From IMG/VR virus record IMGVR_UViG_2522572021_000010: 26,675 nucleotides of DNA. One strand, given 5' to 3'. Source of the DNA: a virus. Lineage: Duplodnaviria > Heunggongvirae > Uroviricota > Caudoviricetes. Of the stretch, positions 1-26,675 are shown one piece after another. Every line of letters begins with the position of its first letter. Positions within the stretch are counted from its first letter, which is position 1. The notes under the pieces are model-generated. The model had not been told where the DNA came from. It worked only from the letters and a program-made list of their open reading frames with translations, and did no database searches. A program made the translations under genes and the position numbers.

Positions 1-1316
1 TCACGAGCCATAACCCAACTCCTTCAAATACCCTGCCATCTCAACTTCCAGCTTCGCCAGTTCCACCTTCAGTTGCTCACGCTCTGCTCGCACCGCCACC
101 AGGTCAATCTCATCCTCTTCTTCAAAGGTATCGACATAGCGCGGAATATTGAGGTTGTAATCGTTGTCCTGAATTTCCTTCAGGCTGGCAAGATAGGCGT
201 ATTTCTCGACGTTATCGCCATCACGGTAGGTCTTGACGATTTTCTTAATGTTTTCTTCGCTAAGCTGGTTCTGGTTTTTACCTGCCTTGAATTCACGGCT
301 GGCATCGATAAACAGCACCTTGTCATCAACTTTCTACTTTTTGAAAATCAGAATCGCAGCCGGAATCCCCGTACCGTAGAACAGTTTTTCCGGCAGACCA
401 ATTACCGCATCCAGCAAATTTTCGTCGATCAGTTTCTGGCGAATTTTACCTTCGCTGGAGCCACGGAAAAGCACACCGTGTGGCACAACTACGCCCATAC
501 GGCCAGTTCCCGGTTTCAGGGTTTCGATCATATGCGAGATAAAAGCGTAATCTCCTTTAGTCTTCGGCGGTACACCGCGACGAAAACGGCCAAACTTATC
601 GTTCTCGGCCTCGTCATGGCCCCACTTATCGAGGCTGAACGGTGGGTTAGCGGTCACGATATCAAACAGCATCAGGTCGCCATTTTTATCGAGCAGCTTC
701 GGGTTACGAATGGTATCGCCCCACTCGATTTTATGGTTGTCTTCCCCGTGCAGGAACATATTCATTTTCGCCAGCGACCACGTAGAACCGATCGCTTCCT
801 GACCGAACAAGGCATAGTTACGACTATCATGCCCGGAGACAATTTTACGCCCACACTTCATCAATAATGAACCGGAACCACAGGCTGGATCGCAGATGGT
901 ATCACCCGGTTGCGGATCGAGCAGTTCTGCAATCAGGTCCGAAACTTCCGGCGGGGTATAGAACTCCCCGGCTTTCTGCCCACCGCTGGCGGCAAAGTTT
1001 TTGATCAGGTATTCGTAAGCATTGCCGATAACGTCCAGCGTACCGACACGACTCGGCTTCAGGTTGAGATCTTCACCGGCGAAGTCTTCCAGTAGCTGAC
1101 GCAGTATGGTGTTTTTCTGTTTTTCTTCGCCAAGACGATCGGTGTTAAACGAAATATCCTGGAACACGCTTTTCCCGGCATCTTTCAGTTTGGTTCCGTT
1201 GGCTTCTTCGATTGCATGCAGAGCCTGATCGATACGCTCACCGTTACCCAGCTCATGGCGGCGTTCGTACAGCGCATAAAAGCTGGCACTTTTTGGCAGT
1301 ACAAAACGCTCGTTGG
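1..1316 (-). pseudogene. hsdM: Type I restriction-modification N6-adenine DNA methyltransferase subunit (HsdM), disrupted
   Basis: Two same-frame minus-strand ORFs (334-1167 and 1-318) carry gamma-class N6-adenine methyltransferase motifs DPACGSG and NPPF. They are separated by an in-frame TAG at 334-336. The frame stays open upstream to 1316, where it runs into the IS inverted repeat without a plausible start, so the N-terminus is missing. Confidence 0.75.
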
Positions 1317-1370
1317 TGAACCGCCCCGGGAATCCTGGAGACTAAACTTCCTGAGAAAGAGGTAAACAGG

Positions 1371-1697
1371 ATGACTAAAAATACTCGTTTTTCCCCTGAA
1401 GTCCGTCAACGGGCAGTCCGTATGGTTCTGGAAAGTCAGGGCGAATATGACTCACAATGGGCGACAATTTGTTCCATTGCTCCAAAGATTGGCTGTACGC
1501 CGGAGACTCTGCGTGTCTGGGTTCGCCAGCATGAGCGGGATACCGGGGGCGGTGATGGAGGGCTCACCACCGCTGAACGTCAGCGTCTGAAAGAGCTGGA
1601 GCGTGAAAATCGTGAACTGCGCCGCAGTAACGATATCCTTCGCCAGGCTTCCGCTTATTTTGCGAAGGCGGAGTTCGACCGCCTCTGGAAAAAATGA
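1371..1697 (+). CDS. IS3-family transposase OrfA (helix-turn-helix, leucine-zipper part)
   Basis: 108 aa ORF starting [16 protein letters not shown]; coiled-coil segment [13 protein letters not shown] typical of IS3 OrfA; ends in AAAAAATGA overlapping orfB. Confidence 0.9.
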
Positions 1698-2584
1698 TGC
1701 CACTGCTGGATAAGCTGCGTGAGCAGTACGGGGTCGGACCGCTATGCAGCGAACTGCATATTGCCCCGTCAACGTATTACCACTGTCAGCAACAGCGACA
1801 TCATCCGGATAAACGCAGTGCCCGTGCGCAGCGCGATGACTGGCTGAAGAAAGAGATACAGCGCGTATACGATGAAAATCACAAGGTATACGGTGTGCGT
1901 AAAGTCTGGCGTCAGTTGTTACGGGAAGGTATCAGAGTGGCCAGATGCACTGTGGCACGTCTCATGGCGGTTATGGGACTTGCCGGTGTTCTCCGGGGTA
2001 AAAAGGTCCGTACGACCATCAGCCGGAAAGCCGTTGCCGCAGGCGACCGCGTAAACCGTCAGTTCGTGGCAGAACGACCTGACCAGCTGTGGGTGGCTGA
2101 TTTTACTTACGTCAGCACATGGCAGGGCTTCGTCTATGTGGCGTTCATCATTGATGTGTTTGCCGGATACATTGTGGGGTGGCGGGTCTCATCGTCCATG
2201 GAGACGACATTCGTGCTGGATGCACTGGAGCAGGCGTTATGGGCCCGTCGACCGTCCGGCACGGTCCATCACAGTGATAAAGGTTCTCAGTATGTATCGC
2301 TGGCCTACACACAGCGGCTTAAGGAAGCCGGATTACTGGCATCAACAGGAAGTACAGGCGACTCGTATGACAACGCGATGGCGGAGAGCATCAATGGTCT
2401 TTACAAAGCGGAGGTAATACACCGTAAGAGCTGGAAAAACCGTGCAGAAGTGGAACTGGCCACACTCACGTGGGTGGACTGGTATAACAATCGACGATTG
2501 CTGGAAAGGCTGGGCCATACTCCTCCGGCAGAAGCAGAAAAAGCTTATTATGCTTCCATCGGAAACGATGATCTGGCAGCCTGA
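1694..2584 (+). CDS. IS3-family transposase OrfB (DDE integrase domain), probably expressed as OrfAB fusion by -1 frameshift
   Basis: 296 aa ORF in -1 frame relative to orfA, overlapping at ATGA; rve-type catalytic region (WVADFTYV ... HSDKGSQY ... DNAMAES). Confidence 0.9.
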
Positions 2585-2630
2585 GTTCACAGATAAAACA
2601 CTCTCCAGGAAACCCGGGGCGGTTCAGTGA

Positions 2631-2837
2631 TGGAGGGACGTTCGAGACAATATTGAGCGCCGTGCTTATGAAATTGCACTGGCATCACTGGAAGCAGAGC
2701 CAGTAGCATGGATGCATGTAAATAACGGCATCGGAATACCAGCAATAACAAGGAGTAAAGAGGTTGCAGAGAGTTGGTTATCAAAAGGCTGGTATGTCCA
2801 ACCCTTGCATCTAGCCCAGCCTGCATCAAAGCTATAG
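2631..2837 (+). pseudogene. Orphan 3' end of an unidentified plus-strand gene, truncated at the IS junction
   Basis: Open frame from just after a TGA at 2628-2630 to TAG at 2835-2837 (...RRAYEIALASLEAEPVAWMHVNNGIGIPAITRSKEVAESWLSKGWYVQPLHLAQPASKL), with no credible start; followed by an intrinsic terminator. Family not recognised. Confidence 0.3.
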
Positions 2838-2847
2838 AAATGAGCCA

Positions 2848-2875
2848 AAACGCCCTCTTCCAGGGCGTTTATTTT
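2848..2875 (+). terminator. Rho-independent terminator-like hairpin
   Basis: Stem AAACGCCCT (2848-2856), loop CTTCC, stem AGGGCGTTT (2862-2870), then ATTTT; directly downstream of the stop at 2835-2837. Confidence 0.5.
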
Positions 2876-2877
2876 AA

Positions 2878-2904
2878 TGCACAATAGTGCACAAATTTGC
2901 ACAA
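2878..2904. repeat. Three 10-bp-phased direct repeats of TGCACAA (candidate protein-binding array)
   Basis: TGCACAA at 2878-2884, 2888-2894 and 2898-2904, exactly one helical turn apart, followed by T7. A fourth copy sits at 2970-2976 next to the palindrome AAAAAACGCGTTTTTT (2976-2991) and a GGATCCGT direct repeat (2948-2955, 2959-2966). Confidence 0.6.
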
Positions 2905-3277
2905 TTTTTTTGAACGACTTTTTGCCCTTCCGGCCCCCGTGGCGGCTGGATCCGTCAAGGATCCGTGCGTGCACAAAAAAACGCGTTTTTTCTGCGCGCA
3001 GGTGACGGGGGAACAGCCCGCGTTTCAGGGGGTAAATAGCGTTCCCTTAACGATGTCGCAGCGACACGACAGAATGGCCGTATTTCTCACGCTGAGCGTG
3101 AAAAATACGTGAGGGATTCTGATTTGATGGGGTGAAAGGTAAGGCCGTCAAAATCGCACTGAGGCGGCGAGAACATGCAGTCAACGCGGTGGGATTGCGT
3201 AAGAGTCTGACCGTCGATGGTGGCGATAAACTGGAAGGCGTCGTGAAATTATCTGACTGATACAGGAGCTGGAGAGT

Positions 3278-3300
3278 CGGGGCATAAATTTTTTATGCCC
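3278..3300 (-). terminator. Stable hairpin 3' of the portal gene (possible Q-operon terminator or cos-proximal structure)
   Basis: GGGGCATAAA (3278-3287), loop TTT, TTTATGCCCC (3291-3300), 29 bp beyond the Q stop; no clear U-tract on the Q strand. Confidence 0.25.
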
Positions 3301-3328
3301 CGGCGAAGCAGCAGACAAGCGAAGCGCG

Positions 3329-4375
3329 TCAGGATGTGGGCTGGATGTCTAACAGTGCGTAAGGGTTAAAGCGGATCACCTCTTCGCCAAGCCAGTCATT
3401 GATGTGCTTCATGGCCTCCATGACGGGCATCAGCTCGTTAATTGCGTAAACTCGCGCGGCCTTCTCCACATCACCAAACGCACTTTTTTCACCCGGCATC
3501 GCCCCCATCAGTTGCGGCGGAACGCGGTGCGCAGCCAGCACATCATCACGGGATGCCGCCTTAACATTCATGAACTCATCCTTTGCGGTGATCTGCTGGA
3601 ACGGCAAAATTTGCACCCCCTCTTTGCCCCCGTTGGGCGCATGAATGAGCACGTTTTTAAACGCACCACCACCACGCGCGCCCTGTAACGTTTCTTTCAG
3701 GGAGTCCATGCTTTCGCGGTTTACCTGCGCTGCACCAATGTAGATGATGCACCCGGCGTGGGAGCCGTTGTCGTAGTACAGTTTTCTGAACATGTCCGCC
3801 GAATGAGAAAGGCTGGCCGAGAGTAATGCGCCAAGATATTCCGGCATGCCGTAGATTTCCTGATTAATATCCGGATTCATCAGATGGCACACTTTGCCAG
3901 GGCGAAACTGAAACGCGTCCTTGCCATCCTGCACATACCACCATGATTCAAGATCGCTTCCGCGTCGCATGTATTTCGCCAGTGCGTGCCGTAATTTAAG
4001 CGGTTCGCCGAGCATATTGCTTCGAAGCTCAAGGAATGCGTTACCGAACACAAACCAGTCCAGCGCCAGCGCCGAGAAATCCTGCCGGGAAAGCAGCGGG
4101 TGCGGAATATAGCAGCCGAGCAATACATTGCGCTTAAAGTAAAGCGCAGACTGATGCCAGGACGTTTGCCGGGCAGCTCTTGCCAGACCGTACCAGTCTA
4201 CCGGGGTTTCATACCACCGCCCGTTATCAGCACAGTACATATTGTCCAGCAGGTCATGCCCGGTCAGGCGATAAGGACCATCAAATGTGAATGCACTGAG
4301 CGATGATTCTTTCCTGAGCGCATCAGCGAGATCAATGCGTGAACTCATGCGCACTTTTTTATTTTTTCTGCTCAT
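3329..4375 (-). CDS. Q: Portal protein (P2 gpQ homologue)
   Basis: 348 aa; size and position match P2 Q, immediately downstream of and overlapping (ATGA) the terminase large subunit gene. Confidence 0.85.
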   Translation of the reverse strand: MSRKNKKVRMSSRIDLADALRKESSLSAFTFDGPYRLTGHDLLDNMYCADNGRWYETPVDWYGLARAARQTSWHQSALYFKRNVLLGCYIPHPLLSRQDFSALALDWFVFGNAFLELRSNMLGEPLKLRHALAKYMRRGSDLESWWYVQDGKDAFQFRPGKVCHLMNPDINQEIYGMPEYLGALLSASLSHSADMFRKLYYDNGSHAGCIIYIGAAQVNRESMDSLKETLQGARGGGAFKNVLIHAPNGGKEGVQILPFQQITAKDEFMNVKAASRDDVLAAHRVPPQLMGAMPGEKSAFGDVEKAARVYAINELMPVMEAMKHINDWLGEEVIRFNPYALLDIQPTS

Positions 4376-6126
4376 CAGAACTCCATAACCGTGAAACGCT
4401 CGTTTTCTCCTTCGCCGCCAATCGGTTCGTTAATGACAGCAAGCATGGTTGCCCACGCAAGGTCGCCGTGGCTGATCCCCCTCGCGCGGTCCGTTTCGTA
4501 AGTGATAAAGCCGCCCGGTGTTTTCACCTTACGCACGGCGTTAAAGGCCGCGACCAGCTCGCGTTCGGCGCGATCGTATTCCCACCGCCCGGCACGCATT
4601 ATTTGCAGCATTTTCAGTACCAGCGACCGTTTTGATGACAGCGTGAAGGTGTACGGAATAGCAGCAGGGAAAAAACGTTTCACTATCTGATAAACAGCCT
4701 CCCCGTTCCCGCCCGTCACATCAATGCCGATGTGTTCCACGTTGTAGCGATACGTGAACTCTTCAATGACTCTGGCCTGTTCTTCAAACTCCAGCCCCTG
4801 AACGCGTCGCGTCTCCACCGTTCGAAAACGGCCACCAGGAACAGCCGGAGGAACCACCACGGACACAGCGCCGCTGTCGCCGTTGCCACTGCTGCCGTTT
4901 GCGTCATACCCAATCCATACCGGACGATTCCCCATCGGGCGGGGAGCAAAAGGTTTCCAGTCTTTCCAGTCGTCGTATCCGTCAACACCGCAGCCAATCA
5001 GGATATTCAGGTTAAATGCCGATTCCCCTTCGCGAACAAACTCACACATATAGAGATTGAGGAACTCGTCTTCGGTATTTTCATCACGAATTTCGTCGAT
5101 ATCGGTGTGTTTCCAGCCGTGATTAACCACATCTTCCAGCGTGACAATTTGCCGCCACGTCCGGTCAGGGCAGATAAGCCCGTTATGCAGCGTTTTCCAG
5201 TCCACAGAAAAACGCTGGCGTTTATGCGAGGCCTTTTTCTCGTTCCAGCGGTCGCCGTTCCAGTAGGCGTATGCCTCGTGCGTTTCGGTGGATGGCGTGG
5301 AGAAGTAGGTGCGCCGCAGTCCGCTGAGGGTTGCCATAGCGCCAGCCACCTTGCGCAGTTCAGCAAAGCGACTGACCCAGAAAAATTCATCAAAATAAAA
5401 ATTGCCCGTATAGGACTGTGCCGACGCAGCAGAAGTGCCGAGAAAATGCAGCTCTGCGCCGTTGGAGAGGATGATTTTATCGCCCCCTTTCAGCTCCACA
5501 TCAACTTCAGCCGCGGCCTTCTGAATAATGCTTTTAAACTGGAACGCCTGACGACGCGACGCAGACAAAAAAATCTGGTTACGCTGGTAAGGTTGCGCCA
5601 CATCGTCACGCAGCGCCATCAGCAGTGCTTCCTGTGCAAAATACCAGGTCGCCCCAATCTGTCGGGATTTCAGGATCATCCTGTTACGTATCCCGGCTTC
5701 CCTGCAAAGGGTCAGGGAGTCAAACCAGCCCCGCTGATGCCACTCCAGCCTGCTGATGATTTTTTCCCGCAGTGCGGCAATCTGTTCCGGCGTGAAATGA
5801 TTTTTGAGTTTTTTCGCCCGGCCTTTCTTTCCTGCGGCCATCACATCCGGCTGGCCATCATGTAGCTTTTTAAGCTGCCGGGTCAGCAGGTCTATTTCCT
5901 TAAAGTCACCGCCTGTTTTATTCTGTTTTTCAGTAAGCTGGATGAGGCGCGCATCGATGGACTGCGTGACACGCTGCACGGGTGGCGTTTCATCCCACTG
6001 GTCACGTTTTTTCCACGCATAAATCGTGTTCGGGTTTATTCCCATCAGACGTGATATTTCTGCGGGCGGATAACCCTGCCAGTAAAGTTGCCGCGCACGC
6101 TGGCGCACAAAAGCGTCCTGAATCAT
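4375..6126 (-). CDS. P: Terminase large (ATPase) subunit (P2 gpP homologue)
   Basis: 583 aa; N-terminal VRQRARQLYWQGYPPAEISRLMGINPNTIYAWKKRDQWDE closely resembles the P2 gpP N-terminus; divergent from the O operon as in P2. Confidence 0.9.
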   Translation of the reverse strand: MIQDAFVRQRARQLYWQGYPPAEISRLMGINPNTIYAWKKRDQWDETPPVQRVTQSIDARLIQLTEKQNKTGGDFKEIDLLTRQLKKLHDGQPDVMAAGKKGRAKKLKNHFTPEQIAALREKIISRLEWHQRGWFDSLTLCREAGIRNRMILKSRQIGATWYFAQEALLMALRDDVAQPYQRNQIFLSASRRQAFQFKSIIQKAAAEVDVELKGGDKIILSNGAELHFLGTSAASAQSYTGNFYFDEFFWVSRFAELRKVAGAMATLSGLRRTYFSTPSTETHEAYAYWNGDRWNEKKASHKRQRFSVDWKTLHNGLICPDRTWRQIVTLEDVVNHGWKHTDIDEIRDENTEDEFLNLYMCEFVREGESAFNLNILIGCGVDGYDDWKDWKPFAPRPMGNRPVWIGYDANGSSGNGDSGAVSVVVPPAVPGGRFRTVETRRVQGLEFEEQARVIEEFTYRYNVEHIGIDVTGGNGEAVYQIVKRFFPAAIPYTFTLSSKRSLVLKMLQIMRAGRWEYDRAERELVAAFNAVRKVKTPGGFITYETDRARGISHGDLAWATMLAVINEPIGGEGENERFTVMEF

Positions 6127-6187
6127 TGCTCCCCCTGAGTAATTACAGGAAGATTACCCGCGAGCGAAACTGTTCTCCTTAACCCTC

Positions 6188-6211
6188 TGTTCTGGCCGTT
6201 TTCTTACAACA
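6188..6211 (+). promoter_or_regulatory. Candidate Ogr-type late promoter element upstream of O (imperfect TGT-N12-ACA dyad)
   Basis: TGTTCT-N12-ACAACA at 6188-6211; the centre is about 80 bp upstream of the O start at 6281, in the divergent P/O intergenic region. Spacing is imperfect (TCT-N12-ACA or TGT-N15-ACA). Confidence 0.25.
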
Positions 6212-6280
6212 AAAGCCCTTTGTATCAGCCTGTTACGCTTTGCCATCATGACTGAAGAACCAGTCAGAGGGGCAAAAACT

Positions 6281-7117
6281 ATGGCTAATGAAAAAAAGAC
6301 ATCCCGCAAAAAGTTTCGCGTGGCTGTCTCCGGATCAACTGTTGATGGCCGTGAAATCAGTCCGGTGCATCTGCGTGAAGCCGCCGAGAACTTCAACCCG
6401 GATGTTTACGCTGCCCGCGTGAACGTTGAGCACTATCTCTCGCCATGCCCGTCAAGCGAATTTTCCGCAATGGGCGATGTCACCGCATTGAGTACGGAAG
6501 ACATTACGGAAGGTCCGCTGGCCGGACGTACTGCGCTGTATGCAGAAATCGAACCGACCGAGCGCATGAAGCAGCTTGTTGCGGACGGCAAGAAAATCTA
6601 TTCCAGTATCGAACTGCACCCGCAGTTCTCCGTTAACGGGCGCGCCTATCTGGTCGGGCTGGCGATGACCGACACCCCGGCAAGCCTGGGCACTGAGCGC
6701 CTGAAATTCACGGCACAGCAACGTCAGGCGGTGATGACGTTTAACAGTATCCAGGGTGAAGCGCCGCTTATCTCCGAAGCCATCGAGTCTGAAATCATCG
6801 AAATGGCAGAACAACGCCAGGAAGAAGGCACCCAGTGGTTTAACCGCGTAATGGGGATTATTGGCCGTGGCCGCAAAGCGGATGACGCCAGTTTTTCCCG
6901 TATTCAGGAAGCGGTGGAAGGCGTCGCAACGTCACAGGCCGACATTATCGACCGTTTTAATGTGCTGGAAACCCGCCATCAGCAGGACCGCCAGAAAATT
7001 ACGTCACTGACCACAGAGCTGGCAGCACTGAAGGAAAAACTGCGCACGCAGGACGGCGATCCGCAGAACCGCTTCACCGCAACGGGCGCAGCCTCCGACC
7101 AGCTGGCCGACTTCTGA
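6281..7117 (+). CDS. O: Capsid scaffolding protein (P2 gpO homologue)
   Basis: Start chosen at the ATG at 6281, preceded by AGAGGGG; the ORF-track start at 6248 has no ribosome-binding site. Sequence FRVAVSGSTVDGREISPVHLREAAENFNPDVY resembles the gpO N-terminus. Confidence 0.85.
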   Translation: MANEKKTSRKKFRVAVSGSTVDGREISPVHLREAAENFNPDVYAARVNVEHYLSPCPSSEFSAMGDVTALSTEDITEGPLAGRTALYAEIEPTERMKQLVADGKKIYSSIELHPQFSVNGRAYLVGLAMTDTPASLGTERLKFTAQQRQAVMTFNSIQGEAPLISEAIESEIIEMAEQRQEEGTQWFNRVMGIIGRGRKADDASFSRIQEAVEGVATSQADIIDRFNVLETRHQQDRQKITSLTTELAALKEKLRTQDGDPQNRFTATGAASDQLADF

Positions 7118-7140
7118 TAAGACAAAGGAGCAAATTTTTT

Positions 7141-8193
7141 ATGAATCTGGTGATGTCAGATATTACCCGCAACAAGCTGGGTTGCTATATGGCGCAGCAG
7201 GCGTCGCTTAATAATATCCCGGTATCTGCACTGGTGTCGCGATTTACCGTGGAACCCGCGGTGCAGCAGCGTTTTGAAAACGCCTCAAAGGAAAGTACCG
7301 AATTTACGAAAAGAATTAACGTGATCGGCGTGACCGACCAGAAAGGCGAAAAAATCCTCCTGGATACCACAGGACCGATTGCGCGCACGAATACCAGTTA
7401 TGACGGCACAAAACGCCGTAACCCGAATAACGTGGTTGATCTGAAAAACCGCAAATATCAGTGTGAACAGGTGAACTACGACACGTTTATTTCGTATCCG
7501 CAGCTTGATGCCTGGTCGGCACACCCTGATTTTCAGTCCCGCATCAGCGCACAGATTGCCCGACAGGTGGCGCTTGACCGCATCATGATCGGTTTCAACG
7601 GCACGTCTCACGCGGATGAGTCCAACTTCAGCACCAACAAGCTGCTTCAGGACGTTAACGTGGGCTGGCTGGAGCACATCAGAACCGACGCCAGCGAACG
7701 CGTTATGAATGACGTGACGCTGACCTCCCGCAACATGGACAACACCGTGGCGCACGCGGGTAAGTATGCGAACGCTGATGCACTGGTACAGGACGCGCGT
7801 TCATCCCTGCTGGATGAATGGCACAAGGAAGCTGACGACCTCGTGGTGATTATGGGGCGCAACCTGTTTAACTCGCTGCGTCTGCCCGTGCTGAACAGCA
7901 TCAGCGGCCAGAATCCCAATGCGGAATTACTCGCCGGGCAGCTCATCCTGTCATCGCGCACCATTGGCGGGCTGGGCGTGTTCCTTGCGCCGTTCTTCCC
8001 GGATGCAACGATGCTGATCACCTCGTTCAACAACCTGTCGATTTACTGGCAGAAAGGTTCAATGCGTCGCCTGATGAAAGACGAGCCGGAATACAACCGC
8101 ATCGCCACCTACCAGTCCATCAATGACGCTTATGTCGTTGAAGACTATGGCAAGTGCGCGATGGTTACTGGCCTGAAGTTCGCCGACAGCTAA
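7141..8193 (+). CDS. N: Major capsid protein (P2 gpN homologue)
   Basis: 350 aa with multiple conserved blocks shared with P2 N (FTVEP, GEKI, LQDVNVGWL, RVM..VT, NLSIYWQ); followed by a GC-rich hairpin at 8203-8221. Confidence 0.9.
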   Translation: MNLVMSDITRNKLGCYMAQQASLNNIPVSALVSRFTVEPAVQQRFENASKESTEFTKRINVIGVTDQKGEKILLDTTGPIARTNTSYDGTKRRNPNNVVDLKNRKYQCEQVNYDTFISYPQLDAWSAHPDFQSRISAQIARQVALDRIMIGFNGTSHADESNFSTNKLLQDVNVGWLEHIRTDASERVMNDVTLTSRNMDNTVAHAGKYANADALVQDARSSLLDEWHKEADDLVVIMGRNLFNSLRLPVLNSISGQNPNAELLAGQLILSSRTIGGLGVFLAPFFPDATMLITSFNNLSIYWQKGSMRRLMKDEPEYNRIATYQSINDAYVVEDYGKCAMVTGLKFADS

Positions 8194-8238
8194 TCAACTC
8201 ACGGCGGGCATCATGCCCGCCTGTAACGGAGAGAAAAA

Positions 8239-9039
8239 ATGATTACTCCTGCACAACAACACTGGCAGAACGTGATGGCACAGCGCGCAGGCCGGGCGAA
8301 TGAAGGCGTGGACCACGCCGCGCGTACCGCGCATGAAGAGGTGCTGTATCGTCTGCGTCTGGCACAGGCCCGGCTTAAGGGCGTACAGGCCAGAAGCGCG
8401 AAAGCCGCCATCAAAAAAGAGTTGTTGCCGGATTTTTCCGGCTGGATTGAGGGAACGCTGGAGGCTGACGGCGGGCAGCAGGATGAAGTGATTGCCACGC
8501 TGATGGTGTGGGCGATTGACTGTGGCGATCTTCCGCTTGCGCTGCGTATTGGTGCGTATGTGGTCCGTCACAACCTCATCATGCCGGATAACTTTGGCCG
8601 TACTGCTGCCACGGTACTGACCGAAGAAATCTGTAATCCGGTACTGACGCAGGCCGGGACGGATGCCGACGCGGATTTGTCCGCCTTTATCGAACCACTG
8701 GACACCCTCCGGGAGATTGTCACCGACCAGGACATGCCGGACGAAGTGCGCGCCAAATTATGCAAAGCGTGCGCCTTTGCCCGCCGTGGCCTGAGTGATG
8801 CGGACAGCATGGCCCTGTCACTGAAGCTGCTGCGCGAAGCAATGCACCTGAACCCGAACGCAGGTGTGAAACGCGAGATTGCAACCCTTTCCCGCGCCCT
8901 GAAAAAAGCCGATTCCGCAGCCGAACCAGAAGACGCCAGCGCACAGCAGGCGCAGGACGAAAGCAGCAAAAGTAAAAAGACAACGCGGAAGCCTGCAACA
9001 CGAAAAACCACCGCGACGCAGAAGGCGAAGCGCGGTTAA
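8239..9039 (+). CDS. M: Terminase small (endonuclease) subunit (P2 gpM homologue)
   Basis: 266 aa; conserved position after N; basic, Lys/Arg-rich C-terminus; GGAGAG ribosome-binding site upstream. Confidence 0.8.
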   Translation: MITPAQQHWQNVMAQRAGRANEGVDHAARTAHEEVLYRLRLAQARLKGVQARSAKAAIKKELLPDFSGWIEGTLEADGGQQDEVIATLMVWAIDCGDLPLALRIGAYVVRHNLIMPDNFGRTAATVLTEEICNPVLTQAGTDADADLSAFIEPLDTLREIVTDQDMPDEVRAKLCKACAFARRGLSDADSMALSLKLLREAMHLNPNAGVKREIATLSRALKKADSAAEPEDASAQQAQDESSKSKKTTRKPATRKTTATQKAKRG

Positions 9040-9142
9040 CGACTGACCCCGTCAGCGGGCGGCGTGCGCGGTGTTCCGGTTTGACTCCGTGACCGTTTAC
9101 ACCGCGCACCCACCGCCCGATTTTTTTTCAGGAGTGAACCCC

Positions 9143-9637
9143 ATGACTATGGTTGCCAGAACTGAACCCGGACCCGCAGAGGACGACATCACCGATACCG
9201 ATGATGGCGATACCCGCATTTCAGCGGGTGCATTCTGGCCGGATATTGTGCTGCGCGAGCTGCGTCTGGCGGTACGACTGCCGGGGCGCGTGACCACCTC
9301 CCGCCTGCTGCATACTGCCACCGGGGCTGTGGCACACGTTACCCGCGAGCTGGAAGCATGGCAGCAGGAACAGCAGGCAGCTGGCCATCAGACGCTGGCC
9401 GATGTTCCGGCACCCGTAATTAACGGAGAAAGCGTCAATCTCTGGCACTGGCGCAATGCTGTTTATACCGCCACGCGCGCCCTGATTCTGGAGCGTTATC
9501 GTGATGCAGACACTACGGACAAGGGAGACCGCCGGGCGGACGCTCTGGATATACAGACATCGGATTTGTGGCGTGATGTGAGCTGGGCCATCTCTGACAT
9601 TCTGTGCCGCCCGCGAATCTTTGCGGAGTTGTGCTGA
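9143..9637 (+). CDS. L: Head completion/stabilisation protein (P2 gpL homologue)
   Basis: Start set at the ATG at 9143 after AGGAG (the ORF track begins further upstream at 9071); about 164 aa; stop overlaps the X start (TGATG). Confidence 0.8.
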   Translation: MTMVARTEPGPAEDDITDTDDGDTRISAGAFWPDIVLRELRLAVRLPGRVTTSRLLHTATGAVAHVTRELEAWQQEQQAAGHQTLADVPAPVINGESVNLWHWRNAVYTATRALILERYRDADTTDKGDRRADALDIQTSDLWRDVSWAISDILCRPRIFAELC

Positions 9638-9837
9638 TGAAAGTGAAGGCACTGGAAGGCGACACCGTGGATTCGCTCTGTTTCCGGTACTACGGCACGA
9701 CGCAGGGCGTCACCGAAAAGGTGCTGGATGCCAACCCCGGACTCTGTCAGCAGGTATTTCTGGACGCCGGGCAGGAAGTGGAGATGCCGGAGCCGGAGAA
9801 GAAGAAACGAGAAATGATTCAGTTGTGGGGGGAGTAG
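9637..9837 (+). CDS. X: Tail protein X (LysM-like domain; P2 gpX homologue)
   Basis: 66 aa, MKVKALEGDTVDSLCFRYYGTTQGVTEKVLDANPGL; same size and LysM-like pattern as P2 X. Confidence 0.8.
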   Translation: MKVKALEGDTVDSLCFRYYGTTQGVTEKVLDANPGLCQQVFLDAGQEVEMPEPEKKKREMIQLWGE

Positions 9838-9839
9838 CA

Positions 9840-10163
9840 GTGAGCACCATTCAAACAGGGATCACAGAGCAGGTTATTGCGTGGCTCTTTGACCACCTGC
9901 CAACTGTGTATGCAGTAGGCGCGGCGGTCAGCATTTCCGCGCTGATGAGCCTTTATGACGGACGAACACTGGTTCAGACCGTAACGGGATCGCTGGCGTG
10001 CGGCGTTCTTGCCATGGCCGTGGCCGGGTCGTTGCGCTTCTTCGGGTTTCCTGAAGATGCCGTGACGTTTATCGGCGCATCAATCGGTTTTATGGGTGCA
10101 GAGAAAGCACGCGACAAGGTTATTGCGGCCTTTAATCGCAGGGTGAAGGAGAAGGACGAATGA
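9840..10163 (+). CDS. Holin (P2 gpY position)
   Basis: GTG start after GGGGGAG; 107 aa with hydrophobic transmembrane segments and a charged C-terminus (RRVKEKDE); overlaps the endolysin start. Confidence 0.6.
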   Translation: MSTIQTGITEQVIAWLFDHLPTVYAVGAAVSISALMSLYDGRTLVQTVTGSLACGVLAMAVAGSLRFFGFPEDAVTFIGASIGFMGAEKARDKVIAAFNRRVKEKDE

Positions 10164-10552
10164 GCAACACATTTAAATTCAGCAGCCGGAGCGAAAAGAA
10201 TTTGCAGGGCGTAAATCCTGATCTGGTGAAAGTGACCCGACGGGCACTGGAAATCTCGGAAGTGGATTTTGGTATCACCGAAGGGTTGCGCAGCCGTTAC
10301 CGCCAGAAGCAACTGGTGGCCACGGGTAAGAGCCAGACCATGAACAGCCGCCACCTTACGGGGCATGCCGTGGATGTTGTGGCTTATATCGGCAGCCAGG
10401 TGTCATGGGAATGGCCGCTGTACGAAAAAATCGCAGCAGCATTCAGACAGGCCAGCCGGGAACTGAATATTCCGGTGGAATGGGGCGGCGACTGGAAGAC
10501 CCTGAAAGACGGACCGCATTTTCAGTTACCACACGGAGCCTATCCGGCATGA
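10160..10552 (+). CDS. Endolysin, peptidase M15 (VanY / L-Ala-D-Glu endopeptidase-like) family
   Basis: 130 aa with Zn-ligand pattern SRHLTGHAVD (H-x6-D) and a downstream His in GPHFQLPH. Not the P2 K lysozyme type. Confidence 0.75.
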   Translation: MSNTFKFSSRSEKNLQGVNPDLVKVTRRALEISEVDFGITEGLRSRYRQKQLVATGKSQTMNSRHLTGHAVDVVAYIGSQVSWEWPLYEKIAAAFRQASRELNIPVEWGGDWKTLKDGPHFQLPHGAYPA

Positions 10553-10956
10553 AGCTCTGGCCCACGCTGGGCGTCGCTTTCCTTCTGATTGCCGCATGGG
10601 GAACATCCATGCGTCTGTCGTGGTCGCTGGGCCGGGAGAACGCCAGAAACGAAGCGCAGGCCAGCACCCTGAAAAGTACCGTCGACACCCTGAATATCAT
10701 CAGCGCCGGGGTACAGGATATGCAGCAGGTGCTGGCGCAACTCCGCGTGGAAAATCAGCAACGCAATCAGGACGGAGAGGTAAGACGTGAACAGCTACGC
10801 AACGATATTGCAAAAGATGAATGCGCCCACGCTTTGCCTGACGCTCGTTTTACTGACAGGTTGCGCAGGCACGCAGAACGCGCCACGGCCAGCGCCGTCA
10901 GTCCGGCTTATACCGCAGACGCTGACCATACCGGTAATGCCTCCCCCCTTCCCTGA
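10549..10956 (+). CDS. Inner-membrane spanin (Rz / LysB-like)
   Basis: Start ATG overlaps the endolysin stop (ATGA); N-terminal transmembrane helix followed by a predicted coiled-coil; about 135 aa. Confidence 0.6.
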   Translation: MKLWPTLGVAFLLIAAWGTSMRLSWSLGRENARNEAQASTLKSTVDTLNIISAGVQDMQQVLAQLRVENQQRNQDGEVRREQLRNDIAKDECAHALPDARFTDRLRRHAERATASAVSPAYTADADHTGNASPLP

Positions 10957-11107
10957 CACTCCCACATGGGGAAATCTCGGTATATGGGGCGACCGCCTCC
11001 TGGATGCACTGGAAACCTGTAACGCGGATAAACGGGCCATTGAATTACTGGAGCAGCGCAGACTGCAACGACTGAACAACGAGGACAACAGCCATGCTGA
11101 AAACTGA
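10817..11107 (+). CDS. Outer-membrane lipoprotein spanin (Rz1 / LysC-like), overlapped arrangement
   Basis: Starts inside Rz in the +1 frame; signal peptide with lipobox LLTGC; Pro-rich mature region (PVMPPPFPDTP); extends past the Rz stop as in P2 lysB/lysC. Confidence 0.55.
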   Translation: MNAPTLCLTLVLLTGCAGTQNAPRPAPSVRLIPQTLTIPVMPPPFPDTPTWGNLGIWGDRLLDALETCNADKRAIELLEQRRLQRLNNEDNSHAEN

Positions 11108-11561
11108 TTCCCTGCGTGAAGCCATGACCCGTTCATGCCGATGGTGTCAGGCCAACCCGGAAAAATTCACCATTTTCGTGGAGAGCGGCAACATTGAAAC
11201 GACCGGAGAAACGCCCTCGTTTGTTTACCGCTATCAGATGGTGATGTTTGTCATGGATTACGCCGGGGAGCTGGACGACCTCACGCTGCCGCTACTGGCG
11301 TGGTTATCCGAAAATCAGCCACAGTTGTTGCTCAATCCGGAGCGTAATCAGGACATCAAATTCTCCGCCGTTATCAATGACGATGACAGCGCCGATCTCC
11401 TGTTTACGCTCCCCCTGCGGGAACGCGTTCGCATCACGCGCAGCAGTCAGGGCACACCGCAGGCAGAACACCTGCCTGAGCCAAAACCCCGCCTGCCATC
11501 TTCCGAAGGCGACTGGTCGCATGTATTCCAGGATGTGACGTGGGGTGAAAGCGATGGATAA
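11094..11561 (+). CDS. R: Tail completion protein (P2 gpR homologue)
   Basis: 155 aa, same length as P2 R and similar N-terminus (MLKTDSLREAMT...); LAWL.ENQP motif. Confidence 0.85.
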   Translation: MLKTDSLREAMTRSCRWCQANPEKFTIFVESGNIETTGETPSFVYRYQMVMFVMDYAGELDDLTLPLLAWLSENQPQLLLNPERNQDIKFSAVINDDDSADLLFTLPLRERVRITRSSQGTPQAEHLPEPKPRLPSSEGDWSHVFQDVTWGESDG

Positions 11562-12189
11562 GGCATTCACCCGCGTGGATGAAACCTTTGAGGCCATCCG
11601 CGACAGCCTGAATCAGCAGGCCATCAATAACATCGCCAGAAAGCTGGCACAGGATTTACGCCGCGCCCAGCAGGCGCGTATCCGGTCACAGAAAGCGCCG
11701 GACGGGACCGCGTGGACACCACGCAGACGCCGCGTAACCCGGATACAGGAACGCATTCGCTTTATCTGGAATAACGAAGCACGCACGCTGAAAAACTGGC
11801 ATCACGACACGGGGAAATACGGGCGAACCATTACCGGGTGGGATGAGGATAAAAACAATATCCGCACGTTTTACCGGGATGACATCGACCGTTTTCTGGA
11901 AATACGCACCCGGCGCATCAACCAGGACAGCACAAAGCGCGTCCCCATGTTCGTAAAACTGCGCACCGCCCGCTACCTGAAAGCCCGTGCAGATGCTTCC
12001 GGTGTGACGGTGGGTTACAGCGGCGTGGCCGCACGTATTGCACGCGTTCATCAGTTCGGTGAGCGCGATCAGGTTGCGCCGGGCATTTTCACCGATTACC
12101 CGGTACGTGAGCTGCTGGGTATCAGCCAGGCAGATGAGCGCCTGATTTATAACACGGTGCTGGGCCGGATTGCGGAGGCTGTACGGTGA
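11554..12189 (+). CDS. S: Tail completion / virion morphogenesis protein (gpS-like)
   Basis: Position immediately after R, overlapping its stop; the ATG at 11554 is preferred over the GTG at 11545; longer than P2 S, so the assignment is by synteny. Confidence 0.65.
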   Translation: MDKAFTRVDETFEAIRDSLNQQAINNIARKLAQDLRRAQQARIRSQKAPDGTAWTPRRRRVTRIQERIRFIWNNEARTLKNWHHDTGKYGRTITGWDEDKNNIRTFYRDDIDRFLEIRTRRINQDSTKRVPMFVKLRTARYLKARADASGVTVGYSGVAARIARVHQFGERDQVAPGIFTDYPVRELLGISQADERLIYNTVLGRIAEAVR

Positions 12190-12767
12190 GCGCAGAACTC
12201 ATGCGACTGCTGAGCAACATCATCCGTACCGGGATCATCTCTGAAGTTGATGAGGAATCCTGGTGCGTGCGCGTTCGCAGCGGCGAACTGGAAACAGGCT
12301 GGCTGCGCTGGAACACCACGCGCGCGGGAGCCTTCAATGTGTGGCTGCCGCCATCACCCGGCGAACAGGTGGTAATTGCCTGCATTGGCGGCAACCCGGA
12401 AACCGCCATGATAATTGGCAGCCTGTGGAGTGATGCCATTCCGGCCCCCGGCAAAAGCCTGAAAGAAATCGTGGTCAGCGCGCCGGATGGCGCGGTGTTC
12501 CGCTACGACGCGGACGCAGGCGCACTGAGCGCCAGCGGCATGAAAACAGCCACCCTGCAGGCATCCGTCAGCGTGACACTGGATACGCCCGTCGTGGAAT
12601 GCACAGACCTTCTGAGAACGGCGACGCTTGACGTCACAAAAGGGGGAAAGATGAGCGGCAATATCACGCACAGCGGCGGCAATTTCACCTCAAACGGCAT
12701 CACAGTGCATACGCATAAACACGGTGGCGTTAAAGGTGGCAGCGATTCGACAGGAGGCCCGCAGTGA
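12186..12767 (+). CDS. V: Baseplate spike / assembly protein V (P2 gpV homologue)
   Basis: 193 aa; IIRTGIISEVD, WLPPSPGEQVVIA and C-terminal HTHKHGGVKGGSDSTGGP resemble gpV. Confidence 0.85.
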   Translation: MSAELMRLLSNIIRTGIISEVDEESWCVRVRSGELETGWLRWNTTRAGAFNVWLPPSPGEQVVIACIGGNPETAMIIGSLWSDAIPAPGKSLKEIVVSAPDGAVFRYDADAGALSASGMKTATLQASVSVTLDTPVVECTDLLRTATLDVTKGGKMSGNITHSGGNFTSNGITVHTHKHGGVKGGSDSTGGPQ

Positions 12768-13114
12768 CAACCCGCTACACAGGAATGAACCCGGACGGAA
12801 CGGGAAACCTGAACGATATGGAGCACCTGAAACAGTCAGTCAGGGACATCCTGACCACCCCGCTGGCAAGCCGGGTTATGCGACGGGAATATGGCAGCCT
12901 TGTGCCTGATTTGATTGACGAACCCATGAATAACACCACGCGTCTGCAATGCATGAGTGCTGCCGTGATTGCGCTGACACGATGGGAACCCCGCATTGCC
13001 CTGGACGCTATCGACGTTGTCTGGAAGGCAGGAGGCCGCGCCGGGGTGACGCTGTCGGGCACTGTCATGCAGACCATGCAGAATGTTGAATTAACCATCA
13101 CGCTGAGGGAGTAA
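12764..13114 (+). CDS. W: Baseplate wedge protein W (gp25-like; P2 gpW homologue)
   Basis: 116 aa; GTG start after AGGAGG; MTTRYTGMN... and RVMRREYGS resemble P2 W. Confidence 0.85.
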   Translation: MTTRYTGMNPDGTGNLNDMEHLKQSVRDILTTPLASRVMRREYGSLVPDLIDEPMNNTTRLQCMSAAVIALTRWEPRIALDAIDVVWKAGGRAGVTLSGTVMQTMQNVELTITLRE

Positions 13115-13117
13115 ATC

Positions 13118-14014
13118 ATGCCTGCCGTTGACCTTTCCCAGTTACCGGACCCCGCCATTATCGCGGAGCCTGACTTTGAGGCAATTCTGGCTGACACAAA
13201 GGCCATGATGATTGCGGCTTATCCCGCCGAACAGCGTGAAGCCGTCTCCGCCGCGCTGGAGCTGGAATCGGAACCCCTGAACGTTATCGCCCAGACAACA
13301 GCGTTTCGTGAAATGCTGTTACGCCAGCGGGTCAATGAGGGGGCACGGGCCTGCATGTTAAGCCACAGCACCGGGACAGACCTGGACAACCTCGCGGGCA
13401 ATATGAACACAAAGCGCCTGACCATCACTCCGGCAACGGATACCACCGACGCGGTGATGGAGAGTGACACCTCGCTGAGACTGCGGGCGCAGCGGGCGTA
13501 CGACGGCCTGAGTGTTGCTGGCCCGTCAGGTGCATACGAGTATTTTGCCCGCAGCGCCAGCGGTCTGGTGCGTGATGCGCGGGCTATCAGTCCGTCTCCG
13601 GCCAACGTGACGGTTTCCATTCTGTCCACTGAAGGCGACGGCACAGCAACGGAGGCGTTGCTTAATACCGTTCGCGCCGTTCTGAATGCAGAGGATACCC
13701 GCCCGGTGGCCGACCGCCTGACCGTACAGAGTGCCAGAATCGTGACATGGCGGCTGAATGCAAAACTGTACTTTTACCCCGGCCCGGAATCCGAACCTAT
13801 TCTGGCTGCGGCTGAATCGTCGTTCAGGAAGTGGCTGGCTGAGCAGGGGCTTATCGGTCAGGACGTGGCGTTGTCCGCCATTGCTGCCGCACTGCATGTG
13901 CACGGTGTGCAACGCGTGGAGATAATCGAACCCACACAAAATATGGCCATCAGCGACATACAGGCGGCGCGCTGTGAGTCATTCACCATCAGCGAAGGTG
14001 GGCGTAATGAGTAA
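13118..14014 (+). CDS. J: Baseplate assembly protein J (P2 gpJ homologue)
   Basis: 298 aa; N-terminus MPAVDLSQLPDP..., WRQRVNE-like block, RPVADRLTVQSA and LHVHGVQRVE resemble P2 J. Confidence 0.85.
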   Translation: MPAVDLSQLPDPAIIAEPDFEAILADTKAMMIAAYPAEQREAVSAALELESEPLNVIAQTTAFREMLLRQRVNEGARACMLSHSTGTDLDNLAGNMNTKRLTITPATDTTDAVMESDTSLRLRAQRAYDGLSVAGPSGAYEYFARSASGLVRDARAISPSPANVTVSILSTEGDGTATEALLNTVRAVLNAEDTRPVADRLTVQSARIVTWRLNAKLYFYPGPESEPILAAAESSFRKWLAEQGLIGQDVALSAIAAALHVHGVQRVEIIEPTQNMAISDIQAARCESFTISEGGRNE

Positions 14015-14537
14015 TTCACTGTTACCGCCATCAGCCAGCAATTTCATGCGTTGTGCCGAAGCTGTCGGAACGCGCATTACAGACATTCCGGTAGACCTCA
14101 ACACACTGTGGTCGCCGGACACCTGCCCGGTGCATCTGCTGCCTTATCTCGCCTGGGCATTTTCCGTTGACCGCTGGGATCGCAACTGGCCGGAAGAGAC
14201 AAAGCGACAGGTGATTCGTGATGCATGGCTGATACACCGACACAAAGGGACCATCAGCGCACTGCGCCGGGCCATTGAGCCGCTGGGATACCTCATTCGT
14301 GTGTCTGAGTGGTGGGAGTTCGGCGGAGAACCGGGAACATTTACCGTTGAAGTCGGCACGCTGGACAGTGGCGTGACGGAGGAAATGTATCTGGAAATGG
14401 AGCGGTTGATTGCTGATGCCCGCCCGGTCAGCCGCCACATGACAGGGCTGAATATCATTCAGGAGATCCCGGGGGATATTTTCGCGGCGGCAGCAACTTA
14501 CGACGGTGAAGTCATTACCATTTATCCGGACGATTAA
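14007..14537 (+). CDS. I: Baseplate protein I (P2 gpI homologue)
   Basis: Start set at the ATG at 14007, overlapping the J stop; 176 aa, the same length as P2 I. Confidence 0.8.
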   Translation: MSNSLLPPSASNFMRCAEAVGTRITDIPVDLNTLWSPDTCPVHLLPYLAWAFSVDRWDRNWPEETKRQVIRDAWLIHRHKGTISALRRAIEPLGYLIRVSEWWEFGGEPGTFTVEVGTLDSGVTEEMYLEMERLIADARPVSRHMTGLNIIQEIPGDIFAAAATYDGEVITIYPDD

Positions 14538-14539
14538 GC

Positions 14540-16525
14540 ATGAGTACCACAACACGAAAATTTAAAACCATTATCACTGATACTGGTGCCAAAAAATTAG
14601 CTCAGGCAGCCGCGCCAGGTGGTAATCCTGTCCGCCTGACTCACATGGCCGTGGGCGACGGTGGCGGCACGTTGCCCACACCAGACAGTAAGCAGACCCG
14701 TCTGGTGCATGAGGTGTGGCGACATACTGTTAATCGCGTCATCCTGGACGCAACACATCAGAACCGCATTATTGCGGAGCTGGTTATTCCTCCTGAAACG
14801 GGCGGATTCTGGATCCGGGAAATTGGTGTATTTGATGAGCACGGCGATTTGATCGCGGTGGGCAATACTGCCGAAAGTTACAAGCCAGCCGTTGCCAAAG
14901 GATCCGGACGTGCACAAACATTTCGCACCATTCTGACCGTATCCAGCACTGCCACCGTGGCGCTTACCGTGGATAACACCATGGTTATGGCCACAGTGGA
15001 TTACGTGAATGACAAACTGAAAGAACATGAACAGTCACGACGTCACCCGGACGCCTCGCTGACCGCAAAAGGCTTTGTTCAACTCAGTAGCGCCACCAAC
15101 AGCACGTCTGAAGCACTGGCCGCAACGCCGAAAGCGGTCAAGGCAGCCTATGACCTTGCTAACGGGAAATATACCGCACAGGACGCCACTACAGCGCGAA
15201 AAGGTCTTGTCCAGCTCAGTAGTGCCACCAACAGCACGTCTGAAACGCTCGCCGCAACACCAAAAGCGGTAAAGGCCGCGTATGATCTTGCTAACGCAAA
15301 ATATACCGCTCAGGACGCCACGACGGCACAAAAAGGGATTGTCCAGCTCAGTAGTGCCACCAACAGCACGTCTGAAACACTGGCCGCGACATCGAAAGCG
15401 GTTAAGGCAGTAATGGATGAAACAAATAAGAAAGCCCCATTAAACAGCCCGGCGCTGACCGGAACGCCAACAACACCAACTGCGCGACAGGGAACGAATA
15501 ATACCCAAATCGCAAGCACGGCTTTCGTTATGGCTGCGATTGCCGCCCTTGTAGATTCGTCACCTGATGCACTGAACACGCTGAACGAGCTGGCTGCGGC
15601 GCTGGGCAACGACCCGAATTTTGCGACCACCATGACTAACGCGCTTGCGGGTAAGCAACCGAAAGATGCCACCCTGACGGCGCTGGCCGGGCTTGCTACT
15701 GCGGCAGACAGGTTTCCGTATTTTACGGGGAATGATGTCGCCAGCCTGGCAACTCTGACAAAAGTCGGGCGGGATATTCTTGCGAAATCGACCGTTGCCG
15801 CCGTTATCGAATACCTCGGTTTACGAGAACTCGGCACAAGCGGGGAGAAAATACCGTTACTCAGTACAGCGAATACCTGGACCAATCGACAAACATTCAG
15901 CGGTGGCCTTTCTGGGGAACTGTCCGGCAATGCCGCTACTGCAACAAAGCTGAAAACAGCACGAAAAATTGCTGGAGTTGGTTTTGATGGTTCTAGCGAT
16001 ATTTCAATTAGTGCCAAAAATGTCAATGCATTTGCACTCCGACAAACAGGTAATACTGTTAATGGTGATACATCCGTTGGATGGAATTGGGATAGTGGTG
16101 CATATAACGCCCTGATTGGTGGTGCATCTGTATTAATTCTTCACTTTAATATAAATGCTGGTAGCTGTCCTGCCGTACAATTCCGTGTGAATTATAAAAA
16201 TGGTGGCATTTCCTACAGGTCGGCTCGTGATGGTTATGGGTTTGAATTAGGTTGGTCAGATTTCTATACCACGACACGAAAACCTTCAGCGGGAGATGTT
16301 GGTGCATATACGCAGGCAGAATGTAACTCAAGGTTTATTACAGGTATTCGCCTTGGCGGTCTGTCATCTGTTCAGACATGGAATGGTCCCGGCTGGTCTG
16401 ACAGGTCAGGTTATGTCGTTACGGGTTCAGTTAACGGAAACCGTGATGAATTAATTGATACAACACAGGCAAGGCCAATTCAGTATTGCATTAATGGGAC
16501 GTGGTATAACGCGGGGAGTATTTAA
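14540..16525 (+). CDS. H: Tail fibre protein (P2 gpH-like); constant N-terminal part plus currently expressed variable C-terminal segment
   Basis: 661 aa; three tandem 44-aa repeats; a recombination site at 15804-15829 separates the constant part from the C-terminal receptor-binding segment, which ends ...RPIQYCINGTWYNAGSI. Confidence 0.9.
   Translation: MSTTTRKFKTIITDTGAKKLAQAAAPGGNPVRLTHMAVGDGGGTLPTPDSKQTRLVHEVWRHTVNRVILDATHQNRIIAELVIPPETGGFWIREIGVFDEHGDLIAVGNTAESYKPAVAKGSGRAQTFRTILTVSSTATVALTVDNTMVMATVDYVNDKLKEHEQSRRHPDASLTAKGFVQLSSATNSTSEALAATPKAVKAAYDLANGKYTAQDATTARKGLVQLSSATNSTSETLAATPKAVKAAYDLANAKYTAQDATTAQKGIVQLSSATNSTSETLAATSKAVKAVMDETNKKAPLNSPALTGTPTTPTARQGTNNTQIASTAFVMAAIAALVDSSPDALNTLNELAAALGNDPNFATTMTNALAGKQPKDATLTALAGLATAADRFPYFTGNDVASLATLTKVGRDILAKSTVAAVIEYLGLRELGTSGEKIPLLSTANTWTNRQTFSGGLSGELSGNAATATKLKTARKIAGVGFDGSSDISISAKNVNAFALRQTGNTVNGDTSVGWNWDSGAYNALIGGASVLILHFNINAGSCPAVQFRVNYKNGGISYRSARDGYGFELGWSDFYTTTRKPSAGDVGAYTQAECNSRFITGIRLGGLSSVQTWNGPGWSDRSGYVVTGSVNGNRDELIDTTQARPIQYCINGTWYNAGSI
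15071..15412 (+). repeat. Three tandem 132-bp coding repeats inside H (phage tail-fibre repeat)
   Basis: Units begin at 15071, 15203 and 15335, each encoding G[FLI]VQLSSATNSTSE.LAAT.KAVKA.YDLAN.KYTAQDATTA.K; near-identical at the DNA level. Confidence 0.85.
15804..15829. repeat. Left invertase crossover site (gix/pix-like), inside H
   Basis: TTATCGAATACCTCGGTTTACGAGAA; 21 of 26 positions match the reverse complement of the site at 18482-18507, including an identical 12-bp ACCTCGGTTTAC core. Confidence 0.7.
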
Positions 16526-16527
16526 CG

Positions 16528-17061
16528 ATGATGCACTTAAAAAACATTACTGCTGGCAACCCTAAAACAAAAGAGCAATACCAGCTAACAAAGCAATTTA
16601 ACATCAAATGGCTTTATTCAGATGATGGAAAAAACTGGTATGAGGAACAAAAGAATTTCCAGCCAGACACTTTGAAAATGGTCTATGACCATAACGGCGT
16701 TATTATTTGTATTGAAAAGGATGTTTCAGCAATTAATCCGGAAGGCGCAAGCGTCGTTGAATTACCTGATATTACAGCAAATCGCCGGGCTGATATTTCG
16801 GGGAAATGGATGTTCAAAGATGGCGTAGTGATAAAGCGAACTTATACCGAGGAAGAGCAGAGACAACAAGCGGAAAATGAAAAGCAAAGCCTGTTGCAAC
16901 TTGTCAGGGATAAAACCCAGCTATGGGACTCACAGCTACGGCTGGGCATCATTTCCGACGAGAATAAGCAGAAATTAACCGAGTGGATGCTCTTTGCGCA
17001 GAAAGTCGAATCTACAGACACCTCCAGCCTGCCAGTAACGTTTCCCGAACAACCAGAATGA
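16528..17061 (+). CDS. Tail fibre assembly chaperone (gpG/Tfa-like), paired with the current fibre C-terminus
   Basis: 177 aa directly after H; clear paralogue of the minus-strand ORF at 17090-17617 ([22 protein letters not shown] versus [22 protein letters not shown]). Confidence 0.8.
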   Translation: MMHLKNITAGNPKTKEQYQLTKQFNIKWLYSDDGKNWYEEQKNFQPDTLKMVYDHNGVIICIEKDVSAINPEGASVVELPDITANRRADISGKWMFKDGVVIKRTYTEEEQRQQAENEKQSLLQLVRDKTQLWDSQLRLGIISDENKQKLTEWMLFAQKVESTDTSSLPVTFPEQPE

Positions 17062-17089
17062 GAGAAGGCCCGATATCGGGCCTTAATTT

Positions 17090-17617
17090 TTACTCAGGCT
17101 TTTGTGGCCATTCGGGATTTGCTGTATCCACACGGCTGACCAGAACGCTGTAGCGTTCCCATGACTCCAGTCGTGTGCGTTCCTCATCCGTCGCCATATT
17201 CAGCCTGACAGCGCGTTCCAGTGGCTGAATAACGCTTTCAGCTTCAGAAAGCAACGCGACCTTTTGTGATTCGGCCTGTTGTTGCTGTTCGTCTGCTGTA
17301 TAAATCCGCTTAACCACAGTTCCGTCCTTAAACATCCACTTCCCTGAATCATCGGCACGACGATTGGCTGTTATATCTGGAATCTCAACGACACTAAAGC
17401 CTTCGGGATTAAGCGTTGAGGCATCTTTGGTTATGGCAACAATAATATTATTTTCGTCGTATACAATCTTTATGGTGTCGTCCTGAAAGTTATTTACTTC
17501 CTCATACCAGTTTTTACCGTCTTCGGACCATAACCAGATAACATCAAAATTCTTTGTTAGCTGATATTGTTCTTTTGTTTTTGGATTTCCGGACTTAATA
17601 TTTTTTAAATGCTGCAT
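17090..17617 (-). CDS. Alternative tail fibre assembly chaperone (Tfa'), inverted orientation
   Basis: 175 aa paralogue of the plus-strand tfa, immediately downstream of the alternative fibre segment on the minus strand. Confidence 0.8.
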
Positions 17618-17620
17618 AAT

Positions 17621-18499
17621 TTACACCTGTGCGACGTTATACCATGTGCCATTGATGTATTTTTGTATTGGTCTGAAGATGGCTTCATCATCGCCATCTA
17701 CTTCACCAATGATTCTTAATCCGGTAATTGCGTGTCCGGCTTTTTCATAACGACCACCACGCGCCATCAATTGAACAACACGCGTACCCAGGCGAACATC
17801 TTTTACATAGCGTGAATCAAAATTCCCCCAGTTGCTGGGCTGTATCTGACCGTTAACAGAAAATATTACCGAGTTATCTGTATTTCGCTGGCTATAGAAA
17901 TGCCATCCTGCCTCATCGCCTAACTCTGCAACTACTGGACGGGTTGAAGCACCCCATAAATTAAACATTGCATTCTTTGTGGAGTTGTTGGAGCTGGATA
18001 GCGTGAATTTTTTACCATCCCCGGCCTGAATATTTTTAAAAGCAATAGCCACTCCATTCTGAAAGCGGAATACACGCTGACTATTAGCATAAACATCCAG
18101 AATACCGTCTCCATTCTGTTTAAATCCGGTGTCATTATCACCAAGAACAATAGAGCTACCACCTAACGCATTCGTCGAACCAACTCCAAGACTGCCATTA
18201 ATGACAGCATTAACAAGAATATTTAGTGCATCCCATTTCAGCGTCATCAGGTCTTTTGTTGTGGTGCTCTGGCGGCTTCTCCATTTGAAATATTCATTGC
18301 CGTTGTCGCCTGTTTCAAACCACATGTATGAATCAGTGTCACCATCGGCATCATTTTTAAATCCAATCTTCGCCCAGTCAGTATTTCGAATCCAGGCAAG
18401 GATTGAGTCATTTTCAAAAGTAAGCCCACCGGACAAGGTATCGCCATTTTTTTGCACGGCGTTACCAGCCCTGTTTACCGTTTCCTGTAAACCGAGGTT
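17621..18499 (-). CDS. Promoterless alternative tail-fibre C-terminal segment (Sv'), to be fused to H after inversion
   Basis: Minus-strand frame open from the crossover site to 17621. Ends ...FRPIQKYINGTWYNVAQV, parallel to the H C-terminus. No independent start with a ribosome-binding site; the frame is in phase with the H constant region across the crossover. Confidence 0.7.
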   Translation of the reverse strand, partial: NLGLQETVNRAGNAVQKNGDTLSGGLTFENDSILAWIRNTDWAKIGFKNDADGDTDSYMWFETGDNGNEYFKWRSRQSTTTKDLMTLKWDALNILVNAVINGSLGVGSTNALGGSSIVLGDNDTGFKQNGDGILDVYANSQRVFRFQNGVAIAFKNIQAGDGKKFTLSSSNNSTKNAMFNLWGASTRPVVAELGDEAGWHFYSQRNTDNSVIFSVNGQIQPSNWGNFDSRYVKDVRLGTRVVQLMARGGRYEKAGHAITGLRIIGEVDGDDEAIFRPIQKYINGTWYNVAQV

Positions 18500-18507
18500 T
18501 TAAATAA
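18482..18507. repeat. Right invertase crossover site (gix/pix-like)
   Basis: TTCCTGTAAACCGAGGTTTTAAATAA, an inverted copy of the site at 15804-15829; lies 54 bp upstream of the invertase start. Confidence 0.7.
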
Positions 18508-18561
18508 TGGCCGTTTCTGGCCTGCATGGCATGATTTGCGCTTTTGGACGGGAGATTCAGT

Positions 18562-19161
18562 GTGCTGATTGGCTATGTAAGGGTATCAACAAATGACCAG
18601 AATACAGACCTGCAACGAAACGCTCTTGTTTGTGCAGGATGTGAACAAATATTTGAAGATAAATTAAGCGGGACAAAGACAGACCGACCGGGATTAAAAC
18701 GCGCTTTAAAGCGCCTTCAAAAAGGTGACACGCTGGTTGTCTGGAAACTGGATCGCCTCGGGCGAAGCATGAAACATCTGATTTCTCTCGTCGGGGAACT
18801 ACGGGAGCGAGGGATTAATTTTCGCAGTCTGACCGACAGCATAGACACATCTTCTCCAATGGGGCGTTTTTTCTTCCACGTGATGGGTGCCCTGGCTGAA
18901 ATGGAACGTGAATTAATTGTTGAACGTACACTGGCCGGGCTGGCGGCAGCGCGCGCAAGGGGGCGCACAGGCGGACGTCGACCGAAGCTGACAAAAGAAC
19001 AGCATGAGCAAATAGCAAGGCTAATCAAAAACGGGCACGACAGAAAACAACTGGCAATAATTTACGGCATTGGCACATCGACGATTTATCGTTATCACCC
19101 TGTAGGCGATATACAGACTGAAGAAACAACCGGGCAGACTCAGGAAAATGAAAACCGCTAA
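18562..19161 (+). CDS. pin: Serine DNA invertase, Hin/Gin/Pin/Cin family
   Basis: GTG start after GGACGGGAG; N-terminus LIGYVRVSTNDQNTDLQRNAL with the catalytic Ser; C-terminal helix-turn-helix (GTSTIYRY). Near-identical over most of its length to the e14 Pin sequence as remembered. Confidence 0.85.
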   Translation: MLIGYVRVSTNDQNTDLQRNALVCAGCEQIFEDKLSGTKTDRPGLKRALKRLQKGDTLVVWKLDRLGRSMKHLISLVGELRERGINFRSLTDSIDTSSPMGRFFFHVMGALAEMERELIVERTLAGLAAARARGRTGGRRPKLTKEQHEQIARLIKNGHDRKQLAIIYGIGTSTIYRYHPVGDIQTEETTGQTQENENR

Positions 19162-19180
19162 TCTGACCATTAGCGGTTTT
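19151..19180. terminator. Bidirectional hairpin between convergent pin and U
   Basis: AAAACCGCTAAT (19151-19162), loop CTGACC, ATTAGCGGTTTT (19169-19180); an A/T run on each side allows termination from both strands. Confidence 0.45.
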
Positions 19181-19189
19181 TGTGTTAAA

Positions 19190-19684
19190 TCAGAACAGCC
19201 CTTTAACTGAACTGGCCGCGCTGTTAAGAGATGATGTCACCTTATCTTTGAATCCGGACAGCATATCACTGAACGATGAGGATTGCAGGCGCTCCCGCAA
19301 ATCCTCATCACAGCGTTCAAGAGTCAGTGAAAATTCTATCTTTTTCGCCTTACCGTAGCGATCAAACTCGGAGCGGGTCGTATTCGTTTCAGTCAGGACA
19401 TACATGCCGTAAATCTGCCCGACGCCATCAATCAAAGGCCAGGGTCGTCCTGTATACGCCTGCGTGGTCAGCAGCGACAGCGACACTTCGCCACCTGTAA
19501 TTTCAGGATAAAGCACACCAGAAAGAACGATGCGATCATCACCTGCACCGATATACTGCCAGCTTGCTGAACGGTTAACGCGTTCATTTTTCACATGCCG
19601 CCAGCTTTTGTTTTGCTGTAACTGCTGATGCGGCAGCGTGCGCAGCTCAAAAACAAACATGCCGTAGATCATCATCATGGCCAT
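19190..19684 (-). CDS. U: Tail protein U (P2 gpU homologue)
   Basis: 164 aa, immediately downstream of the tape measure gene on the minus strand; size and position match P2 U. Confidence 0.8.
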   Translation of the reverse strand: MAMMMIYGMFVFELRTLPHQQLQQNKSWRHVKNERVNRSASWQYIGAGDDRIVLSGVLYPEITGGEVSLSLLTTQAYTGRPWPLIDGVGQIYGMYVLTETNTTRSEFDRYGKAKKIEFSLTLERCDEDLRERLQSSSFSDMLSGFKDKVTSSLNSAASSVKGLF

Positions 19685-19690
19685 GACTCC

Positions 19691-22534
19691 TCAATCTTTA
19701 TCGTAAAAACTGCCACGCCCGGCACGGGCGCGCCGTTCCATTTCTGCCCTGACCATTTCACCGACCAGTTTCGCCAGTTCGCGGGGATTCTGCGTAACAA
19801 CGTTATGCAGATGAACATGAATTTCACCACCAAATCCGGAGGCAACAGGCTCCCGGTTACGGGAAGTTACAGGAACTGATGCCACTGGAGATCGTATAGC
19901 CTCCGCCACCGGGCGGGAGCTGGCCGCAACAACAGGGACCAGCGCCGGAGGCAGCGGAGCCGGGACCACGGGTGTGATATTAATTGCGGGGGCAGGCTTA
20001 CTGACCTGCGCAATCTTCCGCTCCTGCCACTCCCCACGAACAGCAAGTGCTCGGGGCAGGTTTTTAAAGACAATATCGCCGGGGCCAATGCGTTTTTTCG
20101 TCTCCTCAACCAGCTTACCTGTGTTATCAGCAATTTTGCTGAGTCTGCGCAGCGTACCGGTATTGCTGTCTGTGAGCGGTTTATTGTCTTTGGGGTTATC
20201 ACCTCCGGTGCCATTGCCATTTTCCACAGGCTTCGGCGGATTGATTTTCGCCAGGTCCCCCTGAAGCAAGGCAACCTTGTCCTGAAGAATGGCCGCACGC
20301 TGTGCGTCTTCGATTTTCTTGCGCGCCCTTTCCGCTTCATCCGGAAGCACACCAAGCTTTTCAAGTATCCACGCCAGCGTATCCAGCAACATTTTTGCAG
20401 GTGTCAGAACAAGTTGTAACGCACCGCCAAGAACGTTACCGAATATCTCGCCAGCACTGGTACATTTATCCAGAGTTTCCTTGCTGGACTCCATCGGTGA
20501 CAGCAGCGATTTAAACCAGTTAAACACCTGGCTGATCCCACTCCCGATTGCGTCAAAAACAGGACCAAACCGTTCAAAGGTTTCGCGCAACGGGGTCAGC
20601 CTTTCCATAATCCCGCTGAACACCCAGGCAAAAAATGCCCTGATGGGATCCCAGTATTTCCAGATAAGAACGGCAGCTCCGGCAAGCGCAGCCACGATAA
20701 GACCAACCGGACTGAACAACGCCCCGATAGCGCCTCCCAGTAAAGAAACGGAACCCGTCACCATTCCCCATAGTGCTGGCAGAACCCTGACAGCATTCAT
20801 TGATCCGGTCAGGAGGGAAAAACCAAGACGCAGTTTTGCCAGCGGGCCAGCAAGCACACCAATAGCCAGCGACAACGAGCCAACCGTTGCAGTCATTGCC
20901 AGCAGTGCACCGCCTGCAATCAGTAGCTGGCGCGTCAGTGCGGGATGGGCCTGCGCCAGCGCCGTCACCTTTGATACCACACGCGTGAGCCACTGCGTGA
21001 CAGAACGCAGCGGACCGTCAATCAGATCTGCAATGCGGATGCGCAACCCTTCCCATGCACTGCTGAGTGATTTCAGATCGCCGTCAAGGTTGTTGGCCAT
21101 AACCTTTGCCGTGCGTTCAGCCTCACCGCGCGCGCCTTCAAGTTCTTTTCTCAGTTTGGGTAAGGAGCCGTCACCTGCCGCATCAACGAGGGCCATAAAT
21201 GATGTGAAAGCCTCTTCTCCGGCAATGTCCTTAAAGAACGATACCCGGTCAACTTCCCCGTATTTGCGGGTAGCTTTATAAAGGTCAGCCAGCACATCCT
21301 CCATCGGGCGCATTTTGCCCCCGGCATCCGAGACAGACACGCCAAGCTCTTTCAGCGCCTCTGCTGCCGCCTTTGGCGGTGATGCCAGACGAGCCAGGCT
21401 GGCACGCATTGCCGTACCAGCATCACTCCCCCTGATACCCATATTCGCCAGCACGCCCGCCATCGCTGCGGCCTGCTCCAGCGATATTCCCAGCTTACCC
21501 GCCACCGGACCTGCATATTTCATGGTTTCACCCAGTGCGCGAAGGTCAGTGTTGGTACGGGTAAACGCTGCGGTGAGTGTGTCGCCGACCCGGTCCATCT
21601 GGTCAGCAGAAAGACCGAACTGCGTCAGAATATTTGAGCCAATATCCGCCGTCTCACCGAGGTCCATACCGCCAGCCGTTGCCATGCTCAGTACGCCAGG
21701 GAGCGCAGCCTGAATGGCCTGTGGTGTAAAGCCAGCCATTGCAAGAAATGCCTGTCCACTGGCGGCATCGCCTGCGGTGAACTGCGTTTCAGAGCCAAGT
21801 TTTAACGCCTGCTCACGCAGCGCCTTAAACTGCGGGCTGTTCTGGTCGATTCGCGTCAGTGCCTGAACGCGGGACATCTCTTTGCCGAACCCGATCGCAG
21901 GCTGCAAAAAACGCCCGGCAGCATAGCCGCCCGCCGCTGCCGCACCAATTGCCAGCGCACCACCTGTTTTCAGTTTTCCCGCTGTTTCCTGCGCGCGCGA
22001 ATACCGCTCACGCGCCCGTGTTACACGCGCAAGCGCCTGCCGTTCGCGTTCAAGCTGGTTGTTGTACTGTTCGGTGCGTCTGATGGCCTGCTGGATGGTG
22101 TTATCGCTGCCTGTCAGGGAAATGCCGTGGCGTTTCAGCTCTCCGCCAAGCTCCCGCATTTTCTGAATTTCCCGTGTGCGCGATTCATTCAGGCGTTCAA
22201 GCCGGGTGCTTAACTGCTGCATCAGCTTTTGTTGTTTTTCGCTGAGCACTGTACCCGTGCGTTGTAACTGATTAAGGGCGTTAAGCTGGCGTCGTGCTTT
22301 CACGATGCCCGCATCCGCTTTACTGACAGCGTCACGGGCGCGCTCAAATGATCGCGCCTGACGCTCGAGATTTTTGATCGCCCCCTGCGTTCGCTGGATG
22401 GAGTCACCAAACTGCCCCATCAGGCGGCGGGCGTTTTCGGCAGGCCGGGTCAGCCTGTCAACGGCGCTGAAAGCGACCCGGATATCAAGAGTCTTCATTG
22501 TCTGCATTCCCGCTACGAAGTGCCGCCCGCTCAC
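19691..22534 (-). CDS. T: Tail tape measure protein (P2 gpT homologue)
   Basis: 947 aa; N-terminal coiled-coil region, central hydrophobic/Gly-Ala-rich segments; position between E/E' and U. Confidence 0.85.
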   Translation of the reverse strand: MSGRHFVAGMQTMKTLDIRVAFSAVDRLTRPAENARRLMGQFGDSIQRTQGAIKNLERQARSFERARDAVSKADAGIVKARRQLNALNQLQRTGTVLSEKQQKLMQQLSTRLERLNESRTREIQKMRELGGELKRHGISLTGSDNTIQQAIRRTEQYNNQLERERQALARVTRARERYSRAQETAGKLKTGGALAIGAAAAGGYAAGRFLQPAIGFGKEMSRVQALTRIDQNSPQFKALREQALKLGSETQFTAGDAASGQAFLAMAGFTPQAIQAALPGVLSMATAGGMDLGETADIGSNILTQFGLSADQMDRVGDTLTAAFTRTNTDLRALGETMKYAGPVAGKLGISLEQAAAMAGVLANMGIRGSDAGTAMRASLARLASPPKAAAEALKELGVSVSDAGGKMRPMEDVLADLYKATRKYGEVDRVSFFKDIAGEEAFTSFMALVDAAGDGSLPKLRKELEGARGEAERTAKVMANNLDGDLKSLSSAWEGLRIRIADLIDGPLRSVTQWLTRVVSKVTALAQAHPALTRQLLIAGGALLAMTATVGSLSLAIGVLAGPLAKLRLGFSLLTGSMNAVRVLPALWGMVTGSVSLLGGAIGALFSPVGLIVAALAGAAVLIWKYWDPIRAFFAWVFSGIMERLTPLRETFERFGPVFDAIGSGISQVFNWFKSLLSPMESSKETLDKCTSAGEIFGNVLGGALQLVLTPAKMLLDTLAWILEKLGVLPDEAERARKKIEDAQRAAILQDKVALLQGDLAKINPPKPVENGNGTGGDNPKDNKPLTDSNTGTLRRLSKIADNTGKLVEETKKRIGPGDIVFKNLPRALAVRGEWQERKIAQVSKPAPAINITPVVPAPLPPALVPVVAASSRPVAEAIRSPVASVPVTSRNREPVASGFGGEIHVHLHNVVTQNPRELAKLVGEMVRAEMERRARAGRGSFYDKD

Positions 22535-23023
22535 GCCAGCTAACCACTTCGCCGGGCGTCATCATGAAGATTTCGGCGGGCGACCAGTTAAAAATGGCGG
22601 CAATATCCGCCACCAGATCTTCGATGTGCTCAAAGCACACCAGGGTGATTACGCTGCCGTCTCCTGCACGCTCTTCGCGCCAGAGTCTGGCTCGCTCATA
22701 AAATTTACAGCCACAGCGCACAACTGAATAAAATCGCGTGACGACATTTTTTTAATCATCACTTCATCCAGTCGTGGCGAGGTCACGCGAGGCAACAGCG
22801 TGAACATGGTATCCGCTTTCAGATTCAGCACATCAGACAGCGACAGACCACGCAGGGATCCAGCCTGCTCAATAGCCCCGGTGATCTCCACATACGTGAT
22901 TTTTTCGCCACCACGCTCAATTGGTCGGGTCAGTTTTACGCCACGTTCGACAGCCATATCCTCAACTGCCGTCACATTATCCGCCACGGTGTTATTCCGG
23001 GTTTCAGTATCGATGTCTTTCAT
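22485..23023 (-). CDS. E+E' fusion chaperone produced by programmed -1 frameshift
   Basis: The -1 frame opens directly after a TAA just before the A7 run and stays open to 22485, overlapping the T start. The predicted junction is ...MIKK then NVVTRFYSVV... Confidence 0.6.
22649..23023 (-). CDS. E: Tail assembly chaperone E (P2 gpE homologue)
   Basis: 124 aa ORF between the tail tube and tape measure genes; contains an A7 slippery run at 22747-22753; LDRPIERG-like motif (LTRPIERGGEKITYVEI). Confidence 0.8.
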   Translation of the reverse strand: MKDIDTETRNNTVADNVTAVEDMAVERGVKLTRPIERGGEKITYVEITGAIEQAGSLRGLSLSDVLNLKADTMFTLLPRVTSPRLDEVMIKKMSSRDFIQLCAVAVNFMSEPDSGAKSVQETAA

Positions 23024-23078
23024 CTGTTGTCTCCTTTTCAGTCAGAGGCGACGCACTGCGCCGCCAGCATATTACTTA

Positions 23079-23591
23079 TCAGCCAAGCCCAAGCGCGGAA
23101 CGGATGCGATCGGGCACAATGTCCTTGCCGTCCTTCCGGTAAATGAAGTTCAGCAGGTCAATCTCCCACAACGGGCGATCGTTAACACTCAGCTTGTAGT
23201 AGGTGTTTTTAATGGCGTAAGTGTGTGATGTGGCTTCGCCCTGTTTGGCTTCCCCCATATCAATTTCCGTCACACGTCCGCGCATTTCGACTTCATACAG
23301 GTCGCTTTCTGCATCGGTGTAGTATTCACCCGCAAAACGCAGCAGCGTGCCGTCAATCGTGCCGCCATACTTAAGGAACAGCTCACGAACTGCGCCCCCC
23401 ATGACAAAGCTCGCATCAAGCGCGGAGTCGTCCAGACCGAGATCAATACTTACCGCACCCATCATGCCACCACCCCGGTAGCTGTCGGTTTTGCGCGTCA
23501 GCTTAGGCAGAGTGACGGACGTCACCTTACCCACTTCGTTTTCACCATCCACAAACAGCGTAAAAAAGCGAAGATGTTTTGGCACAGCCAT
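23079..23591 (-). CDS. FII: Tail tube protein (P2 gpFII homologue)
   Basis: 170 aa; start overlaps the FI stop (ATGA); size matches P2 FII (about 172 aa). Confidence 0.85.
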   Translation of the reverse strand: MAVPKHLRFFTLFVDGENEVGKVTSVTLPKLTRKTDSYRGGGMMGAVSIDLGLDDSALDASFVMGGAVRELFLKYGGTIDGTLLRFAGEYYTDAESDLYEVEMRGRVTEIDMGEAKQGEATSHTYAIKNTYYKLSVNDRPLWEIDLLNFIYRKDGKDIVPDRIRSALGLG

Positions 23592-24775
23592 CAGGCACCT
23601 CCCAGCACCGCAAATGCGGGTTCAAAGTATTCATCAGTAAACGTCTGGTAAAGCTCCATGTCTTCCAGTGGCGGAACGGGCGTATATTTGTAGCGAATAC
23701 GCACACGTCCCTGACGTAAATCCGTGGTGCTGTTATCCACCACGTCATACCAGCACTCCGCGCCAATCAGTTTCCCGGCAGTCACCAGTGAATCCAGTTT
23801 TGCCCTGATGGCACTGATAACATCCTTCACATTCGCAGGCGTCAGTGGACTGTCGATGGTTTCAAACTGCGCTTCCGCAATTGAATCAGCCAGCACCTGT
23901 GCGGTTCGGGTATACACCTCAAAGATGTAGGCGTTCGTTTCCGGTGTGCGGTTACCCCAGAAGCGGAACCCGTTGCGACGAATAATGGTCGTGATTTCTT
24001 TGTTGTTGAGGCTGTTGGCATCGCTGTCTTCGGCCTGCAACGACCAGAACACATGCCTGGACATTCCCAGCACATTTTTAACCGGAACGTTGGACAGCGA
24101 TTTGTGCCAGCCCTGCTCATGGTCAATGTACGCACGAAGGCCGCACGCATAAGCAGGCGCGGGGAACGTTTCGTTTTTGCCACTTTTCGGGTTGTAGGCG
24201 ATGAAGTCAGGCCATAAGAGCATCACCTCACGTTCGTTGAATTTCTGGCGGTAGGTAATCGCCTCAGCCATCGTGTTACAACCATGACATGTGGCATACA
24301 CAAACGCGCGCAGTTTACCTGCAATCACGCACAGGGATTTTGTTACCGCCTCCGTGTCCAGCTCCGGCGCGGCCAGAATACGCGGACGGTATCCGATGCT
24401 TTCATCCTGCTCTGCAACAAGCAGCGCATACATCCCCGTATAGCTGCCGTCATCCTCAGAACCACCGATAACCAGTTGATCCTGCGTCTTTCCGTCTTCT
24501 TCTTTGTGTTCAGCCACGCGAACGACGATCACCTTTGTGCTCACCTGGTCTGCGATGGCCTTAAGCGCACGATAAAGCGTCCCCGTTGTTCCGCATTTTC
24601 CCAGCACGTCATTGACGCGGGTCAGCAGTGTGGGCTTGTTCAGCGGGAACAGCTCCGCGTCCGCATCATCCGCCGTTGCCACGATACCGATAACGCTGGA
24701 ATCAACATCGTTAATCGCTGTTACCAGGTCGGTATTTTCCGTAACACGGGCACCATGAAAACGAGTTTCACTCAT
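23591..24775 (-). CDS. FI: Contractile tail sheath protein (P2 gpFI homologue)
   Basis: 394 aa, against about 396 aa for P2 FI; first gene of the minus-strand tail block. Confidence 0.85.
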   Translation of the reverse strand: MSETRFHGARVTENTDLVTAINDVDSSVIGIVATADDADAELFPLNKPTLLTRVNDVLGKCGTTGTLYRALKAIADQVSTKVIVVRVAEHKEEDGKTQDQLVIGGSEDDGSYTGMYALLVAEQDESIGYRPRILAAPELDTEAVTKSLCVIAGKLRAFVYATCHGCNTMAEAITYRQKFNEREVMLLWPDFIAYNPKSGKNETFPAPAYACGLRAYIDHEQGWHKSLSNVPVKNVLGMSRHVFWSLQAEDSDANSLNNKEITTIIRRNGFRFWGNRTPETNAYIFEVYTRTAQVLADSIAEAQFETIDSPLTPANVKDVISAIRAKLDSLVTAGKLIGAECWYDVVDNSTTDLRQGRVRIRYKYTPVPPLEDMELYQTFTDEYFEPAFAVLGGA

Positions 24776-24932
24776 AGCTTCAGCCCCTTGTATCCGTTAA
24801 ATGATTCGGCAACAATCATCACCCACCACGCGCGTAATCTCACCCCTGCGCCGTTCTCCCGACCCGGCGACAACAAAAAGCAGTAACCCCCTCCGCACAC
24901 ACATGCGACCATGCCGCACAGGGAGGGAGCAG

Positions 24933-26042
24933 ATGACCGACACCACCATGCAATTGCTCAGCCAGGGCACAGACCCCGTAAAAATGCCGGATTTTGATAT
25001 TCTCGCGGAGGGTAAAACGCTGTCCGGCGTGGCAGAGCGCCTGATGAGCCTGTCGCTGACCGACAACCGGGGATTTGAGGCAGACCAGCTCACCATCACG
25101 CTGGATGATGCGGATGGTCAGTTGCAGCTACCGCCACGGGGCGCGCGCCTGACGGTTCTCATTGGCTGGAAAGGCGAACCGCTGACAGAAAAAGGGTCTT
25201 ACATTGTTGATGAAATCGCACACGAAGGACCGCCGGACAGGCTGACTGTTTCAGCCAGAAGCGCAGATTTCCGGGATGAATTTAACGTTAAACGTGAGGT
25301 GTCCTGGCATGATGTGACCGTTGAGCGTGTGGTATCCGCCATCGCTCATCGGTACGGTCTGAAACCGCAAATCAGCGAAATGCTGATGGATATCGAAATC
25401 GACCACGCCGACCAGACCGAAGAAAGTGACATGTCCTTCCTTACGCGCATGGCGGAAATGCTGGGCGCAATCACTACGGTAAAAAGCGGTAATCTGTTAT
25501 TCATCATGCCCGGTGGTGGCGTGAACGCACAGGGCCAGCCGTTGCCATCGTTCGCCATCACGCGCAGCAGCGGCGATCGCCATCAGTTCCGCATTGCTGA
25601 CCGCGAGGCGTATACGGGGGTACGCGCCTACTGGCTTGATCTTAATTACGGGAAAAAGAAAAAAGTCAGCGTGAAACGCCGCAAACCGCCAAAACCGAAA
25701 AAAGAGAAAAGCAGCAGCCGTGAAGGTGATTATATGGAAGGCGCGGAAGGCAATGTGTTTGTGTTACGCAAGACTTATCAGAACGAGCAGGCAGCAAGAC
25801 GCGCAGCGGCGGCAAAGTGGCAACAACTACAACGCGGAGCCGCATCATTCTCCATCACGCTGGCACGTGGACGAGCAGAACTCTACCCCGAAATGCATGG
25901 CACGGTAACAGGATTTAAAAGCGAGATTGATAATCAGGACTGGATTATTGCAAAAGCCGAGCACACCATTGATAACAGCGGCTTTACCACGCAGCTTGAG
26001 CTTGAGGCAAAAATCCCGGAATGGATAGCGGAAACAGAGTGA
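24933..26042 (+). CDS. D: Tail protein D (late control gene D homologue)
   Basis: Start set at the ATG at 24933 after GGGAGGGAG (the ORF track starts upstream at 24801); about 369 aa; Lys-rich internal patch (KKKKVSVKRRKPPKPKKEK); followed by ogr. Confidence 0.8.
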   Translation: MTDTTMQLLSQGTDPVKMPDFDILAEGKTLSGVAERLMSLSLTDNRGFEADQLTITLDDADGQLQLPPRGARLTVLIGWKGEPLTEKGSYIVDEIAHEGPPDRLTVSARSADFRDEFNVKREVSWHDVTVERVVSAIAHRYGLKPQISEMLMDIEIDHADQTEESDMSFLTRMAEMLGAITTVKSGNLLFIMPGGGVNAQGQPLPSFAITRSSGDRHQFRIADREAYTGVRAYWLDLNYGKKKKVSVKRRKPPKPKKEKSSSREGDYMEGAEGNVFVLRKTYQNEQAARRAAAAKWQQLQRGAASFSITLARGRAELYPEMHGTVTGFKSEIDNQDWIIAKAEHTIDNSGFTTQLELEAKIPEWIAETE

Positions 26043-26084
26043 GCAACTTAGAATAGCGGCAGCACCACGTTAAAGGAGGTCGCT

Positions 26085-26345
26085 ATGTTCCGTTGTCCGC
26101 TTTGTGGCGCATCTGCCCGTATCCGCACCAGTCGTCCGGAAAATGATTCAAACACCGTGCGGCAAAAGTATTACCAGTGTAACAACCTGGAATGCGGCGT
26201 ATGCTTCTCAACACTGGAAGCTTTCCATAAATTCACATCGAAACACGCCTCCGGCGTTCACTCATCAGAAGGTATCCCGTGGCATGAGCTGCCAGCTTCA
26301 CACAGGGGAAACAATCAGATGAGTTTGCCTTTACCTCAGAATTAA
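26085..26345 (+). CDS. ogr: Ogr/Delta-family zinc-finger late transcription activator
   Basis: N-terminus MFRCPLCG...YYQCNNLEC carries the Cys4 zinc-binding pattern of Ogr; AAGGAGG ribosome-binding site; last gene of the late region. Confidence 0.85.
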   Translation: MFRCPLCGASARIRTSRPENDSNTVRQKYYQCNNLECGVCFSTLEAFHKFTSKHASGVHSSEGIPWHELPASHRGNNQMSLPLPQN

Positions 26346-26534
26346 CAGGCAGAATTGCCGGAGTAACAAAAAAGCGATAGATTACGTGCGGGTGCCTTTC
26401 GGCTGATGGTCGGAGGGAATACCCGAAGGCCGGATGTGGAAAGGCCCCGGAAAACATTTCTGTTTAACCGAGGCCCTAACCCGTCAACCTAGCAAGTGAT
26501 AGGTTAGCGCCTCTCCAACAAAGGAGCAAGCGCT

Positions 26535-26675
26535 ATGTCGCAAAAATCGCTTACGGCCATCACGTTCTGCGTGACGGTAATCCTCATCATCTGGATGCTG
26601 CACGGTTCGCTGTGTGAAATACGGATGAGCTTCTGGGGAGCGGAGTTTGCGGCGTTCTTACAGTGTAAGCAGTAA
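26535..26675 (+). CDS. Hok/Gef-family type I toxin (small membrane peptide)
   Basis: 46-aa ORF (too short for the ORF track) after AAGGAG: MSQKSLTAITFCVTVILIIWMLHGSLCEIR...AAFLQCKQ. Has the N-terminal transmembrane helix, the SLCEIR motif and the AAF C-terminal pattern of the Hok family; ends exactly at the window edge. Confidence 0.7.
   Translation: MSQKSLTAITFCVTVILIIWMLHGSLCEIRMSFWGAEFAAFLQCKQ

Follow-up and report, generated by a model that had tools for sequence, protein, structure and literature searches.

The window analysed here, a stretch of 26,675 nt, is the sequence of E. coli O145:H28 strain RM12581 and is found unchanged in strain RM13514. In the PGAP annotation, a type I RM island extends leftward of it as far as yecA, while rightward the phage late region is followed by ogr, hok, and leuZ; the order yecA, island, insertion sequence (IS), late region, and leuZ is collinear with that of sister strains. 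The type I RM system was carried by a leuZ integrative element, the integrase gene of which has been reported as missing in various O145:H28 strains (PMC7067040); some strains also have a P88/P2-like phage at leuZ, on the right-hand side of the island. The features of the window are collected in Table 1.

Table 1. Features at the IS629 junction and in the adjoining prophage remnant (positions within the window).
Feature	Position	Strand	Evidence or remark
hsdM, type I RM methylase, pseudogene; 3′ 1,316 bp of 1,524-bp gene	1–1316	−	Pfam N6_Mtase, 2.4e-80
IS629/IS1203-type IS of the IS3 family, apparently intact	1317–2626	+	Inverted repeats, Pfam domains; 1,310 bp
IRL and IRR	1317–1341 and 2602–2626		25-nt imperfect inverted repeats, 92% complementary, TGAACC...GGTTCA
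IS629 orfA	1371–1697	+	Pfam HTH_Tnp_1, 6e-13
ALIL pseudoknot, stimulator of IS3-family programmed −1 frameshifting	1652–1768	+	Rfam RF01497, 120.2 bits, E = 4.4e-31
A-rich slippery run in the orfA/orfB overlap	~1689–1695
IS629 orfB	1694–2584	+	Pfam rve, 4.8e-28, plus HTH_21
Filler GTGATGGAG	2627–2635		9 bp at the deletion joint, from neither partner
3′ remnant (202 bp) of 261-bp, 86-aa phage accessory gene WP_000206716.1	2636–2837	+	Alignment to RM8988-C1 prophage
Intergenic region before portal gene, presumed cos region	2838–3328		Terminator-like hairpin at 2848–2870
Retained late region of P2-like (P88-like, Peduoviridae) prophage	3329–26345		PGAP annotation

The left flank of the IS had been described in the first-pass annotation as the interior of a minus-strand hsdM, and both the N6_Mtase match and alignment to an intact homolog bear this out. 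The remnant aligns to residues 71–507 of the 507-aa HsdM of strain ECCHD184, so that 210 bp, equivalent to the N-terminal 70 codons, have been lost from the 5′-end. An in-frame TAG is present at 334–336, and PGAP labels the gene “internal stop; incomplete.” As a result of the truncation and the TAG, no intact open reading frame combining HsdM_N and N6_Mtase lies beside hsdS and hsdR, and hsdM is a pseudogene. In RM12581 hsdR is split by IS600; three lesions, namely truncation of hsdM, the stop codon within it, and the insertion of IS600 into hsdR, have left the adjacent type I RM system dead. The published methylome of RM13514 comprises just the Dam motif and CTGCAG/DTGCAG motifs (PMC3893438).

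The element itself has the hallmarks of the IS3 family, namely a length of ~1.3 kb, imperfect terminal repeats of the form 5′-TG...CA-3′, and two overlapping, frameshift-fused open reading frames. It begins at position 1317; the start at 1168 given for this feature in the first-pass annotation was arbitrary. Copies from O111 and O157 strains labelled “IS1203 family” by PGAP are 96% identical to it over 1,310 bp, which falls inside the 4–5% by which IS629 subtypes are reported to differ (PMC3271280). The copies found at the same hsdM junction in sister strains are 100% identical to that of the window. The RM12581 genome contains ~31 IRR ends, that is, ~31 copies of IS629.

The bases immediately outside the IS are TGG (1314–1316) on the left and GTG (2627–2629) on the right, and no direct repeat of 3 or 4 bp was found at its edges after the boundaries had been refined with the inverted repeats, in agreement with the earlier description. 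This absence is informative at this locus since strain 12E115 contains another IS629 that is cleanly flanked by AAC duplicates, and the IS600 within RM12581 hsdR has a duplication of 3–4 bp. In O157 genomes, matching duplications accompany just 21 of 47 IS629 copies (PMC3271280). We take the missing duplication to be the signature of a secondary deletion and do not count it against membership in IS629/IS1203.

To the right of the IS the plus-strand gene remnant is coding in frame from position 2637, its translation representing the C-terminal 66 residues plus stop of WP_000206716.1, for which no Pfam family was found. In the intact prophage of RM8988-C1 (alignment from 15001 on) this is the last gene before the cos region. 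The proposal that the right flank is the 3′-end of an unrelated plus-strand gene therefore holds, with the refinement that the 9-bp filler comes first: GTGATGGAG had been missed, and the phage match begins at 2636 rather than directly at the IS. The joint reads GGCGGTTCAGTGATGGAGGGACGTTCG. Position 1 of the linear P88-like record LR595891.1 (Xuanwuvirus P88_4B11) corresponds to approximately position 2923 of the window. The 19-mer of P2 cos is not present in the window because the phage is P88-like.

The retained late genes encode portal, terminase, scaffold, capsid, lysis, baseplate, tail fiber with invertase, sheath/tube, tape measure, D, and ogr functions, and follow the P2-like order Q-P/O-N-M-L ... 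FI-FII-E-T-U-D-ogr (PGAP annotation and P88-like matches). This region is 99.7% identical to the intact RM8988-C1 prophage over 16.9 kb. Escherichia phage P88 and its Xuanwuvirus relatives (Peduoviridae) share the same late order, with 95–99% nucleotide identity across the cos–portal region; the intact relative is ~37 kb in length, whereas the window copy is without its whole early arm. The arm attL-int-C-cox-B-A is absent from the window and from its genomic surroundings on both sides, as had been noted for int, C, cox, B, and A, and is present in sister strains. The remnant retains cos, ogr, and every late operon. Having no attL, int, repressor/cox region, or replication gene A, it should be unable to excise or replicate on its own and is, judging by its gene content, probably not inducible. 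For annotation purposes, the “prophage” of the RM12581/RM13514 outbreak strains is best described as a non-autonomous remnant.

At least 16 O145 genomes share the left junction, ...CGCTCGTTGG|TGAACCGCC, along with an IS that is 100% identical. The parental arrangement exists in strains FWSEC0002, 99-3311, and 16003. In 16003, where the sequence was read directly, the identical hsdM|IS629 junction is followed by a complete prophage; the match coordinates of FWSEC0002 and 99-3311 indicate that both have the IS, the entire remaining 4.4 kb of the island, and a complete prophage. The parental right junction is IRR|ACTTCGCGAC. When the right flanks are placed on one reference map, the 12E115/RM9872 type lies at 0, RM11626-C1 at +696 bp, 16003 at +4,434 bp, the window (RM12581/RM13514) at +17,776 bp, and 95-3192 at +35.3 kb, within the tape-measure gene. 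There are thus five nested right-flank states on one invariant left junction, which supports one-sided loss. The phage truncation is private to RM12581 and RM13514, as is the IS600::hsdR junction, which was sought as a route to a closer relative.

In the ancestor of the near-identical RM12581 and RM13514, 17,776 bp directly to the right of the IS were lost, leaving the IS and its left junction untouched. The island part of the lost DNA comprises int′, a hypothetical gene, a DNA polymerase gene, an integrase fragment, and a further hypothetical gene; the phage part comprises attL, int, the repressor/cox region, replication endonuclease A, parM, and others, together with 59 bp from the start of the gene that directly precedes cos. 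The loss amounts to ~12 kb of the ~37-kb prophage, about one third, plus ~5.7 kb of the island. A 13,341-bp block carrying an island integrase fragment, attL, int, the repressor/cox region, replication endonuclease A, parM, and other genes is intact at 100% identity in nine O145 genomes. A search for the block as a unit gave 20 records with at least 80% of it in one place, none of them from RM12581 or RM13514. Thus no intact block of early genes lies elsewhere in these two genomes, and comparison with the sister alleles shows the deletion directly; nor do the early genes follow beyond a simple insertion. Among the genomes compared, none represents an intermediate or the direct parent of the RM12581 lineage, and the deletion step is accordingly put at 13.3 to 17.8 kb.

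The IS-mediated loss of the phage early region put forward in the first-pass annotation is hence supported, with “early half” reduced to about one third, but the simplest form of that proposal, a single IS-mediated event that took the 5′-end of hsdM together with the early genes of the phage, is very improbable. The window viewed by itself invites that reading, since both truncated partners adjoin the IS. An identical hsdM′|IS629 junction, however, stands beside a truncated island integrase and an intact prophage in 16003, FWSEC0002, and 99-3311, and it recurs in RM9872, whose leuZ site is free of any prophage, a contradiction of the single-event reading. In the O145:H28 lineage an IS629 became the link between hsdM (at codon 71) and a truncated island integrase; the hsdM truncation thus happened before the phage truncation and did not depend on it. 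We conclude that the hsdM truncation is the older and that there were two separate IS-associated deletions, not one.

The later of these is specific to the lineage and starts from IRR, the right end of the resident IS629; it was probably produced by transposase-dependent adjacent deletion. The cleaved IRR end would be linked to a more distant site on the same molecule, and the join might have been made by the primase-polymerase known as IS-excision enhancer (IEE), reported for O145:H28, where iee sits on SpLE1-like elements (PMC9397093); a join made by IEE would explain the 9-bp filler. IS3-family elements delete adjacent DNA of varied length while the IS is kept (PMC8860574), and the intactness of the present copy, including its frameshift signal, was counted in favor of adjacent deletion. 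The lack of a clean IS-end-to-target joint, with 9 extra bp in between, was counted against it; the IS end abuts the new flank directly and precisely at three other nested junctions, but not at that of the window. The principal competitor, which we regard as unlikely, is that a second IS629 inserted in direct orientation into the pre-cos gene and that RecA-dependent recombination deleted the interval, leaving a hybrid IS without matching duplications. This would yield the same end product, a single IS with an unchanged left junction, in a genome in which, at ~31 copies, IS629 is abundant. In O111:H8 strain 8E, moreover, an IS1203/IS629 abuts the homologous gene 17 bp upstream of the window joint, which makes the site a feasible IS629 target, and as the compared IS copies of the lineage are all 100% identical a hybrid would be invisible. 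Against this, a transposed copy would touch the phage sequence directly and no filler would be expected, no O145 genome has an IS629 in the pre-cos gene, and the four end points at one IS end would each require their own correctly oriented second insertion.

Two further readings would leave the early region undeleted or the join unreal. Inversions mediated by IS elements and prophages do occur in EHEC genomes (PMC8743559), and an inversion or translocation between IS629 copies might have relocated the early region elsewhere in the chromosome; the result of the block search and the collinear gene order from yecA to leuZ make this extremely improbable. IS629 is also a multi-copy, 1.3-kb repeat, the collapse of which during assembly could give a false join. 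The chance of such an artefact is negligible: the genome records of RM12581 and RM13514 present an identical 4.5-kb junction sequence, both carry the unique 9-bp filler, and the flanking order is otherwise collinear.

As to the origin of the filler, GTGATGGAG is absent from the intact prophage, and in complete E. coli genomes it flanks no other IS629 copy. It does not belong to a natural allele of the phage gene, as no complete E. coli genome matches beyond window position 2636, nor was it carried in from another IS629 copy with this right flank, a 59/59 match being restricted to RM12581 and RM13514. Near matches to the IS end plus GTGATGGAG proved to be unrelated flanks brought up by BLAST ranking. 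The hexamer CATCAC, the reverse complement of 6 nt of the filler, occurs in the parental right flank as a chance-level match, which renders short-template arguments weak. The complete 9-mer is identical to positions 1552–1560 of the window, within the IS (IS629 positions 236–244); a 9-mer would find such a match in one or the other strand of the IS by chance with a probability of ~0.01–0.02. Directly in front of this site lies an internal pseudo-end, which matches the IRR terminus at 10/11 positions. A speculative and rather doubtful reading is that GTGATGGAG is a templated insertion copied from IS629 236–244, the footprint of microhomology-primed, template-switching end joining in an IS-adjacent deletion, with the primase-polymerase IEE, acting inside the transpososome, as one candidate enzyme. 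If true, the filler would be a natural in vivo trace of such end joining.

Similar deletions have been described in other systems. In the IS629-associated deletions and polymorphisms of EHEC O157 (Kusumoto et al. 2011, via PMC9943667 and PMC9397093), the IS is the same, the host type likewise carries SpLE1-like iee elements, and the deletions start exactly at the IS end and degrade prophages. A range of a few nucleotides to >40 kb is reported for IEE-promoted deletions of IS-flanking regions, within which the window deletion falls; by comparison with these cases, the IS of the window was kept, not excised, and its joint has the 9-bp filler. The adjacent deletions of IS3 studied by Kanai et al. 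2022 (PMC8860574) also proceed outward from IRR with the IS preserved, with end points showing little or no homology (at most 6 bp), and form with or without IEE. Those data derive from a plasmid reporter and range from sub-kb to kb, whereas at the present locus the chromosome is a natural one, the deletion measures 18 kb, and several independent natural end points form a series. Defective prophages of EHEC, such as the O157 Sakai pool and the O145:H28 prophage deletions (PMC7067040), have also lost integration, immunity, and replication functions while keeping structural genes, with IS elements at the breakpoints; the present one differs in being a P2/P88-like myovirus, not lambdoid, and in that the breakpoint IS comes from a neighboring integrative element rather than from the phage.

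IS629-mediated genome decay in EHEC is ordinary, already known biology, and the locus, which shows IS elements eroding neighboring islands and prophages, opens no new question. It does provide a compact natural case, in which a single IS629 copy anchors a one-sided deletion ladder of 0.7 to 35 kb across O145:H28 lineages; the ladder could act as a lineage marker. The sole odd detail is the match of the 9-bp filler to an IS-internal site.

The first 4.5 kb of the window match E. coli O145:H28 RM12581 (NZ_CP007136.1, from 2,381,378) and RM13514 at 100% over their full length, and the whole junction is absent from every other complete E. coli genome (5,426 searched). Gene order in RM12581 begins with yecA and a 132-bp leuZ-3′ repeat, followed in the island by DUF262, hypothetical, M48 peptidase, IS600-split hsdR, cold-shock-domain, YecA-family, hsdS and truncated hsdM genes, and then by IS629, the phage late region (portal gene to ogr), hok, a hypothetical gene, leuZ-cysT-glyW and pgsA. 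No int, repressor, cox, B or A gene lies on either side of the IS in RM12581, which bears out the absence of early genes noted in the first-pass annotation.

Features at and around the IS629 junction (window coordinates)
Feature	Position	Strand	Details
hsdM remnant	1-1316	minus	N6_Mtase domain
IS3-family element	1317-2626 (1,310 bp)		25-nt inverted repeats at ends, TGAACCGCCCCGGG... and ...CCCGGGGCGGTTCA
orfA	1371-1697		HTH_Tnp_1 domain
orfB	1694-2584		HTH_21 and rve domains
ALIL frameshift pseudoknot	1652-1768		RF01497, 120 bits
Conserved P88-like intergenic region	2838-3328		

Judged by its sequence, the element is an intact IS629/IS1203-type member of the IS3 family; IS629 is the commonest IS reported in these strains (PMC3893438). 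Its 96% identity to copies named IS1203 by PGAP lies inside the 4-5% divergence reported among IS629 subtypes (PMC3271280). Bordering it are TGG (left) and GTG (right), which confirms the claim that it has no target duplication. The earlier description of the flanks likewise holds: the left one is the interior of hsdM, which lacks the first 70 codons of an intact 507-aa homologue and contains an in-frame TAG at 334-336, while the right one aligns from 2636 with the last 202 bp of an unrelated 261-bp phage gene, which in the intact prophage is the final one ahead of the cos region and portal gene.

At least 16 O145 genomes share an identical hsdM-IS629 left junction and a 100% identical IS, with variable DNA after the right inverted repeat (IRR). 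Each right flank was mapped on the RM8988-C1 reference and offsets were counted from the 12E115 state. The IRR is followed by the truncated island integrase in 12E115 and RM9872 (IRR joined to ACTTCGCGAC; offset 0), island DNA in RM11626-C1 and RM12522-C8 (+696 bp), the interior of a second integrase fragment in 16003 (+4,434 bp), a 9-bp filler and then the pre-cos phage gene in RM12581/RM13514 (+17,776 bp), and the interior of the tape-measure gene in 95-3192 (window 20202; +35.3 kb). By coordinates, FWSEC0002 and 99-3311 possess a 12E115-type junction, a 4.4-kb island remainder and a complete prophage, and represent the undeleted parent arrangement. This layout of integrase fragment, hypothetical gene, attL and prophage is widespread, with similar arrangements in ETEC H10407 and others, which indicates that the window state is the derived one. 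The leuZ integrative-element integrase is reported missing in various O145:H28 strains (PMC7067040), a finding congruent with the deletion ladder.

A 13,341-bp early phage block (RM8988-C1 locus L003:1660-15000) is present at 100% in nine O145 genomes. At least 80% of it is found in one place in 20 records, and neither RM12581 nor RM13514 is one of them; in these two it has therefore been lost rather than moved as a block. RM9872 carries the hsdM′-IS629-int′ junction and no prophage at leuZ, from which it follows that hsdM was truncated independently of the phage. Thus, of the proposal that an IS-mediated deletion or rearrangement removed the phage early region together with the hsdM 5′ end, the deletion stands and the joint event does not: two separate deletions occurred at this locus, the filler lying at the younger joint. 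IS-adjacent loss of this type is already well known in EHEC.

When one IS junction is fixed and the other side shows a ladder of end points, the signature is that of IS-adjacent deletion, which probably produced the window joint. IS3-family elements have been shown by experiment to delete adjacent DNA while staying in place themselves, at end points of little homology (PMC8860574), and O145:H28 is reported to carry iee, the IS-excision enhancer gene (PMC9397093). Simple insertions at the same locus do have duplications, of AAC at the second IS629 in 12E115 and of 3-4 bp at the IS600 within hsdR. It is rather unlikely that a second IS629 entered the phage gene and the two copies then underwent homologous recombination. 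This route keeps some probability because all IS copies compared are identical, so that a hybrid would escape notice; yet it leaves the filler unexplained, every rung of the ladder would need its own second insertion, and no such intermediate was found among complete genomes.

The filler (2627-2635, GTGATGGAG) matches neither joined partner, and occurs as filler only in RM12581/RM13514. It is identical to IS-internal positions 1552-1560, the match reaching 11 nt with the following GG, which is common to the phage target. Directly preceding the internal copy (site 1543-1562) is CCGGGGGCGGT, which agrees with the IRR terminus CCCGGGGCGGT at 10 of 11 positions. For a random 9-mer drawn from the window, the probability of a match to either strand of the IS is 0.01-0.02. 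These matches are suggestive, though not conclusive, of a templated insertion, coincidence being the alternative; a 6-nt reverse-complement match to the filler in the parental flank shows the danger of over-reading short matches.

Other IS629 rearrangements were observed. RM8988-C1 (NZ_CP035770.1, L010 18326-19635), whose sequence was read directly, carries another subtype, 95% identical and in opposite orientation, between an hsdM′ shorter by 10 bp and an int′ shorter by 3 bp; one explanation is that a second IS inserted 6 bp to the right of the first, creating a TCG duplication, and the first was then lost with 16 flanking bp. The window-type junction is likewise missing from RM8843-C1, RM12275-C1 and RM8995-C1. 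In 12E115 (L009 10041-11350) and RM9872 (L012), the island's 639-bp hypothetical gene is broken by a second IS629, which is inverted and flanked by a clean AAC duplication, and the pair could allow inversion of the intervening 1.4-kb segment. In the Stx1a prophage of O111:H8 strain 8E (L004 2731-4060), a NinE gene fragment is linked through an IS1203/IS629 to a homologue of the small pre-cos gene, at a point 17 bp upstream of where the joint lies in the window. Here an IS-associated rearrangement arose independently, in a lambdoid phage, at nearly the same position.

The hsdR gene of the restriction-modification system to which hsdM belongs is split by IS600 with a 3-4-bp duplication (L001 about 12050-13312, left of the window), an insertion private to RM12581/RM13514 among complete genomes. 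The type I system is presumably non-functional, in agreement with the RM13514 methylome, for which only the Dam motif and CTGCAG/DTGCAG motifs were reported (PMC3893438). Between hsdS and hsdR lie two extra genes, encoding a 1.8-kb cold-shock-domain protein and a YecA-family protein (L001 16310-18800), with M48 peptidase and DUF262 genes downstream; these are possible accessory defence genes lying within the type I operon.

The linear genome record of Xuanwuvirus P88_4B11 starts at about window 2923, consistent with cos lying in the conserved intergenic region. The remnant keeps the late operons, ogr and presumably cos, and should neither excise nor replicate because attL, int, immunity and replication gene A are missing. 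In the intact prophage, ParM and a partition/stability protein are encoded downstream of the replication endonuclease (L003 12190-13465); this actin-type module for segregation, carried by a P2-like phage, is gone from RM12581. The tail-fibre region (16528-19161) contains two assembly genes in opposite orientation, an ORF for an alternative fibre C-terminus, and a serine recombinase (18562-19161); it resembles an invertible host-range switch of the Cin/Gin type. A Hok/Gef-family toxin gene (26535-26675) lies inside the right end of the prophage, with ogr on one side and the leuZ attachment site on the other; its stop codon is the exact end of the window.

Follow-up and report, generated by a model that had tools for sequence, protein, structure and literature searches.

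A Gin-type tail-fibre inversion switch, orthologous to Mu G and P1 C, in a P2-like prophage of Escherichia coli O145:H28

The window analyzed here, a stretch of 26,675 nucleotides, carries what we regard with high confidence as a switch of the Gin/Fis type in a Xuanwuvirus prophage, in which site-specific DNA inversion would set the tail-fibre specificity to either of two states. A 2680-bp segment (15816..18495) is bounded by two 26-bp gix-like sites in inverted orientation, one inside the tail-fibre gene H and the other just upstream of an intact serine invertase gene. Inside the segment lie two convergent pairs of fibre tip and assembly chaperone, and the exact flip of the segment is found in other genomes. 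From its sequence, the carrier is P2-like (Peduoviridae), belongs to the genus Xuanwuvirus and is a prophage of the P88-like kind in E. coli O145:H28. In RefSeq, the source region is annotated with the P2-type late gene set, namely Q, P, O, N, M, L, X, lysis genes, R, S, V, W, J, I, H, G, followed by FI, FII, E, T, U, D and ogr; the Pfam families GpU and GPD were matched in the window. DNA identity reaches 95% to Xuanwuvirus xv503458, and the invertible segment is 98.6% identical to that of phage P88_4B11.

The fibre gene H occupies 14540-16525 on the plus strand and in its current form encodes 661 aa. Its constant part (residues 1-425, 14540..15815, plus strand) lies outside the invertible segment and is transcribed from the late V-W-J-I-H operon. 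Pfam matches it to Phage_tail_fib at the N-terminus and, three times over, to the Phage_fiber_2 repeat, and it is unchanged between the flipped and unflipped members of the strain pairs described below. The current tip (residues 427-661, 15818..16525, plus strand) was assigned by sequence identity to the Mu S' (G-minus) type: over its final 165 aa the identity is 89% with the variable part of Mu S' and 88% with P1 Sv'. It is followed by a tail-fibre assembly chaperone (16528..17061, plus strand; Pfam Caudo_TAP, E=4.8e-36), an orthologue of Mu U' (97% identity, and 96% to P1 U').

The minus strand carries the second pair. The silent alternative chaperone (17090..17617; Caudo_TAP, E=2.5e-36) is an orthologue of Mu U, to which it is 97% identical; its identity to the plus-strand chaperone is 56%. 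The silent alternative fibre C-terminus (17621 to 18493 or 18496; Pfam Gp34_trimer) is about 290 aa long and has no start of its own. This frame runs uninterrupted from the crossover site onward; directly upstream of it, outside the segment, stands a TAA stop. This tip is of a diverged Mu S / P1 S (G-plus) type (55% identity to the P1 S C-terminus, 46% to Mu S), and the two tips are about 32% identical to each other over about 110 aa. Between the convergent chaperone genes lies a GC-rich hairpin (17065..17084; 8 pairs, 6 of them G-C, then a T-run), likely a terminator working in both directions, at which the late operon would end whichever way the segment lies. The gene content is thus as described in an earlier note on this DNA: a fibre tip and its chaperone on the plus strand, a paralogous chaperone and an alternative tip on the minus strand. 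The note's prediction that inversion would fuse about the first 425 residues of H to the other tip was borne out in silico: the flip keeps the frame and turns the 661-aa fibre into one open frame of 716 aa, made of H residues 1-426 and the alternative tip. In NU14 and 33E, both flipped, the annotation includes a 716-aa tail fibre protein containing this tip. A constant N-terminus outside, two convergent tip and chaperone pairs inside and a preserved frame are what is found in a cassette of the Mu G/P1 C type. The cassette is also more AT-rich than its flanks, as had been noticed: the GC content lies at 0.39-0.50 over roughly 15800-19400, against 0.53-0.62 on either side.

The left crossover site (gixL-like, 15804-15829, plus strand) reads TTATCGAATACCTCGGTTTACGAGAA, that is TTATCGAATACC-TC-GGTTTACGAGAA, with the central TC at 15816-15817. 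The right one (gixR-like, 18482-18507, plus strand) reads TTCCTGTAAACCGAGGTTTTAAATAA, that is TTCCTGTAAACC-GA-GGTTTTAAATAA, with the central GA at 18494-18495; its reverse complement is TTATTTAAAACCTCGGTTTACAGGAA. The earlier proposal rested on these two sites being inverted, sharing 21 of 26 positions and having an identical core, and site comparison bears out all three points. Non-inverted sites had been named as one result that would overturn it; the orientation is indeed inverted, and the identical 12-bp core is ACCTCGGTTTAC (15813-15824 at the left site). The half-sites are TTATCGAATACC / TTCTCGTAAACC on the left and TTATTTAAAACC / TTCCTGTAAACC on the right, with a central TC at both, so that each site has the composition of a Din-switch site: two imperfectly symmetric 12-bp half-sites around the same 2-bp core. 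At both sites the central dinucleotide forms positions 2-3 of a CTC Leu codon, in agreement with the codon phase noted before; H reads ...AVIEYLGLRE across the left site, and the minus-strand arm reads (stop)NLGLQETVNRA across the right one. Taken as a bare repeat, the pair is no more than moderately unlikely to arise by chance: a uniform base model predicts 0.04 such pairs per 4.8 kb and 1.4 per whole window. We judge the sites genuine because they match Mu gix (22/26 to gixL on the left, 24/26 to gixR on the right, in the alignment that had been suggested) and because natural flips occur at exactly these sites. No other gix-like site occurs in the whole window.

Directly to the right of the segment, a gene on the plus strand (18562..19161, GTG start) encodes a serine DNA invertase of 199 aa. 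This GTG, which matches the RefSeq annotation, is the start rather than the TTG at 18544. The protein is a small serine recombinase with an N-terminal catalytic domain (Pfam Resolvase PF00239, E=1.4e-50) and a C-terminal helix-turn-helix (HTH_7 PF02796, E=4e-13), as in Din invertases. The gene is intact, and the motif YVRVS puts the conserved catalytic Ser at residue 9. Mu Gin sequences from the PDB (4m6f and 3uj3) are matched at E=3e-100. The enzyme had been called Pin-like. An intact serine invertase is indeed present immediately downstream, but assignment to the e14 Pin subfamily was rejected: over residues 1-120 the identity is 118/120 with Mu Gin, 104/120 with e14 PinE and 99/120 with Cin. 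The proposed alignment to both Mu gin and e14 pin thus places the enzyme closer to Gin, and since its catalytic domain is nearest to Gin we classify it as Gin-type rather than Pin-type. The linker and DNA-binding domain (residues 121-185) are only 36/65 (55%) identical to Gin; among solved structures, the C-terminus is best matched by the Hin DNA-binding domain (PDB 1hcr). The invertase is a natural chimera, a Gin catalytic domain with a Hin-like DNA-binding domain, joined near nucleotide 360 of the gene. The hybrid possibly has an altered site selectivity. Inversion efficiency may differ from that of Mu, because the sites are imperfect (four mismatches to Mu gix on the left) and the DNA-binding domain is unlike that of Gin.

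The 5' end of the invertase gene contains a presumed Fis-dependent recombinational enhancer (sis; 18580..18651, plus strand), recognized by sequence identity. In an alignment with P1 (55/72), it corresponds to the 72 bp that the P1 record annotates as the "enhancer of Cin-mediated C-segment inversion"; Mu gin has exactly the same letters here (72/72). An enhancer in cis in the 5' part of the invertase gene is typical of Din systems, and its binding by Fis is presumed. Similarity to Mu extends around the gene start: ahead of the start codon 73/86 positions are identical, and over the initial 158 bp of the gene 156/158. An inverted-repeat search also found a hairpin with a perfect 12-bp stem (19151..19180) between the convergent invertase and gpU genes, likely a bidirectional terminator.

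The distribution of the two orientations was analyzed in complete E. coli genomes with a query coverage of at least 80%: 88 have the orientation of the window and 69 are flipped. When 15816..18495 is reverse-complemented, the sequence becomes 100.0% identical over 3701 bp to that of E. coli O145:NM FWSEC0002. UTI89 and NU14 are identical over 11,701 bp after flipping one interval whose ends lie inside the 12-bp core; the same holds, over the same length, for 32F4 and 33E. Phage P88_4B11 holds the segment in the orientation opposite to its flanks. Both orientations, with junctions at the crossover sites, are therefore found among genomes as in Din systems, and from this comparison between strains the switch evidently flips in nature. 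Inversion phase variation has been described in P2-like prophages of EPEC E2348/69 by sequencing, and PCR confirmation is reported for the four-variant locus (PMC4272514).

Three other readings were weighed against an active switch driven by the adjacent enzyme. The one that survives best, which we consider unlikely, is a relic: sites and gene would be intact, with no flipping now in O145:H28 RM12581/RM13514, for example through an unexpressed invertase in a decayed prophage, and the two orientations among genomes would be due to rare events of the past or to recombination with incoming phages. The loss of the whole early region and an IS3 at the border of the prophage fit such decay, and seven O145 relatives among the matches listed keep the orientation of the window. 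However, two O145 strains among the same matches, FWSEC0002 and RM11626-C1, are flipped at 99.7-100% identity. The invertase is identical to that of both strain pairs (WP_000905061.1 in UTI89, NU14, 32F4 and 33E); the members of these pairs differ by the flip alone across 11.7 kb, and the events are therefore very recent. The near-Mu state of the promoter-proximal region and of the gene start with its enhancer stretch also argues against decay of the switch, as does e14, a defective prophage that still flips in K-12 cultures (PMC4272514).

A quite improbable reading is that the segment is flipped in trans by another Din-family invertase, from a Mu-like, P1-like or e14-like element, the adjacent gene contributing little. 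Several related cassettes are common within one E. coli genome: for the switch-region query 15300-19000 the median number of matching places per genome is 2, with a maximum of 12. The right site differs little from Mu gixR even though the DNA-binding domain of the adjacent enzyme is not Gin-like. Gin, Cin, Pin and Hin can moreover replace one another. Against this, the adjacent gene is intact, encodes a protein 100% conserved in distant strains and in the free phage P88_4B11, and occupies the canonical place, containing the enhancer; the adjacent enzyme is thus the probable agent of flipping. Finally, it is hardly credible that the orientation differences stem from RecA-dependent recombination between inverted repeats or from assembly artefacts: the chaperone genes do form a longer inverted repeat within the segment (357 nt at 70% identity), but the breakpoints of both strain pairs lie outside it, in the 12-bp gix core, 12 bp are too short for efficient RecA recombination, and exactly these junctions are seen again in dozens of complete assemblies made independently.

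The preferred reading, inversion by the adjacent Gin-type enzyme, would proceed as follows. The invertase would be produced from the gene directly right of the segment, and its dimers would bind both 26-bp gix-like sites, the one inside H and the one upstream of its own gene. With host Fis on the enhancer in the 5' end of the gene, the invertase would synapse the sites, cut both at the central TC/GA dinucleotide via Ser9 and, after rotation and religation of the ends, leave the 2680 bp inverted. Din switches depend on host Fis and on negative supercoiling and are selective for inversion; for this one, dependence on Fis is presumed. Fibre residues 1-426, with their start codon and promoter, would remain fixed outside the segment, and would therefore be fused in frame to either of two C-termini, with the matching chaperone directly downstream. 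In the orientation sequenced, the Mu S'/U'-type pair would be expressed, giving the 661-aa fibre; in the inverted state, the diverged Mu S/P1 S-type tip and the U-type chaperone would be expressed, giving the 716-aa fibre. From the divergence of the tips and the identity of one of them to Mu S', we infer that the two fibres would confer different host ranges.

A host-range effect of the switch in the source strain is doubtful, because the prophage lacks its early region: in RM12581 it is devoid of integrase, immunity and replication genes. Instead, the portal gene of RM12581 has on its left IS3 and an island for type I restriction-modification, beyond which comes yecA, a host gene. It may be that RM12581 never produces virions, in which case the switch would have no host-range consequence there.

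This switch is a near copy of the textbook Mu G/P1 C system, is present in annotated phages and genomes, and is in that sense already known. It brings little new biology, and is a well-supported case of textbook bet-hedging in which a phage flips between two receptor-binding tips. Its description is of use for annotation: in RefSeq the invertase is no more than a "recombinase family protein", and the silent arm goes either as a truncated pseudogene or as a "hypothetical protein". It also bears on strain comparison: a 2.7-kb inversion at this place is an expected reversible difference among STEC or UPEC isolates that are identical in all else, not a structural divergence. The cassette and most of the invertase gene are common to Mu-like, P1-like and P2-like phages at 90-99% identity, which points to the exchange of a host-range module between unrelated families.

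Among the closest relatives are the other Xuanwuvirus members (phages 503458, P88 and P88_4B11; prophages of UTI89, NU14, SE11 and IHE3034). They have the same cassette at the same place with 95-99% DNA identity, an invertase that is identical or one residue off, and both orientations; there is no substantive difference, except that the window copy is in a prophage without early region. P2 shares the operon order V-W-J-I-H-G and the same kind of H N-terminal domain, but its only H-G pair is fixed, the cargo gene fun(Z) comes next, and P2 has neither an invertase nor a second arm. The earlier remark that the cassette sits where P2 has a fixed H-G pair holds for P2 itself; the arrangement is nevertheless standard in Xuanwuvirus and not unusual for P2-like phages. 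The FI-to-U tail operon adjoining the invertase gene has the opposite orientation in the window and is inverted relative to P2 throughout Xuanwuvirus. This 5.6-kb block could have been inverted once at a secondary site by the same invertase and then have become fixed, an idea we think very unlikely; if true, it would make Xuanwuvirus an example of an invertase permanently rearranging essential phage gene order.

The earlier note had placed the mechanism with Mu G, P1 C and e14 P. This is supported, with one amendment: judged by sequence, the cassette is the same module as Mu G and P1 C (90-97% identity), an orthologue beyond mere analogy. The e14 P segment of K-12 is likewise an invertible tip and chaperone segment next to a Din-family invertase in a defective prophage, but its backbone is lambdoid, its fibre and chaperone genes are stfP/tfaP and tfaE/stfE, and PinE is further from the window enzyme than Gin. 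The C segment of P1/P7, with Cin and cix, is homologous: DNA identity is about 90% over about 2.4 kb, chaperones are 96% and the alternative tip 55% identical, and the enhancer has the same position in the recombinase gene. It differs in that cin of P1 lies on the other side, in that the P1 segment is 4.2 kb with long internal inverted repeats, and in that Cin is 72% identical to the window invertase. The G segment of D108 is about 90% identical in DNA. Mu G has the same layout as the window, i.e. the constant fibre part, gixL, convergent S/U and U'/S', gixR, then the invertase, and the likeness is close in the chaperones (97%), one tip (S', 89%), the Gin catalytic domain (118/120) and the gene start (156/158). 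The window differs from Mu by its P2-like backbone, by a constant fibre part of the P2 H-type N-terminus with three 44-aa repeats, by two sites that form an imperfect inverted repeat, by an invertase linker and DNA-binding domain that is 55% identical to Gin and Hin-like, and by a second tip with 46% identity to Mu S.

The earlier note had read the DNA at positions 15804-19161 as an invertible, host-range-type tail-fibre cassette within a P2-like tail module. We rate this switch as real, the earlier interpretation as correct, and the phenomenon as already known. The two inverted 26-bp crossover sites lie at the positions originally proposed, the left at 15804-15829 (TTATCGAATACCTCGGTTTACGAGAA) and the right at 18482-18507 (TTCCTGTAAACCGAGGTTTTAAATAA). 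The left site agrees with the reverse complement of the right one at 21 of 26 positions, as had been claimed, and the two share a 12-bp core (ACCTCGGTTTAC). A repeat finder reported them as a 30-nt inverted pair with 80% complementarity. A uniform base model predicts 0.04 such pairs in the 4.8-kb region and 1.4 in the whole window, so that as a bare repeat the pair is only moderately unlikely to occur by chance. Identity to gix, the crossover site of phage Mu, is 22/26 for the left site and 24/26 for the right. The window has no other gix-like site; a multi-state shufflon using a third crossover site, as in an EPEC P2-like prophage, was rejected for this reason. The central dinucleotide (TC at 15816-17, GA at 18494-95) occupies positions 2-3 of a CTC leucine codon at both sites, and the identical codon phase that had been noted is thus verified.

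The segment contains two fibre tips and two chaperones. The tail-fibre gene H (14540-16525, 661 aa) encodes an N-terminal tail-collar domain of the P2 type as well as three Phage_fiber_2 repeats; its C-terminus, the variable fibre tip, lies within the segment on the plus strand, followed by a Caudo_TAP chaperone (16528-17061, plus strand). The minus strand carries the other chaperone (17090-17617), which shares 56% identity with the first, and an alternative fibre C-terminus (17621-18493) whose frame is open up to the crossover site. This silent tip has no start codon of its own at the crossover site, and a TAA stop is found just beyond the segment. A GC-rich hairpin (17065-17084) separates the convergent chaperone genes. 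A scan for a promoter serving the silent arm gave 4 promoter-like sites, compared to 5.9 expected from shuffled sequence, and hence no support. The AT-richness attributed to the cassette is also borne out, GC content being 0.39-0.50 over about 15800-19400 and 0.53-0.62 in the neighbouring phage genes. RefSeq names the silent arm (17621-18457, minus strand) differently between strains: in one orientation it is a "hypothetical protein" or a "phage tail fiber protein" starting from an internal GTG, in the other a pseudogene, "phage tail protein, incomplete, missing N-terminus". The constant part of H carries three tandem 132-nt repeats (15067-15462; 100%, 84% and 66% identity to the first copy), which encode the 44-aa Phage_fiber_2 repeats and are comparable to the repeat elements annotated in S of phage P1 (a0, a1, b1, b2).

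Natural flipping was examined by searching all complete E. coli genomes with window positions 15300-19000, either as is or with the segment reverse-complemented in silico. At a query coverage of at least 80%, 88 genomes contained the as-is query and 69 the flipped one. The flipped query matched O145:NM FWSEC0002 at 100.0% over 3701 bp in a single piece, and O145 RM11626-C1 at 99.7%. Some O145 matches of the as-is query that looked longer (3833 bp, not 3701 bp) had suggested copy-number variation of the 132-nt fibre repeat; this was rejected because RM12581 is 100% identical in one piece in a 25-kb search, the extra 132 bp coming from BLAST pieces joined across the tandem repeat. The decisive result is given by two near-identical E. 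coli strain pairs, UTI89/NU14 and 32F4/33E: reverse-complementing one interval leaves no base difference within either pair across the 11,701 bp fetched, and every interval that restores identity has both ends within the 12-bp core. In-frame fusion of H to the alternative tip had been predicted, and holds: reverse-complementing 15816-18495 in silico yields a single uninterrupted 716-aa fibre (...AVIEYLGLQETVNRAGNAVQKNGD...), and this same protein is the RefSeq tail fibre protein of the flipped strains NU14 and 33E. In phage P88_4B11 the segment is 98.6% identical and lies in the opposite orientation relative to its flanks, and the 199-aa invertase is identical in UTI89, NU14, 32F4, 33E and P88_4B11. 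Given these natural flips and the conserved enzyme, a dead switch is unlikely. RecA-type recombination between the chaperone genes, which form a longer repeat, is ruled out by the location of the breakpoints within the core.

The invertase gene (18562-19161) begins with a GTG at 18562, preceded by GGGAGA; RefSeq uses the same start and names the product only "recombinase family protein". For the invertase and the fibre parts, NCBIfam yielded only matches below the curated cut-offs and thus no informative family. The protein matches the sequences of Mu Gin crystal structures with E=3e-100, and its catalytic domain is identical to Mu Gin at 118/120 positions, compared to 104/120 for PinE of e14 and 99/120 for Cin of P1. 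A serine invertase downstream of the segment had thus been rightly recognized, but the label "Pin-like" was imprecise. Nucleotide identity to Mu gin drops abruptly past about nt 360 (near 18920), and the gene is a mosaic whose first roughly 360 nt are 92-100% identical to gin and whose remainder is about 50% identical. The linker and helix-turn-helix share 36/65 residues with Gin, and the solved structure they match best is the Hin DNA-binding domain. The enzyme is thus a Gin-type invertase whose DNA-binding domain has been swapped. Its C-terminus bears a 16-aa acidic tail absent from Gin, Cin and Pin. Within the gene, 72 bp (18580-18651) align to the annotated enhancer of the P1 record (cin +19 to +90), and are identical to Mu gin at 72/72 positions.

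For the sites, frame, enzyme, enhancer identity and natural flips observed here, we propose a mechanism drawn from sequence identity to Mu Gin, gix and the enhancer sis, and from established knowledge of the Mu system (summarised in PMC3575834). Invertase dimers would bind each site, and Fis, attached to the enhancer, would activate a synaptic tetramer. Ser9 would then cut both sites at the central dinucleotide, and one dimer pair would turn by 180 degrees before religation of the ends. Tip and chaperone would be swapped, with residues 1-426, the start codon and the late promoter remaining where they are. We infer that the reaction depends on Fis, that it is the work of the adjacent enzyme acting in cis and not of a related one in trans, and that the two fibres confer different host ranges.

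The invertase gene directly adjoins the FI-FII-E-E'-T-U operon (19190-24775, minus strand). In P2, the genes from FI to D make up a single operon that shares the strand of H; here this tail operon is turned round, which leaves D and ogr separated from it on the H strand (24933-26042, plus strand), with an intergenic gap of about 157 bp between them and the divergently oriented FI. The FI-FII-E-T-U block was considered as part of the switch and rejected, having no gix-like or other meaningful flanking inverted repeat. When the 3' end of the invertase gene was joined to a forward-oriented FI as a synthetic junction query, 0/5426 E. coli genomes covered both halves. The block is therefore fixed rather than switchable; the inverted gene order is also present in the related phages 503458 and P88_4B11, and represents a genus-level fixed rearrangement outside the switch.

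The source region is P2-like prophage DNA. A single uninterrupted 25-kb stretch of the window matches the chromosomes of E. coli O145:H28 RM12581 and RM13514 at 100% identity. Among classified phages, Xuanwuvirus xv503458 (95%) and Xuanwuvirus P88_4B11 come closest. The RM12581 prophage has no integrase, immunity or replication genes. On the left side of the portal gene (window 1-2640, corresponding to source chromosome 2369800-2384000) the early phage region is absent. Its place is taken by an IS3-family element (about 1371-2584) and a type I restriction-modification island in which IS elements break both hsdM and hsdR, and which also includes genes for DUF262, M48 peptidase and cold-shock-domain proteins; beyond it is the host gene yecA. 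This points either to loss of int/C/cox/B/A from the prophage by IS-mediated deletion, or to a decayed defence-cargo hotspot beside cos. On the right, ogr is followed by a hok/gef-family toxin gene (26535-26675), adjoined by a tRNA-Leu/Cys/Gly cluster which probably marks the attachment side. With the early genes missing, the switch may flip in RM12581 without ever altering virion host range, as in the defective prophage e14.

Literature searches on Xuanwuvirus and RM13514 yielded nothing specific to this cassette. Inversion phase variation in EPEC P2-like prophages has been shown by sequencing (Goldberg et al., PMC4272514), with the four variants at one of those loci confirmed by PCR. The cassette is carried by many sequenced strains of E. 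coli, UTI89, SE11 and IHE3034 among them. Phage P2 does have, as the earlier note said, a fixed H-G pair, followed by fun(Z), but the cassette is the normal state of the genus Xuanwuvirus. Most of the segment is about 90% identical in DNA to P1, P7, D108 and SfMu, and the cassette is one and the same module as Mu G and the P1 C segment, more than an analogue. Of the two chaperones, that on the plus strand shares 97% identity with Mu U' and that on the minus strand 97% with Mu U. Across its last 165 aa the expressed fibre tip reaches 89% identity to Mu S'; for the silent tip, identity is 55% with P1 S and 46% with Mu S. By these identities of tips and chaperones, the orientation as sequenced corresponds to Mu G(-).

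Follow-up and report, generated by a model that had tools for sequence, protein, structure and literature searches.

The tail genes FI to U of the prophage analysed here are carried on the strand opposite to that of the genes on either side of them. Throughout the P88-like branch of the P2-type phages this orientation is the norm; it is ancient and has become fixed. It is likely that the order became fixed in the clade of this P88-like prophage through a single ancient in-place inversion, and that FI and D share one Ogr box as a result. In what follows, the window is the whole stretch of DNA that was analysed, 26,675 nucleotides in length.

Gene content and strands of the tail block

Gene identities were assigned from the list of ORFs, from Pfam matches and from tblastn comparisons with P2, Fels-2 and P88. 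The identities and strands proposed in the first-pass annotation, which had been made from the sequence alone, were confirmed by these comparisons. U, T, E/E', FII and FI (19190-24775) are situated on the minus strand, and H, tfa, pin, D and ogr on the plus strand. The leftward unit begins with FI (23591-24775, minus strand), the gene for the tail sheath protein gpFI, which contains Pfam sheath domains and is 46-48% identical to FI of P2 and Fels-2 (tblastn). It is followed by FII (23079-23591, minus strand), encoding the tail tube protein gpFII (Pfam Phage_tube, 7.5e-47), and by E (22649-23023, minus strand), whose product, the tail assembly chaperone gpE, shows a weak match to Pfam Phage_TAC_7 and 35% identity to P2 E. 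Translation of the E' extension (22485-22706, minus strand) would require ribosomes to slip into the -1 frame at the heptamer A_AAT_TTT (22706-22700, E reading frame). The -1 frame is open across 73 codons after the heptamer, the region matches Pfam Phage_P2_GpE (3.4e-12), and PGAP, on identical DNA, calls a GpE family protein at this position. T (19691-22534, minus strand) encodes the tape measure protein gpT (Pfam PhageMin_Tail, 3.7e-58; 33% identity to P2 T by tblastn), and the last gene of the unit, U (19190-19684, minus strand), encodes the tail protein gpU (Phage_P2_GpU, 5.5e-39; 46% identity to U of P2 and Fels-2 by tblastn).

To the left of the block lies pin (18544-19161, plus strand), the product of which is a serine invertase of the Pin/Gin family with Pfam Resolvase and HTH_7 domains. 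To the right of the block, a rightward D-ogr unit begins with D (24933-26042, plus strand), which encodes the baseplate hub protein gpD (Pfam Phage_GPD; 48-53% identity to D of P2 and Fels-2 by tblastn); its start at 24933 is backed by the PGAP and P88 annotations. The ogr gene (26085-26345, plus strand) encodes an 86-residue zinc-finger late activator of the Ogr/Delta type (Pfam Ogr_Delta, 5.1e-14). With Pfam matches for all of its parts and 33-53% identity to the P2 proteins, this is a contractile tail module of the P2 type (Peduoviridae). No Rfam family was found in the FI to U block, and the sole match in the window was the IS3 ALIL pseudoknot.

The Xuanwuvirus phages P88, P884B11 and 503458 and Citrobacter PhiSM are 96-98% identical in nucleotide sequence to the window over positions 2811-26675. 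They have the same order, with U to FI opposite to H, pin, D and ogr, and the same 157-bp spacer containing TCT-N12-ACA. The window differs from them in that it lacks the int/C/cox/replication half, with hsdM' and an IS3 element abutting at about 2626-2811, and in that its H/tfa invertible segment is in the orientation opposite to that of P88. On identity and order over 2811-26675, the early half being absent, the window is classified as a P88-like (Xuanwuvirus, Peduoviridae) prophage.

A hairpin resembling a bidirectional intrinsic terminator (19151-19180) is situated between the convergent pin and U genes and overlaps the last codons of pin. It was also picked up by a terminator scan. The first-pass annotation had proposed that pin and U share this hairpin, and folding on either strand agrees with that proposal (-17.1 and -15.7 kcal/mol; z -4.7 and -4.0). 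A crude scan detected a terminator-like hairpin 3' of U in 21 of the 32 members of the clade.

Distribution of the gene order

In the P2 record, FI, FII, E, E', T, U, D and ogr are found on one strand, downstream of V-W-J-I-H-G, as stated in the first-pass annotation. Relative to the order in P2 and Fels-2, the layout in the window is exactly that of an in-place inversion of FI to U, again as proposed. The P2 F operon (pF: FI FII E E' T U D, with read-through into ogr) consists of the same genes in the same internal order as in the window, also with a -1 frameshift from E into E', and in both an activator box precedes the FI ATG by about 83 bp. The P2 operon is co-directional with V-W-J-I-H-G and includes D, whereas in the window FI to U is flipped and D-ogr is a separate, divergent unit. 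A further comparison is with Fels-2 (Felsduovirus), which is P2-like and encodes a tail-fibre invertase. It shares with the window the order H, G, G', H', invertase, tail genes, D and ogr, and its invertase is 75% identical to the window pin product. In Fels-2, however, FI to U is co-directional with the invertase and D; the window has the Fels-2 order with FI to U flipped.

The inversion had been considered an oddity and possibly an artefact of assembly, an idea to which reference P2-like genomes with this same orientation as their norm were named as the contrary evidence. That is what the synteny comparison found. The orientation is the norm of the lineage in P88, PhiSM, SEN4 and 3LV2017, in prophages, in IMG/VR contigs and in Escherichia coli genomes. 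Among reference phages, the gene order is the same in P88 and PhiSM (Xuanwuvirus), SEN4 (Senquatrovirus) and 3LV2017 (Reginaelenavirus). Both P88 and PhiSM are plaque-forming (PMC6456863, PMC5285337). No description of the inversion was found in the literature searched on P88, Xuanwuvirus, SEN4/SEN5, xnp1/xenorhabdicin and P2-like late promoters.

Among prophage loci from other bacterial species, all 29 with a gpD at least 61% identical to that of the window have U, T, E, FII and FI on the minus strand and D and ogr on the plus strand. All 51 sampled loci with a gpD at or below 54% identity are canonical or without the inversion. This survey covered the best 80 matches per search, so that rare canonical members of the clade, or independent inversions in Peduoviridae, may have escaped it. 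A homologue of D is present in 525 phage records. In IMG/VR, 73 contigs have the inverted order, in comparison with five canonical relatives and 66 canonical phiCTX-like contigs; canonical order is kept by P2, by Fels-2 and by the outgroup phiCTX. The divergent FI/D junction is contiguous in 1357 of the 1379 complete E. coli genomes that hold it, the remainder being truncations, and the opposite orientation of FI to U was found in none of these 1379 genomes. E. coli strain 95-3192 carries the junction at 100% identity, in a remnant that is further deleted.

The invertible H/tfa segment and pin

The window does contain a true invertible segment (15800-18511), which includes alternative C-termini of H and the tfa genes and is bounded by inverted repeat I4 and inverted gix-like sites. 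Two gix cores (15813-15824 and 18487-18498), the only ones with two or fewer mismatches in the window, flank H/tfa, and positions 16027-17827 are in the opposite orientation in P88. This segment resembles those acted on by Gin, Cin, Pin and Hin in its inverted gix-like sites, its adjacent serine invertase gene and the presence of both orientations among relatives. FI to U, in contrast, is without such sites and has one orientation in every genome examined. In agreement with the first-pass annotation, no gix-like core (two or fewer mismatches) was found at either edge of FI to U, and a pin/gix mechanism is not indicated. With no gix pair at its ends and a single orientation among relatives, FI to U does not belong with the serine-invertase segments. 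Most members of the clade are without pin, and pin is a neighbour of the block, not the cause of its orientation.

No long inverted repeats flank FI to U. The best inverted pair spanning the block (22 nt, 82% complementary, with a perfect 12-bp core) is at chance level in 12.7 kb, is situated inside the pin and D coding sequences, and was rejected as a candidate. Neither breakpoint has a repeat or site that would explain the inversion.

Probable origin of the inverted order

Neighbour-joining trees were determined for D, which lies outside the block, and for FI, which lies inside it. Both gave an identical 31/41 split, and the distance to P2 is equal for genes in and out of the block (42-55% identity). 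Because the D and FI trees split alike, the arrangement looks like the product of one ancient in-place inversion. In the ancestor the genes would have been arranged H-tfa-[inv]-FI..U-D-ogr, much as in Fels-2 and P2. One in-place event would then have flipped the activator box of the F promoter, the promoter itself and FI to U together, splitting the old F operon into a leftward FI to U unit that ends at the bidirectional terminator and a rightward D-ogr unit. The dyad-symmetric Ogr box would have moved with FI, and for that reason would now be located roughly halfway between the two divergent genes. For D, a second late promoter in the other direction probably uses this same box, as the P2 pP and pO promoters share one activator site.

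Three other explanations of the gene order were considered. A mis-join in assembly at 19.1-19.2 kb and 24.8-24.9 kb can be given practically no credence; no evidence in its support was found, and the same divergent junction is contiguous not only in the 1357 complete E. coli genomes but in the independently sequenced P88, PhiSM, SEN4 and 3LV2017, in 29 other species and in the 73 IMG/VR contigs. It is just as hard to believe that FI to U is actively or recently invertible, whether by Pin, by an IS element or by recombination between inverted repeats, such that its orientation would be strain-specific or phase-variable. The proximity of pin, which directly adjoins the left edge of the block, and the presence elsewhere in the window of a working-looking Pin shufflon and an IS3 element might suggest such an origin, but both gix-like cores bound H/tfa only, the best spanning repeat is a chance-level one within the coding sequences of pin and D, and the inversion is present where pin is absent in most of the clade. 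Moreover, the other orientation occurs in no E. coli genome, whereas that of H/tfa differs between the window and P88.

Replacement of the module, in which FI to U would have been inserted backwards from another lineage of contractile-tailed phages, is improbable, though to a lesser degree. Phage genomes are mosaic, both routes would leave similar end states after so old an event, and E and T, with 33-35% identity to P2, are fairly divergent. Against this, FI, FII and U are 44-48% identical to their P2/Fels-2 counterparts and the outside genes N, P, Q and D are 42-53% identical; the FI and D trees share their bipartition; and the PF box stands as far from the FI ATG as it does in canonical-order genomes.

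An Ogr-type box in the FI/D spacer

FI and D diverge from a control region of 157 bp (24776-24932, with the D start as in PGAP and P88), a length that had been given in the first-pass annotation and that holds with those annotated starts. The spacer is 140-162 bp in 30 of 31 related inverted loci; the exception, L014, has 194 bp and a D start that is probably mis-called. An Ogr-type activator box, GTTCT-N12-ACAACAAAA, is located at 24853-24878, with its core, TCT-N12-ACA, at 24855-24872 and its centre at 24863/24864. It was recognized by comparing the P/O spacer with the FI/D spacer, and then the relatives. P2-type late promoters depend on Ogr and the RNA polymerase alpha subunit, and have upstream a dyad box, TGT-N12-ACA, centred about 55 bp from the start. 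In the window the box is present with one mismatch; P2's own PF and PO boxes, TGT-N12-CCA, also have one mismatch.

According to the first-pass annotation, no TGT-N12-ACA Ogr element is present at the breakpoints. This is correct for exact matches, of which there are three in the window (6.1 expected by chance), none of them in a late spacer. It does not extend to the element as such, since the one-mismatch form sits in the middle of the spacer and exact TGT-N12-ACA is found at the same position in the FI/D spacer in 26 of 27 relatives outside the P88 group. The extended box occurs twice in the window, against 0.18 copies expected, and the only other copy of GTTCT-N12-ACAACAAAA is that in the divergent P/O spacer (6189-6214).

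The geometry of the box is conserved. In the window, 88.5 bp separate its centre from the start codon of FI and 69.5 bp from that of D. All 31 relatives have one box per spacer, with the centre 80.5-88.5 bp from FI, and in 29 of the 31 it is 66.5-80.5 bp from D; in L014 and L030 the distance to D is 111.5 and 55.5 bp, with D starts that are probably mis-called. The equivalent PF box in canonical-order loci is 79.5-86.5 bp from FI. The gene order, its distribution, the box and this conserved geometry are direct observations.

The P/O spacer provides the model for comparison. From the centre of the P/O box the distance is 73.5 bp to the start codon of P (6126) and 81.5 bp to the probable start codon of O (6281). 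In the P2 annotation, pP and pO have one activator site between them, and transcription starts 55-56 bp away from it in each direction, so that a single dyad box lies midway between divergent late genes. The window resembles this arrangement in having one copy of the extended box in each of its P/O (154 bp) and FI/D (157 bp) spacers. P2 has the shared box in P/O only; in the present clade it is proposed for FI/D as well, with starts that are predicted. SEN4 has exact boxes in the P/O, S/V and FI/D spacers, while in Xuanwuvirus S and V overlap and there is no spacer for a V promoter.

Predicted divergent promoters for FI and D

The first-pass annotation had argued that D, severed from the F operon, would need its own promoter. 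This is in accord with the inverted layout, in which D is indeed cut off from that operon. A predicted -10 element for FI (PF), GATGAT, is situated on the minus strand at 24815-24820, +44..+49 from the box centre, with a predicted start at about 24807-24809; in P2 the PF -10 element is at +45..+50 and the mapped start at +57..+59. For D, a predicted -10 element, GACCAT, lies on the plus strand at 24907-24912, again +44..+49 from the centre, with a predicted start at about 24918-24921. These -10-like positions imply predicted starts at about +55..+57 on either side. The bases A45, A48 and T49 are invariant on the FI side in all 30 unique clade sequences; for the D side, where there are 27 unique sequences, they are retained in 25, 24 and 25, respectively. 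On the D side of relatives, TTGTCT-17 nt-AATCAT is found, the same layout as in the SEN4 V promoter; the window has a poor -35 region there and a predicted leader of only 12-15 nt. A scan of the FI/D spacer for sigma-70 consensus sequences detected no promoter, as would be expected of activator-dependent promoters.

Given the box in the spacer and the conserved -10-like positions equidistant on its two sides, D is probably transcribed from a divergent late promoter served by the activator site of the F promoter, in the manner of the P and O promoters of P2; both the control of D by the box and the positions of the starts are predictions from sequence. It is possible, but unlikely, that the inversion occurred as described and the box serves FI only, D and ogr being transcribed from a promoter that is Ogr-independent or located elsewhere. 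The unrecognizable -35 region and very short predicted leader on the D side of the window are consistent with that possibility, as are the empty sigma-70 scan of the spacer, a promoter-like site at 25905-25934, within D and upstream of ogr, and the promoter that P2 ogr has of its own. However, 24-25 of 27 unique sequences have A45, A48 and T49 on the D side, spaced from the box as they are on the FI side, and relatives have there a clear TTGTCT-17-AATCAT like that of the SEN4 V late promoter. In addition, gpD is an essential late tail protein timed with FI to U (P2 record notes), and P2 pP/pO is a precedent for one shared site.

Implications for the late regulon

It may well be that the inversion was tolerated and fixed because a symmetric Ogr box placed beside D created a second bidirectional late control region. 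In Xuanwuvirus, expression of all of the late genes would then depend on only two shared boxes, P<-box->O and FI<-box->D, and ogr would itself belong to an Ogr-activated unit. No description of such a rewiring of the classic P2 late regulon was found in the literature searched.

Taken together, these results show that the orientation is not an error of sequencing and not a DNA switch of a new kind, but the standard order of a well-sampled lineage, which is present in roughly one in four complete E. coli genomes. The orientation cleanly sets apart a single deep P2-type clade, which spans Xuanwuvirus, Senquatrovirus and Reginaelenavirus as well as numerous prophages of Xenorhabdus, Photorhabdus, Providencia, Klebsiella and Kosakonia, from P2, 186/Fels-2 and the phiCTX-like phages. 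It also represents a natural case of an operon that was split by inversion and apparently rescued through a shared, symmetric activator site.

Gene layout of the tail region

The layout of the tail region was determined from a six-frame ORF list, Pfam domains and tblastn comparisons with P2, Fels-2 and P88. H (14540-16525), tfa (16528-17061) and pin (18544-19161) lie on the plus strand, with an alternative tfa' (17090-17617) and an alternative H' (17621-18457) on the minus strand between the last two. U (19190-19684), T (19691-22534), E (22649-23023), FII (23079-23591) and FI (23591-24775) are on the minus strand, and D (24933-26042) and ogr (26085-26345) on the plus strand. These data confirm the strands assigned to FI-U, D and ogr in the first-pass annotation, as well as its 157-bp FI/D spacer, the D start matching the PGAP and P88 annotations. 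The hairpin that it placed at 19151-19180 folds on both strands (-17.1 and -15.7 kcal/mol), and none of 200 shuffled sequences was as stable. A slippery heptamer, A_AAT_TTT, occurs in the E reading frame at 22700-22706 (minus strand), and the -1 (E') frame that follows is open for 73 codons (22485-22706) and contains a Pfam GpE domain; as judged from sequence, this corresponds to the E/E' frameshift expected of the tail chaperone. The tail genes, the frameshift and the late-promoter box of the window are of the P2 type.

Comparison with P2, Fels-2 and other relatives

In the P2 record, FI, FII, E, E', T, U, D and ogr occupy one strand, behind V-W-J-I-H-G, under the promoter pF. Fels-2 has the order H, G, G', H', invertase, FI-U, D, ogr, and all of its tail genes point the same way as the invertase. 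The window therefore has exactly the Fels-2 order with FI-U flipped, and the proposed inversion relative to P2 is borne out. The nearest phage records, P88, P884B11, phage 503458 and Citrobacter PhiSM (all Xuanwuvirus), are 96-98% identical and share the arrangement. It is apparent that the arrangement works, since P88 and PhiSM, both temperate, can be induced and form plaques (PMC5285337, PMC6456863). The PhiSM paper describes virions with a long, non-contractile, siphovirus-type tail (PMC6456863); the deposited PhiSM genome (locus L002) encodes a P2-type sheath, tube and baseplate.

Inverted order was also found, without an invertase adjoining U, in SEN4 (Senquatrovirus) and Klebsiella 3LV2017 (Reginaelenavirus). 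A gpD-based scan was performed with one genome per bacterial species, and the best 80 loci were taken. Among these, all 29 loci with at least 61% gpD identity to the window were U- T- E- FII- FI- D+ ogr+, and all 51 with at most 54% were canonical or without visible inversion. Hosts of the inverted loci were Salmonella, Kluyvera, Kosakonia, Klebsiella, Enterobacter, Citrobacter, Xenorhabdus, Photorhabdus, Providencia, Morganella, Yersinia, Hafnia, Rouxiella, Dryocola and Pectobacterium, with one record labelled Vagococcus. Among the IMG/VR matches listed, 73 contigs were inverted, and canonical order was seen in 5 relatives at 54% or less and in 66 phiCTX-like contigs. The orientation of FI-U is thus not peculiar to the window; the prophage is a Xuanwuvirus member with the normal gene order of its genus. 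The inversion is plainly visible in annotated reference genomes; a search of the accessible literature found no comment on it.

Origin of the inverted order

An anomaly, possibly an assembly artefact, had been suggested, wrongly: the orientation proved to be the norm of the lineage, an outcome that the first-pass annotation itself had named as refuting. The FI/D region is present in 1379 of 5426 complete E. coli genomes, and a contiguous divergent FI/D junction was found in 1357 of these, the remainder being truncations, which rules out both an artefact and ongoing switching. Nor does the block behave as a serine-invertase segment, as it lacks crossover sites and was seen in a single orientation, never flipped, among the related genomes examined. 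Gix-like cores occur just twice in the window, at 15813-15824 and 18487-18498, on either side of the H/tfa segment, in agreement with the earlier failure to find such sites at the block breakpoints, and no inverted repeats beyond chance flank the block in the window. The H/tfa segment does flip, as window 16027-17827 is in the opposite orientation in P88. This true Pin-type invertible tail-fibre segment (15800-18511) has inverted gix-like sites, alternative H C-termini and two tfa genes; the alternative H' end shares 96-98% identity with the C-terminal regions of H in P2 and PhiSM.

There was likewise no sign of a foreign origin of the FI-U module, as proteins within and beyond the block are about equally distant from P2. 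Identities to P2/Fels-2 (tblastn) were 46-48% (FI), 44-47% (FII) and 46% (U) inside, and 42% (N), 44-45% (P), 47-51% (Q), 48-53% (D) and 50-55% (J) outside. Neighbour-joining trees were built for D, which lies outside the block, and for FI, within it; in both, the inverted genomes form a single bipartition, 31 versus 41. The outgroup, Pseudomonas phage phiCTX, has the canonical order, which is thus ancestral and the inverted order derived.

An Ogr-type box in the FI/D and P/O spacers

The first-pass annotation reported no Ogr element at the breakpoints. That holds for the exact TGT-N12-ACA, which has no match in the FI/D spacer, but not overall. Comparison of the two divergent late spacers revealed a shared motif, GTTCT-N12-ACAACAAAA, at 6189-6214 (P/O) and 24853-24878 (FI/D), with unrelated 12-nt centres; these are its only matches in the entire window (0.18 expected). 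Its core, TCT-N12-ACA, is one mismatch from the P2 consensus, as are the P2 pF and pO boxes (TGT-N12-CCA). The gpO ORF is longest when started at 6248; its second Met (6281), annotated as the start in P88, coincides in alignment with the N-terminus of P2 gpO and is preceded by a Shine-Dalgarno sequence, GAGGGG. With this start the P/O spacer is 154 bp, close to that of FI/D.

Exactly one such box is present in the FI/D spacer of all 31 related inverted-order loci. Twenty-six loci have the exact TGT-N12-ACA; the four loci of the P88 group match the window in having TCT-N12-ACA, and two from Providencia have TCT-N12-AGA. All but one of the 31 spacers measure 140-162 bp, and the box centre lies 80.5-88.5 bp from the FI ATG (31 loci) and 66.5-80.5 bp from the D ATG (29 loci). 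The exceptions are L014, with a 194-bp spacer and the box centred 111.5 bp from D, and the Yersinia aleksiciae locus L030, with the box centred 55.5 bp from D; both probably have mis-called D starts. Of 40 canonical-order loci, 36 have the pF box at a distance of 79.5-86.5 bp from the FI ATG (82.5 in P2). This similar spacing indicates that the inverted segment included the box and pF, placing the box beside D.

Predicted divergent promoters for FI and D

D needs its own promoter, as the first-pass annotation proposed, and conserved sequence patterns lie on both sides of the box. On the FI side, all 30 unique sequences have A, A and T at positions +45, +48 and +49 from the box centre; on the D side, 25, 24 and 25 of 27 do, respectively, and the surrounding DNA is otherwise variable. 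P2 pF has GAAAAT at +45 to +50 and a mapped start at +57 to +59. The corresponding hexamers of the window read GATGAT on the minus strand (24820-24815) and GACCAT at 24907-24912, and the predicted starts would lie at about 24807-24809 (minus) and 24918-24921 (plus). Many relatives have TTGTCT-17 nt-AATCAT on the D side, a layout matching that of the SEN4 V promoter; exact boxes are present in the P/O, S/V and FI/D spacers of SEN4.

A GC-rich, CGCGCG-type element was observed between the predicted -35 and -10 (window 24826-24840). The P88 group carries it on the FI side, most other clade members (loci L007-L033) on the D side, and L030 on both. A small plus-strand 'hypothetical protein' at about 24755-24886 (11570-11701 in related locus L001), annotated by P88 (gp50) and PGAP, spans the FI start and the FI/D spacer, overlapping the predicted control region; it is probably a spurious call.

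Window ends

P88 homology begins only at window 2811 (P88 nt 10836), so the int/C/cox/replication half of the phage is missing from the window. Next to the prophage (window 1-2811) lie a type I restriction-modification methylase gene resembling hsdM, broken into minus-strand ORFs 1-318 and 334-1167, and a transposase of the IS3 family (1371-2584; ALIL frameshift pseudoknot at 1652-1768). The prophage is probably IS-truncated and defective. E. coli strain 95-3192 has the same locus with window 2627-20198 additionally deleted. After ogr lies a hok/gef-family toxin gene (26535-26675), annotated by PGAP and in P88 on identical or near-identical DNA, whose stop codon is the window end; an Rfam search for RNA families turned up neither Sok nor hok there.

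Late control in the lineage

In the P2 record, one activator site (3057-3087) serves both pP and pO (starts 3016 and 3127), so that the use of a single box by a divergent pair of late promoters has a direct precedent. By analogy, the FI/D box may form a second bidirectional late control region, with Ogr-dependent promoters predicted on both sides; the modest remaining novelty would be a new D promoter sharing the pF activator box. S (11545-12189) and V (12186-12767) overlap at 12186-12189, leaving no V-promoter spacer in Xuanwuvirus; the lineage thus lacks the orf30, terminator and pV spacer of P2. The search of the window gave no further activator box beyond these two, whereas in SEN4 the S and V genes are still separated by a spacer that carries an exact one. 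If the shared box drives D, the late regulon would be reduced to two bidirectional control regions.

Follow-up and report, generated by a model that had tools for sequence, protein, structure and literature searches.

A mok-less hok module carried as cargo by P2-like phages, and a proposed RNA-structural switch for its control

Introduction

hok/sok is a textbook antisense-controlled killer system, and translational coupling that depends on the mok reading frame is part of its definition. What, then, would control a hok gene into which no mok frame can be read? We address this question for a locus at the right-hand end of a 26,675-nucleotide stretch of tailed-phage DNA (the window; IMG/VR record IMGVR_UViG_2522572021_000010). 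A sequence-only reading of the window had noticed a short Hok/Gef-like gene behind the late-gene activator ogr, had expected the intervening spacer to hold a regulatory leader and an antisense Sok-like RNA, and had been unable to identify an overlapping mok-like frame. It offered three origins for the locus: phage cargo, flanking chromosome or a degenerate copy.

Results

The gene encodes an ordinary Hok/Gef peptide

The hok ORF occupies positions 26535-26675 on the plus strand and encodes a 46-aa peptide (MSQKSLTAITFCVTVILIIWMLHGSLCEIRMSFWGAEFAAFLQCKQ), its stop codon being the final triplet of the 26,675-nt window. The Shine-Dalgarno (SD) sequence AAGGAG lies at 26521-26526, with the ATG 8 nt downstream, and is kept across the homologue alignment. 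Pfam PF01848 HOK_GEF matches residues 7-44 with 30.1 bits (E 3.7e-7; gathering score 22), and PHROG 251, "MokW-like host killing," matches the peptide with 82.8 bits. Both the family and the good ribosome-binding site first proposed for this ORF were recovered. All seven of the residues that are more than 80% conserved in a published Hok catalogue, from which we took the list, are present (M1, C12, T14, L26, C27, E28, and E37), and C27, E28, and E37 are invariant among 15 subfamily members. Every named sequence among the 68 database relatives of the peptide is Hok/Gef, including one HokA, and the RefSeq entry for the ORF, WP_000078920.1, reads "Hok/Gef family protein." K-12 HokA, at 43% identity, is the closest named peptide and provides the best NCBIfam match, which at 35.8 bits does not reach the curated cutoff of 89 for the HokA equivalog (NF007290); R1 Hok is 39% identical over 31 aa. 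The median dN/dS of the ORF is 0.27 (12 homologues). We conclude that the peptide is a member of the Hok/Gef family under purifying selection.

The identical peptide is id 1628 of cluster 72 in the supplement to the Hok catalogue (Escalera-Maurer et al., bioRxiv 10.1101/2025.08.07.668861), and the tested members of that cluster, 72_1621 (1 aa different) and 72_1589 (Stx-phage type), are outside the three constructs found nontoxic there. The window peptide is a predicted toxin, toxicity having been reported in the preprint for the one-residue variant 72_1621. The gene itself, already annotated and catalogued, is ordinary. The catalogue covered the coding sequence only and omitted Mok, Sok, and mRNA structure, Mok being hard to predict (10.1101/2025.08.07.668861); a catalogue of coding sequences leaves regulatory diversity uncharted. 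The sole nontrivial point about this locus is regulatory, namely, that mok is absent throughout its subfamily; the rest is ordinary Hok cargo with an R1-type RNA apparatus.

The module is cargo of P88-like phages

The gene that precedes hok is ogr (26085-26345, plus strand; Pfam Ogr_Delta, 52.4 bits), itself preceded by gene D, and the spacer between ogr and hok measures 189 nt, in keeping with the approximately 190 bp first estimated. A terminator scan between ogr and hok found none, and with no intrinsic terminator in positions 26346-26389, transcription from ogr may continue into the hok leader.

The window is identical at every base to positions 2381378-2408052 of Escherichia coli O145:H28 RM12581 (NZ_CP007136.1). 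Its phage content is a P2-like late region only, from portal to ogr, and int, C, cox, B, and A are missing, from which it follows that the prophage is a remnant. At the left-hand end (window 1-2584), the phage late region is bordered by an hsdM pseudogene of a type I restriction-modification system and an IS3-family element. Comparison with K-12 revealed an island of ~39.5 kb at the 3' end of leuZ, flanked by a 125-bp direct repeat of that 3' end, and the K-12 leuZ region carries no hok sequence of this kind. We extended the window to the right, as the sequence-only reading had recommended, and found the right island/leuZ junction, where the 125-bp repeat starts, 943 bp past the hok stop (position 4919 of L001, the extended locus). 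A search for attR by comparison with phage P88 did not locate it, as the two sequences diverge directly past the terminator; the junction came from the K-12 leuZ region instead.

Gene order D-ogr-hok is found at 96-98% identity in the complete phages P88, PhiR44_2, Chuche, Shae_phiSM, and P884B11, and it recurs in a P2-like prophage of Salmonella, where Hok identity is down to 61%. Using a 976-nt D-ogr-hok query (end of gene D, ogr, and hok) and counting as a match at least 80% query coverage, we found matches in 761 of 5426 complete E. coli genomes (~14%). RM12581 itself matches this query in two places.

One of the three origins first offered was that hok belongs to the flanking chromosome, hok being the final gene ahead of the prophage end and the window stopping there. 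We exclude this origin: hok lies inside packaged or complete phage genomes, homology to P88 passes through hok and ends just after the terminator, the K-12 leuZ region lacks the sequence, and the junction repeat is 943 bp further right. The phage-cargo origin, by comparison, is borne out by the D-ogr-hok order of intact P88-like phages. In short, hok is cargo (a moron) in the ogr-attP slot of P88-like phages (Xuanwuvirus, P2 family), and the copy in the window belongs to a remnant prophage that lies at leuZ in E. coli O145:H28.

Two further features of the prophage drew our attention. Behind the hok terminator and outside the window, L001 4166-4447 holds a 93-aa ORF on the minus strand; P88 has a different ORF in this place, which makes the stretch between hok and att a second variable cargo slot. 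Within the window, a recombinase-family gene (18562-19161) adjoins oppositely oriented tail-fiber assembly genes, and the whole segment (17090-19161) looks like an invertible tail-fiber, or host-range, segment.

The module extends beyond the window

The window truncates the module at the hok stop. In the source genome, a 3' hairpin and the element fbi lie 10-65 nt further on, and the module as a whole is a unit of ~385 bp that runs from window position 26355 to window-equivalent 26740. The end at 26675 originally assigned to the element is therefore merely the end of the window, the module continuing for ~65 nt through the 3' hairpin and fbi. Beyond fbi, at window-equivalent 26762-26794, is a terminator that is not conserved outside the P2-like copies.

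Copies in Stx phages (next to lom), in other phages, and on plasmids are 73-94% identical over L001 3680-4041 only, which equals window 26379-26740; the matches to Stx phages and plasmids start at query positions 1-3 and end at 362-369. In a 14-sequence alignment, conservation reaches from GCGGGTGCC to GGCACCC and collapses on either side. The module boundaries at 26355 and 26740 fall where homology between replicons ends. The Stx-phage homologue in these comparisons is the locus next to lom, which is separate from hokW.

The hok mRNA carries an R1-type chain of helices

We place the predicted hok promoter, from sequence and conservation, at 26355-26383 on the plus strand (-35 TTGCCG, 26355-26360; 17-nt spacer; -10 TAGATT, 26378-26383). 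The pattern TTGnnn-17-TAnAnT is conserved among E. coli-group homologues despite their differing upstream flanks. This promoter matches the sigma-70 consensus at 8 of 12 positions and the predicted Sok promoter described below at 6 of 12. A consensus promoter scan of the module reported no promoter, the candidate on either strand falling below threshold, and for this reason both promoters are assigned by homology and conservation only.

The predicted transcript would begin at G26390, which aligns with +1 of the R1 hok mRNA and about where the homology of the phage and plasmid copies begins, giving a 5' leader of 145 nt (26390-26534, plus strand). Rfam model RF01794 matches 26390-26545 on the plus strand over its full length (47.3 bits, E 2.3e-9), and at the sequence level this match confirms the regulatory leader that had been expected in the spacer. 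The gathering score of 59 is not reached by the window (47.3 bits), by the P88 copy (47.9 bits), or by the Stx-phage copy (42.1 bits); the Rfam threshold misses the leaders of this subfamily. Although RF01794 is named "sok antitoxin," its 157-nt model fits the strand in hok sense, starting at the mRNA 5' end and reaching the hok start, and it models the hok leader rather than the ~60-nt antisense RNA.

Four elements of the R1 mRNA can be placed in this leader, all on the plus strand. The first, tac (GGGUGCCUUUCGGCU, 26390-26404), would pair with fbi (window-equivalent 26725-26740, outside the window) or with ucb (GGAAAGGCCCCGG, 26438-26450), which in turn would pair with tac or with a GAGG box (CCGAGGCCCUAACC, 26468-26481). 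The GAGG box is the homologue of the R1 mok SD and start region, aligned with R1, hokB, and hokW. The last element, dcb or the anti-SD (GGUUAGCGCCUCUCC, 26502-26516), would pair with the GAGG box or with the hok SD.

We folded the 351-nt RNA from 26390 to the equivalent of 26740 and obtained a free energy of -157.7 kcal/mol (z -5.9). In the full-length minimum free energy (MFE) structure, the first 15 nt are paired to the last 16 nt through 15 pairs, which constitute tac-fbi. We examined this pairing in 13 homologues from E. coli, Salmonella, Klebsiella, phages, and plasmids, using per-sequence duplexes and a swap test, because gap placement made column-wise covariation on the MAFFT alignment unreliable for tac-fbi. 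Outside an invariant GGGUGCC/GGCACCC core, the sequence varies and complementarity is kept, with compensatory variants CGGC/GCCG, CGAU/AUCG, CGAC/GUCG, and GGCUGAU/GUCAGCC. Across the 13, own 5' and 3' ends pair with -25.8 kcal/mol, compared with -23.4 kcal/mol for swapped ends, and 5 of 10000 permutations were as good, relatedness being uncontrolled in this comparison.

The inner helices are supported to differing degrees. RNAalifold predicts the tac-ucb helix (columns 1-11 with 50-59) with two covarying pairs, UA to CG and CG to GC, and a 3' hairpin with many compensatory changes; its GAGG box-dcb helix, CCGAGGCCCUAACC with GGUUAGCGCCUC (26502-26513), shows one-sided wobble changes only and no true covariation support. 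Computed duplex energies indicate that tac-ucb, ucb-GAGG box, and GAGG box-dcb are all formable in 13/13 homologues. On this modeling, the helices of the mRNA exclude one another in a chain of the R1 type: tac-fbi, tac-ucb, ucb-GAGG box, and GAGG box-dcb. Peptide length of 46 aa, SD, both predicted promoters, and all helices are kept across E. coli, Salmonella, and Klebsiella, even where peptide identity drops to 61%.

A Sok-like antisense gene is predicted opposite the leader

On the minus strand, we predict a Sok promoter at 26529-26501, with -35 TTGCTC (26529-26524), a 17-nt spacer, and -10 TAACCT (26506-26501); its -35 overlaps the hok SD on the opposite strand. The R1 Sok promoter, TTGCGC-17-TATCCT, occupies the homologous position with equal 17-nt spacing. 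The -10 TAACCT is invariant in 12/13 homologues, and the thirteenth has TATCCT, as in R1. The predicted Sok-like RNA of ~58 nt would run on the minus strand from 26493 to about 26436, a position homologous to that of R1 Sok, and it folds in R1-like fashion into a single-stranded 5' tail and a hairpin, GGCCUCGG...CCGGGGCC (-24 kcal/mol, z -3.3). At the level of sequence, then, the antisense RNA anticipated in the spacer has a counterpart, and a Sok-like antisense gene is predicted to be present.

The most variable block of the leader (alignment columns ~93-116, window 26482-26500) is the target of the predicted Sok 5' tail. This variability fits a diversification of antisense specificity that would avoid cross talk between coresident copies.

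mok is absent from the whole 46-aa subfamily

We searched for mok by asking whether any start codon lies in an ORF that reads into hok, in any frame. In known loci, this test finds an ATG at -58 in frame -1 (R1 and hokB) or an in-frame ATG at -57 (hokC and hokW). In the window, the triplet at -58, where R1 has the mok ATG, is TAA (26477-26479), and no ATG, GTG, TTG, CTG, ATT, ATC, or ATA is open into hok in any frame. The 18 subfamily loci that we compared share neither a conserved start nor a conserved ORF that runs on into hok. Frame -1 is closed in these loci by a stop whose position varies from -13 to -109, GTG and TTG codons in hok-open frames are few and scattered (-5, -28, and -38) with none conserved, and of the 18 only the Escherichia albertii locus has an ATG in a frame open into hok (-103, frame -1). 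Pairing with dcb accounts for the conservation of the sequence that takes the place of the mok start (CUAAC, CUAGC, or CUGAC).

Two ORFs in the leader were considered as substitutes for mok and rejected: 26406-26492, which ends before hok, just as the sequence-only reading had said of it, and is not conserved, and 26434-26499, which is likewise not conserved. The failure to find an overlapping mok-like frame was thus no oversight; it reflects a property of the 46-aa subfamily, from the whole of which the mok frame is absent. Because the absence is subfamily-wide, it does not represent decay of the copy in the window. That copy is also unlikely to be degenerate, the third origin offered, as its ORF, SD, promoters, and structure are intact and its peptide is under purifying selection. 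Our literature search found no description of a hok locus without mok; several older key papers were beyond its reach, and a prior description is possible.

Coupling of the canonical kind might nevertheless persist if an unconventional leader ORF, whether from the ATG at 26434 with its SD-like GAAGG or from a noncanonical start, replaced mok, with its ribosomes opening the hok SD hairpin. The Sok target encloses the ORF at 26434-26499, whose end is 2 nt short of the anti-SD, which a terminating ribosome could melt, and the E. albertii counterpart ATG is in frame -1 and reads into hok. However, the 26434 ATG is missing from Salmonella and Klebsiella members, and where it is present, the ORF may end as early as the next codon (ATG-TAG, ATG-TGA) or as late as the anti-SD. 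The window, moreover, lacks any start codon in the hok-open frames, and such codons are sporadic and unconserved across the 18 loci. We regard leader-ORF coupling as very unlikely.

A proposed anti-SD relay would control hok without mok

Our main reading, to which we assign a probability of roughly 0.6, is that the locus is a complete hok/sok-type type I toxin-antitoxin module, carried as P2-like phage cargo, in which hok is controlled by a direct anti-SD relay. A weak promoter would produce a hok mRNA of ~351 nt that is locked by pairing of its 5' and 3' ends. Trimming of the 3' end would remove fbi, tac would then capture ucb, and the freed GAGG box would capture dcb. As dcb would also be the hok anti-SD, its capture would expose the hok ribosome-binding site, and translation of a leader would be unneeded. 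Pairing of the Sok-like RNA with the ucb-GAGG box region would return the anti-SD to the hok SD, and the resulting duplex would probably also trigger RNase III cleavage. Should the element be lost or transcription be shut off, Sok synthesis would stop, Hok would be made, and the inner membrane would be depolarized. We infer the transcript ends, the Sok RNA, and the translation of Hok.

More tentatively, and at a little below even odds, we propose that a widespread phage and plasmid Hok subfamily has dispensed with mok altogether. In such a subfamily, a relay of helices ending in an anti-SD that is identical with dcb would switch hok on after 3' processing and off through Sok, without translational coupling. 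The absence of mok points to a simpler, purely RNA-structural switch without a leader ORF, and since this subfamily keeps every other RNA element, a Sok-like gene being predicted, it offers a natural test of which parts of the hok/sok mechanism are essential.

The structural basis of the proposed relay is a matter of spacing: the stretch from dcb to the hok SD is ~20 nt shorter than in R1, so that GGUUAGCGCCUCUCC would be both dcb and the hok anti-SD. The anti-SD/SD hairpin, GCGCCUCUCC...GGAGCAAGCGC, is found in 13/13 homologues and overlaps dcb. In MFE structures of the full-length RNA, this hairpin is closed; removal of the last 26 nt puts the GAGG box-dcb helix in its place, and masking of the Sok target restores the closed hairpin.

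We then compared the energy needed to open the whole ribosome-binding site, a measure that replaced the mean unpaired probability of the SD, by which the full-length, truncated, and Sok-masked states were not separated. For the hok site of the subfamily (mean of 13), the computed opening energy is 14.3 kcal/mol in the full-length RNA, 10.9 kcal/mol in the 3'-truncated RNA, and 14.1 kcal/mol in the truncated RNA with the Sok target masked. The corresponding values for the R1 hok site are 19.9, 18.1, and 17.8 kcal/mol, while the R1 mok site goes from 14.0 kcal/mol at full length to 8.0 kcal/mol when 3' truncated. In these models, the subfamily hok site behaves like the R1 mok site, whereas the R1 hok site stays closed. 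The effect is modest, ~3.4 kcal/mol with ~11 kcal/mol still required, and in three homologues (L009, L016, and L022) the opening energy is almost unchanged.

The small size of this modeled effect speaks for an alternative in which Sok acts by decay only, with the hok site constitutively usable after 3' processing and Sok merely creating an RNase III substrate, without any anti-SD relay. Cleavage of the duplex by RNase III is an established step in R1, and sokW partly requires it (PMC8621323; PMC4147584). Conservation of the anti-SD/SD hairpin and of its overlap with dcb in 13/13 homologues speaks against this account, as does the observation that R1 repression still works in an rnc mutant (PMC4147584), and we consider it rather unlikely.

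The main rival to the anti-SD relay is that the module is a silent relic, in which the mok start has been lost, Hok is essentially untranslated, and the module persists by hitchhiking on successful phages and plasmids. Substitutions in the R1 mok start codon abolish Hok synthesis (PMC9841398), so loss of mok could mean silence and not a new mechanism. Several chromosomal hok loci of K-12 are inactive, for example, hokA with IS150; a decayed hok leader elsewhere in this island, ~700 bp downstream, is evidence that modules of this kind decay; and the ~11 kcal/mol still needed to open the hok site in the supposedly active form is compatible with silence. Set against this are the 46-aa ORF, SD, both promoters, and every helix, kept across genera to 61% peptide identity, together with the median dN/dS of 0.27. 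An invariant Sok -10 is hard to explain if there is nothing to repress, and a near-identical peptide has been reported to be toxic when expressed (10.1101/2025.08.07.668861). On balance, we judge a silent relic to be unlikely and continue to favor the anti-SD relay.

Comparison with known systems

Of the characterized loci, hok/mok/sok (parB) of plasmid R1 is alike in most respects. Both specify a Hok/Gef peptide behind a leader that is homologous from +1, and both have tac-fbi end pairing, tac-ucb, and pairing of an SD box with dcb. In R1 the Sok promoter overlaps the hok SD and Sok RNA consists of a 5' tail and a hairpin, an arrangement that is also predicted here. R1 differs in having the mok ATG at -58, which the window subfamily lacks, and in the length of its leader (173 nt versus 145 nt here) and peptide (52 aa versus 46 aa); it is plasmid-borne rather than phage-borne. 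K-12 hokA/sokA differs in having an annotated mokA and in being disrupted by IS150, and with this insertion in its leader, it was uninformative as a comparator.

Like the module in the window, hokW-sokW of Stx2 prophage Sp5/933W is a prophage-borne hok/sok locus (PMC8621323), and the PHROG label "MokW-like host killing" applies to both. The two differ in cluster, in peptide length (HokW has 51 aa), and in the in-frame MokW start at -57. The hokW-sokW locus of Sp5 speeds lysis and phage release after induction (PMC8621323), which by analogy makes such a role a candidate for the window module. Possible biological roles are stabilization of the prophage or island, help with lysis, and phage exclusion.

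Type I systems without a leader ORF exist in aapA/IsoA of Helicobacter pylori and in zorO/orzO (PMC5397157). Their mechanism resembles the one we propose in that a long-range lock is followed by end processing that exposes the toxin SD, and a small RNA represses in the 5' untranslated region. Their peptides and RNAs are unrelated to those of hok/sok, and the likeness is mechanistic only.

Other copies of the module

A second, decayed hok promoter and 5' leader, with -10, tac, ucb, and GAGG box but no hok ORF, lies at L001 4681-4783 (window-equivalent 27380-27482), ~700 bp downstream of hok and 135 bp from the island/leuZ junction. Its alignment score is 84, against 23.5 +/- 4.1 for shuffles, which suggests an earlier or tandem hok module at the leuZ island site. 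Salmonella enterica contigs contain two tandem 46-aa hok modules, 360-500 bp apart (L022 801-941 and 1440-1580; L023 801-941 and 1305-1445).

A search for related loci returned seven, three of them from implausible hosts. These three (L004, L005, and L008, from a Planococcaceae metagenome-assembled genome and the Vagococcus sp. and Xanthomonas pisi assemblies) carry E. coli-type hok with 74-100% peptide identity, and contamination of the assemblies is the most likely explanation for their presence.
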